Shown: piece after piece, positions 1 through 64,000 of the stretch | Layout of the letters: every line of letters begins with the position of its first letter | How positions within the stretch are numbered: the first letter of the stretch is position 1 | Origin: Solirubrobacterales bacterium | GTDB taxonomy: Bacteria > Actinomycetota > Thermoleophilia > Solirubrobacterales > 70-9 | DNA length: 64,000 nucleotides | Reading direction: 5' to 3' | Assembly: GCA_036260485.1 (NCBI GenBank) | Contig: DATAMR010000007.1 | Span: 691-64,690 of the forward strand | Position numbers and translations under genes: made by a program | The notes under the pieces: model-generated | The model's database searches: none | Seen by the model: only the letters and a program-made list of their open reading frames with translations | What the model was told of the DNA's origin: nothing

Positions 1-863
1 TGCGCTCGGCGTGGACCTCGGGGTCGGCGGCGACGATCAGGGCTTCCTTCAGCTCCTCGTCGGATACCTGCCGCTCGCCCTCCGCCTGCATCGCCGCCGG
101 GTCGTGCCAGTCGTCGCGGTAGAACTCTTTCGGCTGCGAGCCCTTCCAGACCCGGCAGCCCTCCAGCGCCGCCTCGTCGTCGGAGGCCCAGGAGAAGGCG
201 GCCTGGAGGACGATCTCGCCCGGGGGGCGGCCGGCGTCCTCAGCGGCGCTCTTGTAGGCGTCGATGAGTCCGGGCGCCGATTCGGGGTCGGCGAGGCTCC
301 AGAGGCCGTCTCCCTGCCGTCCCGCCACCGCCGCCGCCTTCGGCCCGAAGGCGGAGACGTAGATCGGCGGCCGGCGGTTCTCCGGTCGCGAGTGGACGAA
401 GGCGCGGTCGGTCGAGAAGTGGCGGCCCTTGCCGCTCAGCCGCTTTCCGTCCCAGAGGGCGCGGACCATCTCCAGCCCCTCCTCCATCAGCTCGACCTTT
501 TCGCCGGGCGTGGGCCAGCGGGCGCCGAGCGGAACCTCGTTCAGCGCCTCGCCCGAGCCGACCCCGAGGTAGGGCCGGCCGGGATACATCAGCTCCATCG
601 TCGCCCACGCCTGGGCGATCAGGACCGGGTGGTAGCGCGGCCCCGGCGGGGTCACCGCGGTGCCGAAGCTGACCCGCTCGGTCGCCTGCGCCGCCGCCCC
701 GAGCCAGACCCAGGCGTGCCCCGACTCGCCCGGTTCCCACCAGGGCTGCAGATGGTCGCTGCAGCCGATGCCGGAGAAGCCGGCCGCCTCGGCGGCGACC
801 GCCTGGCGCAGCAGCTGGTCGGGCGGGAACTGCTCGTGGGCGCAGAGGTGGAGGTAGCGCATG
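1..863 (-). CDS. LLM-class F420-dependent oxidoreductase (luciferase-like, G6PDH-related family); 3' end lies beyond the window
   Basis: Not in the ORF track because it has no in-window stop. My translation from ATG 863 downward gives MRYLHLCAHEQFPPDQLLRQAVAAEAAGFSGIGCSDHLQPWWEPGESGHAWVWLGAAAQATERVSFGTAVTPPGPRYHPVLIAQAWATMELMYPGRPYLGVGSGEALNE..., a luciferase-like TIM-barrel signature. The listed + ORF 11..886 is an Arg/Gly-rich shadow ORF. Confidence 0.8.
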
Positions 864-882
864 CGGCGGAGGCGGCCCTCGC

Positions 883-1389
883 CTAGGCCTTGCCTTCGAG
901 CTCGTACTCGCGCAGAAAGCCCTCGAAGAGGCGGCGGTGCCCCTGCTCGTCGCGGAGGATCGCGATCACCATGTCCTGGGTGACGGGGTCGACGCCGTCG
1001 GTCTCCTCGACGATCCCCGTGTAGTACTCGATCGCGCCGGTCTCAGCCTCGATCACGCCGCGGATCACATGGATCACGTCGGTCTGCTCGTCGGCCGGCT
1101 GCAGGAAGCTCTGCTCGGCGGCGAAGCCTTCCGAGCCGGGGACGACGCCGTAGAGCTCCTTTATCCGGGCGGCGAACTGCTTCGCGTGGCCGAGCTCCTC
1201 TTCGACATCTCCGGCCAGCGACTCGCGGATCTCCTGGGCGCGGACCCCGTCGAGGTTGGTGGAGGCGGAGATGTAGCTCATCACCGTCTCGATCTCCATC
1301 CAGTAGGCCTTGGTCAGCAGGGCGACGATGCCGTCGCGGGTCGCCTTGTCCCCATCGAGGATTCCTTTGCCGGCGGTGCTGCTCTCCAT
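883..1389 (-). CDS. Ferritin-like four-helix-bundle protein (Dps-like/bacterioferritin-like)
   Basis: 168-aa ORF. It has paired E..H-type blocks (VEEELGHAKQFAARI and ILRDEQGHRRLFEGFL) typical of ferritin-like diiron proteins. Confidence 0.7.
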   Translation of the reverse strand: MESSTAGKGILDGDKATRDGIVALLTKAYWMEIETVMSYISASTNLDGVRAQEIRESLAGDVEEELGHAKQFAARIKELYGVVPGSEGFAAEQSFLQPADEQTDVIHVIRGVIEAETGAIEYYTGIVEETDGVDPVTQDMVIAILRDEQGHRRLFEGFLREYELEGKA

Positions 1390-1463
1390 CAGGTCTCACT
1401 TTCGGTCGGTCCGTCTGCCTGCTCCGCGGCTACCCCGGCGGCTGGGCACGGAAACGCCGCGCC

Positions 1464-1985
1464 ATGCCTTTAGGCTGCCCGGCCATGGACACGATCGACT
1501 CTCTCCTCGAGAACAACCAATCCTTCGCCGCCGGCCTCGCCGAGCGGCACCTCGACGTCGAACCGCAGAGCCACCTGGCGATCGTCACCTGCATGGACTC
1601 GCGCCTCGACGTCTTCGCCGCGCTCGGTCTCGACCAAGGGGAGGCGCATGTGCTGCGCAACGCGGGCGGGGTGATCACCGACGACGTGATCCGCTCACTG
1701 GCGATTTCCCAGCGGCGACTGGGTACCCGGGAGGTGATGCTGATCCACCACGACGACTGCGGGATGCAGAAGATCACCGACGACGGCTTCCGGATGGAGC
1801 TGCAGGAGACCACCGGGATCGCGCCATCGTTTGCGATCGAGTCCTTCGGCGACGTCGAGGAGGACGTGCGCCAGTCGATCCTGCGGGTGCGTCGCAGCCC
1901 CTTCCTCCCCCACCGCGACGTCGTGCGCGGCTTCGTCTACGACGTCGACACGCACCGCCTGCGCGAGGTCGAGGTCAGCGAGTAG
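1464..1985 (+). CDS. Beta-class carbonic anhydrase
   Basis: Zinc-ligand motifs CMDSR and HHDDCG are present. The true start may be ATG 1485 (MDTIDSLL). Confidence 0.9.
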   Translation: MPLGCPAMDTIDSLLENNQSFAAGLAERHLDVEPQSHLAIVTCMDSRLDVFAALGLDQGEAHVLRNAGGVITDDVIRSLAISQRRLGTREVMLIHHDDCGMQKITDDGFRMELQETTGIAPSFAIESFGDVEEDVRQSILRVRRSPFLPHRDVVRGFVYDVDTHRLREVEVSE

Positions 1986-3950
1986 ATGACGACCGTCGCC
2001 CCCTACGGCTCCTGGTCCTCGCCGATCGAGGCGGCGACGGTGGCGCGGGCGGGGCGCCGGCTCGGTGCCGCCGCGCTCGCTGCGGACGGAGCCGTCTGGT
2101 GGGCCGAGGGGCGGCCCGACGAAGGCGGCCGGGTGGTGCTGATGCGGCGCCCGCCTGGCGGCGAGCCGGAAGCGGTTACGCCCGAGGGGACCAACGTGCG
2201 GACCCGGGTGCACGAGTACGGCGGCGGCGCCTGGTGCCTGGTCGAGGCCGACCTCGTCGTCTTCGTCGATTTCGGCGACCAGCGGCTCTACCGGCTGCGG
2301 CTGGGCGAGGCGCCGGTGGCGATCTCGCCCGAGCCGCCCGAGGGCGGAGCCCTGCACTACGCCGACATGCGGCCGGCGCCGGACGGCACCGGACTCGTCT
2401 GCGTGCGCGAAACCCACGGCGAGGGCGAAGCGGTGAACGAGATCGTCTCGCTGCCGCTCGACGGCTCGGCCGAGCCGCAGGTGCTGGCCGGCGGCCGCGA
2501 CTTCTACTCCTTCCCGCGGATCAGCCCCGACGGGGCCTGGCTCGCCTGGACCTGCTGGGACCACCCGAACATGCCCTGGGACGGGACCGAGCTGTGGGTC
2601 GCGCCGCTGACCGACAGCGGCGAGGAGCGGCTGGTCGCCGGCGGCGCCGAGGAGTCGATCTTCCAGCCCGAGTGGGGACCGGACGGGCGCCTGCACTTCG
2701 CCTCCGACCGCGACGGCTGGTGGAACCTCTACCGCGCCCGCGAGCCCGGCGCCGAGCTGAGCGGCGAGGAGGGCACGCTGGTCCAGCTGACCGAGGAGGA
2801 GGCGGACTTCGCCCACCCGCAGTGGCTCTTCGGCGGCGCCACCTACGCGTTCCTCGAGAGCGGCGCGATCGTCTGCGTGCGCTGCCAGGGGGCCGAGGAA
2901 CGGCTCTTCCTGCTGCAGCCGGAAGGCTGGGAACCGGCCGACCTCGGGCTGCCCTTCACCGCCTTCGGCTACCCGGTGCTCTCGGCGCGGGGAGAGTCGG
3001 TCGCCTTCGCCGCGGCCAGCATGGAGAGCGAGACCGCGGTCGTCGTCCACGACGTCGGGCGCGGCGAGACCGAGGTCGTCCGCACCTCGAGCGAGGAGCC
3101 GGTCGACCCGGCTTACGTCTCGCGGGCGCGGGCGGTCGAATTCCCCACCGGCGAGGGCGAGGTCGCCCACGGCTTCTACTACCCGCCGGCGAACCCCGAG
3201 TTCGAGGCGCAGGAGGGCGAACGGCCGCCGCTGATCGTCGAGAGCCACGGCGGGCCGACCTCCCACGCCACCCCCGCGCTGAGCCGCGAGTTCCTCTACT
3301 GGACCAGCCGCGGGATCGGCGTCGTCGACGTCAACTACCGCGGCTCCAGCGGCTACGGCCGCGAGTACCGCAACAGGCTGCGCGGGACCTGGGGCGTCGT
3401 CGACACCGAGGACTGCGTCGAGGCGGCGCGCTACCTCGCCGAGCAGGGCGAGGCCGACGGGGCGCGGCTGGCGATCCGCGGCGGCTCGGCGGGCGGCTAC
3501 GCGACCCTCTGCGCGCTCACCTTCCACGACGCCTTCGCCGCCGGGGCGAGCTACTTCGGCGTCGCCGACGCCGAGGCGCTCGCCCGCGACACCCACAAGT
3601 TCGAGTCCCGCTACCTCGATCGCCTGATCGGGCCGTATCCCGAGCGCGCCGACCTCTACCGCGAGCGCTCGCCGATCAACCACGCCCGGCGGCTGCGATC
3701 GCCGGTGATCCTCTTCCAGGGACTGGAGGACGAGGTGGTGCCGCCGAACCAGGCCGAGACGATGGTCGCGGCGCTGGCGCGCAACGGGGTCCCCCACGCC
3801 TACCTGCCCTTCGAGGGCGAGCAGCACGGCTTCCGCAAGGCGGAGACCAACATCCGCTGCCTCGAAGCCGAGCTCTACTTCTACGGCCGGAACATGGGCT
3901 TCGAGCCTGCCGGGGAACCCGAGCCGGTCGAGATCGCCGGCCTCAGCTGA
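1986..3950 (+). CDS. S9 family serine peptidase (prolyl oligopeptidase / acylaminoacyl-peptidase type)
   Basis: 654 aa. The C-terminal hydrolase half has the GGSAGGY nucleophile elbow and later Asp and His (EGEQHGF). The ATG directly abuts the carbonic anhydrase stop. Confidence 0.9.
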   Translation: MTTVAPYGSWSSPIEAATVARAGRRLGAAALAADGAVWWAEGRPDEGGRVVLMRRPPGGEPEAVTPEGTNVRTRVHEYGGGAWCLVEADLVVFVDFGDQRLYRLRLGEAPVAISPEPPEGGALHYADMRPAPDGTGLVCVRETHGEGEAVNEIVSLPLDGSAEPQVLAGGRDFYSFPRISPDGAWLAWTCWDHPNMPWDGTELWVAPLTDSGEERLVAGGAEESIFQPEWGPDGRLHFASDRDGWWNLYRAREPGAELSGEEGTLVQLTEEEADFAHPQWLFGGATYAFLESGAIVCVRCQGAEERLFLLQPEGWEPADLGLPFTAFGYPVLSARGESVAFAAASMESETAVVVHDVGRGETEVVRTSSEEPVDPAYVSRARAVEFPTGEGEVAHGFYYPPANPEFEAQEGERPPLIVESHGGPTSHATPALSREFLYWTSRGIGVVDVNYRGSSGYGREYRNRLRGTWGVVDTEDCVEAARYLAEQGEADGARLAIRGGSAGGYATLCALTFHDAFAAGASYFGVADAEALARDTHKFESRYLDRLIGPYPERADLYRERSPINHARRLRSPVILFQGLEDEVVPPNQAETMVAALARNGVPHAYLPFEGEQHGFRKAETNIRCLEAELYFYGRNMGFEPAGEPEPVEIAGLS

Positions 3951-5904
3951 CGACGCAGTTCTTCGAGCCGCCTTCGGTTTCGCCTTTTTCCGGGAAGGCG
4001 TGGGCGAGGGCGAGGGCGATCAGCTGGGCGCGGGCGGCGTAGCCGGGCGAGGTGAAGTGGATGCCGTCTTCGATGAACCAGTCGTCTTTGACGTCGGAGG
4101 CCCAGTCGTAGACGCGCATGTTGGGGTAGGAGGCGCAGGCGGCGACGAGTTCCTCGTCCCACTTCTCCATGTTTTCCTTCGAGTAGGGATCGCCGGGCGG
4201 GACGATCGAGCGGACGTTGACCCAGAGCACCGGTTCGTCGCCGATGATGGTCATCATTTTTTCGATCCGTTCGCGCTCGCCGATCGTCGAGCCGGCGGCG
4301 ACGTTGGCCGCCTCGTTGGTCCCGAGCGCCAGCACCCAACAGCCTTTGAAGCCTTCGGCCTTCCAGGCGGCGGCGACTTCCTGGGCGTTGGGGTTGCCTT
4401 CGAACTGCTCTTCGATCGAGGTCGCCCCCTGCACCTCCATGTGGACTTCTTTGACGCCGACTTCGCCGTAGCGGGCGGGGATCCGCTGCCCTTCCTCGGG
4501 CAGGTATTCGGCGTTGTCGAGACCCTCGGAGGTCGAGTCGCCGATGTGGACGATCGCTTTGCACTGCGATTTGGTCGAGTCTTCGGCCTGCGCCTTGGTC
4601 AGCGGCGGCGGCTTCGTCGTCCCCTCCGCCCGGGCCTGTTCGACGCGGACGTCGTTGCCTTCGGCCGAGGTCGAATGGACTCCGGCCATGCCGACGGCGG
4701 CGACCACCAGGACGAGTCCGAGGCCGACGATCGCGACCCGCATCGGCGGCGCGAAGGTCTCCCATTTCCAGCCGACGGCGCGGCGGCGGGCGAAGAAGCG
4801 GCCGATAGCGCCGTGGCGGATCGGCTCCTCGACGAAATGCCAGGAGAGGGCCGCGACGGCGAAGATCGCCGCCACCTGGAGGAGGCTGCGGGTGAGGCTG
4901 TCGCCGTGCAGCCCCTGCGGCGAGGTGAGGACGATGATCGGCGTCTGCCAGAGGTAGATCCCGTAAGAGCGGACGCCGACCCAGCGCAGCGGGCGCACCC
5001 CGAGCCAGGTGCCGAGCCGGCAGGCCGGATGGGTCAGCGGCATCAGGACCATCACCGTGGCGAGCGAGAGGAGGACGAAGCCGCCGCGGTAGTTGAAGGA
5101 CGAGAGTTCGCCGGTGCGCCAGATCATCAGGGCGACGATCGCCAGGCCGGCGACGCCCATCCCGTCGAGCATGTTGCGCGCCTGCGGGGCGATCCTGCGG
5201 CTGAGTTTGCGGCTCGGCCAGACCATCGCCAGGGCGGCACCGAAAAGCAGCGCGGCGGCGCGGGTGTCGGTGCCGAAGTAGAGGCGCGAGGGGTCGAGGC
5301 TGGGCTCGTAGAGGACGAACATCAGGATCGAGGAGGCGATCGCGCCGGCGATCGCCAGCAGGGCCAGGCGGGGGCGGACGCCGGAGGGCAGCGGGTGCTC
5401 GCGGACGAGCTTGGTCCCGGCCAGCAGCAGGAACGGCCAGAGGATGTAGAACTGCTCCTCGACCGAGAGCGACCAAAGGTGGTCGAGCGGGCCTTCGGCT
5501 TCGAAGCGGGCGAAGTAGGAGACGTTGGCGAAGATCTGCTGCCAGTTGTTGACGTAGAAGATCGCCGAGACGACGCCCTTGCGGAACTGGTCCGGCTGGG
5601 CGGGGCCGAAGATCGTCACCCAGGCGACGACGATCGCCAGCATCAGGAACAGCGCCGGCAGCAGGCGGCGGGCGCGGGCGAGCCAGAAGGCGGTGAGCTT
5701 GATCTTGCCGCGGGCGTTCAGCTGCGCCAGCAGGATGTCGGTGATCAGGTAGCCGCTGAGGGTGAAGAAGACGCCGACCCCGAGCATGCCCCCGGGAGCC
5801 CAGTCGAGACCGAGGTGGAAGGCGATGACGGCGAGGACGGCGATGGCACGCAGCCCGTCCAGCCCAGGCATGTAGCGCTGGTTGCGCTTGACGGGTTCTG
5901 GCAT
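3943..5904 (-). CDS. Acyltransferase-3 (OafA/YrhL-type) membrane O-acyltransferase fused to a C-terminal SGNH hydrolase domain
   Basis: Start chosen at ATG 5904 (MPEPVKRNQRYMPGLDGLRAIAVLAVIAFH). About 10 hydrophobic segments are followed by a GDS block (VHIGDSTSEG). The 5905..6078 ORF extension is Ala/Arg-rich and unlikely to be coding. Confidence 0.85.
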   Translation of the reverse strand: MPEPVKRNQRYMPGLDGLRAIAVLAVIAFHLGLDWAPGGMLGVGVFFTLSGYLITDILLAQLNARGKIKLTAFWLARARRLLPALFLMLAIVVAWVTIFGPAQPDQFRKGVVSAIFYVNNWQQIFANVSYFARFEAEGPLDHLWSLSVEEQFYILWPFLLLAGTKLVREHPLPSGVRPRLALLAIAGAIASSILMFVLYEPSLDPSRLYFGTDTRAAALLFGAALAMVWPSRKLSRRIAPQARNMLDGMGVAGLAIVALMIWRTGELSSFNYRGGFVLLSLATVMVLMPLTHPACRLGTWLGVRPLRWVGVRSYGIYLWQTPIIVLTSPQGLHGDSLTRSLLQVAAIFAVAALSWHFVEEPIRHGAIGRFFARRRAVGWKWETFAPPMRVAIVGLGLVLVVAAVGMAGVHSTSAEGNDVRVEQARAEGTTKPPPLTKAQAEDSTKSQCKAIVHIGDSTSEGLDNAEYLPEEGQRIPARYGEVGVKEVHMEVQGATSIEEQFEGNPNAQEVAAAWKAEGFKGCWVLALGTNEAANVAAGSTIGERERIEKMMTIIGDEPVLWVNVRSIVPPGDPYSKENMEKWDEELVAACASYPNMRVYDWASDVKDDWFIEDGIHFTSPGYAARAQLIALALAHAFPEKGETEGGSKNCVVS

Positions 5905-5950
5905 CGGTCGCCCGCATGCTACGGATCGGCGCTGATAGGTTTCCGGCCCC

Positions 5951-6610
5951 GTGGGTCCCGTCCGCATCTCTCGCCGCCGCCTCGCCGCCGCCTTCCCGCT
6001 GGCGCTCGTCGCCGCGCTCGCGACGTTGGCGCTGGGCGGCGCCGCTTCGGCCTCGGCGGCGGCCTGCCCAAGCTTCAAAGTCCTGCATGACGACCGGATC
6101 GGCGCGGTCGTGCTTCCGGCCGGGTCCTACGAAGTGACGGTCTCGGGCGGGTTGAGCTGCCCGGCCTCCTCGAAGCTCTTCGCCCGCTTCCTCAGCGACT
6201 GGGACGGCAACCTGCCGAAACCGTGGCGGGCGACCGCCGAAGGCAGCGGCAAGGCGACGTTCACCGGCGGCGTCCAAGGCTTCTCCGTCCGCCGCGTCAG
6301 CGGCGGCGGCGAAGGCGGGGGCGGCGGCAACACGGAACTCGGCAAGCTCTGCGCGGGCACCTTCACGGTCAACGCCGGCTCCGACGTCGGCCCGCTCTAC
6401 TTCGCCAAGGGTCCCTACCTCGTCTACGTCCCGGCGCAGTCGGCGATCAGCTGCCGCCGCGCCTCGGTGCTCTTCACCAGGTTCCTGGCGGCGCCCGGCG
6501 GGATGCTGCCGGACCCGTGGCAGGTGATGACGCAGACCGCGACGTTCTTCAAGCCGGCCCACCCGCTGCGGTCCGCGTTCCGGCTCGAGCCGGCTGGCGG
6601 GGTTTCTTAG
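5951..6610 (+). CDS. Secreted hypothetical protein with an internal two-fold domain duplication
   Basis: GTG start and a signal-peptide-like N-terminus (LALVAALATLALGGAASASAAA). Two similar roughly 60-aa units each carry two Cys residues and an F-x-RFL...LP-x-PW block. Confidence 0.6.
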   Translation: MGPVRISRRRLAAAFPLALVAALATLALGGAASASAAACPSFKVLHDDRIGAVVLPAGSYEVTVSGGLSCPASSKLFARFLSDWDGNLPKPWRATAEGSGKATFTGGVQGFSVRRVSGGGEGGGGGNTELGKLCAGTFTVNAGSDVGPLYFAKGPYLVYVPAQSAISCRRASVLFTRFLAAPGGMLPDPWQVMTQTATFFKPAHPLRSAFRLEPAGGVS

Positions 6611-6646
6611 CGCGTTTCTTGGTTGCGGGGCGGCCTCGGGCCGGGC

Positions 6647-7447
6647 TCAGGCGCGGTTCTTTCTTCTTCTTTCATCTATCCCCAGCAAGACTCGAAGATC
6701 AGAGGCGACCGCCTCAGGTTCGTCGTCCAGCTGGTTCCAGGTGAGGTGGGTGACCGTGTAGCCCGCGGCGGCGAGGCGCCGATCGCGGGCCTTGTCTTCT
6801 CTGAAGGCAGAGCGGGACTTGTGGGCTTGCCAGCCGTCGAGCTCGACGATCTGGCGAAGCTCGGGCCAGAGCTCGACCAGATCCCAGAGCGAGAGGCGGT
6901 CGTGGAGCTCTAGGAATTCCGCCTCGCGCAGGAGCGCCTTCAGCACATCGAGCGGCTCAGTTGCTGCGAGGTCGAAGATCGTCCGCGGCACGGTCGTGAC
7001 CGGAATCCCCTTCTCCACCGTGATCTCATCGGCCGGCAGCGCTTTGTGGTGACGCCGAATCCCGTCCCAGGATCGGCTCTTGACCGGCTCGGTGACGTCG
7101 ATGACAGACCGCGAGTTGGGCCGGATCCCCCAAAGCGCCGCCGCCGACCAGTGGCTGAGGACGGCATCGGGTCCCGAGGCGCGGACCGCGGCCATCCACT
7201 GTCCCTCGCGAGTCAAGCGACGGCGCCCTGGTGCGTAGACCCCTCGTCGAACCTCATTCAGGCGGCCGACGCTCAGCCTTCTTGCAATCGCACTCTCCTC
7301 AAATCCCAGCCTGAGCAGCTGATCCCGCCCGATCACACCATGCTGTCGGTCAGCCAGGGCAGAAATTTGTCGCTCCCTCTCGCGAAACCGCAAACGCGGT
7401 CGACTATCGACGTCGTTTGCGGTCTCGGCGGGAGGGGGTTGGGGCAC
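6647..7447 (-). CDS. DUF559 (Vsr-like endonuclease fold) protein with an N-terminal AbiEi-like wHTH
   Basis: ALADRQHGVIGRDQLLRLG at the N-terminus. The C-terminal IVELDGWQAHKSRSAFREDKARDRRLAAAGYTVTHLTW matches the DUF559 core. GTG start. Confidence 0.65.
   Translation of the reverse strand: MPQPPPAETANDVDSRPRLRFRERERQISALADRQHGVIGRDQLLRLGFEESAIARRLSVGRLNEVRRGVYAPGRRRLTREGQWMAAVRASGPDAVLSHWSAAALWGIRPNSRSVIDVTEPVKSRSWDGIRRHHKALPADEITVEKGIPVTTVPRTIFDLAATEPLDVLKALLREAEFLELHDRLSLWDLVELWPELRQIVELDGWQAHKSRSAFREDKARDRRLAAAGYTVTHLTWNQLDDEPEAVASDLRVLLGIDERRRKNRA
7383..7427. repeat. Palindromic element copy 1 (arms CGAAACCGCAAA / TTTGCGGTCTCG)
   Basis: 45-bp imperfect palindrome with an inner GTCGA-cta-TCGAC. 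It overlaps the first codons of the DUF559 ORF. Confidence 0.6.
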
Positions 7448-7493
7448 CGTGTTTCGACAAGGGTTTGGGGTCTCAATTTCGCCCCCCTTGCTC

Positions 7494-7521
7494 TTGCGGT
7501 TTCGTCTTCTTTGCGGCTTGG
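7494..7521. repeat. Solo arm TTGCGGTTTCG plus a degenerate direct copy TTGCGGCTTGG
   Basis: Lies in the DUF559 / topoisomerase IB divergent gap. The first copy is an exact match to the 11-mer found at three other sites. Confidence 0.55.
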
Positions 7522-7545
7522 GTACGTGGGGCGTGTGTCCCTTAC

Positions 7546-8583
7546 TTGGAAGCGGAGTTGAGCCCGACCGCCGCCCCGGCCCGGCGTGGGCGTCTGCGGC
7601 GGGCCGATTGTGCGGGGCCGGGGATCAGGCGACGGCGGCGCGGGCGGGGCTTCTCTTATGAGGACGGTTCCGGCACGGCGATCGGGGACGAGGAGACGCT
7701 GGAGCGGATTCGGCAGCTGGCGATCCCTCCCGCCTGGAAGGAGGTCTGGATCTGCCCTGACCCGTTCGGCCATATCCAGGCGACCGGCTACGACGAAGCG
7801 GGGCGCAAGCAGTACCTCTACCACGAGCGCTGGCAGCAGCGACAGGCGGAACGGAAGTTCGAGCTGGTGCGGGAGTTCGCCCTCGCGCTGCCGAAGCTGC
7901 GCCGGGCCGTCACCGCCGACCTGCGCCGCGAGGGGATGCCGCGCGAGCGAGCGCTGGCCTGCGCCGTGCGCCTCCTCGACCTCGGCTTCTTTCGCGTCGG
8001 CGGCGAGGTCTACGCCTCCGAAAACGAAAGCTTCGGCCTCGCCACGGTGCGCCGCGAGCACGTCACGATCAAGCGCGGCGAGGTCGTCTTCGACTTCCCG
8101 GCCAAGAGCGGCCAGCGGCGGGTGCAGTCGATCCGCGACGCGGCCGCCCGCCGCGCGATCGAGGCGATGCACCGCCGCCGCAGCGGCCCCGAGGACCTGC
8201 TCGCCTACCGCGCCGGCCGCGAATGGGTCGACGTCCGCTCCGACGACATCAACGACTACATCCACGAGAAGGTCGGCGACGAGTTCAGCGCCAAGGACTT
8301 CCGCACCTGGCACGGGACCGTGCTGGCCGCGGTGGCACTCGCCGGCGAGGGGCGGCCCCACTCCGACGCCGCCGCCAAGCGGGCGATCTCCCGTGCTGTG
8401 AACGAGGTCTCCGAGGCGCTCGGCAACACCCCTGCCGTCTGCCGCGCCTCCTACATCGACCCCCGGGTGATCGACCGCTTCCGCGACGGGGCGACGATCC
8501 GCCCGGCCGCCGGCGGCAACGGCCGCCTGACCGCCAAGCAGCGGCTGAAGATCGAGCGTGAAGTGATCGATCTCGTCTCCTGA
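7546..8583 (+). CDS. Type IB DNA topoisomerase (bacterial, poxvirus-like)
   Basis: LRRADCAGPGIRRRRRGRGFSYED, IPPAWKEVWI, KDFRTWHGT and the catalytic-Tyr block CRASYIDPRV are present. The start is uncertain (in-frame TTG 7546 or 7558); the ORF-track start 7417 lies in a repeat-rich non-coding-looking stretch. Confidence 0.85.
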   Translation: MEAELSPTAAPARRGRLRRADCAGPGIRRRRRGRGFSYEDGSGTAIGDEETLERIRQLAIPPAWKEVWICPDPFGHIQATGYDEAGRKQYLYHERWQQRQAERKFELVREFALALPKLRRAVTADLRREGMPRERALACAVRLLDLGFFRVGGEVYASENESFGLATVRREHVTIKRGEVVFDFPAKSGQRRVQSIRDAAARRAIEAMHRRRSGPEDLLAYRAGREWVDVRSDDINDYIHEKVGDEFSAKDFRTWHGTVLAAVALAGEGRPHSDAAAKRAISRAVNEVSEALGNTPAVCRASYIDPRVIDRFRDGATIRPAAGGNGRLTAKQRLKIEREVIDLVS

Positions 8584-8670
8584 CACTGGTTGAAATCGAC
8601 CCCTCTCGTTCTCCTAATTTCGGGGATGGTTTTCGGTTTTTGCGTCGAAGGCAGGGGTATCGAGGACCCC

Positions 8671-8901
8671 ATGGCGCGATTGAACGTCAAATCTGTTCCA
8701 AAACCGGGTGAGGTCTGGCTCAGCTACCCGCCCTACCTGCTGATGGCGCGGATCGCGGCGGTCGATCTCGGCGGAGAGACACCGGTGGTCAGCTACGGGC
8801 TCTACGACGACGACGGATCGCTCCTGCAGGCGGTCGAGCACGCGGCGCTCGACAGCGGCTGGTGGCGCACCTTCCAGCGCCTCGAGCCCCGCTTCGGCTG
8901 A
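8671..8901 (+). CDS. Small hypothetical protein (76 aa)
   Basis: ATG 8671 (MARLNVKSVPKPGEVW...). Sequence upstream to 8590 is low-GC3 and probably non-coding. No recognisable domain. Confidence 0.4.
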   Translation: MARLNVKSVPKPGEVWLSYPPYLLMARIAAVDLGGETPVVSYGLYDDDGSLLQAVEHAALDSGWWRTFQRLEPRFG

Positions 8902-8926
8902 GGGCGGCTCTCTCGACCGACCGGCG

Positions 8927-9286
8927 CTAGCTGCTCGCCGGCTCGCCGAACGCCGCGAGGGCCTCCTCGACGGTGTCGAAGACGAGGCCGTTGCCGATCA
9001 GGCCGGTCATCGAGAGGACGCGAAGGACCTGGGCGGTTGGTGCGTAAACGAGCAGCCGGTGCCCTTCCTCCTCCATCCGGTTGCGGGCCCGGAGGATCAC
9101 CGCGATCCCGGAGGAGTCGATGAAGGCGCAGCGTTCGAGGCCGACCAGGACGCGAGTTGACTTCGCCGCGGCGGCGGCGAGGACCTCGTCGAGCCGATCG
9201 GCGACGGCAAGGTCAAGCTCGCCTTCGATCTGGACGTCGCTGCAGTCGGGCTGCAACTCTCGCTCGGTGACGGTGAATCGCTGCAC
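8927..9286 (-). CDS. STAS-domain anti-sigma-factor antagonist (SpoIIAA/RsbV-like)
   Basis: GTG 9286 (VQRFTVTERE...). Contains the canonical FIDSSGIAVIL phospho-serine block. The ORF-track N-terminal extension is Arg/Gly-rich. Confidence 0.85.
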   Translation of the reverse strand: MQRFTVTERELQPDCSDVQIEGELDLAVADRLDEVLAAAAAKSTRVLVGLERCAFIDSSGIAVILRARNRMEEEGHRLLVYAPTAQVLRVLSMTGLIGNGLVFDTVEEALAAFGEPASS

Positions 9287-9364
9287 TGCGGCGAATCGTA
9301 ATCGGTTGGCCCCGGCGCCGAGCAGCAAGGGTTGCAAGAGCGAGCGCAGGGGTAGGTAGAGCCG

Positions 9365-9898
9365 GTGAGGCCCGAGGACGACTCCGCGACGAAGACGCCC
9401 GAGATGGTGGCCGGCTACGCCGACCCAGACGAGCGCCCCCCGTTCGTCCCCTACCTCGCCTTCATGAGCATCTTCGGCACGCTTGTCGGCGCCGCGCTGC
9501 TGATCGCCCGCCGCCAGGGCCGCGAGCTGCCGGCGAAGGCCAGCGCGGGCGAGCTGCTGCTGGTCGGCACCGCCTCCCACAAGCTCAGCCGGGTGATCTC
9601 CAAGGACAAAGTGACGAGCCCCCTGCGCGCCCCATTCACCGAGCTCGAAGGCAAGGGCGGCCCGGCCGAGCTGGAGGAGCGCTCCCGCGGCAGCGGCTTC
9701 CAGAAAGCGTTCGGCGAGCTGCTGATCTGCCCCTACTGCCTGGGACTCTGGCTCGTCGCCGCCTTCTCGGTCGGCTTGATCTTCGCTCCGCGCCTCACCC
9801 GCTTCATCGCCTCCCTCTTCTCGGCGCTGACGATCTCGGACTTCTTCCAGATCGCCTACAAGGCCGCCGAGGAGAAGGGCCTGGGGGACGCCGGATGA
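9365..9898 (+). CDS. DUF1360 membrane protein
   Basis: CPYCLGLWLVAAF motif and flanking hydrophobic segments. ATGA overlap with the next gene at 9895. Confidence 0.7.
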   Translation: MRPEDDSATKTPEMVAGYADPDERPPFVPYLAFMSIFGTLVGAALLIARRQGRELPAKASAGELLLVGTASHKLSRVISKDKVTSPLRAPFTELEGKGGPAELEERSRGSGFQKAFGELLICPYCLGLWLVAAFSVGLIFAPRLTRFIASLFSALTISDFFQIAYKAAEEKGLGDAG

Positions 9899-10395
9899 CG
9901 CAGAACGCGAAACCGGACCGGCTGCTGGCCATCTACCTCAACGACCATCTGGCGGGGGCCGCGGGCGGCCTCGAGCTGGCACGCCGCCTGCGGTCGAGCA
10001 ACCGCGACGATCCGGAGATGGGGCCGCCGCTGGCCGAGGTTTGCGCCGAAATCGAAGCCGACCGGGAGACGCTCACACGGCTGACGGAGCGGCTCGGGGT
10101 CTCCCCGAACCCGGTCAAACCGGCGTTGGCGAAGCTCGGCGAGCGCCTCGGCCGGCTGAAGCTGAACGGCCAGCTGCGCGGCTACTCGCCGCTCAGCCGG
10201 ATGCTCGAGCTGGAGATCCTCTCCTCCGGGATCGGCGGCAAGGTCCAGCTCTGGAACGCGCTCGAGCAGCGCTTCGGCGACTCGCTCGAGGGCTTCGACT
10301 TCCACGCCCTCGCCGAGCGGGCCGACCGCCAGGGCCAGCGGGTCGAGGATCTGCACCTGAGCGCGGCCGAGCGCGCCCTAGGCGACCGCCATTGA
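9895..10395 (+). CDS. Conserved-looking hypothetical helical protein
   Basis: 166 aa, high GC3, coupled to the DUF1360 gene. No domain I can name. Confidence 0.55.
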   Translation: MTQNAKPDRLLAIYLNDHLAGAAGGLELARRLRSSNRDDPEMGPPLAEVCAEIEADRETLTRLTERLGVSPNPVKPALAKLGERLGRLKLNGQLRGYSPLSRMLELEILSSGIGGKVQLWNALEQRFGDSLEGFDFHALAERADRQGQRVEDLHLSAAERALGDRH

Positions 10396-10414
10396 GATCG
10401 GCCACCGCCACGCC

Positions 10415-11347
10415 TCAGACGTAGGCGGCCTCGCGTGCCAGGGCGTGCAGGCGGACGGTCGTGCCGCCCGCGCCGGAGCGGATCTGGACCAGGTCGCAGA
10501 GCTGGTTGGCGAGCCAGAGGCCGCGGCCGCCCTCCTGGGCGGCGTCGGGACGCACGCGCCCGACCAGCGGCTCGACGATCCGGCCCCGGTCCTCGACTTC
10601 GGCCAGCAGCCGCTCCTCCTCGGGCCACAGGCGCAGCGTGCCGCTGCCGCCGCCGTGCACCACGCTGTTGGCGGCCAGCTCACTGGCGGCGGTGACGAGG
10701 TCGGCTGCACCGCCCGCATCCATCCCCGCCCGCTCCGCCGCGGCGGCAACCCGGTGGCGGACCTCGGCCAGCTCGCCGCGCTGAAAATCGAAGCTCTCGG
10801 CCGTGGCAAGAGGCTGAGGCAACCGCCCCGCGAAGCAGTCGACGTCGAGGACGTAGGAGACGCTCTCTTCGCTCACCCCGTCGCGGCAGACTCGGGGGTG
10901 CGATTGGCCCACCTTGTCGAGGACCTCGTCGTCGAGCGAGCCGGCGTCGTAGGGGCAGAGCAGCCACCAGGCGGGGCCGTCGTCGAAGACGACGTTGAGC
11001 AGGGACTCATGGCGGTGGCACTCCTCCAGCGCCGCGGCGCTGCGGGCGGCCCACACCGGTTCGCCGATTCCTCGCACCGGCCGGCCGCCGGCCGCGTCGA
11101 CGAACTCGCGCCAGATCGGGATGATCGCGGCGGGATTGCGGCCCACCTCGCGCATGTCGGCGAAGCGGACCCGCTCCGCTTCGGCGCCGAGCTCGCGTTG
11201 CAGCAGCGCCGTCTGGTCGGGCCCGACCGCGACCAGCGCCGGCTGATCGGCCTCGAGGCCGGCCCGCAGAAAGGGGATGGCCACCGCCAGGTACTCGTCC
11301 GAGCCCTCGTAGATCAGCGCCTCGTGTTGGAAACCGGGTTGTTTCAT
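10415..11347 (-). CDS. MEDS sensory domain fused to an RsbW/SpoIIAB-like anti-sigma serine kinase (HATPase_c)
   Basis: ATG 11347 (MKQPGFQHEALIYEGSDEYLAVAIPFLRAGL, MEDS-like). The C-terminal ELAANSVVHGGG ... GRGLWLANQLCDLV is a GHKL ATP-binding fold. ATGA overlap with the upstream GT2 gene. Confidence 0.8.
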   Translation of the reverse strand: MKQPGFQHEALIYEGSDEYLAVAIPFLRAGLEADQPALVAVGPDQTALLQRELGAEAERVRFADMREVGRNPAAIIPIWREFVDAAGGRPVRGIGEPVWAARSAAALEECHRHESLLNVVFDDGPAWWLLCPYDAGSLDDEVLDKVGQSHPRVCRDGVSEESVSYVLDVDCFAGRLPQPLATAESFDFQRGELAEVRHRVAAAAERAGMDAGGAADLVTAASELAANSVVHGGGSGTLRLWPEEERLLAEVEDRGRIVEPLVGRVRPDAAQEGGRGLWLANQLCDLVQIRSGAGGTTVRLHALAREAAYV

Positions 11348-12387
11348 GGCTTGCCCCTTGCCAACCCGGTTTCCCTGGCGGGAGAGAAACGAAACGAATC
11401 GGCGCTGCCTCTTCGGCCAGTCCGGCGCCGCCGTAGCTCCCGTTCCGAGTGGGCGGCGACGGCGATCACCGAGTCGCCGTAGCGGACGCCGCCGTAGCGC
11501 AGGCGCTGGACGACGGCCAGCCAGGCGCAGACGCCGCGCTCGAGCACCCAGACCGGCGCCAGCAGCGAGGAGGTGGCCGGGAAGACCGCCCTCCCTCCCG
11601 CTCTCCGCCGCCCCCGCTCTGCGACCAGGGTCGCGAGCGCCGTCGCGGCGAGCGCCGGCGAGCGCCGTCGCCTGGCGGTGCCGAGGGCGAGCAGCGGCAG
11701 GATCGCGAGCCAGAGGGCCATCCTCAGGGGCAGGGCGAAGTCGTCGTAGGCCTGGCGGGTGCGCTGGCCCCAGAAGTGCGAGGCCGACGGCGGCACCCGG
11801 GCGACGTAGAGGTCGAGCGGCGAGGCGACGCTGCCGCCATCGGCGCGAACGGTACGGATCAGCTCCAGGTTCTCGAAGAGGGCGTCGCCGTCGTAGAGGC
11901 CCATTGCCAGCAGCCGCGACCGGCGGGCCGCCAGCGTCCCGGGGTAGTCGCGGCCGAGGCCGCGGTTGAGGAGCGTGCGTGCCGTGTCCCAGCGGGCGTG
12001 CCAGGGCAGCGCGCTGAAGTAGTTCTGCGGGCGGACCAAGTCGTGCCGCTCGAGCAGCCGCGCTGCGCGCCGCAGGCCCTCGAGGTCCCAGCGGACGTCG
12101 TCGTCGGCGATCACGAGGCGCTCGCGCGAGGCGATCCGGACGCCGGTCCGGACGCCGGCGACCTTCCCCATCTGCCAGCGCTCGTCCTCGGCCGGGGGCA
12201 GGTGGGTGACGCATTCGCCCCATGCCTCGCGGTTGGCGGCGAAGACCGGCGGCGGCGAGCCGTCGACGACGATCACCTCGCCGCAGAGGGGCGCGATCGC
12301 GGCCAGATAGGCGGCCAGAGCCCGCCGCTGCTCGCCGTCGGCCCAGCGCAGCGGGACCAGGTAGGTGAGGTCGAGCGGCTCGCTCAC
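11344..12387 (-). CDS. GT-A fold (family 2-like) glycosyltransferase
   Basis: GTG 12387 (VSEPLDLTYLVPLRW...). VIVVDGS and IADDDV acidic motifs, with a C-terminal hydrophobic tail. Confidence 0.65.
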   Translation of the reverse strand: MSEPLDLTYLVPLRWADGEQRRALAAYLAAIAPLCGEVIVVDGSPPPVFAANREAWGECVTHLPPAEDERWQMGKVAGVRTGVRIASRERLVIADDDVRWDLEGLRRAARLLERHDLVRPQNYFSALPWHARWDTARTLLNRGLGRDYPGTLAARRSRLLAMGLYDGDALFENLELIRTVRADGGSVASPLDLYVARVPPSASHFWGQRTRQAYDDFALPLRMALWLAILPLLALGTARRRRSPALAATALATLVAERGRRRAGGRAVFPATSSLLAPVWVLERGVCAWLAVVQRLRYGGVRYGDSVIAVAAHSERELRRRRTGRRGSADSFRFSPARETGLARGKP

Positions 12388-12404
12388 CGGGCGGCGCCCC
12401 CGCC

Positions 12405-13421
12405 TCAGGCGGCGGCCGGGACCAGGGGCGAGCGCAGCGATGTTCCGGGTCCCTCCCACGAGTCCATCAGGTGGGTGGCCCAGCGCGCCTCGATCTGCAA
12501 CAGCGCCCGCGCCCCGAAGAGGATGTCGGCGGCCACCTCCGGCTCGTCGCGCGCCAGGCCGCCGGCCAGGTCCCAGGCGGCGATGTTCTCGTGCACCGCG
12601 TCGGCCTCGACGTGCTCGTCGTAGAAGTGCGTCACCTCGGGGCCGTAGCCGAGCCGCCGCAGGGCGCTGGCGTAGCGGCGGTTGGGGATCGAAGAGGTCA
12701 TCTCGAAGGCGGCGAGGTGGCCGACCAGGGCGCCGCGGCGGCGCCGGTGCAGGCCGAAGCCGGTCACCAGGTTGACGGCGGCCAGGGTCGGAGCCGGCCA
12801 GAGCTCGAGGTAGCGGCCGTAGGTCGCGTCGAGCCCGAGCCCCTCCATCGCCTTGGCGAAGAGCACGGAATGCATCCGCTCGGCGTTGCCGCCGCCGTAC
12901 TCGTCGAACTGGACCTCGAGCAGGGCGGACTTGGGCGCCGGGCCGAGGCGGGGGATCGCCCAGGAGTGCGGGTCGGCCTCCTTCAGCTGGTAGGCGGAGC
13001 GCTGGACGACGTGCTCGAGCATCTGCTCGCGCGTCCCCTGGATCTCCAGGTAGCGGGAGAGCGGCGGGCCGGGGTCCTCGGCGACGATCCCCTGCAGGGC
13101 CTCGCCGACCGACTCCAGCTCGGCCGCTTCGGCCGGCGCCACCAGCTCGGCGACGGCCGCTTCGAAGGGCCGCTCCAGCGCCGCGGTAAAGGCGAGCAGC
13201 GAGGGGTCCCACTCCCAGCAGGCGTCGACGCCAGCGATCTCCGCATAGTGGAGCTCGTAGGCGACGTAGAGGGCGAGCTGCAGGTCCTCGTCGGCGAGCG
13301 GGTCGGCCGAGTCGACCGGCCCGGGGTCCGCCAGCCCGCCGGGGGGCCCCTCGAGCGCCCCGAAGAGCTCCTCGCCGAGGGGACCCCGCGGCCGGGGCAG
13401 CTCGATCAGGCGCCCGGCCAT
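12405..13421 (-). CDS. Heme-oxygenase-like diiron (iron-containing redox enzyme) family protein
   Basis: ATG 13421. QFDEYGGGNAERMHSVLF, AAFE and EHVEADAVHE ligand-like blocks are typical of the Haem_oxygenase_2/HDO family. Confidence 0.8.
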   Translation of the reverse strand: MAGRLIELPRPRGPLGEELFGALEGPPGGLADPGPVDSADPLADEDLQLALYVAYELHYAEIAGVDACWEWDPSLLAFTAALERPFEAAVAELVAPAEAAELESVGEALQGIVAEDPGPPLSRYLEIQGTREQMLEHVVQRSAYQLKEADPHSWAIPRLGPAPKSALLEVQFDEYGGGNAERMHSVLFAKAMEGLGLDATYGRYLELWPAPTLAAVNLVTGFGLHRRRRGALVGHLAAFEMTSSIPNRRYASALRRLGYGPEVTHFYDEHVEADAVHENIAAWDLAGGLARDEPEVAADILFGARALLQIEARWATHLMDSWEGPGTSLRSPLVPAAA

Positions 13422-13639
13422 GGCTCCGGGGCGCTGGGTGCCTTGAAACCGATCAGCTTGTGGGTGCCGTCGCAGAACGGTCGGATCCGCGACTTGCCGC
13501 AGCGGCACAGCGCGATCGTCCGCCGCTCCAAGGGCACATCGTTGCCCTCGGAGTCGGTGACGGCGAACTCGCCGCGGATCAGGTAGGGACCGTCGGGGTA
13601 TGGGGTGATGGTTGCCGCTGGCGAGGAGTCGGCTCCCAT
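13406..13639 (-). CDS. CDGSH-type iron-sulfur domain protein
   Basis: CRCGKSRIRPFCDGTH motif. Overlaps the downstream HDO gene by 16 nt. Confidence 0.9.
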   Translation of the reverse strand: MGADSSPAATITPYPDGPYLIRGEFAVTDSEGNDVPLERRTIALCRCGKSRIRPFCDGTHKLIGFKAPSAPEPWPGA

Positions 13640-13640
13640 C

Positions 13641-14114
13641 TCAGCTGGTCCCGCTGCCGTTTTTCCGCGCTTTCTTGGTCGCCGCGGTGGCCGCCTCGAG
13701 ACGCTCGGCCTCGCGCTCGGTGGCGGCTGCCTCGGCCTTGGCCTCGATGCTCTCTTCCTTGGCCTCGAGCTTCTCGAGCTGCGCGGTCTTCTCGGCTTTG
13801 ACGTTGGCGCGCTTGACCTTGGCCGCGGCTTTCGTCGCTTTCGCCTTCCTCGCCTGCTCGGCTTTCTTCGCGCTGGCCTCGCGTTCCTGGCGTCGCTTCT
13901 CGGCTTTGCGCTTTTCCTGCTCGGCCTTGCGGCGAGCCTCGGCGGCCGCCTCGTTGGCCTCCTCGCGCAGCTTCGCGGCGCGCTCGCGTTCCTCCGCCGC
14001 GACCTCTTCGCGGGGGTCGGAGCTGCCGAGCGCGTTGTGGGCGATCTCGAAAGGCGTCCGCGCCAGCTTCAGCGAGGCACCAATCAGCGTGCGGGGAATC
14101 GTCGTCAGCGCCAT
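13641..14114 (-). CDS. Charged K/E/A-rich coiled-coil protein (hypothetical, LEA/phasin-like composition)
   Basis: ATG 14114 (MALTTIPRTLIGASLKLARTPFEI...) followed by a long E/K/A repeat. Has a 1-nt TGATG overlap with the CsbD-like gene, and its stop lies 1 nt before the CDGSH start. Confidence 0.6.
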   Translation of the reverse strand: MALTTIPRTLIGASLKLARTPFEIAHNALGSSDPREEVAAEERERAAKLREEANEAAAEARRKAEQEKRKAEKRRQEREASAKKAEQARKAKATKAAAKVKRANVKAEKTAQLEKLEAKEESIEAKAEAAATEREAERLEAATAATKKARKNGSGTS

Positions 14115-14602
14115 CAGTTCTGCCCCTTCGAGTCGATCCCGGCGGCGGCCTCTTGCGCCCGATCGGCTTTGCGCTCCAGTCCGGCGGCCTCGCGCTCGGC
14201 CGCTGCGGCCTCGCGGCGTTTCGCCGCGGCGCTCTCCTCGCCGGCCAGGCGCTGGCGCTCGGCCGCGGCCTTCTCGACCTCGGCGCGTTTCGCCGCCTCG
14301 CGCTCGTCCGCGGCCCGTTTGCGCTCGGCGTCCTCTTCGGCTTTGATCTCGGCGGCCTCGAGCTCGACCTCGTGGCGCTCGGCCTGGGTCTCGGCCCGCT
14401 CGGCCTCCAGCTTGGCTTCGGACTCGCGGCGCTCGGCCTCGGCGGCCTTCGCCGCGGCCTCGTCCTGGACGTCGGCCTGGACCTCCTGAAGCCGGCCCTC
14501 GCGGTGAAGATCGTCTCGTCCCAGCACCGACCCGACAGCTTGCTTCGCGCGCCCGACCGCCTTGCCCAGCGGACCGCCGGCAACCTTCTCTTGCTCGCTC
14601 AA
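14114..14602 (-). CDS. CsbD-like general-stress protein with an E/A/K-rich coiled-coil tail
   Basis: TTG start preceded by AAGGGAGA. The N-terminus GKAVGRAKQAVGSVLGRDDLHREG matches the CsbD motif. Confidence 0.7.
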   Translation of the reverse strand: MSEQEKVAGGPLGKAVGRAKQAVGSVLGRDDLHREGRLQEVQADVQDEAAAKAAEAERRESEAKLEAERAETQAERHEVELEAAEIKAEEDAERKRAADEREAAKRAEVEKAAAERQRLAGEESAAAKRREAAAAEREAAGLERKADRAQEAAAGIDSKGQN

Positions 14603-14724
14603 CTCGTCTCCCTTTGTTTTTCCTCTTTGGCTTGTTGCCAGTCGGGTACCCCGGGAGACGAGGGGCGAACCGGAGTGAGGTCACACTGGCGGGTGACAGG
14701 CGGGGCGTCTTGCCCCAATCCGTC

Positions 14725-15819
14725 CTAGTAGCGGAGGATCGCCGCCACCCCTTCGGCCTCGGCCAGCGGGGCGGCGGCCTCGCCGCGCACGACGGTCACC
14801 TGGGCGCCGCTGGCGAGCGCGGCGCGGATCAACGGCTCGGCCTCGGCGCCGATCGCGACGTCGAAGACGAGGCGATCGACGCGGCCCTCGGCCAGCGCCC
14901 CCTTCGTCTCCTGCAGGCCGGCGGCGCCGCGGCTGCCGCCCTTCGACTCTTCCAGCGCCCGGGCGACGGCGGCCCGGTGGCGCTCGTCGTCAAGGCCGAG
15001 GACGACTTCGGAGACGACCTCGCTCAGCTTTCCCGTCGGGACCGAGATCAGGTCGGCGTCGCCGCCGACGCTCAGCTTCAGCCCCGAGGAGCCAAAGCCG
15101 GACCTGAATCCCTCCAAGTCTTTCGCCGGCCCGAAGACGACCAGCTCTCCCAGGCTTTCCTCACCGAGCTTCTCGGCGAGGACACCCCCGCACTCGGCGA
15201 GGAAGCGCTGGCGGTTGTGGTCCAGCCGTTCGTCGAACTGGTCGTGGCCGGAGGAGCTGATCCCGTGGGCTTGGGCGGGGTTGTTGCTGCCCTGCGCCTT
15301 GCGCTCGCGCCAGTCGAGGCTGGTGACGGTGAGATCCCACTCCCCGAGCTCCTCCAGCTTGCCGCCGGCGAAGCGGAGCAGCCGCACCCGCTCGGCGGAG
15401 AGGAGCGCGACCCCGCAGGGCCCGCCCCTACCGCAGAGGTCGAACAGCGGCGCCACCGCCGGCTCGGGGGCGAACTCGACGCACTCGCCGGGAACCGGGG
15501 CGACGGCGGCGCCGAACCAGTGCTCGACCCCGGCCTTCTCCGCCACCTCGACGAAGCCCGCTTCGCCGCGCGGGGGCGGGCGCAGCTCTCCGTCCTCGAA
15601 GCGCTCGAGCAGCCGTTTGGCGGTCGCCCGCAGGGCGATCCGGCGCTCGTGCTCGGCTTCGGCGTGGAGGTCGAGGACTCCCTCGATGCCGTTGCGCAGC
15701 TCGGTCCGCCAGGCGCCGCCGCGGTCGGCCGGGTCGAAGCCGAGGTAGACGGAGAGGACACCAAGCGGCGGCCGCCATTCGCTCAGCACGCGGGCGTCCT
15801 CCAAGGTCGGTTGCGTCAT
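14725..15819 (-). CDS. aeRF1-like (bacterial archaeo-eukaryotic release factor / Vms1-type peptidyl-tRNA hydrolase-like) protein
   Basis: 364 aa with an AGGAGGAG SD. The central RERKAQGSNNPAQAHGISSSGHDQFDERLDHNRQRFLAE resembles the host-attachment/baeRF core. The family assignment is from memory of sequence style only. Confidence 0.5.
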   Translation of the reverse strand: MTQPTLEDARVLSEWRPPLGVLSVYLGFDPADRGGAWRTELRNGIEGVLDLHAEAEHERRIALRATAKRLLERFEDGELRPPPRGEAGFVEVAEKAGVEHWFGAAVAPVPGECVEFAPEPAVAPLFDLCGRGGPCGVALLSAERVRLLRFAGGKLEELGEWDLTVTSLDWRERKAQGSNNPAQAHGISSSGHDQFDERLDHNRQRFLAECGGVLAEKLGEESLGELVVFGPAKDLEGFRSGFGSSGLKLSVGGDADLISVPTGKLSEVVSEVVLGLDDERHRAAVARALEESKGGSRGAAGLQETKGALAEGRVDRLVFDVAIGAEAEPLIRAALASGAQVTVVRGEAAAPLAEAEGVAAILRY

Positions 15820-15955
15820 CGACTGGTCTCCTCCTGTTTCGGGTGCGCTCCGCCTACCCCGGCAGATGGTGCCAGGAAACTAGGCCGAGGCCCAGGGCTC
15901 CGCGTCACATGTCGAATGCGTACTACCTCAAAACGGACCGGGCGCCGGACGGCAG

Positions 15956-15985
15956 TTGACACGGCTTCCGTTTTTGATTTAGCTT
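15956..15985 (+). promoter_or_regulatory. Candidate sigma70-type promoter for the secreted His-rich protein gene
   Basis: TTGACA (15956-15961), an 18-nt spacer, then TAGCTT (15980-15985, fits TANNNT). Lies about 70 nt upstream of ATG 16053. Confidence 0.35.
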
Positions 15986-16052
15986 CCCAGAACGTTCAAG
16001 AGCGCTCTCGCAGGGAGAGGCGCTCGCTCTATCTCGAATGGGGAGGAATCAG

Positions 16053-17009
16053 ATGCAAGCGATCAAGCGCTTGACCATGCTCGTCTGCGCGCTCGCGCTG
16101 TTCGCCGTCCCGGCGACCGCGAACGCGACGATCACCACGAAAACGATCGACTACGGCCCGTACACGATCCCGGCCGGCAACGGCGACCCGCACGACCACG
16201 AAAACGCGGGGATGATCACCAACCAGATCGTCAGCAACATCTCCAAGCCGTGCACCGGCTGCACGATCATCGGCATCACGCCCGACCTCGTCTACACCGA
16301 CGGGACCAAGGCGACGATCAGCCAGGGGCCGATGCTCCACCACGCGATGTTCGCGGCCCAGTCGAGCGGCAAGTCCGACGTCACCTGCGCCGGCAAAGGC
16401 CCGGGCCTGCTGGGCGAACGCTTCTTCGCCTCCGGCGACGAGCGCACCCCGGTCGACCTGACCGCGCTGCCCTACGGCTACAAGGTCAACAGCACCGAGA
16501 CCTGGAACATGGTCTTCGACCTGATGAACTGGGCGACGACCAGCAAAGCGGTGAAAATCCGGATGACCTGGAAGTACGCGACCGGCACCGACGCGACCAG
16601 CCGCGCCGCCCTGCGCCCGGTCTGGCTCGACGCCAACCAGTGCTCGCTGAACTCCTACATCGAAGTCCCGATCGGCTTCAGCGACACGCACTACGACTGG
16701 ACCTCGACCTTCGGCGGCAAAGTGATCGCCACCGCCGGTCACATCCACGACCACGGCGTCAACATCGAAGTCACCAACAAATCCGCCGGCGAATCGATGA
16801 TCTGCAACTCGGTGGCGGGATACGGCGGCGCCGGCTACGAAACGCCCGACGGCCGCAAACACGTCTCCTCGATGGGCGTCTGCACCGGCAACCCGGTCGC
16901 GACGTTCACCAAAGGCCAGACGATCCGCCTGCACGGGATCTACAACGTGCCGGAAGGGCATCACCTGATCGACGACGCGATGGCGATCGCGATCATGTAC
17001 GTCGGCTAG
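16053..17009 (+). CDS. Secreted His-rich beta-sandwich protein, PHM/DBH-like copper monooxygenase or Nod19-like
   Basis: GGGAGGA SD 5 nt before ATG 16053, followed by a signal peptide (LTMLVCALALFAVPATANA). The HH (MLHHAMF), HxH (GHIHDHG) and downstream Met (SSMGVC) spacing is like the CuH/CuM ligands. GC is visibly lower than in neighbouring genes. Confidence 0.6.
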   Translation: MQAIKRLTMLVCALALFAVPATANATITTKTIDYGPYTIPAGNGDPHDHENAGMITNQIVSNISKPCTGCTIIGITPDLVYTDGTKATISQGPMLHHAMFAAQSSGKSDVTCAGKGPGLLGERFFASGDERTPVDLTALPYGYKVNSTETWNMVFDLMNWATTSKAVKIRMTWKYATGTDATSRAALRPVWLDANQCSLNSYIEVPIGFSDTHYDWTSTFGGKVIATAGHIHDHGVNIEVTNKSAGESMICNSVAGYGGAGYETPDGRKHVSSMGVCTGNPVATFTKGQTIRLHGIYNVPEGHHLIDDAMAIAIMYVG

Positions 17010-17035
17010 CGAGCTCCGCTCGCGGTTCGGCTTGC

Positions 17036-17066
17036 GAGGGGCGCCCGTCCGCGACGGGCGCCCCTC
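17036..17066. terminator. Bidirectional stem-loop terminator between convergent genes
   Basis: Perfect 14-bp stem GAGGGGCGCCCGTC / GACGGGCGCCCCTC with a 3-nt loop. Confidence 0.6.
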
Positions 17067-17082
17067 TCATCCCTCCCTGGCG

Positions 17083-17928
17083 TCAGCGCTCGCAGCTGCG
17101 CGTCGAGTCGACGCCGGCGCCGCCGAGGCAGCGGTCGACGCCGCCGCCCCCGCGCAGGCGATCGGCGCCGCCGCCGCCCTTCAGCACGTCGTTGCCGCCC
17201 GAGCCCTCGAGTAGGTCGGGACCGCCGCGACCGAGCAGGCGATCCGGGCCCGCGCCGGCGAATACGCGGTCGGCCGCGGTGCCGGCACCGACGAAGTCGG
17301 CGCCGGCACCGGCGCAGATCAGGTCCCGTCCGGCGCGGGAGACGATGCGGTCCTTGCCGCCGAAGGCGACGATCACGTCCGGGCCCGGGGTGCCGAGCAA
17401 GACGTCGGCGCCGCCGGTGCCGCTGACGGTTGCGGCGACGCCGCGGCAGGTGGGCGCGCCGAGGACCCGGGTCGAGGCCGTCGCTTTGTTGTTGGCGTTG
17501 TCGGGGTCTTTCTGGTCGCCCTTGACCGACGCCGTGTTGCGGATCGTGCCGGCGACGCGGGGGACGACGACGATCGTCGCGGTCACCTGGGCGCCGCCGT
17601 AGTTGACGCCGACGGGATCGAGGGCGCCGAGGGCGCAGGTGACCTTGCCGCCCTGCACCGCGCAGGCGCCAGCGGGGCTGCTTGCCGAGACGAAGTCGAC
17701 TCCCTTCGGCAGGTTGTCGGTCACGGTCACCCCCGTGGCCGGGGCGGGACCGAGGTTTTCGACCCCGATCGCGTAGGTCAGGTTCGAACCGACCCGGGCG
17801 GGATCGGGGTTGTCGGACTTGGCGATCTTCAGGTTCGCCGAGCCCGAAGGAGCCGCTGACCCTGCGTTCGCGAAGACGGAGGCGAGCAGCAGCGCGGCGA
17901 TCGGCATTGCGATCAGGAGCCTTCTCAT
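17083..17928 (-). CDS. Secreted DUF11-domain protein with C-terminal RTX-like Gly/Asp repeats
   Basis: ATG 17928 (MRRLLIAMPIAALLLASVFANA). A NLTYAIGVENLGPAPATGVTVTDNLPKGV DUF11 block is followed by GGxGxD-like nonapeptides (GGNDVLKGGGGADRLRGGGGVD). Confidence 0.75.
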   Translation of the reverse strand: MRRLLIAMPIAALLLASVFANAGSAAPSGSANLKIAKSDNPDPARVGSNLTYAIGVENLGPAPATGVTVTDNLPKGVDFVSASSPAGACAVQGGKVTCALGALDPVGVNYGGAQVTATIVVVPRVAGTIRNTASVKGDQKDPDNANNKATASTRVLGAPTCRGVAATVSGTGGADVLLGTPGPDVIVAFGGKDRIVSRAGRDLICAGAGADFVGAGTAADRVFAGAGPDRLLGRGGPDLLEGSGGNDVLKGGGGADRLRGGGGVDRCLGGAGVDSTRSCER

Positions 17929-17999
17929 TTCGGTCTTCCTTTCAGTAGCTCTTCCCAACTGAAACGCGCCAGGGAGGCCTGCGTCAGGCCCTGGTATCA

Positions 18000-18026
18000 A
18001 TACCCCCTGGGGGTATCTGCTAGGAT
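18000..18026 (+). promoter_or_regulatory. CsoR/RicR-type operator palindrome plus a -10 box of a probably leaderless promoter
   Basis: 17-bp palindrome ATACCCCC-T-GGGGGTAT (18000-18016). TAGGAT (18021-18026) lies 6 nt before ATG 18033. Confidence 0.5.
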
Positions 18027-18032
18027 CGACCT

Positions 18033-18485
18033 ATGGCTACCGGCAGACGCGAGCTCAACTCCCTTGCCCTGATGGCCACCCTCCACTGCCTCACCGGCTG
18101 CGCGATCGGCGAGGTGGCCGGGATGGCGATCGGAACCGCGATCGGCCTCTCCAACCTCGGCACCGTGGTGCTGGCGATCGTCCTCGCCTTCCTCTTCGGC
18201 TACGGCCTGACCAGCCTGCCGCTGCTGCGCTCGGGGATGGCGCTCGGGGCGGTGGTCCCGATCGCCTTCGCCTCCGACACCCTCAGCATCGCGACGATGG
18301 AGGCGGTCGACACCCTGATCGTCCTGACCATCCCGGGGGCGATGGACGCCGGCCTCGACAGCCTCCTCTTCTGGGGCAGCCTCGCCTTCGCCCTGGTCGT
18401 CGCCGGCCTGGTGGCGCTGCCGGTCAACCGCTGGCTGATCGCCCGCGGCAAGGGCCACGCCGTCATCCACCAGGCCCACGGCTGA
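18033..18485 (+). CDS. DUF4396 membrane protein
   Basis: HCLTGCAIGE motif followed by four hydrophobic segments. Confidence 0.8.
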   Translation: MATGRRELNSLALMATLHCLTGCAIGEVAGMAIGTAIGLSNLGTVVLAIVLAFLFGYGLTSLPLLRSGMALGAVVPIAFASDTLSIATMEAVDTLIVLTIPGAMDAGLDSLLFWGSLAFALVVAGLVALPVNRWLIARGKGHAVIHQAHG

Positions 18486-18488
18486 ACC

Positions 18489-18535
18489 GCGAGACCGCAA
18501 ACGAAGCCGATTATCGCCCTCTATTGCGGTTTCGC
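18489..18535. repeat. Palindromic element copy 2 (arms GCGAGACCGCAAA / ATTGCGGTTTCGC)
   Basis: 47-bp imperfect palindrome in the convergent gap between DUF4396 and phzF. The right arm overlaps the last codons and stop of phzF. Confidence 0.6.
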
Positions 18536-19357
18536 CAGCGAACCGGCGATCACGGTCACGGTGGCGCCGCCGATCCAGATCGCGCCGGCCTCGTCCTGGG
18601 AGACGTGGATGCGGCCGGCGCGGTCGATCGCGGTTCCCTGATGAGCCAGGTAAGGCGCCTCGAGGCGGCCGCTGGCGAGCAGCCACTGGGCGACCGAGGC
18701 GTTGAGGCTGCCGGTGACCGGATCCTCGGCGGCGAGGCCGTTGACCGGAGCCCAGGCCCGGAGCTCGATCGCAGCCGGCGAGCCGGGCGGGTGGAAGCCG
18801 ACGGCGCCGAGGTCGAAGTCGAGCGCGCCGGGCCGCAGCTCCAGCACCCGCTCGGCGCTCTCGAACAGGGCCGCGATCCAGCCGGGGCCGTTGTCGACCC
18901 ACTCGACCGCGAGCATCTCCCCCGGATCGACATCGAGCGCGGCGGCCACTTTCGCCGCGTCCTCCTCCGAAGCCGGCCCCGAGCGGACCAGCGGCGGCGC
19001 CTCGAAGGCGAGGCGCTCCCCCTCGCGCCGGACCCGGATCAGCCCGGCCTCGCACTCCTGGACGATCTCGCCTTCACCGCGGGCCTCACCCCCGGCCTCG
19101 AGCCAGGCATGGCAGGTGCCGAGGGTCGGGTGACCGGCGAAGGGCAGCTCCAGCACCGGCGTGAAGATCCGAACCCGGTAGTCGGCCTCCGCCCGGGTCG
19201 GCGGCAGCACGAAGGTCGTCTCGGCAAGGTTCGTCCAGCGCGCAAACCGCCGCATCTCCTCGTCCGACATCCCCTCCGCGTCGCGCACCACGGCGACCGG
19301 GTTGCCAGAGCACGGCCCGCTGCCGAAGACGTCCACCTGACTGAAGCGCCGGCTCAT
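18521..19357 (-). CDS. PhzF-family isomerase
   Basis: 278 aa. FSQVDVFGSGPCSGNPVAVV at the N-terminus, with a typical PhzF two-domain length. Confidence 0.85.
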   Translation of the reverse strand: MSRRFSQVDVFGSGPCSGNPVAVVRDAEGMSDEEMRRFARWTNLAETTFVLPPTRAEADYRVRIFTPVLELPFAGHPTLGTCHAWLEAGGEARGEGEIVQECEAGLIRVRREGERLAFEAPPLVRSGPASEEDAAKVAAALDVDPGEMLAVEWVDNGPGWIAALFESAERVLELRPGALDFDLGAVGFHPPGSPAAIELRAWAPVNGLAAEDPVTGSLNASVAQWLLASGRLEAPYLAHQGTAIDRAGRIHVSQDEAGAIWIGGATVTVIAGSLAKPQ

Positions 19358-19367
19358 GGCGCGGAGG

Positions 19368-19817
19368 CTACCTCGCGACGTGAAGCTCCAAGGCGTGGAT
19401 CTGGTGCTGGCCGTAAGTGCCGGCCTGGACCGGGCCGGCGGCGCTGATCAGGTCCCCGGGGCCGGGCAGAGGGCGCGGGCGGAGGCCGGCGCGGACGTCG
19501 ATTGCGGTCAGGCCCGGCAGCGTGATCCCCTGCGGGTCGCGGATGACGAAGTGCGCATCGCCGTCCCCGTCCGGATCGACCCGCTCGACGTAGACGATCC
19601 GCCCCACGGTTTCGCGACAGGCGGGATGCCCCGCCGGGCAGTGAGAGGGCTCGACCGTCTCGGCGGCACTCTCTCCCTCGAGACCGCGGAATTCCTCCTT
19701 GGAGGAGGATTTTTGCGGTTTCGGCGTCGTCTCGCTCCCATTGGAGCCTTCATCCCCATCAGCACCGCAGCCGGCGAGGACGGCCAGGGCGAGAAGGGCG
19801 ATGGTCAGCGGGCGCAC
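19368..19817 (-). CDS. Putative lipoprotein
   Basis: GTG start and a LAVLAGC lipobox. A low-complexity linker contains palindromic element copy 3. Confidence 0.6.
   Translation of the reverse strand: MRPLTIALLALAVLAGCGADGDEGSNGSETTPKPQKSSSKEEFRGLEGESAAETVEPSHCPAGHPACRETVGRIVYVERVDPDGDGDAHFVIRDPQGITLPGLTAIDVRAGLRPRPLPGPGDLISAAGPVQAGTYGQHQIHALELHVAR
19679..19723. repeat. Palindromic element copy 3, inside the lipoprotein CDS
   Basis: 45-bp near-palindrome CGAGACCGCGGAATTCCTCC-TTGG-AGGAGGATTTTTGCGGTTTCG. The arms are related to copies 1 and 2. Confidence 0.55.
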
Positions 19818-19845
19818 GCGGTGAATGTAGCCGCGGCGGCTCGCG

Positions 19846-21378
19846 CTACATCCGGTACACGGGCGCGGCGAGGTCCTCCAGCGGCGCCGCGGCGCAGGCG
19901 GCCAGGGCCTGGGCGAGGACCTCGCGGGTGTCGCGGGGGTCGATGACGCCGTCGTCCCAGAGGCGGGCGGTCGAGTAGAGGGGGCGGCCCTGGCGCTCGT
20001 ACTGCTCGCCCAGTTCCTCGGCGGTCTCGGGCTGGCCTACCTCCTTCATCACCGCCGCGGCCATGTCGCCGCCCATCACCGAGATCCGGGCGTTGGGCCA
20101 CATGAAGAGGAAGCGAGGCGAGTAGGCGCGGCCGCACATGCCGTAGTTGCCTGCCCCGAAGGAGCCGCCGACGATCACCGTCAACTTCGGCACCCGCGCG
20201 GTGGAGACGGCGGTGACGAGCTTGGCGCCGTCCTTGGCGATGCCGCCGGCCTCGTACTTGGCGCCGACCATGAAGCCGTTGACGTTCTGGACGAAGACGA
20301 GCGGGATGCGGCGGTGGTCGCAGAGCTCGACGAAGTGGGCGCCCTTCAGGGCGCTCTCGGAGAAGAGGATGCCGTTGTTGGCGACGATCCCTACCGGGTG
20401 GCCGTCGAGGTGGGCGAAGGCGCAGACCAGGGTGCGGCCGTATTTCTCCTTGAACTCGCGCAGCTCGCCGCCGTCGACGACGCGGCGCAGGACCTCGCGC
20501 ACGTCCCAGGGGGCGCGCGAGCCGATCGGGACGACGTCGAGGATCTCCTCGGGATCGCCGGCCGGCGGCCGCGGCTCGATCCGCTCCCAGGGCGGCGCCG
20601 GGGTTGGCGGCAGGGTGGCGACGATCTCGCGCAGGATCTGGAGCGCCTCGGCATCGTCCTCGGCGAGGTGGTCGGCGACGCCGGACTTGCGGGCGTGGAC
20701 GTCGCCGCCGCCGAGCTCCTCGGCGGTCACCTCCTCCCCGGTCGCCGCCTTCACCAGCGGCGGGCCACCGAGGAAGATCGTCCCCTGGTGTCGGACGATC
20801 ACGGTCTCGTCGCTCATCGCCGGCACGTAGGCGCCGCCGGCCGTGCAGGAGCCCATCACCGCCGCCAGCTGCGGGATCTCCCGGGCCGACATCGTCGCCT
20901 GGTTGAAGAAGATGCGGCCGAAGTGCTCGCGGTCGGGGAAGACTTCATCTTGCAGAGGAAGGAAGGCGCCACCGCTATCGACCAGGTAGAGGCAGGGGAG
21001 GCGGTTCTGCAGGGCGACCTCCTGGGCGCGGAGGTGCTTCTTCACCGTGATCGGATAGTAGGTGCCGCCTTTGACCGTGGCGTCGTTGGCGGCGATCACG
21101 CACTTGCGGCCGCTGACCGTCCCGACCCCGGCGACGATCCCCGCCCCCGGCGCCGCGTCGTCGTACATCCCGTGCGCGGCCAGCGGCGAGAGCTCGAGGA
21201 ACGGCGTGCCGGGATCGCAGAGCCCCGCGATCCGTTCCCGCGCGGTCAGCTTGCCGCGGCCGCGGTGGCGCTCGACCGACTTCGGCCCCCCGCCGCCGTG
21301 GACGCGCTCGAGCTCGGCGTTCAGCTCGGCGATCAGCTCCAGGTGCTTCTCGCGCATCCCCTCGGCGACGGCGGTCAT
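19846..21378 (-). CDS. Methylcrotonyl-CoA carboxylase carboxyltransferase (beta) subunit
   Basis: ATG 21378. Long collinear similarity to MCCC2-type proteins ([67 protein letters not shown]). ATGA overlap with the lyase gene. Confidence 0.9.
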
Positions 21379-22319
21379 CGCGGCGGGTTCTCCTTGAAGG
21401 GGTCGCGCTCGTGGTGCCACTCGACCGGGCCGGCGACGAGGGTGTGGGAGAGGAGCGGGCGGCCGAGCACCTCCTGGGCGGCGGCGGCCGCTGCGATCAG
21501 CTCGCCGAGGTCGACGCCGGTCTCGATCCCCATCTCGTGCAGCAGCGAGACCAGGTCCTCGCTGGCGACGTTGCCGGTCGCCCCGGGCGGGAACGGGCAG
21601 CCGCCGAGCTGGCCGAAGCTCGACTCGAAGGAGTCGACCCCGACCTCGAGCGCCGCCAACACGTTGGCCAGCGCCTGGCCGCGGGTGTCGTGGAAGTGGG
21701 CGGTGCGTTCGACCTCCCCCACCTCCTCGGCGGCGCGGCGGAAGAACTCGCCGACCTGGAGCGGGTTGGCCATCCCGGTGGTGTCGCCGAAGCCGATCTC
21801 CACGGCGCCGGCGGCGGCGAGGCGGCGGGCGATCTCGAAGACGCGCTCGACCGGCACGTAGCCCTCGTAGGGGCAGCCGAAGCTGGTGCTGACGACACCC
21901 TCGCAGCGCAGCCCGTCATCGGTCGCACGTGCAAGCACGCGCTCCAACTCCGCCAGCGACTCCTCGACCGAGCGGTTGACGTTGTGGCGGTTGTGGGTCT
22001 CCGAGGCGGAGAGGAAGACGTTGACCTCGTCGATCTTCTCGCGCACCTCGAGCGCCGCCTCCAGCCCGCGCATGTTCGGGACCAGGACCGAGACCGAGAC
22101 CTCGTCGGGGATCTCGGCCTGCTCCAGCACCTCGCGCGCGTCGGCCAACTGTGGGACGACGTCGGCGCGGACGAAGCTCGTCACCTCCAGCCGCCGCACG
22201 CCGGTCCGCGCCAGCATCTCGACCAGCCGCACCTTGTCGGCGGTGGCGATCGTCTCCGGCTCGTTCTGGAAGCCGTCGCGCGGGCCGACCTCGCGGATGC
22301 GGACCGCCTTCGGGATCAC
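21375..22319 (-). CDS. Hydroxymethylglutaryl-CoA lyase
   Basis: GTG 22319 ([20 protein letters not shown]). Also contains DTTGMANP and the [18 protein letters not shown] block. Confidence 0.9.
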
Positions 22320-22324
22320 GGGAC

Positions 22325-23458
22325 CTAGGCTCCCAGGGCGCGGGCGATGACCATCTGCTGGACCTCGTCGGTGCCCTCGCCGATCGTCAGGATCTTCGCG
22401 TCGCGGTAGAAGCGGCAGACCGGGTACTCCTCGATGTAGCCGTAGCCGCCGTGAATCTGCACCGCCTCCTCGCAGCAGCGGACCGCGAGGCGGCCGCTCT
22501 TCAGCTTCGCTTGGGCCGCGGTGAGGCTGAAGTTCTCGCCCTTGTCCTTCATCCGTGCGGCTTTGTAAACGAGCAGGCGGGTCGCCTCGATCTCGGTCGC
22601 CATGTCGGCGAGCTTGGCCTGGATCGCCTGGAAGCGAGAGATCGCCTGGCCGAAGGCCTGGCGCTCCTTGGCGTAGGCGAGTGCCTCGTCGAGCGCGCCC
22701 TGGGCGAGGCCGACGCCCATCGCGGCGACGCCGATGCGGCCGATGTCCAGCACCTGGAGGAACTGGCGGAAGCCCATCCCACGCGGCCCGAGCAGGTTTT
22801 CCTCGGGGACGCGGCATTCGGTGAAGGTCAGCGGCCGGGTGTCGGAGGCGTTCCAGCCCATCTTCCGGTACGGCTCGCCCTGCTCGTAGCCGGGGGTGCC
22901 GTTGGCGACGATCAGGTTGGAGATCTCGTCCTCGCCGGTACGCGCGGTGATGCTGACCAGGCCGGAGATCTCGGTGCCGGAGTTGGTGATGAACTGCTTG
23001 GCGCCGTCGATCACCCATTCGCCGCCGTCGAGGCGGGCCTTGGTGCGGACGTTGCCGGCATCGGAGCCGGCCTCCGGCTCGGTCAGGCCGAAGGCGCCGA
23101 GCACCTCGCCGGCGCAGAGCCGCGGCATCCACTCGCGTTTCTGCTCCTCGGAGCCGAACAGCCAGATCGGCTGGGTCCCGAGCGAGGTGTGGGCGCAGAG
23201 GGTGATCGCGACCGAGGAGTCGACCCGGGTCAGCTCCTCGACGGCGAGGGCGTAGGCGAGCGAGTCGCCGCCCCCTCCCCCGTACTCCTGCGGAAACGGG
23301 ATCCCCATCAGGCCGAGTTCACCCAGCTTGGCGACGATCTCGTAGGGGAACCGCTTCTCGCGGTCGAGCTCCTCCGCGACCGGGGCCACCTCCTGGGTGG
23401 CGAAGTCGCGGACCGTGCGCTGGATCAGGCGATGCTCGTCGCCGAGGTCGAAGTCCAT
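22325..23458 (-). CDS. Acyl-CoA dehydrogenase (isovaleryl-CoA dehydrogenase-like by context)
   Basis: ATG 23458. FGLTEPEAGSD and YGYIEEYPVCRFYRDAKILTIGEGT motifs are present. Confidence 0.85.
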   Translation of the reverse strand: MDFDLGDEHRLIQRTVRDFATQEVAPVAEELDREKRFPYEIVAKLGELGLMGIPFPQEYGGGGGDSLAYALAVEELTRVDSSVAITLCAHTSLGTQPIWLFGSEEQKREWMPRLCAGEVLGAFGLTEPEAGSDAGNVRTKARLDGGEWVIDGAKQFITNSGTEISGLVSITARTGEDEISNLIVANGTPGYEQGEPYRKMGWNASDTRPLTFTECRVPEENLLGPRGMGFRQFLQVLDIGRIGVAAMGVGLAQGALDEALAYAKERQAFGQAISRFQAIQAKLADMATEIEATRLLVYKAARMKDKGENFSLTAAQAKLKSGRLAVRCCEEAVQIHGGYGYIEEYPVCRFYRDAKILTIGEGTDEVQQMVIARALGA

Positions 23459-23469
23459 CCGCGCAGAAT

Positions 23470-23487
23470 ACCGAATTCCCATTCGGT
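23470..23487. promoter_or_regulatory. Candidate TetR operator in the 48-nt divergent gap
   Basis: Perfect inverted repeat ACCGAAT-tccc-ATTCGGT between the ACAD start (23458) and the TetR start (23507). Confidence 0.5.
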
Positions 23488-23506
23488 TTTTCGCTACCGT
23501 GGGCCG

Positions 23507-24127
23507 ATGCCAGTTCCCTCCCCTCCCACGCGTCCGGCGCTGCGCGCCCGCTACGACGCCCGCCGCCGCGAAGTGGTCGCCACCGCAGCGCGGCTGTTCG
23601 CCGAGCGCGGCTACGACGGGACCTCGATGAGCGAGCTGACCGTGGCGACCGGCCTCGCCGCCGGCGGGCTCTACCACTACATCGAGGGCAAGGACGACCT
23701 GCTGATCGCGATCTGCGACGAGCTGCTGGAGCCGCTGCTGGAGAGGGCGCGGGAGGTCGTCGCCGCCGAGGCGCCGCCGGTCGAGCAGCTGCGCGAGCTG
23801 GTCGGCGCCTGGGTCGCCCACGTCGTCGAGCACCGCCACCACATGCTGGTCTTCACCCAGGAGCGCCAGGCGATCGAGGGCGAGCCGCGCTGGAGCCGCG
23901 TCCGCTCCCAGCGCCAGGCCTTCGAGCGCACCCTCGACGAAGTCCTCGCCCGCGGCGAGGCGGACGGCTCGATGACGTTCGCCGACCGCCGCCTCTCGCT
24001 CCTGGCCCTGCTGGGGATGGTCAACTACACGCCGCAGTGGGTGCGGCCGGACGGACGGCTCTCCCCCGAGGAGATAGCCGCCGGCTACTGCGCGATGGTG
24101 CTCGGCGGAGGAAGATCGGGGCGATGA
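23507..24127 (+). CDS. TetR/AcrR-family transcriptional regulator
   Basis: ATG 23507. HTH block VVATAARLFAERGYDGTSMSELTVATGLAAGGLYHYIEGKDDLL. Confidence 0.9.
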   Translation: MPVPSPPTRPALRARYDARRREVVATAARLFAERGYDGTSMSELTVATGLAAGGLYHYIEGKDDLLIAICDELLEPLLERAREVVAAEAPPVEQLRELVGAWVAHVVEHRHHMLVFTQERQAIEGEPRWSRVRSQRQAFERTLDEVLARGEADGSMTFADRRLSLLALLGMVNYTPQWVRPDGRLSPEEIAAGYCAMVLGGGRSGR

Positions 24128-24606
24128 AGGTGCTGCGGACGATCGGCGTCTACGGGTTCGACCAAGCCGCGTTCCTGCGGTCCCTCGCCGATGCCGGGGT
24201 CGACCTCCTGCTCGACGTGCGGCAGCGGCGCGGAGTGCGCGGCAGCGAGTACGCCTGGGCCAACGCCCAGCGCCTCGAGGCCGCTCTGGCCGGGGCGGGG
24301 ATCGGCTACTCCCACCTCAAGGAGCTGGCCCCGACCACCGAGATGCGCCAGCTCCAGTACGCCGAGGACGCCAGGCTGGGCGAGGGGAAACGCAACCGTT
24401 CCGTCCTCGCCCCGGCCTACGTCGAGCGCTACACCGAGGAGGTTCTCGACCGGGTCGACCTCGATCCGGTCGTGCGCTGGATCGGCGATTCCTCGGCGGC
24501 GCTGCTCTGCGTCGAGCGCGACCCGGAGGCATGCCACCGCTCGCTCATCGCCGCGCGCCTAGGGCGCGACTGGGGCTTTGAGGTCGAGCACCTCCGCCCC
24601 GCCTGA
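24124..24606 (+). CDS. DUF488 protein
   Basis: ATG 24124 with an ATGA overlap with TetR. LLDVRQRR ... LLCVERDPEACHRSLIA matches the DUF488 pattern. Confidence 0.75.
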   Translation: MKVLRTIGVYGFDQAAFLRSLADAGVDLLLDVRQRRGVRGSEYAWANAQRLEAALAGAGIGYSHLKELAPTTEMRQLQYAEDARLGEGKRNRSVLAPAYVERYTEEVLDRVDLDPVVRWIGDSSAALLCVERDPEACHRSLIAARLGRDWGFEVEHLRPA

Positions 24607-24618
24607 CCACGGCGGCAG

Positions 24619-25764
24619 CTACGCGATCGCGCCTTCGGGGGGACCCCCGTCGTGAAGGCGAACCCAACGTTCGAGCAGAGGATCGACGAGGATCGGCTGA
24701 CCGTTGACGCGAACGACCTCCCCGTCGCGGATCAACGCGCTCAGCCCCGATTGCGCCTGTCCCTTGCTGAGGCTGAAGACCCGCAGGGTGCGTTGGTTGA
24801 AGAGCGTCTCGTCGCTCAAGGCCAGAGCCTTGAGGACCCGCCGCTTGTTGCTCGCGCTGGCAACCCCCTGCCAGAAGCCCTCGAAACGCTCCTTGGTCTC
24901 CCGGTCCACGTGGTCCAACGCCTCATCCAAGGTCTGATCGGTCGCTGCCTCGCCCGGGGTGGCGCACTCCCAGAGATGATGTGCGAGCAGCATCGCCCGC
25001 TGGGGGTGCCCCCGCACCAGGTTCAGCAACGGACCGAGAGCCCCGCCCGCGTCCTTGCCGGTCTGTGCGAAGCGGTCAGCGATGTAGTCGCCGAGATCCT
25101 GATCCGCCAGCGGCTCCAGGTACACCGGGCGAGCTTGGTCGAAAAGCGGCTTATCGCGGGTATCGAAGTACTCCTCCAGGAGCGATTGTTCGGACCCGGA
25201 GAAGATGTAGCTCGCCGCGTCTCGATGGAATTGGATCTTGCTGCGGAGGAGCCCGTCGAGGGTTCCCTCGGCCCTGAGGAAATCTTGAAACTCGTCAAAG
25301 ATGACGATCGTCCGCTCGCCACTGGTCTCGAATACAGCGCGAGGAAGGTCGAGGAGATCCGACAGACGCTGCATGGTGTCGCTGCCCCCTGCGTACTCGA
25401 GCTCCCCGCCTACGCCACCGGGGGCGGCCTTCACCCTCCCGCGCCAGCTTCGTCGCATCTTGTCGAGAAGCTTCGCCATGGGCCCCTTCAAAGCGGCACC
25501 GTAAGCCTCCTCGATGCGGCGCGAGACCTCGACCGCGGTGGTCGACAGCAAGAAATCGACGTAGACCGTACGGAAGCCGGCAAGCTCCGCTTCCCGACGC
25601 AGCTTTCCCAGCAAGCTCGTCTTTCCATAGCGACGAGGAGCCTGGAGGCGGGTGTTGTGAGCCCCTTCCGCCAGCTCGAGCAGGTGCCGTAGCTCCTCGT
25701 CGCGACCTACCAGCCCCTCTGGAGGAACCGGATCGTCATAGATGAAGGGGTTGAGTTTGGCCAC
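24619..25764 (-). CDS. AAA-type ATP-binding protein (archaeal-ATPase/COG1672-like) with a C-terminal wHTH-like region
   Basis: GTG start. LVGRDEELRHL...PRRYGKTSLL is a Walker A and IVIFDEFQ a Walker B. GC is visibly lower. Confidence 0.75.
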   Translation of the reverse strand: MAKLNPFIYDDPVPPEGLVGRDEELRHLLELAEGAHNTRLQAPRRYGKTSLLGKLRREAELAGFRTVYVDFLLSTTAVEVSRRIEEAYGAALKGPMAKLLDKMRRSWRGRVKAAPGGVGGELEYAGGSDTMQRLSDLLDLPRAVFETSGERTIVIFDEFQDFLRAEGTLDGLLRSKIQFHRDAASYIFSGSEQSLLEEYFDTRDKPLFDQARPVYLEPLADQDLGDYIADRFAQTGKDAGGALGPLLNLVRGHPQRAMLLAHHLWECATPGEAATDQTLDEALDHVDRETKERFEGFWQGVASASNKRRVLKALALSDETLFNQRTLRVFSLSKGQAQSGLSALIRDGEVVRVNGQPILVDPLLERWVRLHDGGPPEGAIA

Positions 25765-25765
25765 T

Positions 25766-25807
25766 AGTAAAGCTAGACTATACCAGAGAGTATAGATAGA
25801 CTTTACT
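25766..25807. promoter_or_regulatory. AT-rich imperfect inverted repeat immediately upstream of the ATPase gene
   Basis: AGTAAAGCTAGACTATAC-cagaga-GTATAGATAGACTTTACT. 13 of 18 arm positions are complementary and the outer 6 nt of each arm pair perfectly. Confidence 0.35.
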
Positions 25808-25834
25808 ATGCAGTAGAGAAAGGCTTTACCGGGC

Positions 25835-25942
25835 CTAGCCTTGAACGCCGGCGTTGGCGGCGACGAGCACGGCGATGACGACCGCGATCAGCAGCGTGAG
25901 CAGAGCGGTCTTGACGGGTGCGGGTGGGGCGGAGCGGATCAT
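25835..25942 (-). CDS. Possible 35-aa single-TM peptide (possible 20th gene of the glycan operon)
   Basis: Below the ORF-track size cutoff. ATG 25942 gives MIRSAPPAPVKTALLTLLIAVVIAVLVAANAGVQG then TAG. GC3 is high. It starts 17 nt after the deacetylase stop, and no clear SD is present. Confidence 0.3.
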   Translation of the reverse strand: MIRSAPPAPVKTALLTLLIAVVIAVLVAANAGVQG

Positions 25943-25959
25943 GCATCGAAGGTAGCTCG

Positions 25960-26664
25960 CTAGGGCCGCGGTGCCTGTGCGAAAGAACACAGCTTGACAT
26001 CAGTCACATTGAGCAGGGTTTTCACACCCGGGTCGCAGAGCGTCGCCAGCTCGACCTGGCGCTCGCCGTCGTAGGAGGAAGTCGGGACCGGCCCGGCGGC
26101 GGGGTGGCAGCCGATCTCGGTCCAGCCCGGCGGCAGCGCTTCGATCAGCCCGGTCAGGCGCTCGGGCGCGATCCCCTCGGGGAACGGTTCGCCCTTGCCG
26201 CTCTGGCCGTAGAAGCCGCCCTCGTAGCGGACGGCGCGGTTGCGCAACGGTAGGCCGAGCTCGGCGGCGAGCGCCTCCGCCACGCCCTTCGCCGGCTCCG
26301 ATTCGTGCACGTGCTGGTGGGAGTCGAGGTGGGTCGGGCCGCGGCCGAGCAGGGCTCCGAAGCGCTCGAGCTGGGCCCGGCACTCGGCCTCGACCGCCGC
26401 GGCGTCGTCGGTGTCGCAGTGCAGGTAGGCCTGGATCCATTCGCCGCGCTCGTAGATCCACTCGCCGAGGTCGACGTGGAGGCCGACCGCCAGGTCGGGG
26501 TGCGCCGCCGCCTGCTCGGCCGCGGCGGGCGCGGCCTCCTGGCGCACCATCAGGCTGGCGCTGGTGACGATCCCTCGCTCGTGCGCGGCGAAGATCCCTT
26601 CATTGACGGCGGCGGAGAGCCCGAGGTCGTCGGCGTTGACGACGAGGAAACGATCTTCACCCAT
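25960..26664 (-). CDS. Glycan operon gene 19/19: ChbG/YdjC-family carbohydrate deacetylase
   Basis: ATG 26664 (MGEDRFLVVNADDLGLSAAVNEGI) plus later HVDLG and LDSHQHVH metal-site blocks. 1-nt overlap with the upstream stop. Confidence 0.8.
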   Translation of the reverse strand: MGEDRFLVVNADDLGLSAAVNEGIFAAHERGIVTSASLMVRQEAAPAAAEQAAAHPDLAVGLHVDLGEWIYERGEWIQAYLHCDTDDAAAVEAECRAQLERFGALLGRGPTHLDSHQHVHESEPAKGVAEALAAELGLPLRNRAVRYEGGFYGQSGKGEPFPEGIAPERLTGLIEALPPGWTEIGCHPAAGPVPTSSYDGERQVELATLCDPGVKTLLNVTDVKLCSFAQAPRP

Positions 26665-27647
26665 CAGAGCTCCAGGCCCTCGGCGAGCGCGAGCGCGTCG
26701 CCGAGCCAGTCGTGCCGCCGCTCCTCCGGCGGCTCCCACTCGGGCGGGGCCCAGCCGAGCCACTGGATCGCGACCCGCAGGCGGGCGCGGTCGAGGTCGC
26801 GCTCGTCGAATTTCGGCACCCCCGGCTCGGCCGCGTAGGCGGCGGCGATCGCCCGGCGGTCCGCGTCGGGCCAGCCGCTGACCAGCGCCGCCAGGTCGGT
26901 CAGGCCCGGACCGGCCGCCGCCAGCTCCCAGTCGACCGGCGCCACCCGCGGATCGGATTTCTGGCCCAGCGGGGTGTGGCCGAAGTCGGCTGCGACGAGC
27001 ACGTTGGAAGCGTAGAACTCGCCGTGGAGCGCGGTCCGGGGCAGGGCGAGGAGAGCTTCGACGACCTGCTCGTGGCGCGCGGCCAGCCACTCGACCGCCT
27101 GCGGGTCCGCGGCGAACTCGCGCGCTCGCTCCATCCAGCGGCGGTAGAAGGCGGCGTCGTGCTCGATCAGCGGCGCCTCGGAGCGGCAGCGGTCGAGCTC
27201 GGGCGCGAGGGCGACGTGGAAGCGGGCGAGCCAGCGCGCCGCCTCCTCCCACAGCTCCCTCTCCCCCACCTGGAAGAGCTCCCGCCCCTCGACCCACTCG
27301 ACGAAGAGCCAGCGCCGCCCCCCGTCCTCGACCGCGCCGAAGAACTCGGGCGGGCCGGCCGGCGCCCGCGGCAGCAGCGCCCGGTAGGCCGCCGGCTCCC
27401 GCGCTGGGTCGTGGAGGAAGCGGGGCTTGGCGAGCTGGGCGGCCGGCTCGAGCTCCTCCCAGCCGAGGCGCTTGAACGCGAGCCGCGCCGGCCCCCTCCC
27501 GCCCAGCTCCACCCGCAGCTCCTCGATCGGGAAGCTGGTCCGGTAGGGCGAGGGGCGTCGCTCCACCTCCCCCACCAGTTCCAGGCCCACGCTCGCCAGC
27601 GCCTGCTCCAGCCCGGCGCGCAGTTCGGCGTCGCTCGGCGCGTCCAT
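26664..27647 (-). CDS. Glycan operon gene 18/19: APH/choline-kinase-like phosphotransferase
   Basis: ATG 27647. The Brenner-like loop reads LHGEFYASNVLV (Glu where Asp is usual), followed by VDWELAAAG. Confidence 0.65.
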   Translation of the reverse strand: MDAPSDAELRAGLEQALASVGLELVGEVERRPSPYRTSFPIEELRVELGGRGPARLAFKRLGWEELEPAAQLAKPRFLHDPAREPAAYRALLPRAPAGPPEFFGAVEDGGRRWLFVEWVEGRELFQVGERELWEEAARWLARFHVALAPELDRCRSEAPLIEHDAAFYRRWMERAREFAADPQAVEWLAARHEQVVEALLALPRTALHGEFYASNVLVAADFGHTPLGQKSDPRVAPVDWELAAAGPGLTDLAALVSGWPDADRRAIAAAYAAEPGVPKFDERDLDRARLRVAIQWLGWAPPEWEPPEERRHDWLGDALALAEGLEL

Positions 27648-27649
27648 CG

Positions 27650-28795
27650 TCAGCCCAGCTCGGCGAGCGCGGCGCGGGTGGCCTCGATCACGCGCGCCTG
27701 CGAGGGCTCGTCGAGGTCGGCGAAGAGCGGCAGGCGGACCAGCCGCGCGCCGAGGTCTTCGGTCTGCTCCAGCGGGCCCTCGACCCGTCCGAAGCGCTCG
27801 CCGGCCGGGGAGCTGTGGAGGGGGACGAAGTGGAAGACGGCGGCGATCCCCTGCTCGCGCAGGCGCTCTATGAAGGCGCCACGGGCCGCCGCGCTCGGCA
27901 GCACCAGGTAATAGACGTGGCCGTTGTGGAGGCTGCCGGCAGGCGTCGCCGGCCGCTGCACCCGTCCCTCCTGCTCCAGATCGGCGAAGGCCTCGTGGTA
28001 GCGGTCCCAAATCGCCCGCCGCCGCGCCGTCACCTGCTCGGCCACCTCGAGCTGGGCGAGGAGGAAGGCGGCGGTCAGCTCGCCGGCGCCGAAGGAGGAG
28101 CCGACGTCGACCCAGGTGTAGCGGTCGACCTCGCCGCGCAGGAAGCGGGCGCGGTTCGTGCCCTTGTCCCAGATCACCTGCGCCCGCTCGGCCAGGGCGG
28201 GGTCGTTGACCAGGAGGACGCCGCCCTCGCCGCTGGTGACGTTCTTGGTCTCGTGGAAGCTGATCGCCCCGAGGTCGCCGATCGACCCCAGCGCACGGCC
28301 GTCCTGCTCGGCGAGGAGGCAGTGGGCGGCGTCCTCGATCAGCGTCGCCCCGCCGGCGCCGGCGATCGCGCCCAGCCGCTCCATCTCGCAGGCGACGCCG
28401 CCGTAGTGGACGGCGACGATCGCCTTGGTCCGCTCGCCCACCGCCGCCTCGACCCGCGCCGGGTCGATGTTCAAGGTCGCGGGGTCGACGTCGACGAAGA
28501 CCGGCGTCGCCCCCTGCCGGACCACCGAGGTCGCCATCGTCGGATAGCCGAAGGAGGGCATGATCGCCTCGTCCCCCGGCCCCAACCCGGCGAGCATCGC
28601 CGCCGCCTCCAGCGCCCCGGTGGCGGAGTGCGAGAGCAACGCCAGCGGCGATCCGGTCCGCTCCCGCAGCCACCCCTGGCAGCGCCGGGTGAACTCGCCG
28701 CCGCCGGCCAGCTCCCGCGCCTCGATCGCCTGCGCCAGGTACTCCAACTCGCGGCCGGAGACGAAGGGGCGGTTGAAGGGGATCGGCTCGCTCAC
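27650..28795 (-). CDS. Glycan operon gene 17/19: DegT/DnrJ/EryC1 (WecE-like) sugar aminotransferase
   Basis: GTG 28795 (VSEPIPFNRPFVSGRELEYL). PLP-lysine block ISFHETKNVTSGEGG. GTGA overlap with the upstream gene. Confidence 0.85.
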   Translation of the reverse strand: MSEPIPFNRPFVSGRELEYLAQAIEARELAGGGEFTRRCQGWLRERTGSPLALLSHSATGALEAAAMLAGLGPGDEAIMPSFGYPTMATSVVRQGATPVFVDVDPATLNIDPARVEAAVGERTKAIVAVHYGGVACEMERLGAIAGAGGATLIEDAAHCLLAEQDGRALGSIGDLGAISFHETKNVTSGEGGVLLVNDPALAERAQVIWDKGTNRARFLRGEVDRYTWVDVGSSFGAGELTAAFLLAQLEVAEQVTARRRAIWDRYHEAFADLEQEGRVQRPATPAGSLHNGHVYYLVLPSAAARGAFIERLREQGIAAVFHFVPLHSSPAGERFGRVEGPLEQTEDLGARLVRLPLFADLDEPSQARVIEATRAALAELG

Positions 28796-29943
28796 GCTTC
28801 CGTCCCGCCCTTCTCCGGCACCGCGAGCCGCTCCAGCAATCGGCCCAGGACCTTGCGGGAGTCGAGGTGCCCCTCGGCCAGCTCGCGGGCGGCGCGGCCG
28901 TGTCGGAGGAGGTCGGATTCGACCGCGGCGACCGCCGCGGTCGCCTCCTCGGTGTCCGCGAACGCCAGCAGCCCCTCGCCGACCGGCAGCGAATCGCCGA
29001 AGCCGGTGTCCTGGGCGACCACAGGCCGGCCGCTCGCCACGTAGGCGGCACTGCGATCGCTGAACCAGCCGCTGCGCGAGGCGACGTAGCCGCTCTTGGC
29101 GACGCTCAACTCGGCCTTCGAACCCCGGACGAAATCGGCGTAGGCGGCCGGGGTCGCCGCGACCTCGGCCGGGTCGAGCAGCCCCCAGCCGTTCTCGCGC
29201 AGGGCGCGCAGATCGTCGACCTCGTCGGGATGGATGCCAAGCGCCAGCTCGAACCGCGCCGGGCTGCGCCGCGGCAGCTCGACCAGCTCGCGCAGCGAGT
29301 GCGCCCGCTGGCCGTAGCGGACGCCCCCGTGCTCGATCGAGCCGTAGCTGCGCCAGTGGCCGACGCTGGTGAAGGCGTCGCGCGCAGGGGCACTCGTCGC
29401 CGCCGGCCAGTGCGCGAGCGCGACCGGCGGCAGGGTCGGGATCCAGGTGCGTCCGAGGGTCGGGATCGGGCAATCCTCGGCCCCGATGCGGACGCCGACC
29501 GTGACGCAGTGGGTGTGGCGGTCGAATCCCATCTCGGTCCCGGTCGCCTGCCAAACCTGGTTGAAGCCCGGGTCGAGGTCGAGGAAGGCGCGCACCGGCA
29601 CGGCCTCCAGCAGCCGCTCGTCGCCCAGCATCCCGGAGACGTTCAGCAGCAGGTCGGCGCCGCGGGCGAACTCGAGCAGGCGCGGGTAGGCGACTCCGAC
29701 CGTCTCCTCGCCGCCCTCGCCAAGCAGCGCGGCGCGGCCCGCGGGCAGCGGCAGCGACTCGAAGTAGGCGACCACCGCACCGCCAGGCTCGAGCGCCGCC
29801 GCCGGAACCGGCTCGACCAGCATCACCTCGTGGCCCAGCTCTTCGAGCCCGGCCAGGTACTGCAGCACCGCCCAGCTGGCGCCGCCCTGATGCGGGTCGC
29901 CGGCGACCATGCCGCTGAGCAGGATTCGCAGCCGTTCGCTCAC
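28792..29943 (-). CDS. Glycan operon gene 16/19: CgeB-like GT-B putative glycosyltransferase, paralog 1
   Basis: GTG 29943. GGASWAVLQYLAGLEELGHEV, DLDPGFNQVW, GWFSDRSAAYVASGRPVVAQDTGF...LPVGEGLLAF. GTGA overlap. Confidence 0.6.
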   Translation of the reverse strand: MSERLRILLSGMVAGDPHQGGASWAVLQYLAGLEELGHEVMLVEPVPAAALEPGGAVVAYFESLPLPAGRAALLGEGGEETVGVAYPRLLEFARGADLLLNVSGMLGDERLLEAVPVRAFLDLDPGFNQVWQATGTEMGFDRHTHCVTVGVRIGAEDCPIPTLGRTWIPTLPPVALAHWPAATSAPARDAFTSVGHWRSYGSIEHGGVRYGQRAHSLRELVELPRRSPARFELALGIHPDEVDDLRALRENGWGLLDPAEVAATPAAYADFVRGSKAELSVAKSGYVASRSGWFSDRSAAYVASGRPVVAQDTGFGDSLPVGEGLLAFADTEEATAAVAAVESDLLRHGRAARELAEGHLDSRKVLGRLLERLAVPEKGGTEA

Positions 29944-32231
29944 GGCGTCACCCGCAGGGCGACCTGCATCAGGTCGCGGTCGGCGGTCATCCGGCAGCCG
30001 TCGTAGCGGAACTGCGTGTAGTAGAGGTAGGGATGAGCGCCGCTGGTGGCATAGGTCCGCGAGGCGCTTTCCGGGTCGATCACCGAGGGATAGGAGAGCG
30101 GCGAGGGTCCCCCACAGCGGTAGTTGTGCGTGGTCACCGCGCGGGTGACTAGCGTGCGCTCGCTCCAGTGGACGAGGTCGGCGGACGTGGAGAAGTAGAC
30201 CCCCCGGACCTTCGGCCCGACGCTGCCGGGACCGGGCGGCGCGAGACCGACGAGCAGGTAGCGGCCGAGGACGGTGCTGTAGGTGAGGCTCTCGGCCATC
30301 TCGGCGATCTGCCCCTTGCCGACCGGCTGACAGGGAGCGTGGCGCCGCGGGCGCGAGCGATACGGATCGGTGAAGCGGCCAAAGAAACCGGCCCCGTTCC
30401 AGGCCCGCCAGCCGCCCGGACGGGCGATCGCGCGGGTGCGAATAAGACAGGTGCCCCGGCGGCCGCCGGGGTCGCGGACCCGGACCAGGGCGTACTTGAA
30501 GCCGTCGGCACCGACGACGACGTTGCTCGGGGTGAAGACCCCGGCGGGGCCGCGTTCGGGGCGGTAGCGGTAAGGCGCCGAGGCGACCAGGTTGCCGGGC
30601 GGCGTCGCCACCGGGCGGTAGCTGCGGCCGCCGTCGTCGGAGCGGGCGAGGGTGATCGCGTTGTACCAGCAGCGGATGTAGCGCCGACTCGGGCAGCGGC
30701 CTCGGTGGCGGTTGCCCTGGTACTCGTCGTGGACCAGGGCCCAGACGGTCCTGCCGTCGGCGGTGAAGAGCGAGCCGATCCACTCGCGGTCGGCGAACCG
30801 CCGCGGCGCGGCGTCGCGGTGGGAGCGCATCACCGAGCTGCAGTCGAGTTCGAGGTCTTCCAGCGAGGGGCCCGTGAGCCGGAAGTTCTCGAAGTGGGAG
30901 AGCAGCAGCTGGGTGCGGCCTTCGAAGTCGCGGAAGGCGCGCGCCGGCAGGTCGGGGTAGTTCATCGTCTCGCAGGCTTCGTCGCCCCAGTCGAAGACCG
31001 ACTGCGGCTTGCCGACGACTTCGACCCGCGGCGCCGGCCCCGCCGCCTTCGCCTTGGCCGCGCCGCCGCAGAGCGCGAGCGCAACCAGCAGCAGCGGCAG
31101 GACGCGTTCGAGCACGTGGGTGAGGACCCGGTCGGAGTCGAGCCGCTCGGCGGCGAGCTCGCGAGCCGCGCGCGAGTGCTCCTCCCAATCCGCCGCGATC
31201 TCCTCGGCGCCGGCGACCGCGGCGTCGAGGTCGTCGAAGGCGACCGCGCCGGGGCGCTTTCCCGTCCCAGAGGGACGCAAAAGCGCCCCGCAGCCGGTGT
31301 CCTGGATGAGGGCGGGACGGGCGCTCGCGAGGTAGGTGGCGGTGCGGTCGCTGAACCAGCCCGTGGCGGCTTCGACGTAGACCCCTTGGGCGACCGAAAA
31401 CTCGGCGCCCGAGCCGCGCACGTAGTCGCGGAACGCGGCGGGGGTTCCGGCGGCGGCGCGGGGGTCGACGACGTCCCAGCCGTTGGAGCGCAGCAGCTCG
31501 AGGTCGGCGGCGTCGCCGGGGTGGATGTCGAGGGCGATCTCGAACTTCGCTCCCGGCGCCAGCCGCGGCAGCTCGGCGAAGCGGCGGAACTGGTGGTGCT
31601 TCAGGCCCATCGTCCGCCCGCCGATCGCGAGCCCGCCGTACGGGCTGCGCCAGGTCGCGACCGTGGTGAAGCGCGGCGGACCGGACGGCGTCGACGCCGG
31701 CGCCCACTCCTCCAGCAGCACCGGCGGCAGGGTCGGCGCCCAATCGATCCCGCCGGTCGGGATCGGGCAGCCGGGCTTGCCGATGTTCTGCCCAACGGTC
31801 AGGTAGCGGTCGTAGCCGGCGACGCTGAACTCGACCGCGGGGTCGTCGTGCCAGACCTGGGTGAAGCCGGGGTCGAGGTCGACGTAGACGCGGGTGTCTG
31901 CCGCCGCCGCGAGGGGCCCGCCGCCGAGGTGGCCGCTGATGTCGAAGAGCACCTCGGCCCCACCGGCCAGACGGGCGAGCTCCTCCTCGCCGGCGCCGAC
32001 CAGCGGCTCGCCCCCCGCGCCGAGCAGGGCCACCCTCCCCTCCAGGCCGAATTCGCCCGTCACCTGCTCGAAGTACGCCACGCCCTCCGGCTCGGCGCCC
32101 GGCAGGCGCTCGACGAACCAGACGTCCCAGCCGAGCCGGCGCAGCCCCAGCACCCAGGAGAGCCGCACCCAGGCCTCGCCGCCGCTGTGCGGCTTGTTGG
32201 CGAGCGCCCCGGCGACGACGGCGGTGGCCAT
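29940..32231 (-). CDS. Glycan operon gene 15/19: CgeB-like paralog 2 fused through a hydrophobic segment to a Cys-rich extracytoplasmic propeller-like domain
   Basis: ATG 32231. Residues 1-375 align with the paralog family. Residues 377-390 (LPLLLVALALCGG) are followed by AKAKA, then about 370 aa with 10 Cys and an Asp-box-like ARSDDGGRSY. Confidence 0.65.
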   Translation of the reverse strand: MATAVVAGALANKPHSGGEAWVRLSWVLGLRRLGWDVWFVERLPGAEPEGVAYFEQVTGEFGLEGRVALLGAGGEPLVGAGEEELARLAGGAEVLFDISGHLGGGPLAAAADTRVYVDLDPGFTQVWHDDPAVEFSVAGYDRYLTVGQNIGKPGCPIPTGGIDWAPTLPPVLLEEWAPASTPSGPPRFTTVATWRSPYGGLAIGGRTMGLKHHQFRRFAELPRLAPGAKFEIALDIHPGDAADLELLRSNGWDVVDPRAAAGTPAAFRDYVRGSGAEFSVAQGVYVEAATGWFSDRTATYLASARPALIQDTGCGALLRPSGTGKRPGAVAFDDLDAAVAGAEEIAADWEEHSRAARELAAERLDSDRVLTHVLERVLPLLLVALALCGGAAKAKAAGPAPRVEVVGKPQSVFDWGDEACETMNYPDLPARAFRDFEGRTQLLLSHFENFRLTGPSLEDLELDCSSVMRSHRDAAPRRFADREWIGSLFTADGRTVWALVHDEYQGNRHRGRCPSRRYIRCWYNAITLARSDDGGRSYRPVATPPGNLVASAPYRYRPERGPAGVFTPSNVVVGADGFKYALVRVRDPGGRRGTCLIRTRAIARPGGWRAWNGAGFFGRFTDPYRSRPRRHAPCQPVGKGQIAEMAESLTYSTVLGRYLLVGLAPPGPGSVGPKVRGVYFSTSADLVHWSERTLVTRAVTTHNYRCGGPSPLSYPSVIDPESASRTYATSGAHPYLYYTQFRYDGCRMTADRDLMQVALRVTP

Positions 32232-32234
32232 CGC

Positions 32235-33530
32235 CTAGGAGGGCAACGGGCGCCGCCGCGCTCCCGGTACCCGCGGCAGGAGGCGGGGGCTGTGCCGAGC
32301 CAGGATCGCGGTTTCGCGCAGCGCCCTGCCCCGTTCTCCGTCGCGCAGCGACCGGCCGATCTGGGCGACCAGCAGCTCGCCGTAGTACTGCTTCCAGAAC
32401 CGGCGCGCAGCTCTGTAGGACGCCTTCAGCTCCGGGGTCTCGCGGGCGTAGGGCCGCTGGCGGCGGACCGCGGCCAGGCTCTGCACCAGCATCCGCCCCG
32501 CGTCGCCGCTGGAGTTGCCGCCGTGGGTGCGGTGCTCGGCGATCAGCTCGCCGTGGCTCCAGAACGGGAACTGGCGGGCGATTTCGAGGTTGAGGCCGAA
32601 ATCGGCGGTCTCCTCGAGCTTCGGGTCGAAGCCCTCGACGTGCTCGAACACCGCCCGCCGGTAGATCGAGCGGGCCGGGAATCCCGCCCAGTTTTCGGTC
32701 AGCAGGCGGGCGTAGTGGTCGCGGCGCACGACCGGCTGCTCGAAGGTCTCGATCGGGGCGCCGTCCTGGGCGATCCGCCGGAAGTGGCCGGCGGCGGCGG
32801 CGGCCTCGGGGTGCTCCCTCAGCTCGGCGAGGCCGGTCTCGATCGCCCGCGGCAGCAGCCGGTCGTCGGCGTCGAGGAAGACGAGGAAGTCGCCGCCCGT
32901 GTTGCGGATGCCGAAGTTCCGTGCCCCCGCCATGCCGCGGTTCTCGCAGCGCAGGCAGCGCACCCCCGGGTAGCGAGCGGCGATCTGCGAGGCGTTGTCG
33001 CCGGATTCGTCGTCGACGACGAGGACCTCCAGGTGCGGGTAGGACTGGGCCAGGACGCTCTCGATCGCCTCGCCCAGATAGTGGGCCTGGCCGTAGCAGG
33101 GGATCACGACCGAGACCAGTTCGGCGAACTCGCCGGCCCGGTCGCGGCGCCAGGTGTGGCGGCCGCGGACGACCCCGAACGGCACCCGCTGCTGGCCCTT
33201 CAGCACCGCCGCGAGCTCGATCTCGAACTCCTGCGGGGTCCCGACCAGGTTGATCGTCGTCCGGAAACCGGACCGGCCGGCATCGGGGTACTCGGGAAAG
33301 GCCTTGGCGAGGTCGGGACGCTCGGCCCTCACCGCCGCGCGCCAGAAGGGCTTGCCGTCGATCAGAAACTCGACCGCGACCACCCGGGTCTCCTCGCCGA
33401 GCGCCCAGCCGAGCAGGTCCACCGCCTGGGCGTCGAGGGTCGCCCCCGCCTTCGGCTCGTCGACGAAGGCGCCGTGCAGCTGCGCCGGGGGCGAGACCGA
33501 GACGTCGAGGAATTCAACCAGTGCGCCCAT
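32235..33530 (-). CDS. Glycan operon gene 14/19: module A + GT2 glycosyltransferase
   Basis: ATG 33530 with a GGGAGGA SD. SVVIPCYGQAHYLGEAIESVLAQ ... VVDDESGD ... FLDADD. Confidence 0.8.
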   Translation of the reverse strand: MGALVEFLDVSVSPPAQLHGAFVDEPKAGATLDAQAVDLLGWALGEETRVVAVEFLIDGKPFWRAAVRAERPDLAKAFPEYPDAGRSGFRTTINLVGTPQEFEIELAAVLKGQQRVPFGVVRGRHTWRRDRAGEFAELVSVVIPCYGQAHYLGEAIESVLAQSYPHLEVLVVDDESGDNASQIAARYPGVRCLRCENRGMAGARNFGIRNTGGDFLVFLDADDRLLPRAIETGLAELREHPEAAAAAGHFRRIAQDGAPIETFEQPVVRRDHYARLLTENWAGFPARSIYRRAVFEHVEGFDPKLEETADFGLNLEIARQFPFWSHGELIAEHRTHGGNSSGDAGRMLVQSLAAVRRQRPYARETPELKASYRAARRFWKQYYGELLVAQIGRSLRDGERGRALRETAILARHSPRLLPRVPGARRRPLPS

Positions 33531-33544
33531 CGCCCGATCCTCCC

Positions 33545-35086
33545 TCAGCCGCCGGACCCGTCGTCGAAACGCAGCTCGGCGAAGCGAACCCGCCGCTCCC
33601 CGGGCAGCACGGCGAAGGCCTCGGCCACGCTGCCGGGCGGCAACTGCTGGGCGTTGACGGTGGTGCGGAAGCCGGGGCTGCCGACCTCCAGGCCGGGGAA
33701 CCCGCGCTCGATGTCGGGCCGCGGCACGTCAACCGGCGCCCGCCACAGCGGCTCGCCGCCGACCCGCAGCTCGATCGCCTCGACCGGCTCGTCGCGCCCC
33801 AGCACCCAGCCGATCATCGTCACCGCGTGGGCGGGCAGCGAGGCGCCCGGGACCGGGGCCTCGAGGTTCGCCCCGGCCAGCTCCTCGGGCAGCCGCTCCT
33901 CGCAGTGAATCTCCACCCGCCGCGTCGGCCGCGTCGCGACCCGGGCGCCGTCGGCGCGCAGCGGCAGCTCGAAGACGCTGGCCGCGGCGTCGTCCCAGAC
34001 CTCGCGCGCCTCGCGCTCGAGGTACTCGCGCAGTCCGTCCCTGCCCGCCAACCACCCACGGGCGCTGCCGGGGACGACGACGAAGCAGCCGCCCTCCCCC
34101 GTCGCCTCGGTCTCGCCGCGGTAGTCGGGCTGCGCCGGCGCCAGGTCGGCGGCGGCGCGGCGGATCGTCTCCAACTCGGTCACCTCGCGGCCGTCGCGGC
34201 GCGGCAGGTTGCGAGAGTGGCGGCCGTTGAAGTAGGGCTTCATCTCGCGCCGCGGGTCGACGAGGACGACGCAGGCGCCGAAGGGAACGCCGAGCCGCTC
34301 GACCGCCAGCTGCGCGCCGCGAAACTGGAGGCAGCGCTCGACCAGCTCGTCCTGGCCGGGAAGCTCGGGCCGCAGCTGCTCGTAGAAGCGCAGGTCCTCT
34401 TCGATCTGGGAGATCCGGTCGAGGGCGGAGAACATCCCGCCTTCGTGGACCCGGTAGGCGGCCAGCGGCTCGGGGATGTAGCCGATCGGCCCGCGCTCGG
34501 CGCAGCGGATGTGGATCAGCCAGTCGATCCAGGCGGAGTCGAAGGCCCACTCCGGCAGCTCGGCGACGATCTCGCGGCGGAACATCATCGCCGGCGAGGG
34601 GACGAAGCACTCGGTGAGGATGTCCTCCAGCGCGAAGCTCGACTCTGCCAGCGCCGGGGTCGTCACCCCCGAGGGGGTGCCGGCGGCGTCGTAGACGAGG
34701 CTCGCGTCGTGGAAGCAACTGGCGCGCTCCGGGTGGGCTTCCAGGTGCTCGACCTGGCGGCGCAGCTTCGCCGCCGAGGTCCAGTAGTCGTCGCCGTCGA
34801 GATAGGCGACGAAGCGGCCGCGGGTCGCGTCGAGCACCCGGCGCAGGATCTCGCCATGGCCGACGTTCGCCGCCGGCAGCACCGCGCGCACCAGGGTCGG
34901 GTGGCGCTCGGCGTAGCGCTCGACGATCTCGCGGGTGCCGTCGGCCGAGCGGTCCTCGCCGATCACCAGCTCGAACTCGAAGGGGGCCTCCTGGAGCAGC
35001 ACGCTCTCGATCGCCTGGGCGACGAAGGGGGCGTGTTCGTAGGTCCGCATCGCGACGCTGACCAGGGGAGCGGGCGCCTCGGTCAC
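33545..35086 (-). CDS. Glycan operon gene 13/19: GT2 + degenerate module B + C-terminal module A
   Basis: GTG 35086 (VTEAPAPLVSVAMRTYEHAPFVAQAIESVLLQ). Contains IGEDRSADGT and YLDGDDYW. GTGA overlap. Confidence 0.8.
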   Translation of the reverse strand: MTEAPAPLVSVAMRTYEHAPFVAQAIESVLLQEAPFEFELVIGEDRSADGTREIVERYAERHPTLVRAVLPAANVGHGEILRRVLDATRGRFVAYLDGDDYWTSAAKLRRQVEHLEAHPERASCFHDASLVYDAAGTPSGVTTPALAESSFALEDILTECFVPSPAMMFRREIVAELPEWAFDSAWIDWLIHIRCAERGPIGYIPEPLAAYRVHEGGMFSALDRISQIEEDLRFYEQLRPELPGQDELVERCLQFRGAQLAVERLGVPFGACVVLVDPRREMKPYFNGRHSRNLPRRDGREVTELETIRRAAADLAPAQPDYRGETEATGEGGCFVVVPGSARGWLAGRDGLREYLEREAREVWDDAAASVFELPLRADGARVATRPTRRVEIHCEERLPEELAGANLEAPVPGASLPAHAVTMIGWVLGRDEPVEAIELRVGGEPLWRAPVDVPRPDIERGFPGLEVGSPGFRTTVNAQQLPPGSVAEAFAVLPGERRVRFAELRFDDGSGG

Positions 35087-36414
35087 GATCCCAGCCCCCC
35101 TTCGAGGTGCTCGAAGCGGGCGCCGGGACGGCCGACGCCGCGCCGCCGGTAGCGCAGCAGGGCGCCGCGGTCCCAGCGGGCGAGCGTGCGCAGGCTGCCC
35201 AGCACCGCGCCCCATTCCCGCCGCCGCCAGGCGTTGGCGACGCGCTCGACCAGCGCCTCGCCCTGCTGGGCGCGGGTGTTGCGGATGCCGAGCCGCCGCG
35301 CGGCCCGCTCCTCGGAGCCGCGCAGGCCGCGCCGCTGGCCGTTCAGGACCTGGATCTGCGAGCTGAGGACGAGGCCGGCGTTGCGGGTCGTGTTGGAGCC
35401 GTGGCGGCGATACTCGGTCACCACCTCCTCGTGGCAGAGGACCGGGAAGGCCCGGGCCAGCTTCAGGTAGAGCTCGTAATCGTCGGCCGCCGCCCGCTCC
35501 TCGTTGAAGCCGCCGACCGCCTGCAGCGCCTCACGCCGGTAGACGAGCGAGGATCCCGACCAGATGAAGCATTCCTCCAGCAGCTTCAGGTAGTGGTCGC
35601 GGCTGACGAGCGGCTGGCGGGCTTCGCGCACGACCCGGCCGTCGCGGCCGATGTCGCGCGGCATCCCGGCGGCGAAGGCGGCCTCCGGCTCCTCCGCAAG
35701 GCGCCCCACCCCCACCTCGAGCGCCCGCGGCAGCAGCCGGTCGTCGGCGTCGAGGAAGACGACGTACTCGCCCGTGGTCTCGGCCAGGCCGCGGTTGCGG
35801 GCGGCGGCGACGCCGCGGTTCGGCTGCCGCACGCGCCGCACTCCCGGGTAGCGGGCGGCGACCTCGCAGCTGTTGTCCTCGGAGCCGTCGTCGACTACCA
35901 CCAGCTCGAGCCGCCGGTGGGTCTGGGCCAGCACGCTCTCGATCGCCTCGCCGAGGTAGTGGGCCTGGTTCCAGCATGGGATCACGACCGAGACGAGCGG
36001 CGGATCGGCGCCGGGGGCGGCGCCCTCCTCGCGCCGGACCTGAACCGTGCCGACCTCGGGCCGGGTTCCGTCCCCGAGCACCGCCCGCAGGGCCAGCTCC
36101 AGCTCCTCGCCGTCGCGCAGCGCCGCCAGGTTGGCGCCGACCCGGAAGCCGGAGGTCGCCGCCGTCGCGGCGGCGAAGGATTCGGCGACGCCGGGGCGTT
36201 CGACGCCGAGCTCGGCGCCGGCGACCAGGCGCGCGTCGTGGACAAGCTCGACCGCCCCGAGCGGCTTCCCGGTGGGCACGACCCAGCCCGCCAGGCGCAG
36301 CTCGCCGGGCTCGACCAGCGACCCCGGCTCGGGATAGTCGACCCGCCAGCCCTCGACGCCGGCCGGCGTCGGGCGCTCCTCGATCGCGACGACCCTGAGC
36401 AGGCGGGCGCTCAA
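35083..36414 (-). CDS. Glycan operon gene 12/19: module A + GT2 glycosyltransferase (close paralog of gene 14)
   Basis: TTG 36414 in a TTGA overlap. VSVVIPCWNQAHYLGEAIESVLAQ ... VVDDGSEDN ... FLDADD. Confidence 0.75.
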   Translation of the reverse strand: MSARLLRVVAIEERPTPAGVEGWRVDYPEPGSLVEPGELRLAGWVVPTGKPLGAVELVHDARLVAGAELGVERPGVAESFAAATAATSGFRVGANLAALRDGEELELALRAVLGDGTRPEVGTVQVRREEGAAPGADPPLVSVVIPCWNQAHYLGEAIESVLAQTHRRLELVVVDDGSEDNSCEVAARYPGVRRVRQPNRGVAAARNRGLAETTGEYVVFLDADDRLLPRALEVGVGRLAEEPEAAFAAGMPRDIGRDGRVVREARQPLVSRDHYLKLLEECFIWSGSSLVYRREALQAVGGFNEERAAADDYELYLKLARAFPVLCHEEVVTEYRRHGSNTTRNAGLVLSSQIQVLNGQRRGLRGSEERAARRLGIRNTRAQQGEALVERVANAWRRREWGAVLGSLRTLARWDRGALLRYRRRGVGRPGARFEHLEGGLGS

Positions 36415-37427
36415 CCGAACAGGCGGCTGATGAGGCCGCGTCGCCGGATCTCGAGGACGATCGACCCGATCGGGGTGCGCTCGCCGCCGATCAGGCCCCG
36501 CACCGCCAGCTCGTGCCGTCCTTCGCCGCTTCCCTGGACGACGAGGCGGAAGCCGGCGCGATCGGCCCCTGGGGTCTCGGGATAGGCGCCCGCGACCCCG
36601 GGGCGCTCGATCTCCACCGGCGTGGTCGCCACCATCTGGGTGCCGGCCCAGACCTCGACCGCCTCGACCGCCTGCTTCTTGCCCACCGCCCAGCCGACGA
36701 TCTTCAACGCGTTGGTATCGAGCTCGTCTCCAGTCGCGGGGGCGTCGAGGTGGGCTTGCCGCAGGCCACCCTCCGGCTCCGCCGGGGCGACCTCGACTAC
36801 CCGAATGCTTTCCCGCCGAGCCACCGCGGGATTGTATCCGCGACTCGCGTCGTTCCAGGACTTTCCCCCCCGGCGGGCACGTCGCGACCGCTTCGGCTTG
36901 CGCCCCTCGACGAAGAGGCTCTCCTCCTCGCGGTTGTCGAGCGCGACGATCTCGGCGACGCCGCTGGCGGTCTGGCCGAAGCCGCACTCGCGGACGTCCT
37001 CGAAGCCGGCTCGCTCGAGCAGCTCGACTGCGAAGTCGGCGGTGAAGAGCGTGCGCGAGTACCCGTACCAGAGCATGTGCACGATGAACCGCCCGCCGGC
37101 GCTCGAGACCTCCTCCGGGTCGACCTTGAAGTAGCCCTCCTCGCCGCCGAGATAGGCCTCGATGCCGCGGCGCAGGTCCGGCAGCGCCAGCCGCAGCGTT
37201 CCCCCCGGCGCCAGGACCCGCCCCAGCTCTTCCAGCGCCGGGACCAGCTCGGGGTAGGCGAACTCCGGCAGGGCGTGGATGCTGACCGCGAAATCGATGC
37301 TCTCGCTCTCCAGCGGCAGGCCCGCCCGGATGTCGGCGACGAGGTCGACGCCGGGCTGCTCCTTGACGTCGGAGTTGATCCAGCCCGCCGCGACGTGCTC
37401 GCCGCAGCCCCAGTTGAGCCGCCTCAA
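36411..37427 (-). CDS. Glycan operon gene 11/19: class I SAM-dependent methyltransferase + C-terminal module A
   Basis: TTG 37427 with AGGAGG 8 nt upstream and a TTGA overlap. LNWGCGEHVAAGWINSD ... LAPGGTLRLALPD. Confidence 0.75.
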   Translation of the reverse strand: MRRLNWGCGEHVAAGWINSDVKEQPGVDLVADIRAGLPLESESIDFAVSIHALPEFAYPELVPALEELGRVLAPGGTLRLALPDLRRGIEAYLGGEEGYFKVDPEEVSSAGGRFIVHMLWYGYSRTLFTADFAVELLERAGFEDVRECGFGQTASGVAEIVALDNREEESLFVEGRKPKRSRRARRGGKSWNDASRGYNPAVARRESIRVVEVAPAEPEGGLRQAHLDAPATGDELDTNALKIVGWAVGKKQAVEAVEVWAGTQMVATTPVEIERPGVAGAYPETPGADRAGFRLVVQGSGEGRHELAVRGLIGGERTPIGSIVLEIRRRGLISRLFG

Positions 37428-38548
37428 GCCGCCACCTCCTCGAGCAGGCGGGCGAGGACCTTGCGGGCGTCGAAATGCTCGGCGGCGAGCTCGCGGGCGG
37501 CGCGCGAGTGCCGCTCCCAGTCGCCCTGCACCGCCTCGATCCCGGCCCGGGCGCCCTCGAGGTCGTCGAAGGCGATCAGCCCTTCCCCCGTCGGGTAGCG
37601 CTCGCTGAAGCCGGTGTCGAGGGCGACGACCGGCCTGCCGCTGGCAAGGTAGGCGAGGCTGCGCTCGCCGAGCCAGCCACCGCGGGCCTCGACGTACATC
37701 TCCTTCGCCACCATCAGCTCGCCGCGCGAGCCCTGGACGTAGCGGCGGTAAGACTCCGGGTCGGCGGCGACCGCGGCGGGATCGGCGAGCAGCCAGCCGT
37801 TCTCCTCCAGCGCCTGGAGATCGGCGGCGTCGGCGGCGTCGATCTCCAGCGCCAGCTCCAGCTCCGGGCCGACCAGCGCCGGCAGAGCGACGAGCTTGCG
37901 CAGCTCGTGCGCCCGCAGGCCGAAACGGCGGCCTGCGAACTCGACCGGGTCGTAGGGCCCGCGCCAGCTGCCGACGCTGGTGAACCGCGCGCCCGGCTCG
38001 GCCACCGGCCACTGCTCGGGCAGGATCGGGTGCGGCGAGGTCACCCAATCGATTCCGCAGGTCGGCACCAGGCAGCCGGGCTCGCCGATCCGCTCGCCGA
38101 CGGTGACGTGGGCGTCGTAGCCGGCGTAGGGATCGTGGAGGCCGAGCTCGCACCACATCTGGCCGAAGCCGGGGTCGATGTCGAGGAAGACGTTGCGGGG
38201 CGAGGCGGCGAGCAGCTCCTCGTCGTCGGTGAACCCCATCACGTCGAGGAGCAGGTCGGCGTCGGCGACCCACTCGATCGCCTCGCGGCGCGGCACCCCG
38301 ATCGCCTCGCCCTCGGCGAAGAGCGAGTAGGAGTCCGCGAGCCCGGCGCCCTCCATCACCGCCTCCAGCCACGCCACGCAGCGCTCGCGGTCGGCCGCCG
38401 CGGGGACGGTCTCGGCGCCGATCCGGTCGAGAAAGAGGACCTCGTGTCCCAGCGCCCGGAACCCGAGCAGGTAGTTGAGCAGCGCCCAGGCGTGGCCGCC
38501 GTACCCCGGGCGCTGAGCCAGCGCGCCGCCCACCGCCACGCGGGTCAA
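37424..38548 (-). CDS. Glycan operon gene 10/19: CgeB-like GT-B paralog 3
   Basis: TTG 38548. GGHAWALLNYLLGFRALGHEV, DIDPGFGQMW, GWLGERSLAYLASGRPVVALDTGF...YPTGEGLIAF. Confidence 0.6.
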   Translation of the reverse strand: MTRVAVGGALAQRPGYGGHAWALLNYLLGFRALGHEVLFLDRIGAETVPAAADRERCVAWLEAVMEGAGLADSYSLFAEGEAIGVPRREAIEWVADADLLLDVMGFTDDEELLAASPRNVFLDIDPGFGQMWCELGLHDPYAGYDAHVTVGERIGEPGCLVPTCGIDWVTSPHPILPEQWPVAEPGARFTSVGSWRGPYDPVEFAGRRFGLRAHELRKLVALPALVGPELELALEIDAADAADLQALEENGWLLADPAAVAADPESYRRYVQGSRGELMVAKEMYVEARGGWLGERSLAYLASGRPVVALDTGFSERYPTGEGLIAFDDLEGARAGIEAVQGDWERHSRAARELAAEHFDARKVLARLLEEVAA

Positions 38549-38551
38549 GGG

Positions 38552-39874
38552 TCAGCTCTCCGAGGCCACGGCCGACGTCGGCTCGTATCCGAACTGGACC
38601 AGGACCGGGTCGAGCACCTCGGCGCAGGCCCGCACCAGCTCGGGCGGGAGGTCGCGCCGCCAGCGGCCGACCGAGGCGGAGACCTTCTCGCTGGTCCGGT
38701 GCTCGTCGACGACGGGCGCGTCGCGCTCGGCGCGCTCGGCGACCGCCGCCGCCTTCTCCTCGTCGGCGTCGAGACCGAGGTAGCGCATCATTCCCCCCAG
38801 CGTCGCCGCCGGCTCTTCGATCAGGTCCTCGTAGCGGACCAGGTGGATCGAGTCCCCCCGCTGGTCGAGCCGGCGCTTCAGCCACTCGGCCGAGCTGAGC
38901 AGGACGGTTTCGACGTACTCCTCGTCGCTTCCCGCTTTGCTGCGGCCGAAGGCGTCCCAGCCGCGCTTGCGGTTGAAGGCGATCACCGAGCAGAGGATGT
39001 CGCGGAAGTCGCGGACCAGGACCACCTCGCGGGCGCCGGGGTAGATCTCCGCCAGCAGGTCGGGGACGACCTGGTGAGGGAGGAACTTCTCGACGAAGTA
39101 GCGGGGGGCGGCGCCGGGCTCGGCCAGGCGCGCGTAGAAGGTCTCGATTCGCTCGCTGCAGAGCGCCGTCAGCTCGTCGACCGCGGCCCCTCCCAGCCAC
39201 CCTTCCAGGGCCGGCGCGCCTCCCATCCCGAACTTGAGGTCGGGGCGGTCATACCACCAGCTCGGCTGCCCGATCGGACCGGGTTCGAGCTGGGCGAGAT
39301 AGCTCTGCGGCCGGGCCAGGGTCTGCAGGACGCTTGCCCAGTAGCTGCCGACGCGGGCGTCCGAAGACCAGGGGCTGACGCAGACCGACTCGGCGAGGCA
39401 GCTCAGCACCCAGACGAGCCAGGTCGAGCCGCTGCGGCCGATCGTGTTGACCATCAGCGGCTGGATCAGCTCCTCGCCGGCGGCGGGAAGCGCAGTGCGG
39501 CTGCCGCGGACCGTGGCGATCTCGGTGCGGACGCCCTCCTCCCGCCAGACCACGACCGAGAGCTCGAACTCCCGGCGCAGATCGAGCGTCCCGACCGGCA
39601 AGCGAAACCCGCAGGCGCCGGCGTGGGCCGTGTCGGAGAAGGCGGCGGCGATGTCCTCCCGGGCCTCGCCGGGCTCGGCGGCCGCCACCACCCGTCCCTC
39701 CTGCAGCGCCTCCACCCGGGTCAGCGGCCCCGCCTCGGCCAGCGCCCAGCCGACCAGCTCGAACGAGTAGGTGGCGCTGGCGGCGCCGCCCTTCGGTCCG
39801 TCGATGCTGCAGCCGAGCAGACCTCTGGGGGTGTGCTGGCGCTGCTCGACCTCCTCGATCGTCACCCGCGTCAT
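38552..39874 (-). CDS. Glycan operon gene 9/19: module A + sulfotransferase
   Basis: ATG 39874 with a GGAGGA SD. PAPS 5'-phosphosulfate loop TIGRSGSTWL and 3'-phosphate block LVRDFRDILCSV. Confidence 0.8.
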   Translation of the reverse strand: MTRVTIEEVEQRQHTPRGLLGCSIDGPKGGAASATYSFELVGWALAEAGPLTRVEALQEGRVVAAAEPGEAREDIAAAFSDTAHAGACGFRLPVGTLDLRREFELSVVVWREEGVRTEIATVRGSRTALPAAGEELIQPLMVNTIGRSGSTWLVWVLSCLAESVCVSPWSSDARVGSYWASVLQTLARPQSYLAQLEPGPIGQPSWWYDRPDLKFGMGGAPALEGWLGGAAVDELTALCSERIETFYARLAEPGAAPRYFVEKFLPHQVVPDLLAEIYPGAREVVLVRDFRDILCSVIAFNRKRGWDAFGRSKAGSDEEYVETVLLSSAEWLKRRLDQRGDSIHLVRYEDLIEEPAATLGGMMRYLGLDADEEKAAAVAERAERDAPVVDEHRTSEKVSASVGRWRRDLPPELVRACAEVLDPVLVQFGYEPTSAVASES

Positions 39875-39902
39875 CCGGCTTCGATCCTCCCCGATCGGCC
39901 GG

Positions 39903-41207
39903 TCACGAATCCTGGTAGCCGAACTCGCGCAGCAGCGGGCCCAGCTCCTCCTCGCAGACCGCCGCGATCTCCTCCGGCAGGTCATCTCGCCAGCGCCCGA
40001 TCGAGGCCGCCGGGTCGGCGCTGGTGCGGTGATGGTCCATCGAGGCGGTGTCCTCCTTCATCCGCTGGATCGTCGCCGCCACCAGTTCGGGGTCCGAAGC
40101 CAGCCCGAGCTGCTCGAAGAGCGTGGTCAGGGCCGGCTCGGGATCGAGGACCAGGTCCTCGTAGCGGACGAGGTGCGGCGTGGTGGCGGCCCGCTGCATG
40201 CGGGTCGAGAGGATTTCGCCGGATTCGCGCAGCGTGGTGCGCACGTACTCGCCGTCATCGCCTCCCTCGCTGCGGCCGAAGGCGTCCCATCCGCGCTTGC
40301 GGTTGAAGGCGATCACCGAGCAGAGGATGTCGCGGAAGTCCCGCACCAGGACGACCTCGCGGGCGCCCGAGTAGATCTCCCCGAGCAGGTCGGGGACGAC
40401 CTGATGGGGCAGGTACTTCTCGACGAAGTAGCGGGGCCTCGTCTCCCCCGCGACGTGCGCGTAGAAGGCCTCGATCTGGACCCGCGACATCGCCACCAGC
40501 GAATCGACGGCCTCGCTGCCGAGCCAGCTTTCGAGCTCCTCGTCACCGAGCTCCTGACCGCCCTCCAGCCACCAGCGGGGGGCGTCGAGGTCGGGGGGGT
40601 CGAACGGAGCGAGGTAGGCCGCGGGCTCGGAGAGGCCCTGCATCACGTTGGTCCAGTAGGTCGAGACGCGCGCGTCCTTGATGAAGGGCGAGAAGGCGAC
40701 GACCTCCGGGTGGGAGCTGAGCAGGGTGACCAGCAGGGTCGAGCCGCTGCGGCCGATCGTGTTGACCATCAGCGGCTGGATCTCCTCCCCGCCGGAGGTC
40801 GGCAGACGCCGGCGCGAGCCCCGCAGTCGCGCCAGCGGCAGGCGCGTGTCGTCCTCCAGCTTGGCCCGCAGCACCAGCTCGAACTCCGCCGGCAACCGCA
40901 GGGAGTTGACGGTCAGGCGGTAGCCGCTTTGGCCGGCGCTTTCCACCTCGGGGAACCCCTGGGCGATGTCCTTGCGCTCCCGGTCGAGCGGGGTCACCGC
41001 CACCGGCCGCTCCTCATACAAGGCTTCGATCCGCTCGACCCGCAGCCGCCGGCTGAGGATCCAGCCTTCGATCGCGAACGTGTAGGAATCGGCCGCCGAT
41101 CCCGGTGCCGGGCTGTCCATGTTGGCGTCGTGGACGTAATCGCTTTCGCCGCGATTGACGTCGACGTCGGCGATCTCGACGACCGCGGTCGCATTCCGGT
41201 CGGCCAT
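39903..41207 (-). CDS. Glycan operon gene 8/19: module A + sulfotransferase (tandem paralog)
   Basis: ATG 41207 (or GTG 41210) with a GAGGAGG SD. TIGRSGSTLL and LVRDFRDILCSV. Confidence 0.8.
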   Translation of the reverse strand: MADRNATAVVEIADVDVNRGESDYVHDANMDSPAPGSAADSYTFAIEGWILSRRLRVERIEALYEERPVAVTPLDRERKDIAQGFPEVESAGQSGYRLTVNSLRLPAEFELVLRAKLEDDTRLPLARLRGSRRRLPTSGGEEIQPLMVNTIGRSGSTLLVTLLSSHPEVVAFSPFIKDARVSTYWTNVMQGLSEPAAYLAPFDPPDLDAPRWWLEGGQELGDEELESWLGSEAVDSLVAMSRVQIEAFYAHVAGETRPRYFVEKYLPHQVVPDLLGEIYSGAREVVLVRDFRDILCSVIAFNRKRGWDAFGRSEGGDDGEYVRTTLRESGEILSTRMQRAATTPHLVRYEDLVLDPEPALTTLFEQLGLASDPELVAATIQRMKEDTASMDHHRTSADPAASIGRWRDDLPEEIAAVCEEELGPLLREFGYQDS

Positions 41208-43057
41208 CACGCCTCCTCGGCGGTCGCGGTCCGCTCCGCCCGCTCGCCCCAGCGCTGATCGAAGAGCCAGGCGTTGAAGCGGTTGCTCATGTCCGTCGCC
41301 GAGGGGACGTAGGAGCGCCCCTCGAGGTGGAAGAGCTCGACCTCGGGCACGTACCAGGCCTCGAGGTCGCGCTCGGCAAGCTCCATGCAGAGCTCGGCGT
41401 CCTCGTAGCCGCCCTTCACGTAGTCGACCGAGAACCCGCCGAGATCCTCGTAGAGCTCGCGCTCTAGCAGCAGGCAGGCGCCGCTCAGCGCCGGCACCGC
41501 GCGCCGCTCTTCGGCTTTGGGGAAGCCACGGTGCAGGCCCTTGAAGGCGTGCGCCAGCTGCCAGCCCCCGCTCGCCGGGTTGCGGCGGAACTCGAGCCCG
41601 GCGTGCTGGATCGAGCCGTCGTCGTAGAGCAGCTTCGGCGCCACGACGCCGGCCTGCGGCAGCCCGTCGTGGGCCTCGACCAGCCGCGGCAGCCAGCCGG
41701 GCCGGTCGGGCAGGACGTCGGAGTTCAGCAGTAGGACCAAGCGGCCGCTCGCCAGGGAGGCGCCGAGGTTGGAGGCGACCGCGAAGCCGCCGTTGCGGGA
41801 GAGGATCGCGAGCCGGAACGGGATCCGGTAGAGCTCGTGCAGCTCGGCGACCCGCGGCAGCAGCTCCGGCGCCAGCTCGGGCGAGTCGAGGACGTAGATC
41901 AGCTCGGCGCCGAACATCGCCGGGTCGTTGGCGAACTGCGCCAGCTGGTGCTCGATCAGGTCGACGCGGCGGTAGAGCGGCACGATCACCGAGACGTCGG
42001 GCTCGGCCGGGGGCGTGCCGAAGTCCTCGACCTCGTCGACCTCCACCCTCCCGGACAGCTCCCCCTGGAGGCGGACCACGGCGGGCGCAAGCTGGTCCAT
42101 CAGCGGGGTGTCGACGCGGCGCTCGCGGACGAGCTCGCCGAGAATCGTGTCGCGGACCGCTAGCGGGTCCACTGTCGCCGCCGGGGCGCTGGCCTCGATC
42201 GCGACTCCGGCCGAGTTTTCCAGCTCGAAGACCCAACCCTCGGCGAGGCGGCTCGGGCTCTCGACCTCGAAGAAGCAGACGAAGCCCGGTTTTGCGACCG
42301 GCCGCGGCGCGCCGCGGAAGAGCTCCTCGAGGTCGGGGCGCGGAACCCGGAAGAGGCGCTCGAGGATCGGCGTCCGCGAGCCCTCCGGCGAGACCGCGTC
42401 GAGGCGGACGATCGGCGCCTGGTCGTCGCGGGCCCAGCCGCGGACGAAGAAGGTCCGGTCGTCGACCCTGGCGACGGCGCCGACGTGCAGGCCCTGCACG
42501 TCGTCGGCGCGCAGTTCGGTCCGCGGGTAGGGGTCGCGCAGGGCCTCGCGCAGGACGAAGAGGCTCTTGGCCAGCCCGACCGGGTCGAGGCTGCCGGCGT
42601 GCTCGCCCGGGGTCGCCGCGAGGAAGCCGAGCAGCTGCTCCCTGGTCTCGGCTTCGAGGCCCGCGAGCTTCTCCCTGATCGTCGTCCGCAGATCGACCGC
42701 GACGGCCGGCGCCAGCGCCGGGCCGAAACCGATCTCCTCCTCGCCGCCCCGCAGGCGCAGCTCCACCGTGCGGCCGCCGACGGGACGCGAGACCCAGAGA
42801 GTCAACGCCGTGGTGGCGGCGTCCTCGCCCTCCTCGGCGGAGGGCGGGAGCCAGCGGGTCTCGACCTCGACCGGCTCGCCGTCGACGGTCAGGTCGACCT
42901 CGGGTTCCGCGGCCGCCCGGAGATCGGCGACGAGCAGCAGCACGTCCGTCGCCAGCCAGCTGAGCAGCGCCGGCGCCGGCGCCTCGGCCTCGCCGTTGCC
43001 GCTCGCGAACGGGCCGCCGACCAGCTGCTCGGCGCCGCCGCCGAGTTCCGGCTTCAC
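41207..43057 (-). CDS. Glycan operon gene 7/19: long N-terminal region with a module A variant + GT2
   Basis: GTG 43057 in a GTGA overlap. VSVIVPLYRRVDLIEHQLAQ ... YVLDSPE ... LLNSDV ... EDAELC. Confidence 0.75.
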   Translation of the reverse strand: MKPELGGGAEQLVGGPFASGNGEAEAPAPALLSWLATDVLLLVADLRAAAEPEVDLTVDGEPVEVETRWLPPSAEEGEDAATTALTLWVSRPVGGRTVELRLRGGEEEIGFGPALAPAVAVDLRTTIREKLAGLEAETREQLLGFLAATPGEHAGSLDPVGLAKSLFVLREALRDPYPRTELRADDVQGLHVGAVARVDDRTFFVRGWARDDQAPIVRLDAVSPEGSRTPILERLFRVPRPDLEELFRGAPRPVAKPGFVCFFEVESPSRLAEGWVFELENSAGVAIEASAPAATVDPLAVRDTILGELVRERRVDTPLMDQLAPAVVRLQGELSGRVEVDEVEDFGTPPAEPDVSVIVPLYRRVDLIEHQLAQFANDPAMFGAELIYVLDSPELAPELLPRVAELHELYRIPFRLAILSRNGGFAVASNLGASLASGRLVLLLNSDVLPDRPGWLPRLVEAHDGLPQAGVVAPKLLYDDGSIQHAGLEFRRNPASGGWQLAHAFKGLHRGFPKAEERRAVPALSGACLLLERELYEDLGGFSVDYVKGGYEDAELCMELAERDLEAWYVPEVELFHLEGRSYVPSATDMSNRFNAWLFDQRWGERAERTATAEEA

Positions 43058-44358
43058 GACGCCGCTCCGATCTCGACCCGGCGTTCGGAGAGCAGGCCTT
43101 CGTAGAGATCCTCCAGCTCCTCGACGTGCGTTCGCATGGGGTAGACCGGCACGATCCCGGCGGTGAGGCTGCGCCAGGTCTGGGTGGAGCCGGCCGCCTG
43201 CGAGATCACCCGCGCCAGGTCCTCGGGGTCGCCGACCCGGAAGTGGAGGCCGTCGACGCCGTCGGCGACCTTCTCCGCCATGCCGCCGATGTTGCTGCAG
43301 ATCACCGGCCGGCCGTGCATGAAGGCCTCCTGGATCACCAGCGGCGAGTTCTCCCACCAGCGCGAGGGGACGAGGACGTAGTCGACGTTCTCCATCAGCG
43401 ACCCGAGCTGGTCGTGGTCGTAGCGGCCGATCATCACCACCCGGTCGCCGCTCTCCTCCAGCAGCGCGGCGAATTCCTCCTGGAACTCCGGCGGCTGGAT
43501 CTCGAGGTTGGCGCCGTGCAGGTAGATCGTTGCGTCGACGTCATCGTCGGCGAGGCGTTTGGCGGCTTGGAGGACGACGTTGACCCCCTTGTAGTGGCTG
43601 AACTGGCCGAAGAAGCCGAAGCGATTGCGCTTTTTCCGCCGCGGGTTGGCGGGCTCGTAGGAGAGCGGCAGGCGGCCGTACTCCTCGACCTTGATCTTCT
43701 CGGTCGGGATCCCCCAGTCGACGTAGCGGTCCCGCAGCTGCGCGCTCGGGGCGATGAAGAGGTCGACGTGCTCCATGTGCGACTGGATCAGGCGCTTGCG
43801 CATGAAGAACTCCTGCGGAGAGACGTCGGGGAAGCACTCGTGGCAGCGGCGCGGCGACTCCTCCAGGCAGGGCTCTTCGTCGGTCGCCCGCAGCAGCTGG
43901 CCGTGGCGGTGGCAGATCGGCAGGAACTCGTGCAGCGTGTAGACGATCGCCGCCTCGGGGAGGGTGTTGCGGACCTCGCGGATCGCTTCGAGGCCGATGA
44001 ACAGCGTGTGCTGGAAATGGACCACGTCGGGCTGCTGAGCGACGAGGAAGTCGCGCAGATGAGTGGTGATCGTCGACTTCTCGCGGGTCGAGTTGAGCAG
44101 CCAGTCGAAGTCGTTCAGCTCGGTGTAGAAGAAGTACTGCCCCGGGTCGTTGGCGTCGACCCCGGTCAGCAGGGTCCCCTCGTGGTAGCGCGAGGAGGTC
44201 GAGAATGGCGGGCCGGTGCGGGCGAGGAAGAGCGACTCCCACTCGCTTTCGTCGCGCATCGCCTCGTGCAGCTCGAAGGCGTAGGCCTCGGCGCCGCCGG
44301 GGCGGATCACGGGGTGGTTGTGCGACACGTAGAGGACCTTCTTCGGACTCAGTTCCAT
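43054..44358 (-). CDS. Glycan operon gene 6/19: GT4-family (GT-B, Glycos_transf_1) glycosyltransferase
   Basis: ATG 44358 with a GAAGGAGG SD. C-terminal ENSPLVIQEAFMHGRPVICSNIGGMAEKVADGVDGLHF (EX7E-type block). Confidence 0.85.
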   Translation of the reverse strand: MELSPKKVLYVSHNHPVIRPGGAEAYAFELHEAMRDESEWESLFLARTGPPFSTSSRYHEGTLLTGVDANDPGQYFFYTELNDFDWLLNSTREKSTITTHLRDFLVAQQPDVVHFQHTLFIGLEAIREVRNTLPEAAIVYTLHEFLPICHRHGQLLRATDEEPCLEESPRRCHECFPDVSPQEFFMRKRLIQSHMEHVDLFIAPSAQLRDRYVDWGIPTEKIKVEEYGRLPLSYEPANPRRKKRNRFGFFGQFSHYKGVNVVLQAAKRLADDDVDATIYLHGANLEIQPPEFQEEFAALLEESGDRVVMIGRYDHDQLGSLMENVDYVLVPSRWWENSPLVIQEAFMHGRPVICSNIGGMAEKVADGVDGLHFRVGDPEDLARVISQAAGSTQTWRSLTAGIVPVYPMRTHVEELEDLYEGLLSERRVEIGAAS

Positions 44359-45194
44359 GCGGCCTCCTTCGACCGGAGCGAGATTGGGGTTGAGGTTCTG
44401 GAGCCGTCTGGCAGCTCGTAGAGGACGCAGATACGACTGCGGACGGCAAGTCGGCGGCAGCTGCCGTCGAGGAAAGCGGCAAGGGCGGGGCGCCGGGCGA
44501 CCGTCCACAACAGCGCGGCGGGCACGACTAGGTAGCGGACTCCTTCGCCGCCGAGGGTCCGCAGCCGGGAGACGGCGTGCCGGCCTTCGTCGGCCTCCAG
44601 CGGCAGGTGCCGGCCAGCGGCGTCGTGGGGGAAGTGCCAGGCCGGGCGGCCGAGGTCGAGCAGGGCGTCGTCGCCGTCGCTCAGCACCAGCACCACCTCG
44701 TCCTCCGGGAGCAGGCTGCCGAGCAGGGCCCGAGTAGCCGGCAGGCAGCGCCGCTGCAGCTCTCCCGCCGCGAGATCGGGGACCGCGCGCGGCGCCGCCG
44801 CCGGCAGCTCCAGCAGGCGGTAGACCCGGCAGACCTCCTCCGGCGCGTCGAGCCGCTCATAGCGGCCGCGCAGGTGCAGCTCCAGCTCCGGGTAATGCTC
44901 CAGCCACCAGTAGTAGATCGCGGGCAGGACCAGATAGGCGCCGCCGGCGCCGCGCAGCGCCTCCAGGTGCTCGACCGCCCAGGCGCCGTCGATCGGGTGG
45001 TGGCCCGCGTACTGGCCGCTGCCGGAGCGGGGGAAGTGCCAACCGCTGCGCCCGTCGAAGCGGACCAGGTTCTCATCACCCTTGCTGACCACGAGCACGA
45101 CCGCCCCGACCGGGGTGATCTCCTCGACCAGGGCCGCGACCCGCGGCGCCAGCTCCTCATAGGCGACGTTGCCGCCGACCACGGTCAGGCTCAT
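44349..45194 (-). CDS. Glycan operon gene 5/19: stand-alone protein made of two tandem module B copies
   Basis: ATG 45194 in an ATGA overlap. Copy 1 reads VLVVSKGDENLVRFDGRSGWHFP...YAGHHPIDGAWAVEHLEALRGAGGAYLVLP...WWLEHYPEL. Copy 2 is more diverged. Confidence 0.65.
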   Translation of the reverse strand: MSLTVVGGNVAYEELAPRVAALVEEITPVGAVVLVVSKGDENLVRFDGRSGWHFPRSGSGQYAGHHPIDGAWAVEHLEALRGAGGAYLVLPAIYYWWLEHYPELELHLRGRYERLDAPEEVCRVYRLLELPAAAPRAVPDLAAGELQRRCLPATRALLGSLLPEDEVVLVLSDGDDALLDLGRPAWHFPHDAAGRHLPLEADEGRHAVSRLRTLGGEGVRYLVVPAALLWTVARRPALAAFLDGSCRRLAVRSRICVLYELPDGSRTSTPISLRSKEAAWN

Positions 45195-46540
45195 CGGCTC
45201 GCCTCCGTCGGCACCGGGCTCGGCCCCAGCGCGTAGATCGCGCAGGACTCGTGCCGCTCGCCGCTCGCCCGGTCCGCGAGGTGCGCGGCCAGGCCGCGGT
45301 AGTGCTCGAGCCACCAGGCCTCGGCGGCGGGGACGACGAGGTATTCGGCGCCGACCGCCCGCTCGGCCTCGAGCAGGGCGATCGCCTCCTCCTCGTCGGC
45401 GGGATGGCGGCCGAGGTAGCGGCCGTCCGCGCCGCGGGGGAAGTGGAGGCACTCGCGGCCGCGGGCCCGCAGCAGCTCGGCGTCGCCGCGGCTGACGACC
45501 AGCGCCCGCGCGCCCTCGGGGAGGGTGCGCTCGACCTGCTCGCGGACAGCGGCGACGACGCGCTCGTAATCGAGCGCCGCCGGCTCGACCTCGATGCCGC
45601 GGTCGGCGAGCTCGGCGCTCAGCCGCGTCAGCTCACGGCCGAGGTCGGCGCTGCGCCGGCCCTGGGCTCGCAGCAGCGGCTCCAGTTCGCCCTCGTGGCC
45701 GTCGCTGCGCTCGACGCTAGCCAGCAGCGGCGAGACCGAGATCCGCAGCGGGTGCGCGCTCGGGTACTCGACCTCGATCAGCCCGTCGGCGGCGTAGATC
45801 TCGAGGTCGTCGCGGTAAACCCGCGCCCGCCAGCGCTCGCGGTAACGGGCGACGGAGGGCTCGAAGTCCCCGGTCCCGCGAGTGGCCGACTCGAGGTGGG
45901 TGACGACGGCCGCGGGGGTGTAGCGCACCTCTCTCCCGGCCTCGCCCAGCCGCAGGCAGAGGTCGACGTCCTCCATCGAGTTGAGGAAGCCTTCGTCGAA
46001 CCCCCCCACCCGCTCGAAGGCCTCGCGCCGCACCAGCATGCAGGCGCCGGTCACCGCCTGCAGCCGCCGCTTTCGGTTCGGCGCCGGATGGCCGGCTGGG
46101 AAGCCGGCGTAGAGGTTGTGGGGGTAGCCGTCCTGGCCGAAGACGACGCCGGCGTGCTGGACGGTGCCGACCGGGTGCAGGAGCTTGGCGCCGACGACCG
46201 CCGCCTCGGGATGGGCTTCGGCGCAGTCCAGCAGCGCCGCCAGCCAGCCGGACTGCGGCTCGGTGTCGTTGTTGAGGAAGACGAGGTGCTCGCCGCGGGC
46301 CAGCGCCGCGCCGGCGTTGCAGGCGCCGGCGAAGCCGGCGTTTCGCTCCAGGCGCAGAGCACGGATCGCCTCGCCGAAGCCGTCCAGCATCCGCGGAGTG
46401 CGGTCCTCGGAGGCGTCGTCGACGACGATCGCCTCGCAGCCGGCCGGGAGGTCGGCGAGGAGCAGCCGCAGGCAGCGCTCGGTGAGGCCGGCGCGGCCGT
46501 GTACCGGCACCACCACCGAGGCCCTGATCGCGGCGGTCAT
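45191..46540 (-). CDS. Glycan operon gene 4/19: GT2 + linker + module B
   Basis: ATG 46540 in an ATGA overlap. SVVVPVHGRAGLTERCLRLL ... VVDDASEDRT ... FLNNDT ... MEDVDLCLR. Confidence 0.8.
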   Translation of the reverse strand: MTAAIRASVVVPVHGRAGLTERCLRLLLADLPAGCEAIVVDDASEDRTPRMLDGFGEAIRALRLERNAGFAGACNAGAALARGEHLVFLNNDTEPQSGWLAALLDCAEAHPEAAVVGAKLLHPVGTVQHAGVVFGQDGYPHNLYAGFPAGHPAPNRKRRLQAVTGACMLVRREAFERVGGFDEGFLNSMEDVDLCLRLGEAGREVRYTPAAVVTHLESATRGTGDFEPSVARYRERWRARVYRDDLEIYAADGLIEVEYPSAHPLRISVSPLLASVERSDGHEGELEPLLRAQGRRSADLGRELTRLSAELADRGIEVEPAALDYERVVAAVREQVERTLPEGARALVVSRGDAELLRARGRECLHFPRGADGRYLGRHPADEEEAIALLEAERAVGAEYLVVPAAEAWWLEHYRGLAAHLADRASGERHESCAIYALGPSPVPTEASR

Positions 46541-48993
46541 CCCCCGCCTCCGACCAGGCGGTAGATCGCCCCGGCGCGGTCGTCGGAGACCACCGGCTCG
46601 TAGTTGGCGTCGAGGTGCTCGCGCAGTCCCTCGTAGTGGCGCAGCCACCAGAGATAGGTCGGCGGGACGACGAGGAACTCGGCGCCGCGGTCGCGCAGCG
46701 ACTCGAGGTGGGCGATCGCCTCCTCGCTGTCGGCGGGATGGTGACCGGCCCAGGCCCCGTCGGGAGCCTGCGGGAAATGCTCGGCGCGGCGGCCGTTCAG
46801 CTGCAGCAACTCCTCGTCGCCGCGGCTGATCACCAGCACCGTAGAGCCACCCGGCACCGCCGCCTTGACCGCCTCGCGCACCTGTTCGGCTTCGCGGCTG
46901 TAGCGAGGGTTGGGGCGACGGCCGTAGGGCTGCCAGGGTCGGCCCCACTTCTCCGCGTAGCGGCGCTGATTGGCCTCGAGGATCCGCGTGTACTCGCCGC
47001 TGGGAACCAGCGCCCCGAAGGAGGCCTCGCCGAAGTGGTGGACGGCGACGTCGTCGGCGCAGCGCAGCTCGTAGCCGGCCCGCCGGGCCCGCTCGGCGTA
47101 GTCGTCGTCCTCGAGCAGCCCGATCTCGTAGCCCTCGTCGAGCGGCCCGAGGCGGAGGTGGGTCTGCCGCCGCATCGCTAGGCAGAACATCGCCGGAGTG
47201 CCGATCGCCAGCCACTCGCCGGCGTGCTCGCGCGCCCGCCGGGCGGCGAACTCGAGGAACTCGCCCCAGGTCCGGTAGTCGGCGTCGACCTCGGCCTCGT
47301 TGCCGATCCGGTTGGTCACCGGGCCGACGAAGCCGACCGCCGGGTCGGCGAGGTGCCGGCGCAGGCCCGCCAGCCAGCCCGGCGGCGTCATCGTGTCGTT
47401 GTTGAGGAGGACGAGGTGGTCGCCGCCGGCCAGCGCCAGCCCCTGGTTGCAGGCCGGAGCGAAGCCGACGTTCGTGCCGTTGAGCAGGACCCGGACCCGG
47501 GCGTCGCGCTCGGCGAGGCGGGCGAGGTAAGCCGGGGTGCCGTCGCCGGAGCCGTTGTCGACGACGATCAGCTCGAACTCGCCGTCGGTGTTGGCGAGGA
47601 CGGTGCGCAGGCAGAGCCGGGTGAAGACGAGGTTGTCGTGGGTGACGACGACGATGCTGGCGCTCTCGCCCGCGCTCGCCGACCCGCGCTCGCAGCGCGG
47701 GATCGGGGCCGCCAGCGCCGCCTCGACGGTCTCCCGCGGCAGCACCGTCGGGCGCCGCGAGACCGGCTCCAGCGGCAGCGAGTCGGGGAAGACGCCGGTG
47801 GCCCTCGCCCGCGCCGACCCGGGCCGGCCGACCCCGAGGTCGTCGAGCAGCCGCCCCAGCACCACCTCGTGGTTGAAGTGCTCGCGGGCGAGCTCGCGAG
47901 CCGCCGCGGCGTGGCGGCTGTAGTCGCCGCCGATCTCCTCGACCGCCGCCAGCGCCTCGTCGGGGGTTTCGAACCCGAACAGCCCGGCGCCGGTCGGCAG
48001 GACGTTGGAGAAGCCGGTCTCCTGGGTGATCACCGGCCGCCCGGAGGCGAGGTAGGTGGCGCTGCGGTCGCTGAACCAGCCGGTCCGCAGGCGCACGTTC
48101 TGCTCCTTGGCGACGGTGAACTCGCCGCGCGAGGCGCCGATGTAGTCGCGGTAGCGGTCGATCCCGCGCGAGATCTCCATCCCGTCACGCACCCGCCAGC
48201 CGCGCTGGCGCAGCATCTCGCGCTCGGAGTCCTCGCAGCTGCTCAACGCCAGCTCGAAGGCGGCGCCGCTGCGCTCGGGCAGGTCGAGGTGGCGGAGGAA
48301 CTCCTGGTGCTTGCTCCAGGTGTAGCGCTCGCCCTCGAAGGTGACGTCGCGCCACTCCTGGCGCCAGTTGCCGATGGTCGTGAAGACGTCGGCGGGCTGC
48401 GGCGAGCGGTCGGGCCAGAGGTCGAGGAGGACGGGCTGGCGGGTGGGCTTGAACTGGAACCGCTCGCTGCGTGGCAGACGGCAGTCCTCGCCCTCCCAGT
48501 TCTCGGCGAAGGTGAAGAAGGCGCAGTGCGGCTCGAGAAAGTCGACGGTCTCCTGCAGCCCGTGCTGCAGCTCCAGCTGCAGCTGCACCGGGTCGGTCTC
48601 CAGATAGACCAGCCGCCCGGTCGCGGCCAGCTCCGGGTAGGGCATGGTGCCGCCGTGGAGGTTGATCAGCAGGTCGGCCGAGCCGTAGAGCCGTTCCAGT
48701 TGGGTTTCGCTCATCCCGAAGCAGCGGCCGTCGTCGTGCAGCGCCCGGAAGGCCCAGCGGTCGGCCATCCCGAAACGCCGCATCAGCGAGCCGATGTACT
48801 CCGCCGCCAGCGCCGAGCTGTCGTCGTCGGGGTCGGTCATCAACATCGACGGCGTCCGCGCGTGGGTCTCGACGTAGTAGGCCTCGCAGCCGAGGCGCTC
48901 GAAGCCGAGCAGATAGTGGAGGTTCTGCCAGGCGACGCCGGCCACCGGCATCTTGGTCATCATCCCCAGCAGGACGACCTTGGGCGGGCTCAC
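46537..48993 (-). CDS. Glycan operon gene 3/19: triple fusion of CgeB-like paralog 4 + GT2 + module B
   Basis: GTG 48993 (GTGA overlap, GGAGG 8 nt upstream). GWFSDRSATYLASGRPVITQETGF, then IVVVTHDNLVFTRLCL ... VVDNGSGDGT ... LLNNDT ... EDDDYAER, then a module B tail. Confidence 0.8.
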   Translation of the reverse strand: MSPPKVVLLGMMTKMPVAGVAWQNLHYLLGFERLGCEAYYVETHARTPSMLMTDPDDDSSALAAEYIGSLMRRFGMADRWAFRALHDDGRCFGMSETQLERLYGSADLLINLHGGTMPYPELAATGRLVYLETDPVQLQLELQHGLQETVDFLEPHCAFFTFAENWEGEDCRLPRSERFQFKPTRQPVLLDLWPDRSPQPADVFTTIGNWRQEWRDVTFEGERYTWSKHQEFLRHLDLPERSGAAFELALSSCEDSEREMLRQRGWRVRDGMEISRGIDRYRDYIGASRGEFTVAKEQNVRLRTGWFSDRSATYLASGRPVITQETGFSNVLPTGAGLFGFETPDEALAAVEEIGGDYSRHAAAARELAREHFNHEVVLGRLLDDLGVGRPGSARARATGVFPDSLPLEPVSRRPTVLPRETVEAALAAPIPRCERGSASAGESASIVVVTHDNLVFTRLCLRTVLANTDGEFELIVVDNGSGDGTPAYLARLAERDARVRVLLNGTNVGFAPACNQGLALAGGDHLVLLNNDTMTPPGWLAGLRRHLADPAVGFVGPVTNRIGNEAEVDADYRTWGEFLEFAARRAREHAGEWLAIGTPAMFCLAMRRQTHLRLGPLDEGYEIGLLEDDDYAERARRAGYELRCADDVAVHHFGEASFGALVPSGEYTRILEANQRRYAEKWGRPWQPYGRRPNPRYSREAEQVREAVKAAVPGGSTVLVISRGDEELLQLNGRRAEHFPQAPDGAWAGHHPADSEEAIAHLESLRDRGAEFLVVPPTYLWWLRHYEGLREHLDANYEPVVSDDRAGAIYRLVGGGG

Positions 48994-51011
48994 GAGAGCT
49001 GCCTCCAACTGCCGCCGTCGCCGTTGCCGCCACCGTTGCCGCCCGCCGGCGGCTCGGGCTCGGGCTCGGGCTCGGGGAGGGTCGGGGAGCCCGCCTCGAC
49101 CAGCGCGGGCTCGGGGGGCGGGGGCGTCGCCGCGCGCTTGCGGCCCCGCTCGCGCGTCTGGGCCCGGTGCAGGCCGGTGTAGACGCCGCCGCGATCGACC
49201 AGCTCCTCGTGGGTGCCGCGCTCGACGATCCGCCCGTCCTCCATGACCAGGATCTGGTCGGCGTGGCGGACGGTCGAGAGCCGGTGGGCGATCATGAACG
49301 AGGTCCGCCCCTCCATCAGCACCTCCAGCGAGTCGAGGATCACGTCCTCGGTCTTGGAGTCGATCGAGGAGGTCGGCTCGTCGAGGATCAGGATCGGAGC
49401 GTCCCGGAGGAAGGCGCGGGCGACGCAGATCCGCTGGCGCTCGCCACCGGAGATCTGGGCGCCGCGCTCGCCGAGGATCGTGTCGTAGCCGTCCGGCAGC
49501 CGCGAGATGAAGTCGTGGGCGTTGGCCGCCCGGGCGGCGGCTTCGATCTGCTCGTCGCTCGCCTCGAGGCTGCCGTAGCGGATGTTCTCGCCGATCGTGC
49601 CGGAGAACAGCAGGGGGTCCTGGAGGACGACGCTGATCTGGTCCCGCAGCGAGGCGAGGCTGGCGTCGCGGAGGTCGACCCCGTCGAAGGCGATCCGTCC
49701 CTCAACCGGATCGTAGAAGCGGATCAGCAGGCTCATCAGCGTGCTCTTGCCGGCGCCGGTGTGGCCGACCACGGCGACCCGTTCCCCCGGCGCCGCCCGG
49801 AAGGAGATGTCTTCGAGCGTGCGCTTGCGGCTGGAGTAGGCGAAGGAGACGTTCTCGGCGGTGACCCAGCCGGAGATCCGGCCGAGGTCGACCGCGTCCT
49901 CGCGCTCCTTCACCTCCGGCTCCATGTCCAGCAGGCTGAGCGAGGCGTTGAACTGGACCAGCTCCTCGTGGATCATCCCGACGGTCGTGCTCAACTGTTC
50001 CAGCGGCCGGTAGACCGAGGCCATGTAGGTGAGGACGACGATCAGTTCGCCGACCGAGAGTTTGCCCTGCATCACGTGCCAGGCGCCGACGCCGAGGATC
50101 AGCGAGAGACCGGCGGCACTGGCGGTCTGCACGCCGAGCGTGTAGAGGCTCTGGCTGACAGTCAGCTTCACCCGTTCGTCGACCGCGACCTTGCCCTGCT
50201 CGCGGAACTTGCGGTGCTCGTGGTCCTCGCGGCCGAAGGTGACGATCACCCGCAGCATCGACATCGCCTCGTGGACGATCGAGAGCGAGCGCCACTCGAG
50301 CTCCTGGACACGCTGCAGCCGCGGCACGATCCGCTTCCCGTAGACGCCGAAGGACCAGAACAGCAGCGGCACCACGACCAGCGAGAGTGCCGCCAGTTCC
50401 CAGTCGATCAGGGCGGTGATGACCAGCATCCCGGCCAGGGTCATCAGCGCCTCGGCGACCGGCGGGATGACCATCACGATCGTCCCGACCGCCGCCGCCT
50501 GGTTGTTGATCTGGCTCATCAGCGCCCCGGTCTGGCGCTGGTCGTGGAAGGTCAGCGAAAGCCGCTGGACATGGTCGAAGAGGTCGCTGCGCAGGTCGAG
50601 GACCATGTTCTGCTCGGTCTTGGAGCCGAGGTAGTGGTTGAGGACGGTGAAGCCGTTGCCGGCAACGACGATCGCGAAGCGCAGCAGCAGCATCGAGAGC
50701 AGGAGCACGATTGCCTCGGGGTTTTCGCCGAAGACCTTGGCGACGAACCCGCCCCCGCTTTCTTCGTTCAGGACCTGGTTGAGGATCACCGCCAGCGGCC
50801 ACGGCTCGGCGAGCCCGAAGACCGCGGCGAAGACGGTCGCGCCGGTGAGGATGATCAGCGTTTTGCGGTAGGGGCGAAGGTAGGGCTTCGCCCGCGGCAG
50901 CGCTTTCCACAGGTCCCAGGCCCCCTGCCGTTTCTCGCCCTCGCCCTTCTTGCGCCCGGGCCCCTCGCCGGGGCTGCTCCGCATCGGGATCGGGCCCATC
51001 CAAGGGCTCAT
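48990..51011 (-). CDS. Glycan operon gene 2/19: ABC exporter, fused permease-ATPase half-transporter (MsbA/type I exporter-like)
   Basis: ATG 51011 in an ATGA overlap. Six TM segments, then Walker A GHTGAGKST, signature ISGGERQR and Walker B ILILDEPTS. Pro/Glu and Gly/Asn low-complexity tail. Confidence 0.9.
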   Translation of the reverse strand: MSPWMGPIPMRSSPGEGPGRKKGEGEKRQGAWDLWKALPRAKPYLRPYRKTLIILTGATVFAAVFGLAEPWPLAVILNQVLNEESGGGFVAKVFGENPEAIVLLLSMLLLRFAIVVAGNGFTVLNHYLGSKTEQNMVLDLRSDLFDHVQRLSLTFHDQRQTGALMSQINNQAAAVGTIVMVIPPVAEALMTLAGMLVITALIDWELAALSLVVVPLLFWSFGVYGKRIVPRLQRVQELEWRSLSIVHEAMSMLRVIVTFGREDHEHRKFREQGKVAVDERVKLTVSQSLYTLGVQTASAAGLSLILGVGAWHVMQGKLSVGELIVVLTYMASVYRPLEQLSTTVGMIHEELVQFNASLSLLDMEPEVKEREDAVDLGRISGWVTAENVSFAYSSRKRTLEDISFRAAPGERVAVVGHTGAGKSTLMSLLIRFYDPVEGRIAFDGVDLRDASLASLRDQISVVLQDPLLFSGTIGENIRYGSLEASDEQIEAAARAANAHDFISRLPDGYDTILGERGAQISGGERQRICVARAFLRDAPILILDEPTSSIDSKTEDVILDSLEVLMEGRTSFMIAHRLSTVRHADQILVMEDGRIVERGTHEELVDRGGVYTGLHRAQTRERGRKRAATPPPPEPALVEAGSPTLPEPEPEPEPPAGGNGGGNGDGGSWRQLS
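49051..49074. repeat. (GGCTCG)x4 hexanucleotide tandem repeat
   Basis: Read directly from the sequence. Encodes the PEPEPEPE part of the exporter C-terminal tail. Confidence 0.9.
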
Positions 51012-53422
51012 CGCCGCTCCTCCATCGCCGCCAGGCCGAGGCGGGTCTCGGCCCGGGAGCTCGGGGCGCTGGCCGGCGAGGCGGGCTCGTCGGCCTCGAC
51101 CTCTTCCAGCCCTTCGAGCTCCGCGACTGCCAACCGGGTCGCCGTCGCCATCCCCTCCAGGCCGACGGCGACCATCAGGACCGCGCCGAAGGCGAGCGCG
51201 ATCGCGATCGCCGGCTCGCCCTGCTGAACGGCGACCAGGGCAAGGAGGGTGGGGATCAGGACCACGAGCCGGATGGTGGTGGTGGTTCGCGGCCAGACTC
51301 GCGCCCGCAGGAGCTGGCGGCCGTTGCCGTGCTCCTCGACCGCGGTGCGGATTTTGACCCCGCCGAGGGCGGCGGCGCGGAGGTCGAGGTCCCAGCGGTC
51401 GAAGGGCCCGCCGCTGCGGACGAAGCCGCCTGCCGCGGCGAGGCCGTCCTGCAGTCGCTCGACCCAGTCCTGGGGCTCGCGCCAGTGCTCGCTCCAGACC
51501 TCCACGGTCCGCGGCCAGGGCAGGGTCAGCCTGGTGCGGGTGCGGCGGCGCCAGGGCGAGAGCCCGTGGCGCAGGCGCCCGGCCAGCCGCACCAGCGGCT
51601 GCAGGAGAAAGAGCAGGGCCGTGACCGCGCGCCGCTTCAGTGTCTCCCCCAGCGGCCTGCCCGGCACGCGGTGGTGGGCGCGCCAGCCGTTGCCGAGCGC
51701 GGCGCAGACGATCCAGGCGATCGCCCCGAGGAAGGCGGGGGCGGCGACCAGCAGCGGCGACCAGAGCAGGCCGAGGACGGAGATCGCGCCGAGCAGGGCG
51801 ACCAGCAGCAGGCCCTCGGGGGCGAGGAGGATCCCGGAAACCGTCCCCGGCGAGTCGTAGATCGACTGGAAGAGACCGCCGCCCCAGGTGCCGTAGCGGA
51901 CCAGCGAGCGCCGGCCCGGCGTCTGCGCCACCGGCGCCTCGTAGATCCGCCCGCTCCAGCGCGAGGCGCCGGCGCGGTTGTAGTGGCTCGGCCACTTGCG
52001 CTCGAGCAGCGCCTCGGCCTTGCCGTAGCCGTACTGCTGGCGCAGGTAGCGGCGGATCGAGTCGCGGCGCCGGTGCATGACGACGGCGCCGGCGCTGAAG
52101 CCGAGGGTGCGGTTCGCCTTCTGCAGGCGCCAGCAGAGGTCGACGTCGTCGCCGGCCGCCTCGAAGCGCTCGTCGAAGCAGCCGACCTCCTCGAGCACGT
52201 CCTTGCGGAAGGCCATGTTGCAGCCGGGGACGTGCTCGGCCTCGCGGTCGGAGACGAGGACGTGGATCGGCCCCCCCGGCGCGGCGGCGACGCATTCGGC
52301 GATGAAGCCGTCGTCCTCGGGCGGGATGTTGGGGCCGCCGACGCCGGCGTGGCCGTTGGCACGGAGCAGGGCGGCGACGTAGTGCAGCCAGTCGGCGTCG
52401 GGGTAGGCGTCGTCGTCGAGGAAGGCGACGATCTCCCCCCGGGCGGCCTCGATTCCCTTGTTGCGCGCGTGGCCGAGGCCGCGGTGCTCGGTCTGGATCA
52501 GGGTGGCGTCGTGGCGGCGGGCGATCTCGGCCGAGGCGTCGCCGGAGCCGTCGTTGACGACGATCGTCTCGTAATCGGGATAGGTGAGGTCGCCGAGCCG
52601 GGCCAGGCACTCGTCGAGGGTGCGCTGGCCGTTGTGGGTGCAGACCACCACCGAGACCGACGGCCAGGGGCCCCCCGGTGCGAACGGCACCGCGGCGTAG
52701 GCGTTGCCGACCGCCTCCAGCGCGGGCTTTGGCTCCCGCTCGCGGTCGACGAGGCCGAAGTCCCAGTCGCGCACCTCGTGGCCGCCGCGGTGCCACTCGT
52801 CGGTCCAGGAGAAGACGAAGGTGCCGGCGGCGCCGGTGGCGAAGGCGTGGCGGACCTGCCACTCCAGGGTCCGGGCCTGGGGACCCGGGCCGTTGCGCTG
52901 GCTGTCGATCCCGAACTCGGTGATCAGCAGCGGCCGGTCGCCGGAGAGGTTTTGCAGGCGGGCCATGTAGGACTCGAAGGCCCCCTCCTGCTCGAGGAAG
53001 ACGTTGAAGGCGGTGAGATCGAGGAAGGGGAGCTCGAGGTACTCGGTCGAGGGGTAGTTGACGTAGGTGACCAGCCCCTCGGGGTCGGCCGATTTCGCCT
53101 CCCAGTAGAGGCGCTCGAGGAAGCGCTCGACCGGGCGCTTGCCGTGCCAGCGGACGATCGGGGCCGGGATCTCGTTGCCGATCGAGTAGCAGAGGATCGC
53201 CTCGTGGCCCTCGCAGGCCCGCACCTCCTCGGCGAGGCGGGCCGCTATCCGCTGCCCCCGCTCGCGGTCGTCGAGGAAGGCGACGTGTTGCTCCCAGGCG
53301 AAACCCGCCATGACCCGGATGCCGTGCTCGAGCGCCGTGTCCAGCAGCCAGGCCGGCGGCGGCACGTAGGTCCGGACCGCGTTGATCCCGGCGGCCGCCA
53401 TCGCCGCGAAGTCCTCGCGCAC
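51008..53422 (-). CDS. Glycan operon gene 1/19: clan GH-A glycoside hydrolase-like TIM barrel + GT2 + C-terminal multi-TM region (synthase-like); 5' end unresolved
   Basis: The first in-frame start is GTG 53422. GH-A acid/base and nucleophile blocks are SIGNEIP and LLITEFG. The GT2 part reads VSVVVCTHNG ... VVNDGSGD ... FLDDDA ... GDDVDLCWR ... RQQYGYG, followed by 5-6 hydrophobic segments. Conserved-looking N-terminal residues lie upstream without a start codon (see the frameshift finding). Confidence 0.75.
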   Translation of the reverse strand: MREDFAAMAAAGINAVRTYVPPPAWLLDTALEHGIRVMAGFAWEQHVAFLDDRERGQRIAARLAEEVRACEGHEAILCYSIGNEIPAPIVRWHGKRPVERFLERLYWEAKSADPEGLVTYVNYPSTEYLELPFLDLTAFNVFLEQEGAFESYMARLQNLSGDRPLLITEFGIDSQRNGPGPQARTLEWQVRHAFATGAAGTFVFSWTDEWHRGGHEVRDWDFGLVDREREPKPALEAVGNAYAAVPFAPGGPWPSVSVVVCTHNGQRTLDECLARLGDLTYPDYETIVVNDGSGDASAEIARRHDATLIQTEHRGLGHARNKGIEAARGEIVAFLDDDAYPDADWLHYVAALLRANGHAGVGGPNIPPEDDGFIAECVAAAPGGPIHVLVSDREAEHVPGCNMAFRKDVLEEVGCFDERFEAAGDDVDLCWRLQKANRTLGFSAGAVVMHRRRDSIRRYLRQQYGYGKAEALLERKWPSHYNRAGASRWSGRIYEAPVAQTPGRRSLVRYGTWGGGLFQSIYDSPGTVSGILLAPEGLLLVALLGAISVLGLLWSPLLVAAPAFLGAIAWIVCAALGNGWRAHHRVPGRPLGETLKRRAVTALLFLLQPLVRLAGRLRHGLSPWRRRTRTRLTLPWPRTVEVWSEHWREPQDWVERLQDGLAAAGGFVRSGGPFDRWDLDLRAAALGGVKIRTAVEEHGNGRQLLRARVWPRTTTTIRLVVLIPTLLALVAVQQGEPAIAIALAFGAVLMVAVGLEGMATATRLAVAELEGLEEVEADEPASPASAPSSRAETRLGLAAMEERR

Positions 53423-53518
53423 CCGCGCGCGGGCAGGGAACTGCGATCCGCCCTCAGCGCGGAAAGTGCCGTAGGTGACCCCTCGGACGTGGAACTTCTC
53501 CTGTCCGATGTGTACCGA

Positions 53519-53661
53519 GCGTCCATGGACGCGGGGTCGTCGGTCTGCCGGTCGAAAAGCGGTAACTGGAACTCCCCCGTCTTGGAGAACAGTAGGAACA
53601 TCGTGCTTATCGACTGGTGGTGCTCGTCCAACCCGTCATGCAGGTTCTCTCCCAAGCCCAC
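53519..53661 (-). other. Upstream coding-like fragment in a different frame, probably the displaced N-terminus of operon gene 1
   Basis: From GTG 53661 the frame of ORF 53245..53661 has high GC3 up to about 53520 (VGLGENLHDGLDEHHQSISTMFLLFSKTGEFQLPLFDRQTDDPASMD). The gene-1 frame has low GC3 there, but becomes GH-like right after (SVHIGQEKFHVRGVTYGTF). Confidence 0.45.
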
Positions 53662-53761
53662 CTGCTCGACGCATCTGCAACTTTACGCGATTTCGTGACG
53701 AATTGGACAGTTATTCCATTCAAAAATTAGACTTAGGTACTAGAAGAGTTTCGGCGTAAAG
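53662..53761 (-). promoter_or_regulatory. AT-rich gap likely holding the promoter of the glycan operon
   Basis: This is the only sizeable non-coding, low-GC stretch upstream of the 27.5-kb operon. I could not pick a convincing -35/-10 pair. Confidence 0.4.
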
Positions 53762-53782
53762 CGGCACTGCGCGGGAGTGCCG
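53762..53782 (-). terminator. Candidate stem-loop terminator after the ACAD gene
   Basis: 7-bp stem CGGCACT / AGTGCCG with a 7-nt loop, 23 nt downstream of the TAG at 53805-53807. The downstream T-tract is weak. Confidence 0.35.
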
Positions 53783-53804
53783 AGCCTTGAACTGGACGCT
53801 CTGT

Positions 53805-54962
53805 CTAACTCATGGCGCGGGCGATGACCACGCGCTGGATCTCGTTCGTGCCCTCGTAGATCTGGGTGATCTTCGCGTCGCGCATCATCCGCTCGACCGG
53901 GTACTCGTTGACGTAGCCGTAGCCGCCGAGGACCTGGATCGCCTCGACCGTGACCTTCATCGCGTTGTCGGAGGCGAAGAGCTTGGCCATCGAGGTCCAC
54001 TTGCCGAGGTCGGCGGGGCGCTGGGGCTTGTCGGCCACCGAGCAGGCTTTGTAGAGGAGCTCGCGGGCGGCGGCGGTGCCGGTCTCCATGTCGGCGAGCT
54101 TGAACTGGATCGCCTGCAGCTGGTTGATCGGCTTACCGAAGGCGATCCGCTCGGCGGCGTAGCCGTTGGCGTAGTCGGTCGCGCCCTGGGCGATGCCGAC
54201 CGCCTGGGCGGCGGCGCCGAGGCGGGTCCGCTCGAGCGTGCCGAGGGCGACGGAGAGGCCCTTGCCCTCCTCGCCGATCAGGTTCTCGTGCGGGACGCGG
54301 ACGTCGGTGAAGGTCGGCGAGCCGGTCGGCGAGCCCTTGATCCCGAGCTTGTGCTCGAGCTTGCCGGGGTCGAAGCCGGGCGCGTCCTTCTCGACGACGA
54401 AGGCGCTGGTGCGGCGGTTCTCGCGGTCGGTGGTGGCGAAGACGACGTAGAAGTCGGCGATCGTGGCGTTGGAGATCCAGGCCTTCTGGCCGTTGATCAC
54501 CCAATCGTCGCCGTCGCGGACGGCGCTGGTCCGCATCGCCGCCGGGTCCGAGCCGGCCTCGGGCTCCGAGAGCGCGAAGGCCGGCGACCACTCGCCGCTG
54601 GCGCACTTCGGCAGCCAGCGTTGCTTCTGCTCCTCGGACCCGAACAGCTGGATCGGCAGCGTCCCCAGCTCCTGCACCATCAGCATCAGCGCCGAGGAGG
54701 CACAGGCCTTGGCGATCTCCTCGACCGCCATCTGCAGCACCAGGGTCCCGGTCCCCGTCCCGCCGTACTCGGCGGCGAAGGGCAGGCCGAGGATGTCGTG
54801 GGAGGCGAGCAGCTCGCGCAGGTCCCAGGGGTATTCGCTCTTGCGGTCGATGTCGCCGGCCCGCGGCGCGATCTTGTCCTGGGCCAGCCGGCGAACCATG
54901 TCGCGCAGGTCGAGCGCCTCCTGGGAGATCTCATAGGCGGGGGTGACGGTGTCGACGCTCAT
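53805..54962 (-). CDS. Acyl-CoA dehydrogenase
   Basis: ATG 54962 (MSVDTVTPAYE) with an AAGGA SD. FALSEPEAGSD and GGYGYVNEYPVERMMRDAKITQIYEGT. Confidence 0.9.
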   Translation of the reverse strand: MSVDTVTPAYEISQEALDLRDMVRRLAQDKIAPRAGDIDRKSEYPWDLRELLASHDILGLPFAAEYGGTGTGTLVLQMAVEEIAKACASSALMLMVQELGTLPIQLFGSEEQKQRWLPKCASGEWSPAFALSEPEAGSDPAAMRTSAVRDGDDWVINGQKAWISNATIADFYVVFATTDRENRRTSAFVVEKDAPGFDPGKLEHKLGIKGSPTGSPTFTDVRVPHENLIGEEGKGLSVALGTLERTRLGAAAQAVGIAQGATDYANGYAAERIAFGKPINQLQAIQFKLADMETGTAAARELLYKACSVADKPQRPADLGKWTSMAKLFASDNAMKVTVEAIQVLGGYGYVNEYPVERMMRDAKITQIYEGTNEIQRVVIARAMS

Positions 54963-54981
54963 TCGTTCCTTTCTCAATCGT

Positions 54982-55027
54982 CGTTTCCACCCTTTTGGTC
55001 CCTATGGGAACCCAAGAGGTGGAAACG
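54982..55027 (-). other. Intercistronic stem-loop A (mutase / ACAD gap)
   Basis: Perfect 10-bp outer stem CGTTTCCACC / GGTGGAAACG with further inner pairs. The apical palindrome is TCCC-TAT-GGGA. Confidence 0.55.
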
Positions 55028-55041
55028 ATCCAACATCGGAC

Positions 55042-56658
55042 TTAGAAGACGGGTGACTCGGTGTAGGTCCCGAAGACCTCTTGCATCGCGGCGATCATCT
55101 CTCCCTCGGTCGCCTGGACGCGGGCCGCCTCGACGATCGGCCCCATCAGGTTGCCCTCGCCCGCGGCGGCGCGCTTCAGCTCGGCCAGGGCGGCCTCGAC
55201 CGCGGCGCCGTCGCGGGCGGCCTTGGTCGCCGCCAGCCGGTCGACCTGCTTGCCTTCCAGCGAGGGGTCGATCTTCAGGATCGGCATCGCCTCTTCGTCG
55301 TCTTCGACGAAGTCGTTGACGCCGACGACGATGCGGCGGCGTTCGTTCAGCTCCTGCTGGTAGGTGAAGGACGACTCGGCGATCTCGCGCTGGGGGAAGT
55401 TGCGGCGGATCGCCTCGACCATCCCCCCCAGCTCGTCGATCCGGGCGAAGTAGCCGTAGGCCGCCTGCTCCATCTCGTCGGTCAGCTTCTCGACGAAGTA
55501 GGAGCCGCCGAGCGGGTCGGCGGTGTTGGCGACGCCGGTCTCGGTGGCGATGATCTGCTGGGTGCGGAGCGCCACCCGCACCGCCTCCTCGGTCGGCAGC
55601 GCCAGCGCCTCGTCGAAGGAGTTGGTGTGCAGCGACTGGGTCCCGCCCATCACCGCCGCAAGCGCCTCCAGCGCGGTGCGGACAACGTTGTTCAGCGGCT
55701 GCTGCGCGGTGAGGCTGACGCCGGCGGTCTGGGTGTGGAAGCGCAGCCGCAGCGACTCCTCCTTCTGGGCGCCGTAGGTCTCCTTCATCTCCCGCGCCCA
55801 GATCCGGCGCGCCGCCCTGTACTTGGCGATCTCCTCGAAGAAGTCGATGTGGGAGTTGAAGAAAAAGGAGAGACGCGGGGCGAAGTCGTCGACGTCGAGG
55901 CCACGTTCGATCGCCCGCTCGACGTAGGTGAAGCCGTCCTTGAGAGTGAAGGCGAGCTCCTGCTGGGCGGTCGACCCTGCCTCGCGGATGTGGTAGCCGG
56001 AGATCGAGACGGGATGCCAGCGCGGCATGTTCTCGGTGCACCACTCGATCATGTCGGTGACCAGCCGCATCGCCGGCTCGATCGGGAAGCACCACTCTTT
56101 CTGGGCGATGTACTCCTTGAGGATGTCGGTCTGGATCGTGCCGCCGAGCTTCTCGGCCGGGACCCCCTGCTTCTCGCCGACCAGCACGTAGAAGGCGAGC
56201 AGGATCGCCGCCGGGGCGTTGATCGTCATCGAGGTGGTGACGCCGCCGAGCGGGATCCCCTCGAACAGCCGCTCCATGTCGGCGAGGGTGTCGACGGCGA
56301 CGCCCTCGCGGCCGACCTCGCCGAGGCTGCGCTCGTGGTCGGAGTCGTAGCCCATCAGGGTCGGCATGTCGAAGGCGGTCGAGAGACCCGTCTGGCCGTG
56401 GTCGAGCAGGTAGTGGAAGCGCTCGTTGGTCTCCTCGACGGTGCCGAAGCCGGCGAACTGGCGCATCGTCCACAGCCGCCCCCGGTACATCGAGGGATAC
56501 GGGCCGCGGGTGAAGGGGTAGGAGCCGGGCTCGCCGAGCTTCTCCCCGGCCTCGCCCTCGAGGTCGGCCTCGGTGTAGAGCGGCTCGATCTCCTGCCCGG
56601 AGATGGTCGAGAACTCGGCCTCGCGTTCGAGGCGCTTTTCGTCGGCGGTCTGGCTCAC
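55042..56658 (-). CDS. Methylmalonyl-CoA mutase-family large (catalytic) subunit without a fused B12-binding domain
   Basis: [25 protein letters not shown] hallmark. At 538 aa, the protein ends before the usual B12-binding domain. Confidence 0.9.
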
Positions 56659-56682
56659 GAGCCAGTAAGTCTGACAGCGGGT

Positions 56683-57501
56683 TCAGCCAGCCGCCACGGC
56701 GCGCAGCGGCGCAACCCAGACTTCTTCGAGGAAGTCGCTCAGCTCGTCGTTCAGCCGCTCGGGGCTGAGCCGCCACTCGAGGATCGAGTTCGCTTCGACC
56801 AGGCGCGAGTTCGGCAGCTCTTCGAGCAGCATCCCGGAGTCGCTGAACGGGTGCAGCGGGTCGCGCGGATGACCGACGACCAGGGTCTGGTGGTCGATCT
56901 TCACCCGCTCCTCGCGGTGCGGCGCCGTCTCCCCCAGCAGCAGCCCCTCCAGTACCGCCTGCGAGGGGCCGGGTCGCTGGCGCACCCAGTCGAGACCGAT
57001 GTCGACCAGGTAGTTGGTGCGCGGAATCCCCCGGGTGAGCAGCGAGAGACCCTCGAAGAGCGGCCGGCCGAGCTTCAGCCCCAGGAGTACCGGCGTGAAG
57101 GCCCCGGCGACGACCGAGAGCGCGTTGTCGAGGACCGGCATCTCGATGAACAGTGCCCGCGCCCGGTCGGGGTAGCGGACCGCGACCTCGAGGGCGATGT
57201 TGGCGCCCAGCGAGGTGCCGCCGATCACCGCGCTCTCCTCCTCGAGGTGGTCGAGCAGCGCCACCACCTGGCGGGCGAAGAGCGGCATCGAGTAGAGCCG
57301 CAGGTCCTCGGGCCGGTCCGAGCGCCCGTGGCCGAGCATGTCGACGGTGACCACCCGGTTGCCCCGCTCCGCCAGCTCCGGTCCCAGCCGGTCGAACATG
57401 TGGCGATTCATCAGCAGCCCGTGGACGAGGACGATCAGCCGCTCGCCCGACCCGTAGCTGTCGTAGCCGATGCGGTGACCCTCGTAGCGAAACTCTCCCA
57501 T
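56683..57501 (-). CDS. Alpha/beta-fold hydrolase
   Basis: LIVLVHGLLMN oxyanion region and a GGTSLGAN nucleophile elbow. Confidence 0.8.
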   Translation of the reverse strand: MGEFRYEGHRIGYDSYGSGERLIVLVHGLLMNRHMFDRLGPELAERGNRVVTVDMLGHGRSDRPEDLRLYSMPLFARQVVALLDHLEEESAVIGGTSLGANIALEVAVRYPDRARALFIEMPVLDNALSVVAGAFTPVLLGLKLGRPLFEGLSLLTRGIPRTNYLVDIGLDWVRQRPGPSQAVLEGLLLGETAPHREERVKIDHQTLVVGHPRDPLHPFSDSGMLLEELPNSRLVEANSILEWRLSPERLNDELSDFLEEVWVAPLRAVAAG

Positions 57502-57518
57502 GGGCCAATGCTAGCCGC

Positions 57519-57557
57519 GGGGCGCTTTTACGTCCCTATGGAGCGGAAAGGCGCCCC
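57519..57557 (-). other. Intercistronic stem-loop B (VOC / hydrolase gap)
   Basis: 11-bp stem GGGGCGCTTTT / AAAGGCGCCCC (one G-T pair). The loop contains GTCCCTATGGA, the same core as stem-loop A. Confidence 0.55.
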
Positions 57558-57559
57558 GT

Positions 57560-58192
57560 CTACGTGTGCGGAGACATCAGCGCGACCGGCACCGAGAGCC
57601 CTGCGCCGCGGCGCAGGGTGGCGATCCGGCGGCCCGGCTGGACGGCGTCGCGGACCGCGCCGACGCGGTCCTCGCCGAGGTGGGCGACGGTGCGCTCGAG
57701 GTCGGGGGCGACGAAGGCAAGGCCCCAGAAGAACGCCGGCCGGTCTCCCCCATGGCGCTCGGTCGCCTCCCGCGGCTCCTGGACGACCTCGAGGATCGCC
57801 GGGCCGAGGCGGAAGAATGCCTGGCGCGGGGCGCCGGCCGGGGTCGGCTCCTCGCGGACGCGGCGCAGGTCGAGCCCGGCGGCCACGAGCGCCGCCACGG
57901 TGCGGTCGAGGTCGGAGCTGATCGCGACCACGTGGTCGATCGCGGCGACGCCGTTCGGGTGCCTGGGGGCAGCCGGCGGCGCCTGGTCGCTGGCAGAGGT
58001 CGACAACCCGTCCATGACCAGTGAGCCGATACCGCGCAGTGACCATCCGATGAGACCTCGCCGGCCTGGCTTCGGTTCGAACCGAAGCCGCACATCTCCG
58101 ATCACGCACTGCTCTCCCGAGATCTCAAACCCACACTGACGCCAGGCCGAAGGAGAATCTGCGACCGAGAGCTGATCGAGGACGACCGTCAT
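57560..58192 (-). CDS. VOC/glyoxalase-like domain protein
   Basis: 210 aa. IDHVVAISSDLDRTVAALVAAG and FFWGLAFVAPDLERTV are typical of glyoxalase-like repeats. Confidence 0.6.
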   Translation of the reverse strand: MTVVLDQLSVADSPSAWRQCGFEISGEQCVIGDVRLRFEPKPGRRGLIGWSLRGIGSLVMDGLSTSASDQAPPAAPRHPNGVAAIDHVVAISSDLDRTVAALVAAGLDLRRVREEPTPAGAPRQAFFRLGPAILEVVQEPREATERHGGDRPAFFWGLAFVAPDLERTVAHLGEDRVGAVRDAVQPGRRIATLRRGAGLSVPVALMSPHT

Positions 58193-58245
58193 CTACACGC
58201 CCTCGCTTGGCAGGAGGTCAACAGCACGACGGTGCAACGATCGGG

Positions 58246-58464
58246 CTAGGTTTTGCCTTTGCGCGGTGCCGAGGACCCCTTAATCAGGCGCTCGACTTCC
58301 TCATCGATCAGCGGACCGCGACCGTTACCGATGTGCGAAAGGTCGGCAGGCTCCTCAGGTGAATCGATTAGGTAAGGGCTGTCGAACAGGCGCTTGATTC
58401 CACCACCGGCCGGGATGCGGGAGCCCCGCTGCTTATCGTCCGTCTGGTTGTCGCGCATAGTCAT
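58246..58464 (-). CDS. Small hypothetical protein (72 aa) in the lower-GC islet
   Basis: ORF only, with no recognisable domain. An AT-rich upstream region contains the palindromes ACAGGCCTGT and GCAT-ttg-ATGC. Confidence 0.4.
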   Translation of the reverse strand: MTMRDNQTDDKQRGSRIPAGGGIKRLFDSPYLIDSPEEPADLSHIGNGRGPLIDEEVERLIKGSSAPRKGKT

Positions 58465-58570
58465 ACAGGCCTGTTATCGGCCAGGTACCCGGTTGCCTCA
58501 ACTATCAATCGTAGCATTTGATGCAAACTTCTCAAGTAAGTTCACCCTATACCCGCAATCGGCGCGAACG

Positions 58571-60202
58571 TCATGACGTCATTCCTTTTTCCTCCGTCTG
58601 CACCTTTGCCTCCTGCTGCTCCGGCGGTCGATTGACCCGGGTCATGTACATCAGCAGCATGAGACTGTTGACAATCGCCAGCCCGAGCAGAAGCCACAGG
58701 CTCGGATGCTGGTAGGTCCAACCAGTACAAACACTTTCGACCGTATGACCGGGCCGTGCCGCCACCGTGCTGCAGTTGGTGCCGGCGGCGAGGTTCAGAG
58801 CGGCCAGAAGTGGCCACACCCCCGAGAAGGTGGCCAGCATCCGCAAGCCGAACACCGCCTCGTTGGTTGCGGGCTGGGAGATAGGCCTGGCGATATACGC
58901 GGCCAGCACGGCCGGCGCCAACAAGAGGACGCTTATCGCGGCGCCGACGTTCTCCAAAAGCGGGTCGGAAAAAGCGCAGATGACACCGAGCACGATCACC
59001 GAGAGCACGCTCGCCATCAAACCGGTCCGGACGATGGTGAAGCCGCGTGGCCTCGCGGCGACCTCGACGAATCCGGACTCGTTTACCCGTGAGTAGAGGT
59101 GCACCCGCTGGCGACTCGCGGTGCACTGGTCCACCAGGCGAGGCTCGATCACCTGGCCGCTATCCGTCCGCCTTTCGTTGGTCCAGAGTTGGGCCAGGGT
59201 GATCTGAAGGCCTTCGGCGGCCTCGACCTCAAAGTGGTACATACCCGCTTCTCCCATCAAGGGAGTACGGATGCGCGATGCCATCGGCCACCACCCGATC
59301 CCGCGGGCCAACCACACGACCCATGACCGGTAGCGAACCCCCTCGGGGGGCTTCCCGGCGATCACTCTCGCCCAGGCCCGCACAAACGGCCGCAGCAGTC
59401 CCGGCAGCTTCAGTCTCGGCTGATCCCCGTGCTCCTCAAACGTGTACTTGAGGATTCGCCTGACTCCCACCTCTCCCACCAGGGGAACCACCAGGAGGAA
59501 AAGGTTCGAAAAGAGATCCAGTGCTTTCATGAACTCCGAATCGCCGGCAAGGAAGTCACGCCACCGAATCGATTTCTCACTCATCTGGGCATGGCAGCGC
59601 TGGTTTTCGATCCGCTCGCGAGCTCGTTGCGGGGTGCGCGGGTCGCCCGCGACAACAGCCTTCAGATCCTTGATGACGTCTTCTGGGATCGGGAAGGCGG
59701 ATTTTGGAAGCGGACTCTCCGGAGATCTCGCCAATGCTTCTCCCAGCACCACGAGGACAGACAGGGAGACGGCCGAGTTCTGGTGGTAGGTAAGAATCGG
59801 CATCGCCTTGCCGGTCTCGTCCATCAGGCTGAACTTCACCATCGGTTCCTTGCGCATGAAGGTGAGTGGGACAAGGTGAACCTCCTCCCCGTCGCCATTC
59901 ATCCCGATCGGCCTGCTGGGCCCGAGCATGAAGTCAACGCTCACCCGCCGCTCGGTCACAACAGGGTCCGAGACCGAGACCGACTCCACTCGCCGGTGGA
60001 TCCACTCGTCCCTTTTTCGCAGTAGCCGCAGGACGATCGCCCCCATCACCCGATCGCATACCGCTTGACCGCGCAGCGCCTCGTTAAGGACCAGGGGCTT
60101 TTCCTCCTGGCGCGTACGGCGCTTGGAGTTCACGGAACCGCCGAATCGACGCTTGGGGAATCGTCCCCTCCCCTGCCTCAATTTCCCCCCCAATCTGGTC
60201 AC
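58571..60202 (-). CDS. ORFan: about 380-aa soluble domain followed by four C-terminal TM segments
   Basis: 543-aa ORF with an uncertain start (GTG 60202, GTG 60133 or ATG 60046). GC is lower than the flanks. I recognise no motif (no Walker A, no catalytic signature). Confidence 0.6.
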   Translation of the reverse strand: MTRLGGKLRQGRGRFPKRRFGGSVNSKRRTRQEEKPLVLNEALRGQAVCDRVMGAIVLRLLRKRDEWIHRRVESVSVSDPVVTERRVSVDFMLGPSRPIGMNGDGEEVHLVPLTFMRKEPMVKFSLMDETGKAMPILTYHQNSAVSLSVLVVLGEALARSPESPLPKSAFPIPEDVIKDLKAVVAGDPRTPQRARERIENQRCHAQMSEKSIRWRDFLAGDSEFMKALDLFSNLFLLVVPLVGEVGVRRILKYTFEEHGDQPRLKLPGLLRPFVRAWARVIAGKPPEGVRYRSWVVWLARGIGWWPMASRIRTPLMGEAGMYHFEVEAAEGLQITLAQLWTNERRTDSGQVIEPRLVDQCTASRQRVHLYSRVNESGFVEVAARPRGFTIVRTGLMASVLSVIVLGVICAFSDPLLENVGAAISVLLLAPAVLAAYIARPISQPATNEAVFGLRMLATFSGVWPLLAALNLAAGTNCSTVAARPGHTVESVCTGWTYQHPSLWLLLGLAIVNSLMLLMYMTRVNRPPEQQEAKVQTEEKGMTS

Positions 60203-60207
60203 TCAAA

Positions 60208-60226
60208 GGAGTCCGGCGCCGGCTCC
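60208..60226 (-). terminator. Candidate terminator after the GGDEF-HD-GYP gene
   Basis: GGAGTC-cggcgcc-GGCTCC stem (6 bp including one G-T), followed on the minus strand by TTTGAGT. Confidence 0.3.
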
Positions 60227-60277
60227 ATGGTCAAGAGCAAGTGACTTCTACACTATTTTCAAGCGACCAGGCGTGGA

Positions 60278-62338
60278 CTACCCGGAGGGGGCGACAGTCC
60301 TGGCGGGCGCTTGAACTGCCGGCGAGCCGTAGCGCTCGCGCTCGAGGGCGGGGATCACCTTCTCGGTGAACGTCTTGACCAGCTGCGGGTCGAACTGGGT
60401 GCCGGCGCCGGCGGCGAGCTCGGCGAGCGCCTGCTCGTTGCTGCGCGCCGCCCGGAAGGGGCGGCCTTCGGTCATCGCGTTGTAGGCGTCGCAGATCAGG
60501 ATCACGCGGGAGCCGAGGGGAATGTCGCGGCCGGCGAGGCCGTCGGGGTAGCCGCTGCCGTCCCAGCGCTCGTGGGTCGAGCGGACCAGCTTCGCCACCT
60601 CGCCTAGGGCGGGGGCGGCTTCGAGGACGCGCTGGCCGATCAGCGGGTGCTTGCGCATCAGCTTCCACTCGTCGTCGGTCAGGTCGCCGTCCTTGTGGAG
60701 GATCTCGTCGGGAATCGCGATCTTGCCGATGTCGTGCAGCTCCGCGGCGCGGACGAGCACGTCGCGCTCTTCGCCGTCGAGCGAGACCTGGCGGCCGAAG
60801 GTTGCGGCGAGCTGGGCGACGCCGTCGAGGTGGCGCTCGAGCTCGGGCTCGCGCTCGTGCAGGACGCGGAGCAGGACGCCGCGGGTCTGGCTGCTGGCGG
60901 AGTCGGCGCGGCGACCCTTCTGCGCGTACATCCGCCGGTCGGCGATCCGCAGCGCGTCGCTGGCGTTGACGACCTCAGCCGGGATCAGCACCTTGCCCCA
61001 GGAGGCGCCGATCGAGAAGCCGCGGCCGCGGTCGGAGAGCGCGTCCTCGGCGGTGTGGCAGATCGTTTCGGCCGAGAGGGTGCGGGTCGAGGCGAGGACG
61101 CAGAACTCGTCGCCGCCGAGGCGGTAGCCGTGGCCGTAGGGAGCCATCGCCTCGTCCAGCTCGCCGCCGAGGCGGCGCAGCAGGTCGTCGCCGGCGGGAT
61201 GGCCGAAGCTGTCGTTGTAGGCCTTGAAACCGTCGAGGTCATAGAGAGCGAGGACCATCGACTCCGGCGGGGTGGCCGAGAAGGCGCGCTCGAGGTCGGC
61301 CATCAGCGCCCGGCGGTTGGCGAGGCCGGTGAGGGCGTCGGTGACCGCTTCCTCCCGGCTCGCGGCGAGCATCTGGCGGTTCTGGTCGAAGGTGATGACG
61401 AGGCGGACGAGGACCGCGAACAGGCAGGCGACGCCGAGGGCGACCGCGGGCGCCCCGATCGCGACGAAGCTGCCGACCGCCAGCAGGGAGACGCCGACCA
61501 GCGCCATCAGGATCGGGGCGACGATCCGGCGATCGTCGGCGCGGGCGACCTCGGCGCCCGACTCGGTCGCCGGCAGCCAGGAGGCGAGCGCGAGGAGGAG
61601 GAAGGCCAGCGGCCAGCCGACGCTGGCGAGGTTGAGGGCGAAGGTCGACTGTCCGCCGACCGAGAGGTAGACGACGTCGCAGGCGCCGAACAGCAGCAGC
61701 GCCGCCGCGATCAGCAGCCAGGTCCCCCCGATCCGCCATTTCGACGCGGCGACCGCGCCGCTGAGCAGACCGAGCAGGACCAGGTCCATGCACGGGTAGG
61801 CGAGGCTGACCGCGACCCCCAGCGGGCTGCCGCCGAGGGCTTCGAGGACCGGCGGGAAGATCAGCGCCGCAGCGACCCCGGCGACCGCCAGGGCCCCGAT
61901 CAGGCCGTCGACCCAGGCCAGCGGCTCGAGGTGGGCGACCCTGGCGCGCAGGAGGAAGACGATCGCGACGAAGCTGGCGGGATAGAAAGAGAGGAAGAGG
62001 ACGTCCGCCGGCGAGGGAAACGGCGCCGGGCTCGCGTAATAGAGGACGACGGAGTAGTAGGTCTGGCCCAGCGCCCAGAGCAGCAGGCCGCCGCCGAGCC
62101 AGAGCCAGGCCTTGCGCTCGGCCTCGATCCTCGCCGCCCGCCAGAGGACGATCGCCGCGGCGCCGAGGACGACGGCGTCGTAGACCCAGCGTCCGACCGC
62201 GTCCTGCAGCGATTCGCCGCCGAGCGTCCAGAGGATGACCGCCGCGTACAGCGAGAGCAGGCCCGCGAGGAGGGCAACAGCGACAAACGCGATTTTGCGC
62301 GACCGATCGGGCCGCTTAGACGATTTGTCCACCGCCAC
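60278..62338 (-). CDS. Membrane sensor with about 10 TM segments + GGDEF diguanylate cyclase + HD-GYP phosphodiesterase domains
   Basis: GTG start. LTGLANRR ... RLGGDEFCVL is an intact GGDEF. HDIGKIAIPDEIL ... THERWDGSGYPDGL is the HD-GYP. Confidence 0.9.
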   Translation of the reverse strand: MAVDKSSKRPDRSRKIAFVAVALLAGLLSLYAAVILWTLGGESLQDAVGRWVYDAVVLGAAAIVLWRAARIEAERKAWLWLGGGLLLWALGQTYYSVVLYYASPAPFPSPADVLFLSFYPASFVAIVFLLRARVAHLEPLAWVDGLIGALAVAGVAAALIFPPVLEALGGSPLGVAVSLAYPCMDLVLLGLLSGAVAASKWRIGGTWLLIAAALLLFGACDVVYLSVGGQSTFALNLASVGWPLAFLLLALASWLPATESGAEVARADDRRIVAPILMALVGVSLLAVGSFVAIGAPAVALGVACLFAVLVRLVITFDQNRQMLAASREEAVTDALTGLANRRALMADLERAFSATPPESMVLALYDLDGFKAYNDSFGHPAGDDLLRRLGGELDEAMAPYGHGYRLGGDEFCVLASTRTLSAETICHTAEDALSDRGRGFSIGASWGKVLIPAEVVNASDALRIADRRMYAQKGRRADSASSQTRGVLLRVLHEREPELERHLDGVAQLAATFGRQVSLDGEERDVLVRAAELHDIGKIAIPDEILHKDGDLTDDEWKLMRKHPLIGQRVLEAAPALGEVAKLVRSTHERWDGSGYPDGLAGRDIPLGSRVILICDAYNAMTEGRPFRAARSNEQALAELAAGAGTQFDPQLVKTFTEKVIPALERERYGSPAVQAPARTVAPSG

Positions 62339-62393
62339 TACATCGGCCGGTTTTTTTAATCACTTGAGCGTCGCGGCAGCGCCCCCTCGCCGG

Positions 62394-64000
62394 CTACGGG
62401 CCGATCACCTGGACGATCGACCCTTCGGCGGGCTCGTAGTCCGAGCTGCCGTTGTAGCGGGCGACGACTTCGTGAGTCCCGGGCGCGAGCGATTTCAGCG
62501 GGTAGCTGGCGCTGCCACTGGAGAGAGGCACCGTCGCCAGGACGGCTTTGCCCTCGAGGAAGGTCACGGTTCCGGTGGGTGCGCCGCCGCCCGGGGCCTG
62601 CGCTTTCACGGTCGCTTTGATCGACGCCGAGGAGCCCGACGGCGCTGGGTTTTTGCCGCTGGTCACCGTCACCGCGGTCGCCGCCTTGGTCACCGCCTGT
62701 TCGAGTCCCGCCCCGCTCGGCTCGTAGCCGGGGTCGCCGCTGTAGCTGGCGGTGATCTGGTGCACGCCCGGCTCGAGCGATTTGAACGCGTATTTCGCCG
62801 TCGAGCCCGAGAGCGGGACGACGGCGAGGACGGTTTCGCCCTCGCGGAAGGTCACCGTCCCGGACGGCGTGCCGCCGCCAGGAGAGACCGCTTTGACCAC
62901 CGCTTTGAGGGTGCCGGAGGACCCGTAGGGGGCGGGGTTGAGGGTGCTGGTCAGGTCCAGCGTGGTTTCAGCCTTCGTCACCACCTGGGTGAGATCCCCC
63001 GAGGAGCCTTCGAATCCGGAGCCGCCTTCGTAAGTGGCGTGGATCGGGTAGCTGCCGGGCGTTAGCGCTTTCAGCGGGAATCTCGCGACCCCGGCCGAGA
63101 GCGGCACGCTCGCCAGCGCTTCTTCGCCATCCCAGAAGGTGACGACCCCGGTCGGCGTGGCGAGCGACGGCGCCGCGGCGTCGACGGTCGCCTTCAGCGT
63201 CCCGGCGGACCCGTACGGGGCGGGGTTGAGGGTGCTGGTCAGGTCCAGGGTGGTCTGCGCCGGCACGATGGTCTGCGTCAGCGGCGCGGATGCGCTCGCC
63301 AGGTAGTTAGGGTCGCCGCCGTAGGAGGCGGTGATCGCGTGGGGCCCGACCGGCAGCGATTTCAGCGGCAGGCTGGCGCTGGAGCCGGACATCTGCACGG
63401 TCGCGAGGACGGTTTCGCCGTCGCGGAAGGTCACCGTTCCGGCCGGGGTCCCGGTCCCCGGAGCGACCGCTTTCACCGTTGCTTTCAGGCTTCCCGACGC
63501 ACCGAAGGGAGCGGGCTCGAACGGGCTGGAGACGGTCACTTCGGTTTCCGCCTTATCGACCACCTGGATGACCGCTTCCGATTCGCCCGGGCCGTAGTAG
63601 GAATCTCCGCTGTAGCGGGCGAACACGGGATGTTTGCCGGCCCCGAGGGTGGTCGTGTTGAAGGTGGCGGTCCCTTTGCTGAGGTTGACGACGGCGAGAG
63701 TGTTGGAACCCTCGACGAAGGCGACGGTTCCCAGCGGAGTCGGTCCGCCCCCGAGCGGCGGCAGCACTTTCGCCGTGAAGGTGACTTTCTGCCCGCGCAC
63801 CGAGGGGTTCGGCGAGCTGGCGATGGCGACCGGCGGCGCGTGGTCTTCGACCACGACCGTGTTCGGGAAGCCCATTTCCACGACCTGACCGGCATCGAGG
63901 ATCGTCGAGTTGAGGGCGGCGTCGACCAGCCTGATTTCGGAGATGGTCCACGGACCGGTCTCGCTGGATTCTTCGAAGGGGACGGAGAGGAGATAGTCGC
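62394..64000 (-). CDS. Ig-like (Big_3_5-type) tandem-repeat surface protein; 5' end lies beyond the window
   Basis: At least five roughly 96-aa repeats (..P.G.VTF.[DE]G...LA.V.L..G.A...L..L..G.H.I.A.Y.GD..Y..S). The frame stays open upstream of 63881 to the window edge. Confidence 0.85.
   Translation of the reverse strand, partial: DYLLSVPFEESSETGPWTISEIRLVDAALNSTILDAGQVVEMGFPNTVVVEDHAPPVAIASSPNPSVRGQKVTFTAKVLPPLGGGPTPLGTVAFVEGSNTLAVVNLSKGTATFNTTTLGAGKHPVFARYSGDSYYGPGESEAVIQVVDKAETEVTVSSPFEPAPFGASGSLKATVKAVAPGTGTPAGTVTFRDGETVLATVQMSGSSASLPLKSLPVGPHAITASYGGDPNYLASASAPLTQTIVPAQTTLDLTSTLNPAPYGSAGTLKATVDAAAPSLATPTGVVTFWDGEEALASVPLSAGVARFPLKALTPGSYPIHATYEGGSGFEGSSGDLTQVVTKAETTLDLTSTLNPAPYGSSGTLKAVVKAVSPGGGTPSGTVTFREGETVLAVVPLSGSTAKYAFKSLEPGVHQITASYSGDPGYEPSGAGLEQAVTKAATAVTVTSGKNPAPSGSSASIKATVKAQAPGGGAPTGTVTFLEGKAVLATVPLSSGSASYPLKSLAPGTHEVVARYNGSSDYEPAEGSIVQVIGP

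Follow-up and report, generated by a model that had tools for sequence, protein, structure and literature searches.

An Ig-like module related to Big_7 domains is fused to seven soluble enzymes of one sugar-polymer cluster and may tether them to a common glycan

We found that one non-catalytic module is fused to seven enzymes of a single sugar-polymer cluster (four GT2, two sulfotransferases and one methyltransferase) in the 64,000-nucleotide stretch of DNA analysed here, hereafter the window. The module represents a subfamily of the Big_7 bacterial Ig domains (PF17957, E-set) that is divergent and as yet without annotation: the Big_7 Ig-like superfamily was known, and the enzyme-fused subfamily, which lies below family thresholds, is new. 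Beyond a few models (TarS, WbdD/Wzt), little is understood of the way in which soluble enzymes that tailor a bacterial polysaccharide locate the growing polymer and remain on it. Here, almost all the tailoring enzymes of a putative cluster for a sulfated, methylated glycan carry a single Ig-like module. Our leading but tentative proposal is that, in the cytoplasm, it tethers the enzymes to the nascent glycan in the manner of a CBM; the ligand, and with it the mechanism, is inferred. The evidence leans to glycan binding, without deciding between glycan binding and complex assembly.

All seven genes lie on the minus strand, and the gene calls of the source contig agree with them, giving an identical set of seven intact ORFs, with that of the methyltransferase continuous. 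Their catalytic domains were confirmed by Pfam (Glycos_transf_2, Methyltransf_11 and Sulfotransfer_3/1), with scores above the gathering cut-off outside the module (PF00535, 37.6–123.5 bits in the four GT2; PF13469, 53.7 and 54.5 bits; PF08241, 29.8 bits). The module is N-terminal in four of the enzymes. In GT2_a (431 aa; 32235–33530) it spans aa 15–124 (33159–33488; leave-one-out profile 108.5 bits, E 2.6e-31) and is followed by Glycos_transf_2 (PF00535, E 5e-33, aa 140–297); in GT2_c (443 aa; 35083–36414) it spans aa 17–126 (36037–36366; 67.8 bits, E 9.6e-19), ahead of the same domain (PF00535, E 1.1e-35). The sulfotransferases ST_a (440 aa; 38552–39874) and ST_b (434 aa; 39903–41207) carry it at aa 16–125 (39500–39829; 75.3 bits, E 5.2e-21) and aa 22–131 (40815–41144; 95.3 bits, E 3.3e-27), respectively, before Sulfotransfer_3 (PF13469, E 4.4e-14 and 2.5e-14). 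It is C-terminal in GT2_b (513 aa; 33545–35086), where aa 400–509 (33560–33889; 74.7 bits, E 7.3e-21) follow Glycos_transf_2 (PF00535, E 7e-18, aa 10–125), and in the 338-aa SAM methyltransferase (36411–37427), where aa 219–328 (36444–36773; 66.8 bits, E 1.9e-18) follow Methyltransf_11 (PF08241, E 9.4e-7). In GT2_d (616 aa; 41207–43057), a divergent copy at aa 178–305 (42143–42526; aligned core aa 197–283, nt 42209–42469) is internal, between an N-terminal region and the GT2 domain (PF13641/PF00535, aa 353–582). The initial annotation had placed the module in these seven enzymes, and every peptide that it quoted is found there; its description of a non-catalytic unit independent of position in the protein likewise holds. 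A search of the six-frame translation of the window with narrow and broad profiles gave no copies beyond these seven. None of the tagged proteins has a TM-like or signal-like segment. The cluster also encodes a membrane synthase-like GT2 and four paralogous proteins of ~375 aa, and no ABC transporter gene was seen in it (~25.9 to 53.4 kb).

The copies had been proposed to be homologous, and six of the seven are mutually significant (leave-one-out profile E 1e-18 to 3e-31), with pairwise identities of 26–43%. Among the copies, the N-terminal one of GT2_a has its best match in the C-terminal one of GT2_b (43%), and ST_a/ST_b and GT2_a/GT2_c are whole-gene paralogues. The GT2_d copy was missed by pairwise BLAST and by the six-copy profile, and scored only 4.3 bits against a profile of 583 domains. 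Comparison of the GT2_d family with the module family by hhalign gave Prob 90.9 (E 1.2e-6) with GW, RPD and GF in register, negative controls giving Prob <2; a further hhalign run on this copy gave Prob 58 (E 9.9e-5). In its AF2 model (pLDDT 88.1), strands and helix follow one another as in the other copies, and the model matches Ig-like folds. As judged from profile–profile comparison and structure prediction, the only methods by which it is seen, the GT2_d copy is a divergent module. The size originally given, ~110 aa, is correct, and a conserved extra strand ~12 residues upstream brings the module nearer to 125 aa.

The suggestion of a beta-sandwich is borne out by the AF2 model of the GT2_a module (pLDDT 93.7), which has Ig-like matches; the fold, predicted with confidence, is an Ig-like beta-sandwich of seven strands in which the RPD motif lies on a short helix. 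Among the best 50 Foldseek PDB matches of each model, the fold matches are weak throughout (E >= 4.5e-3, TM 0.5–0.65). The best match of the module, with a modest score, is 9kvu (TM 0.57/0.65, E 4.5e-3), followed by 3pdd; 9kvu is itself a Big_7 domain, in keeping with the Ig-like (E-set) fold of that family. A sulfite oxidase or sulfite dehydrogenase dimerisation domain is among the matches of both AF2 models, a pullulanase N-domain (3wdh) among those of the GT2_d module, and the endolysin of Enterococcus phage Zip among the top BFVD matches (TM 0.62).

That the module is an Ig-like domain of the Big_7 superfamily is very probable, and transitive profile evidence connects it to bona fide Big_7 members. 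No copy in the window reaches Pfam or NCBIfam thresholds. Scanned alone at E<=10, the GT2_a and methyltransferase modules score 14.9 and 14.1 bits, short of the Big_7 gathering cut-off of 24.1 bits, over only the N-terminal half of the Big_7 profile; the other five modules give no Big_7 match at this threshold, and none appears in the full-protein scan. The six-copy profile, however, matches 5,434 cluster representatives at E<=1e-3 and 2,055 at E<=1e-10, and multi-repeat proteins predominate among the best 150 of the 5,434 matches. The top matches are autolysins of Vagococcus, Clostridium septicum, Ethanoligenens and C. cellulovorans, and the Firmicute autolysins contain 5–12 tandem repeats (20–59 bits each) with the same GW..RPD(V/I)..(F/Y)P..SGF motif; the elements common to the module and Big_7 repeats are D-x-P, GW, RPD(V/I), (F/Y)P and SGF. 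Pfam Big_7 calls coincide with repeats found by the module profile (363–448 against 366–458 in P0017; 512–594 against 513–605 in P0020), and a single autolysin repeat, at 27 bits, scores above the Big_7 cut-off of 24.1 bits. In PDB sequences, the six-copy profile found matches only at E~1, and a broader profile gave one marginal match, 8c4d_A (E 1e-3, 21 bits). Searches by tblastn with the GT2_a module against plasmids and with a Firmicute repeat against phage genomes gave no match. The initial annotation had named mapping to an already described domain with a known role as something that would count against its reading, and the present result touches on this: the module is a sub-threshold Big_7 relative and not an orphan, although no one role is established for Big_7. 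With an HMM of its own, the domain could be annotated in thousands of proteins where Pfam and NCBIfam now miss it.

The close subfamily occurs on soluble enzymes without a signal peptide, of five classes: GT2, sulfotransferase, methyltransferase, AlgX-like and CE4 deacetylase. Several tagged enzymes per cluster occur in Solirubrobacterales, Miltoncostaeaceae, Geodermatophilus and other lineages. Unrelated clusters are tagged as well: L012 and L014 have 3–4 tagged enzymes, and L013 has at least eight module matches. Some close homologues carry 2–3 tandem modules on one enzyme, and others consist of modules alone. The module is under purifying selection comparable to that on the catalytic domain: over 95 GT2_a orthologues, mean identity is 65% in the module and 71% in the catalytic domain, and the module is kept in 112 of 120 homologues. 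E40 is conserved (85%) in the enzyme-fused subfamily and not in the tandem repeats; the most conserved residues, GW, RPD and GF, are also present in very distant extracellular repeats.

The seven soluble cytoplasmic enzymes differ in donor (NDP-sugar, PAPS or SAM) and presumably have their acceptor in common. Under the tether proposal, the CBM-like module would keep every tailoring enzyme attached to the polysaccharide as it is made, whether lipid-linked or synthase-bound, raising local acceptor concentration and processivity, with oligomerisation possibly contributing alongside. Glycan binding is favoured because relatives of the module form long tandem arrays on peptidoglycan hydrolases and because one lies at the C terminus of an Enterococcus prophage endolysin, the usual place of cell-wall-binding domains. 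The 2–3 tandem modules on one enzyme, or modules alone, in close homologues also fit an avidity pattern typical of glycan-binding repeats. The partner enzymes all act on polysaccharide with differing chemistries; the acceptor is what they have in common. The seven tagged proteins of the window have no TM-like or signal-like segments. In addition, the module tolerates N-terminal, C-terminal and internal placement, as CBMs do, it is conserved nearly as well as the catalytic domain and is kept in most homologues, and there are cytoplasmic precedents for Ig or beta-sandwich domains of CBM type in TarS, the Wzt CBM and K. pneumoniae O7 ORF6. Should glycan binding be correct, the module would constitute a new family of cytoplasmic CBMs and provide a handle to predict which enzymes share one polymer.

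TarS, a GT2 wall-teichoic-acid glycosyltransferase of S. aureus, has Ig-like CBM-type domains that have been proposed to bind the acceptor polymer and raise processivity; they form the trimer interface and are largely dispensable for catalysis (PMC5156392). As in the window, the enzyme bearing the Ig-like beta-sandwich is a cytoplasmic GT2, one that decorates a glycopolymer, and the pullulanase N-domains that TarS resembles are among the fold matches of the GT2_d module. However, no sequence relationship to TarS was detected, and TarS is absent from the best 50 fold matches of either model. Its domains are a C-terminal tandem pair, CBM48/CBM68-like, in a trimer with basic grooves, whereas here a single acidic module at variable position is spread over seven enzymes of three catalytic classes. 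The C-terminal CBM of Wzt, a beta-sandwich located in the cytoplasm, recognises nascent glycan on its lipid carrier (PMC9445017; PMC11231755). The earlier comparison of the module with Wzt amounts to analogy at most: there is no Wzt_C Pfam match (full proteins at E<=1, isolated modules at E<=10) and no Wzt chain in the best 50 Foldseek matches, and we rejected homology to Wzt_C. Wzt_C is attached to the C terminus of an ABC nucleotide-binding domain, unlike the copies here on GT2, sulfotransferase and methyltransferase. The K. pneumoniae O7 ORF6 methyltransferase-kinase terminator contains an Ig-like possible CBM whose importance is not known (PMC11231755). It resembles the present case, by description, in having an Ig-like fold within a cytoplasmic O-polysaccharide tailoring or assembly enzyme, but this fold comes from an AlphaFold model only and occurs once, not as a tag shared by many enzymes.

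Within the family, 9kvu is the B1 Big_7 domain of CelAly, for which binding to alginate gel has been shown experimentally (PMC13235733). The Big_7 repeats of Firmicute N-acetylmuramoyl-L-alanine amidases and glucosaminidases and of CelAly are, like the module, Ig-like sandwiches that act as non-catalytic accessories on carbohydrate-active enzymes, although Big_7 arrays sit on secreted hydrolases and the modules of the window occur singly, on biosynthetic enzymes of the cytoplasm. The face used by CelAly B1 is basic. By contrast, the six window modules are all net acidic (−1 to −8), which makes binding of a sulfated product by simple electrostatics unlikely when they are set against the basic faces of CelAly B1 and TarS; a basic face for a sulfated polymer is thus unsupported. 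The endolysin is EfAmi1 of an Enterococcus faecium prophage (8c4d sequence), whose C-terminal domain has GW..RPDV..GF in register with the module; this domain is missing from the 8c4d crystal and its function is only predicted (PMC10167349), and the similarity is borderline (E 1e-3), which weakens the link. EfAmi1 also acts outside the cytoplasm, on peptidoglycan, unlike the module enzymes. The glycan reading is further weakened because GW, RPD and GF could be purely structural, being shared with extracellular repeats, because the weak fold matches include the sulfite oxidase dimerisation domain and so point equally to protein–protein contacts, and because catalysis by TarS can largely dispense with its Ig-like domains.

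The main rival to a glycan tether is docking or oligomerisation of the enzymes. It is possible, though in our view doubtful, that the modules bind to one another or to a shared protein partner (candidates are the four paralogous proteins of ~375 aa and the membrane GT2 that resembles a synthase), so that the tailoring enzymes assemble into a membrane-proximal complex, a cytoplasmic counterpart of dockerin–cohesin or PKS docking domains. Ig-like domains commonly make protein–protein contacts, as at the TarS trimer interface; both AF2 models match the sulfite oxidase dimerisation domain, and a related repeat has a weak Mo-co_dimer match. The acidic net charge, which speaks against binding of an anionic polymer, and the presence of many tagged enzymes per cluster, recurring in the unrelated clusters L012, L013 and L014, are also consistent with docking. 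Yet the analysis identified no conserved partner, one interface common to all is not evident for modules that are so divergent from one another, and the autolysin arrays and tandem copies accord better with avidity for a repetitive polymer than with specific docking. If docking were correct, the module would offer a portable assembly tag for glycoengineering. A more specific version, in which a dedicated 'address label' recruits up to seven or eight tailoring enzymes to one scaffold (the synthase, a partner protein or each other) to form a glycan-assembly metabolon, seems unlikely to us; it would be a biosynthetic, intracellular counterpart of the dockerin–cohesin system of the cellulosome, and a tag recurring in many bacterial polysaccharide clusters could then be reused to re-wire glycan tailoring.

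We consider it improbable that the module plays a passive structural part, whether as a spacer, as a membrane-proximal stalk or in aid of folding or solubility, with no specific ligand, and that it was retained because it was passed on when enzyme genes were duplicated. Bacterial Ig domains, Big_7 among them, are often regarded as linkers, the motifs shared with very distant extracellular repeats are consistent with a structural core, and the paralogue pairs ST_a/ST_b and GT2_a/GT2_c could have inherited their modules. However, fusion to at least five unrelated catalytic folds at varying positions calls for repeated independent fusions and not inheritance, and the closeness of an N-terminal module (GT2_a) to a C-terminal one (GT2_b) speaks against it as well, as do conservation near that of the catalytic domain and the retention in enzyme-fused members of subfamily-specific residues such as E40. 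Still less probable, in our estimation, is recognition of a lipid carrier or the membrane surface (an Und-PP-linked primer or anionic lipids) that places soluble enzymes at the inner membrane face. The tagged enzymes are soluble and yet must act on a membrane-bound intermediate, and the cluster does encode a membrane synthase-like GT2; but the acidic modules have no amphipathic or basic patch at the sequence level, and the autolysin relatives act on cell walls, not membranes.

A word-indexed protein search with the module profile gave only 16 short proteins, of 76–163 aa. For these, a stand-alone reading was rejected, as a 1.27-Mb sister contig shows that they derive from frameshifted or fragmentary methyltransferase and GT2_b genes.

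Gene calls on a 206-kb JGI metagenome contig (3300037392, Ga0400311_0000003), which encodes a protein identical to GT2_a, resolved seven intact ORFs across 32235-43057, all on the minus strand of a window of ~72% G+C. Four encode GT2 proteins, namely GT2_a (32235-33530; 431 aa), GT2_b (33545-35086; 513 aa), GT2_c (35083-36414; 443 aa) and GT2_d (41207-43057; 616 aa); the others encode a methyltransferase (36411-37427; 338 aa) and the sulfotransferases ST_a (38552-39874; 440 aa) and ST_b (39903-41207; 434 aa). Close homologues carry Solirubrobacterales names. Pfam confirmed the catalytic domains of all seven proteins; scanning the full proteins, it reported no domain on the module segments, and NCBIfam had no model covering the module.

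The initial annotation had guessed that the module is a beta-sandwich, and structure prediction bore this out. An AF2 model of the GT2_a copy, built from a 20-sequence alignment, had a pLDDT of 93.7 and a pTM of 0.84, with seven predicted strands and, at RPDxxxAF, a single short helix. Foldseek searches of the PDB with this model returned only modest matches (E values of 4.5e-3 or higher, TM 0.5-0.65), all of them Ig-like. The best, statistically weak as fold matches, were 9kvu (B1, a Big_7 domain of CelAly), the domain through which plant sulfite oxidase dimerises, and Fn3-like modules of Clostridium thermocellum CbhA. We rejected kinship with Wzt_C, given that its HMM did not match the module and no Wzt chain was among the top fold matches; the comparison drawn with Wzt holds as an analogy only.

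Searched exhaustively with the module profile in HMMER, 1.84 billion cluster representatives yielded 5,434 matching proteins at E≤1e-3, of which 2,055 reached ≤1e-10 and 229 reached ≤1e-30. Multi-repeat proteins make up most of the best 150 of the 5,434 matches. Among these, the highest total scores went to proteins 800-1,400 aa long that match the module 5-12 times in tandem, the top ones being autolysins or proteases of Vagococcus lutrae, Clostridium septicum, Ethanoligenens harbinense and C. cellulovorans that carry Amidase_3, Glucosaminidase or Peptidase_S8 domains. The motif is visible in the repeats as GW..RPDIA.AYPQYPNAG.SGF, and Pfam calls of Big_7 (PF17957) coincide in coordinates with the module-profile matches. 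One isolated repeat clears the Big_7 cut-off (27 versus 24.1 bits); the window copies reach 14.9 bits at most, and their matches cover only the N-terminal half of the model. Because the repeats are Big_7 at the same coordinates and the window copies fall below the threshold, the module is a divergent Big_7 / E-set Ig subfamily, missed by the present models of Pfam and NCBIfam. The conserved positions of the module are P12, G15, G27, W28, E40, R57, D59, G74, F75 and R101. Enzyme-fused and tandem-repeat members alike keep D-x-P, GW, R-P-D, P and G-F/Y; E40 and a few alanines are specific to the enzyme-fused members. About 12 codons upstream of the module (for example, 33489-33521, minus strand), we also noted a strand-like motif, (I/V)x(V/I)x(E/D)V, in the six clear copies, with instances such as VEFLDV, IRVVEV, VVEIADV and VTIEEV. 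Judging from this conserved strand, the true domain may reach ~125 aa.

The seventh copy, in GT2_d, was missed by pairwise BLAST and by a profile of the other six, and a 583-domain profile scored it at only 4.3 bits. Across the GT2_d family (30 homologues), GW, RPD and GF are conserved. Over 80 columns, hhalign aligned the central region of this family with the module family at Prob 90.9 and E 1.2e-6 and kept the motifs in register, whereas controls (four other segments and one reversed) stayed below Prob 2. A second run with smaller alignments recovered the same region (Prob 58, E 9.9e-5). AF2 predicted an Ig-like sandwich here (pLDDT 88.1), with strands and short helix ordered as in the main module, and the two share fold matches, such as sulfite oxidase/dehydrogenase and Ig domains. 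Profile-profile comparison and predicted structure thus make it very probable that the GT2_d segment is a divergent copy of the module.

Over 95 orthologues, mean identity to GT2_a was 65% for the module, 71% for the catalytic domain and 59% for the C-terminal region, and the module is therefore under constraint comparable to that on the catalytic domain. The N-terminal module of GT2_a is nearest to the C-terminal module of GT2_b (43% identity) and shares 33% identity with the module of its whole-gene paralogue GT2_c. This nearness, together with five unrelated partner folds, indicates repeated domain shuffling.

Module-enzyme fusions extend well beyond the window. A closer tier of matches (60-105 bits per domain, proteins of 400-1,600 aa) carries one to three modules together with Sulfotransfer_3, SAM-methyltransferase or GT2 domains, or with no other Pfam domain, and includes a Thermoguttaceae sulfotransferase. 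The module is kept in 112 of the 120 best GT2_a homologues, including that of the cultured Geodermatophilus sp. SYSU D01105, and the same fusions occur in syntenic clusters of other Solirubrobacterales MAGs and one Miltoncostaeaceae MAG. The Geodermatophilus cluster has three module-tagged GT2s, and another genome has three plus one tagged sulfotransferase. The metagenome contig L013 has at least eight module matches, among them a GT2 with a module on each side, a sulfotransferase with two modules and, at 14617-16746, a coiled-coil-like linker followed by a module and a CE4 polysaccharide deacetylase (Polysacc_deac_1). An AlgX-domain (PF16822) protein of the closest sister cluster (L001, on a contig of an 83%-identical sister MAG), encoded at 18074-19396, has an N-terminal module (48 bits) and no signal peptide; its orthologue is absent from the window. 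Given tagged clusters in several other genomes, tagging many tailoring enzymes per cluster is a design that recurs and is not peculiar to the window.

Frameshifts split some genes in these related loci. The L001 orthologues of the methyltransferase and GT2_b (9397-10423 and 11739-13278) are frameshifted, probably through long-read assembly errors, so that the module is called as separate ORFs of 140 and 182 aa; such splits explain short 'stand-alone' module matches in databases. Many L013 genes also look frameshifted, and this locus has an upstream ABC transporter.

NDP-sugars, PAPS and SAM, the donors of these enzyme families, are cytoplasmic, and all seven proteins lack TM-like segments and hydrophobic N termini. 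We tentatively regard a cytoplasmic, CBM-like tether as the most likely role, by which the tailoring enzymes would be held on a common acceptor glycan. This analogy draws on the avidity-type arrays of relatives on cell-wall hydrolases, a marginal relative at the C terminus of an Enterococcus endolysin, the usual site of cell-wall-binding domains, and the stacking of two or three modules on single enzymes in homologues. The partner enzymes have nothing in common except a polysaccharide substrate, and CelAly B1, the only experimentally studied structural neighbour, binds a polysaccharide (PMC13235733). TarS provides a precedent: it is a cytoplasmic GT2 with Ig-like domains, and these CBM-type domains are proposed to raise acceptor affinity and processivity (PMC5156392).

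The same TarS domains also form a trimer (PMC5156392), which fits the main rival, a role in docking or oligomerisation. The matches to the sulfite oxidase dimerisation domain point the same way, and the acidic net charge of the six modules (-1 to -8) makes it less plausible that they simply bind an anionic product; we consider docking somewhat less probable than tethering. The two functions suggested in the initial annotation, polymer binding and complex assembly, both stand as candidates. A putative passive structural role appears improbable, and targeting to the membrane or a lipid carrier more improbable still.

Kinship with Big_7 weakens the case for a wholly new domain. The fold and superfamily are already known; the subfamily, and the way it is systematically fused to cytoplasmic glycan-tailoring enzymes, appear undescribed. 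Full-text literature searches turned up no paper tying Ig-like domains in this way to sulfotransferases or glycosyltransferases of bacterial polysaccharides. What comes closest is an Ig-like 'CBM', itself unstudied, which was seen in the AlphaFold model of the Klebsiella pneumoniae O7 terminator and described as without precedent among terminators (PMC11231755).

Several other features of the cluster were observed. Within the cluster (~25.9-53.4 kb of the window) we saw neither an ABC transporter nor a Wzx-type gene, and an 804-aa protein (51008-53422, minus strand) is synthase-like in that it joins a GH2_C-like TIM-barrel N terminus to a GT2/Glyco_trans_2_3 domain and has about three TM-like segments; polymer export may thus depend on a synthase. 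At the downstream end (25900-29554, minus strand) lie a DegT/DnrJ/EryC1 aminotransferase, an APH-type kinase and a YdjC-like protein, a trio that also flanks the related clusters of Geodermatophilus and another genome and suggests an amino-sugar-containing product.

Two further modules recur on the minus strand. One, of ~375 aa, has no Pfam family, with only a faint Glyco_trans_1_2 match in related loci. It occurs four times: as whole proteins of 383 aa (28792-29943) and 374 aa (37424-38548), as the N-terminal half of a 763-aa protein (29940-32231) whose residues 369-392 form one TM-like segment, and as the N-terminal half of an 823-aa protein (46537-49008), where it is followed by a GT2. BLASTP identity between copies is 33-49% (E 1e-46 to 1e-97). 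The other, of ~100-120 aa with the motif ..VLVVSxGDxxLL....HFP......GHHP..., had no match in a Pfam scan; two copies lie in a 367-aa protein (44349-45452) and others at the C termini of two GT2 proteins (45191-46600 and 46537-49008), with 33-55% identity between copies (E 1e-9 to 1e-27).

Follow-up and report, generated by a model that had tools for sequence, protein, structure and literature searches.

A conserved tandem pair of predicted PAPS-type sulfotransferases in a Solirubrobacterales glycan operon, with signs of local gene conversion

The window, which is the whole 64-kb stretch of Solirubrobacterales DNA that was analysed, contains two neighbouring genes, stfB and stfA, whose products are, judging from family, modelled fold, and motifs, genuine PAPS-type sulfotransferases. 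The explanation that fitted the data best, and which we consider probable, is that they are old tandem enzymes sulfating the glycan of their operon at two sites, with their PAPS-binding tracts homogenised by gene conversion. This confirmed the preliminary description of the DNA, in which tandem sulfotransferase paralogs with near-identical DNA tracts had been observed. The annotation as sulfotransferase is not new as such, the name having already been given by NCBI, and StfB was 100% identical to an NCBI protein titled 'sulfotransferase [Solirubrobacterales bacterium]'. No paper linking Solirubrobacterales with sulfotransferase was found in a literature search.

Organization of the gene pair and its operon

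Gene calling from open reading frames and from GC at third codon positions (GC3), together with Pfam and the sequence itself, located the upstream gene stfB (434 aa) at 39903..41207 and the downstream gene stfA (440 aa) at 38552..39874, both on the minus strand, on which all features given below also lie. The ATG of stfB at 41207 overlapped the TGA of the GT2 gene upstream, and the 28-nt spacer between stfB and stfA held a GGAGGA ribosome-binding-like site. Both proteins consisted of an N-terminal Ig-like domain ("module A") followed by a PAPS-type sulfotransferase domain. No transmembrane segment was found in StfA or StfB, and both would be soluble and cytoplasmic.

The pair stood amid the glycosyltransferase genes of a single operon, as in sulfated-polysaccharide clusters. 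This single-strand glycan operon of about 28 kb (25960..53635), annotated with Pfam and NCBIfam, encoded about ten glycosyltransferases. It comprised about seven GT2 genes, one GT4, four CgeB-like proteins, a membrane GT2 that carries a fused GH2-like domain, an MsbA/PglK-like ABC exporter, a methyltransferase fused to module A, a WecE-like aminotransferase (500 bits, with the cutoff at 375), an APH-family kinase, and a YdjC-family protein. Its gene order was conserved in L001, L002, L003, L005, and L006. There were no promoter-like or terminator-like sites in 37000-43500 and no tRNAs in the window. Wzx, Wzy, and PCP gave no matches, the polymerisation and export genes found being the ABC exporter and one membrane GT2, and none of the operon genes was recognisable as a priming phosphoglycosyl transferase. 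No NCBIfam equivalog was obtained for the 374-aa, 281-aa, and 763-aa proteins or for the kinase. APS kinase, ATP sulfurylase, and CysQ were not found in the window, in the flanking sequence covered, or in the 21-kb orthologous loci.

Sulfotransferase fold and cofactor-binding motifs

The catalytic domain of StfB (about residues 140-432; 39912..40790) was delimited by Pfam, AlphaFold, and Foldseek, and that of StfA (about residues 134-433; 38576..39475) by Pfam and alignment to StfB. Sulfotransfer_3 (PF13469) matched StfA with 53.9 bits and StfB with 54.7 bits (gathering score 27), and Sulfotransfer_1 (PF00685) matched them with 39.9 and 37 bits (gathering score 22). When the AlphaFold model of the StfB sulfotransferase domain (pLDDT 86, pTM 0.84) was compared with the PDB by Foldseek, the best 50 matches were all PAPS sulfotransferases, with E values down to 2e-9, and included CurM ST, TPST1/2, olefin-synthase ST, M. 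avium Stf9, SULTs, and NDST. The Stf0 Pfam family (Sulphotransf) gave no match to StfA or StfB at E<=1, the NoeE family (NCBIfam NF052394) reached 18.7 and 26 bits against a cutoff of 500 and over the C-terminal third only, and no NCBIfam equivalog was found for either protein.

The PAPS-type identity that the preliminary description had proposed for both products was borne out by these profile and fold matches and by invariant motifs, and the two motifs that it had quoted were indeed the 5'-phosphosulfate and 3'-phosphate blocks, which aligned to PRSGTT and VRDGRASVHS of tyrosylprotein sulfotransferases. The 5'-phosphosulfate-binding loop TIGRSGST, at residues 150-157 of StfB (40737..40760) and 144-151 of StfA (39422..39445), aligned to VPRSGTT of TPST2 and PRSGST of CurM ST, and the 3'-phosphate-binding block LVRDFRDILCS, at residues 287-297 of StfB (40317..40349) and 286-296 of StfA (38987..39019), aligned to MVRDGRASVHS of TPST1/2. 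The family profile matched TPST1 (E=1e-8) and CurM ST (6e-8); in these alignments the 3'-phosphate blocks corresponded, and K264, the putative transition-state Lys, fell on the TPST Lys. T150, G152, R153, G155, and S156 of the loop were invariant in 34 sequences from both clades, as were R289, D290, R292, D293, and S297 of the block, D178/R180, and K264 in 34 homologues from both clades. As to the catalytic base, which is Glu or His in the superfamily, the invariant D178-A-R180 presumably corresponds to E99-T-R101 of TPST2, a placement read by eye from the flanking alignment. From these sequence features both enzymes are predicted to be catalytically intact and PAPS-dependent.

The best solved relatives, TPST1/2 and CurM ST (PDB 5wrj, 3ap1, 4gbm), were just 15-20% identical, and the TPSTs 16-20%. 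Their PRSG(S/T)T loop, R...S 3'-phosphate block, and catalytic Lys aligned with StfA and StfB. None of them has module A, and none has a sugar as its substrate: the TPSTs, which are membrane proteins of the Golgi, modify a protein tyrosine, and CurM ST a polyketide intermediate, a beta-hydroxyacyl-ACP.

Age of the duplication

Ten further Solirubrobacterales genomes contained the tandem StfB-StfA pair with its gene order unchanged and with orthologues 58-85% identical to those of the window, and the order GT2-StfB-StfA-374-aa protein-methyltransferase recurred in other genomes. The homologue list fell into two identity tiers, both present on the same contigs. Ten positions were fixed differently between the StfA and StfB clades, and at three of these, which adjoin the PSB loop and D178, StfA had gained a Trp. 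Related lineages contained three such sulfotransferase genes, with a range of one to three among related clusters; the close relatives were all metagenome-assembled genomes. Judged by these sequence comparisons, StfA and StfB are the products of an old tandem duplication and have kept separate identities since.

The preliminary description had suggested "recent duplication or gene conversion". A recent duplication, in which the shared tracts would be the parts that have not yet diverged, would suit genes in tandem with 90.6% identity along 170 nt, but the overall identity was low (62.5% for the DNA of the whole genes and 50% for the proteins across 429 aa), and each copy had its own orthologues in the 10 genomes with gene order kept. 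In addition, a four-sequence (quartet) test, in which sites were counted as orthology, concerted, or crossed, showed with 11 genomes that orthology-supporting sites dominated outside the tracts (3718/453/507 and 5726/692/594, in that order). Recent duplication was rejected on the conserved orthologous pairs in other genomes, and we regard it as extremely improbable. Gene conversion, the other half of the suggestion, was upheld by the quartet test, for the flagged tracts only.

Shared DNA tracts and gene conversion

The near-identical tracts were the codons of the two PAPS-binding regions. Positions 38941-39110 and 40271-40440 were 90.6% identical (16 mismatches in 170) and included, as had been described, an identical run of 50 nt, which is an exact repeat at 38961-39010 in stfA and 40291-40340 in stfB. 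The second shared tract, placed earlier near 39431 and 40741, was a 37-nt string at 39431 and 40746 that extended to a 46-nt exact repeat (39422-39467 in stfA and 40737-40782 in stfB). Just four exact direct repeats of at least 30 nt were present in the window. GC at third codon positions was about 95%, and the D, F, C, N, K, and I residues of the tracts had effectively one codon each in the genome of the window. In a model that took the common amino acids as given and allowed for codon bias alone, 16 identical codons in a row had P=0.005, and two runs of at least 15 identical codons arose in 0 of 20,000 simulations, so the shared tracts exceeded chance. Most of the likeness has a simpler source: paralogues compared across genomes were 0.825-0.829 identical in the tracts, as alike as orthologues, against 0.86-0.87 within a genome, and tract identity therefore reflects mainly residue conservation and GC3 codon bias, with conversion contributing just a few percent.

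Comparison of the two genes at the nucleotide level mapped the exact repeats, and the quartet test limited the conversion signal to the flagged tracts. Concerted sites outnumbered orthology sites solely in two zones: zone 1, at 40755..40802 in stfB (residues 136-151) and 39440..39487 in stfA, overlapping the 46-nt repeat, and zone 2, at 40272..40439 in stfB (residues 257-312) and 38942..39109 in stfA, containing the 50-nt repeat. The orthology/concerted/crossed counts were 75/112/17 in zone 1 over 11 genomes, and 26/108/14 in zone 2 against 870/148/161 and 1353/266/181 elsewhere, a pattern that persisted when 11 genomes were used; the genome pairs in the quartet counts were not independent, so the Fisher P values are overstated. 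At synonymous sites of residues identical in all four sequences the counts were 46/130/30 in the zones against 609/182/176 elsewhere, and for the genome of the window alone they were 6/14/2 against 121/24/27. Tract identity within a genome was higher than in each of 720 pairings. These sequence patterns indicate recurrent short-tract gene conversion between stfA and stfB, limited to the two flagged tracts. Genome-specific codon preference was also considered as the source of the concerted pattern and was rejected by the synonymous-only control, since concerted sites far exceeded crossed sites in the tracts and nearly equalled them elsewhere.

The tracts might instead reflect conservation of the PAPS motifs under extreme GC3 bias, possibly stronger at critical residues, with no conversion at all. 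The across-genome values given above and the many effectively single-codon residues are in keeping with this, as is the 50-nt run, which was almost unchanged in L002 and L001. On the other hand, codon bias alone did not reproduce two long identical runs, concerted and crossed synonymous sites stood at 130:30 in the tracts and 182:176 elsewhere, and in L001 and L002 both paralogues had derived states in common, including a nonsynonymous Ala-to-Ser change. An origin without conversion thus appears quite unlikely.

In the proposed mechanism of gene conversion, invariant amino acids and a near-fixed codon choice (about 95% GC3) would keep identity sufficient for homologous recombination, recurrent short-tract conversion would then homogenise stretches of about 50 and 170 nt further, and the acceptor-facing parts would meanwhile diverge. 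Possible hybrid StfB/StfA genes were seen in P0069 and P0075, each single and on contigs of 1.8-2.8 kb, one of them a Logan contig and presumably from a k=31 assembly. They were not accepted as evidence that unequal crossing-over had occurred, for they may be assembly chimeras at the identical tract; identical tracts of this kind can mislead k-mer assemblers into hybrid genes. Long-lasting localized conversion between old paralogues has been described for the duplicated mtrA of methanogens (PMC4632066) and for RF1/RF2 (PMC4530459). In these cases too, conserved segments of old duplicates are homogenised by conversion while the remainder diverges, but in stfA and stfB, which are tandem neighbours, the tracts lie at cofactor-binding motifs and have a very small length, about 50 and 170 nt.

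Module A

An HMM search against the six-frame translation found module A, an Ig-like beta-sandwich, in StfB at 40812..41189 (E=1e-49) and in StfA at 39497..39874 (E=3e-47, also aligned), so that each sulfotransferase does sit behind its own copy, as first described. The window contained six copies, carried by the two sulfotransferases, three GT2 enzymes, and one methyltransferase, and W44, E56, R73, R92, and R117 were invariant among copies just 31-37% identical. The AlphaFold model was an eight-strand sandwich (pLDDT 92). Module A alone matched nothing in a PDB fold search at E<0.001, and its nearest folds were weak generic Ig-like ones (TIGIT, NPC2, and macroglobulin domains, all at E>=0.01) that gave no functional clue.

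Big_7 (PF17957) gave no direct Pfam match to StfA or StfB at E<=1. When homologues of module A were sought from its alignment by word indexing, just 24 short proteins came up, too few to be informative on distribution; an exhaustive profile search returned 5462 representative proteins, with arrays of 5-12 repeats as the top matches. The top arrays were called Big_7 by Pfam; in P0153, the match at 139-256 spanned the Big_7 match at 155-241. Module A is, by way of these intermediate sequences, distantly related to Big_7. It is tempting, though doubtful, to see module A as a shared recognition or docking domain that would keep all the tailoring enzymes together, either by binding them to one another or by tethering them to one intermediate, be it polymeric or lipid-linked.

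Predicted product and acceptor

The pair probably makes a sulfated surface glycan, and a doubly or regiospecifically sulfated one is plausible. The glycosyltransferases of the operon would build the glycan in the cytoplasm, where a lipid carrier probably bears it, and each of the two enzymes, with PAPS as donor, would sulfate a hydroxyl or a sugar that the other does not; the acceptor, the two distinct sites, and the cytoplasmic timing are what we infer. The product is predicted to be methylated as well, to contain a 4-amino-4,6-dideoxyhexose, and to leave the cell through the MsbA/PglK-like ABC transporter. A bolder and more doubtful variant is N-sulfation of the 4-amino sugar by one of the enzymes, given that the operon showed no recognisable N-acyltransferase.

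An acceptor other than the operon glycan, such as a protein or peptide tyrosine, a lipid, or a small molecule, deserves consideration, as the solved structures that matched best in sequence and fold were those of TPST1/2 and CurM ST and no curated carbohydrate-sulfotransferase family matched above its cutoff; TPST and RaxST sulfate tyrosine of a protein or peptide, and CurM ST a lipid or small molecule. To our knowledge, however, solved structures exist for few bacterial carbohydrate sulfotransferases, so that the nearest PDB neighbour is little informative on the acceptor. The genes lay in a co-directional, tightly packed operon with a start/stop overlap to a GT2 gene, about ten glycosyltransferases and sugar-modifying enzymes stood around them in an order conserved across genomes, module A was common to three GT2 enzymes and the methyltransferase, and peptide-precursor or polyketide genes were not seen. 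A non-glycan acceptor is therefore quite improbable.

Two sulfation sites would not be expected if the enzymes were redundant isozymes, or if one were a non-catalytic partner, the product then bearing one kind of sulfate. Catalytic and cofactor motifs were all common to both enzymes, single hybrid genes possibly occur on the two short contigs, and in synechan the deletion of xssE, one of two sulfotransferase genes, had little phenotype (PMC8205485). Yet both copies were kept side by side down to 58% orthologue identity, the clades had fixed differences, including the three Trp gains in StfA near the PSB loop, and related lineages had three such genes; against a dead copy, all motif residues were invariant in both clades. 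We consider redundancy unlikely, and the reading of two glycan sulfotransferases with distinct sites is preferred.

Comparison with known systems

Nod factors and mycobacterial sulfolipids, named in the preliminary description as known cases of bacterial glycan sulfation, gave too narrow a range, since clusters containing two sulfotransferase genes have been described for synechan (PMC8205485) and, as a prediction, for Actinoplanes (PMC13390465). In Synechocystis PCC 6803 the synechan (xss) cluster encodes 2 sulfotransferases together with 8 glycosyltransferases; the polymer contains 8 sugars and 2 sulfates, the sulfates per repeat thus equalling the number of sulfotransferases, and it is sulfated while still in the cytoplasm, ahead of export (PMC8205485). 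The operon described here resembles it in having two PF00685/PF13469 sulfotransferase genes amid about eight glycosyltransferase genes. It differs in having an MsbA/PglK-like ABC exporter without Wzx/Wzy, where xss is of the Wzx/Wzy/PCP type; moreover, no Ig-like N-terminal domain is reported for the synechan sulfotransferases, and Synechocystis belongs to the cyanobacteria and not to Actinomycetota.

The wps-1 cluster of Actinoplanes missouriensis, also from Actinomycetota, encodes two sulfotransferases, a methyltransferase, and kinase-like and glycoside-hydrolase-like proteins, and a sulfated polysaccharide was predicted for it (PMC13390465), as it is here. However, wps-1 is of the Wzx/Wzy type, and its sulfotransferases, one of the Gal/GlcNAc type and one of the heparan-sulfate type, come from separate families and so are no mutual paralogues as StfA and StfB are. 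The rhizobial Nod-factor sulfotransferases NodH/NoeE and the mycobacterial Stf0/Stf9 are likewise bacterial PAPS-dependent sulfotransferases acting on glycoconjugates, with Stf9 among the fold matches, but NoeE matched just weakly and C-terminally (19-26 bits against 500), and these enzymes lack module A, act on lipo-oligosaccharides or trehalose, and are not found in a large glycosyltransferase operon.

Implications

The pair offers a clean natural example in which selection on a cofactor-binding motif preserves the DNA identity needed for recombination, and in consequence the paralogues evolve as a mosaic, with PAPS-binding parts homogenised and acceptor-facing parts diverging. Thermoleophilia are a dominant, largely uncultured soil lineage, and Solirubrobacterales are an abundant, uncultured soil order. 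If the product is sulfated, the range of sulfated glycans, with cyanobacteria and a few marine bacteria as producers, would come to include Thermoleophilia, and charged envelope polymers of this lineage could influence water retention, metal binding, and soil aggregation. If module A docks, the enzymes of the operon would form a domain-tagged assembly line in the cytoplasm, and its product would be an envelope glycan, heavily sulfated and typical of Solirubrobacterales.

Genes and operon

The genes stfB and stfA lie in tandem in a single long minus-strand operon, which was delimited by GC3-based gene calling from ~53635 down to 25960 in a window of ~72% G+C, and both of its flanks carry genes of acyl-CoA and methylmalonyl-CoA metabolism. 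stfB (39903-41207, minus strand) encodes 434 aa, and its ATG overlaps by one base the TGA that ends the GT2 gene upstream of it; stfA (38552-39874, minus strand) encodes 440 aa, starts 28 nt downstream of stfB and is preceded by a GGAGGA motif. No promoter-like or terminator-like site was found between 37000 and 43500. The sulfotransferase annotation itself is not new, since StfB is 100% identical to an NCBI protein already named 'sulfotransferase [Solirubrobacterales bacterium]'.

Other products of the operon are about seven GT2 enzymes, one GT4, a membrane GT2 with a fused GH2-like domain, an ABC exporter of MsbA/PglK/NdvA type, four paralogous CgeB-like proteins, a methyltransferase, an APH-family kinase, a YdjC-family protein and a WecE-like dTDP-4-amino-4,6-dideoxyhexose transaminase (500 bits against a cutoff of 375). 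Directly downstream of stfA is the gene of a 374-aa protein (37424-38548), which has three operon paralogues at 27-37% identity, as judged via its homologue at the related locus L004: 28792-29943 and the N-termini of 29940-32231 and 46537-49008. A weak Glyco_trans_1_2 (CgeB-like) Pfam match was obtained in one of these paralogues. Wzx, Wzy, PCP and a priming phosphoglycosyl transferase were not recognised in the operon, and no PAPS-pathway genes were found within the 64-kb window.

Sulfotransferase identity

Both proteins, which are 50% identical to each other, scored above the Pfam gathering thresholds of Sulfotransfer_3 and Sulfotransfer_1. They did not match Stf0 in Pfam, and their scores of only 19-26 bits against the NoeE cutoff of 500 place them outside that family. 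In the AlphaFold model built from 34 homologues (pLDDT 86, pTM 0.84), the predicted fold was that of PAPS-dependent sulfotransferases, which made up all of the best 50 Foldseek matches in the PDB, including the CurM ST, TPST1/2, the olefin-synthase ST, M. avium Stf9, cytosolic SULTs and NDST. The family profile matched TPST1 at E=1e-8 and the CurM ST at 6e-8, and neither the profile search nor the fold search placed the catalytic domain in a non-sulfotransferase P-loop family.

The two motifs named in the preliminary description were found in both proteins and held up in the assigned roles. TIGRSGST aligned with the 5'-phosphosulfate loops PRSGTT and PRSGST, and LVRDFRDILCS (LVRDFRDxLCS in the family) aligned with MVRDGRASVHS of TPST, which contains the 3'-phosphate Arg and Ser, while K264 (StfB numbering) aligned with the TPST lysine. 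T150, G152, R153, G155, S156, D178, R180, E263, K264, R289, D290, R292, D293 and S297 were invariant in 34/34 sequences of both the StfA and StfB clades. By the flanking alignment, D178-A-R180 presumably occupies the position of the catalytic E99-T-R101 of TPST2. Taken together, the Pfam, predicted-fold, profile and motif evidence indicates that StfA and StfB are real sulfotransferases, as first described. No transmembrane segment was found in either protein, in agreement with sulfation in the cytoplasm, the site of PAPS synthesis.

Age and distribution of the pair

Homologues of StfB fell into two tiers, one at 57-85% identity and the other at ~50%. The second tier contained the StfA orthologues, with the window's own StfA (P0115) among them, and contigs common to both tiers were present. 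The gene order GT2 (~616 aa)-StfB-StfA-374-aa protein-methyltransferase-GT2 was kept in five related loci from other genomes (L001, L002, L003, L005, and L006) and in two further loci listed without DNA, and five more genomes with the pair came from a GTDB scan. Identity to the window's proteins was 58-85% among the orthologues of StfB and likewise 58-85% among those of StfA, whereas the paralogues were 47-54% identical within each genome; in the window, the whole stfA and stfB genes share 62.5% of their DNA. Because the orthologues are closer than the paralogues in every genome, the duplication is older than the split of these lineages, and the recent duplication proposed earlier for this tandem pair was wrong.

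Ten positions were fixed differently between the StfA and StfB clades. Three of these differences are Trp residues of StfA (158, 161, and 175), which adjoin the 5'-phosphosulfate-binding loop and D178. Judged by comparison of the two clades, the fixed differences, including these tryptophans, suggest stable differences in acceptor handling.

Sulfotransferases fused to the Ig-like domain called module A, as in both StfA and StfB, were also found at 28-40% identity in Chloroflexota, Gaiellaceae, Rubrobacteraceae and filamentous cyanobacteria. Of the 44 related loci, the only one from a cultured genome is that of the cyanobacterium Dapis sp. BLCC M172 (L039, ~30% identity). In more distant Solirubrobacterales clusters, the number of module A-sulfotransferase genes ranged from one to three. 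Among distant Solirubrobacterales and Rubrobacteraceae clusters, three such genes stood close together in each of L015, L020, L021, and L023, and two in each of L024 and L025. Multi-sulfotransferase clusters seem to be common in this group.

Gene conversion between stfA and stfB

The near-identical DNA tracts reported for the two genes were all found. Segments 38941-39110 and 40271-40440 were 90.6% identical and contained a 50-nt string that was exact at 38961 and 40291, and a second string was exact at 39431 and 40746, within a full exact repeat of 46 nt (39422/40737). The residues encoded by the tracts are those most strongly conserved in the family, and codon choice in this genome is close to fixed: the chance of drawing the same codon twice was 0.83-0.95 for D, F, C, N, I, Y, and Q. 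Tract identity was 0.86-0.87 between StfA and StfB within a genome and 0.83-0.90 between orthologues; since it already reached 0.83 when StfA and StfB came from different genomes, the bulk of the tract identity is not due to conversion. The remainder exceeded codon bias, with the same codon at 16/17 and 44/52 shared residues in the tracts (10.5 and 33.9 expected) as against 91/143 outside them (86.6 expected). Under the codon-bias model a run of 16 identical codons had P=0.005, and two runs of at least 15 identical codons occurred in 0 of 20,000 simulations. We attribute the tract identity to three factors together: conservation of the motifs, codon bias and gene conversion that is localized.

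Comparisons among genomes also pointed to conversion. When every StfA was matched to its same-genome StfB, tract identity was higher than in any of the 720 possible pairings. In the four-sequence test, in which sites of StfA and StfB from two genomes back orthology, within-genome (concerted) or crossed grouping, the counts in that order for 6 genomes were 26/108/14 at StfB residues 258-312, 870/148/161 in module A and 1353/266/181 in the remainder of the sulfotransferase domain. A scan in 8-codon windows located the main concerted signal in two minus-strand zones, namely zone 1 (StfB residues 136-151, nt 40802-40755; StfA 39487-39440) and zone 2 (StfB residues 257-312, nt 40439-40272; StfA 39109-38942), which coincide with the two tracts of the preliminary description; three isolated windows elsewhere also leaned concerted, on small counts. 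With 11 genomes, the counts were 75/112/17 in zone 1, 232/319/75 in zone 2, 3718/453/507 in module A and 5726/692/594 in the remainder of the sulfotransferase domain. Since the genome pairs are not independent, the nominal Fisher P values (2e-11 and lower) overstate the significance.

Genome-specific codon preference was considered as the cause. When the test was limited to synonymous differences at sites where all four sequences carry the same residue, the 11 genomes still gave 46/130/30 in the two zones and 609/182/176 outside them, and comparisons of the window genome with the others gave 6/14/2 and 121/24/27, respectively. Concerted and crossed counts were about equal outside the zones, and such genome-specific codon preference was therefore excluded. 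In L001 and L002, runs of ~20 codons carried derived states common to both paralogues, including an Ala-to-Ser change. From these sequence comparisons we conclude that the tandem neighbours undergo recurrent short-tract gene conversion, mainly in the two tracts for which it had been suspected. The identity kept by selection at the PAPS-binding motifs makes this conversion possible.

Two database homologues, P0069 (L004 888-2219) and P0075 (L051 414-1730), were StfB-like upstream of the 3'-phosphate block and StfA-like beyond it, and P0069 is a single gene with a GT2 homologue on one side and a homologue of the 374-aa protein on the other. These hybrids fit an unequal crossover at the tract; it is equally possible that they are assembly chimeras joined at the identical tract, in line with the shortness of both contigs.

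A 41-nt exact direct repeat (32844-32884 and 35722-35762) was observed in a second operon paralogue pair, the two genes for module A + GT2 proteins at 32235-33530 and 35083-36414, whose products are 42% identical; it lies within their conserved stretch VSVVIPC..QAHYLGEAIESVLAQ. Conservation and conversion may act together here as in the stf pair.

Module A

In the window, module A was found in six clear copies (HMM, E 1e-42 to 1e-50), carried by both sulfotransferases, three GT2 enzymes and one methyltransferase. In addition to its N-terminal position in StfA and StfB, it is N-terminal in the GT2 enzymes 32235-33530 (33159-33521) and 35083-36414 (36031-36399), and C-terminal in the third GT2 33545-35086 (33569-33925) and in the methyltransferase 36411-37427 (36456-36806); a marginal seventh match (42281-42472, E=0.15) falls in the 616-aa GT2. 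The copies were 31-37% identical, with V5, P28, G31, G43, W44, E56, R73, G90, R92, and R117 invariant. The isolated domain was modelled as an eight-strand beta-sandwich (pLDDT 92), and its PDB neighbours were generic Ig-like only. Module A had no direct Pfam match. An exhaustive profile search gave 5462 representative proteins, of which the best matches were arrays of 5-12 repeats assigned by Pfam to Big_7, a bacterial Ig domain, and others had the domain fused to sulfotransferase, methyltransferase or GT2 domains. By these profile matches, module A is judged to be a divergent relative of Big_7. In the operon it may bind a glycan or a carrier, or may dock the enzymes.

In L001, stand-alone module A ORFs of 140 and 182 aa (14390-14812 and 17119-17667) take the place of the window's fusions of module A to the methyltransferase and to a GT2, and are either split or decayed genes. 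A second repeated module of ~115 aa, with the motif VVSxGD...WHFP...WWLEHY and no Pfam match, was present in two copies in a 281-aa protein (44349-45194) and in one in the C-terminal 120 aa of a 449-aa GT2 (45191-46540), at 37-47% identity.

Other features of the window

The G+C content falls to 0.62 at 58001-60250, compared with ~0.71 in the adjoining sequence, and the coding statistics of the sole long ORF in this stretch (58571-60202, minus strand), which matches nothing in Pfam, are weak. The product of the neighbouring gene 60278-62338 (minus strand), a membrane protein predicted to have eight helices, combines GGDEF with an HD-GYP-type HD_5 domain and might tie c-di-GMP to the control of envelope polymers; metabolic genes stand between it and the operon. 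Likely surface proteins are encoded at 62394-63998 (minus strand; five Big_3_5 Ig-like repeats, internal 32-nt exact repeat 62929/63217) and 17083-17907 (minus strand; DUF11 and RTX calcium-binding repeats). A bacterial type IB topoisomerase (7558-8583, plus strand) and a baeRF-family, release-factor-like protein (14725-15819, minus strand) are unrelated to the stf pair.

Likely product

The closest experimentally supported analogue of the operon is the xss cluster of synechan (PMC8205485), whose eight glycosyltransferases and two sulfotransferases correspond to eight sugars and two sulfates in the product. For an Actinoplanes cluster that contains a methyltransferase and a kinase along with two sulfotransferases, a sulfated polysaccharide product has been predicted but not demonstrated (PMC13390465). 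In our best reading, the operon's glycan would be assembled in the cytoplasm, would there receive one sulfate from StfA and one from StfB at different positions, and would then leave through the ABC exporter. Alternatively, an oligosaccharide or a glycolipid could be the acceptor; a peptide or lipid acceptor, for which the nearest solved structures (TPST and CurM) speak, is less likely. StfA and StfB are an old rather than a recent sulfotransferase pair inside a glycan operon, and beyond the annotation two features are of modest interest: the mosaic pattern of conversion between them and the Ig-like domain common to six enzymes.
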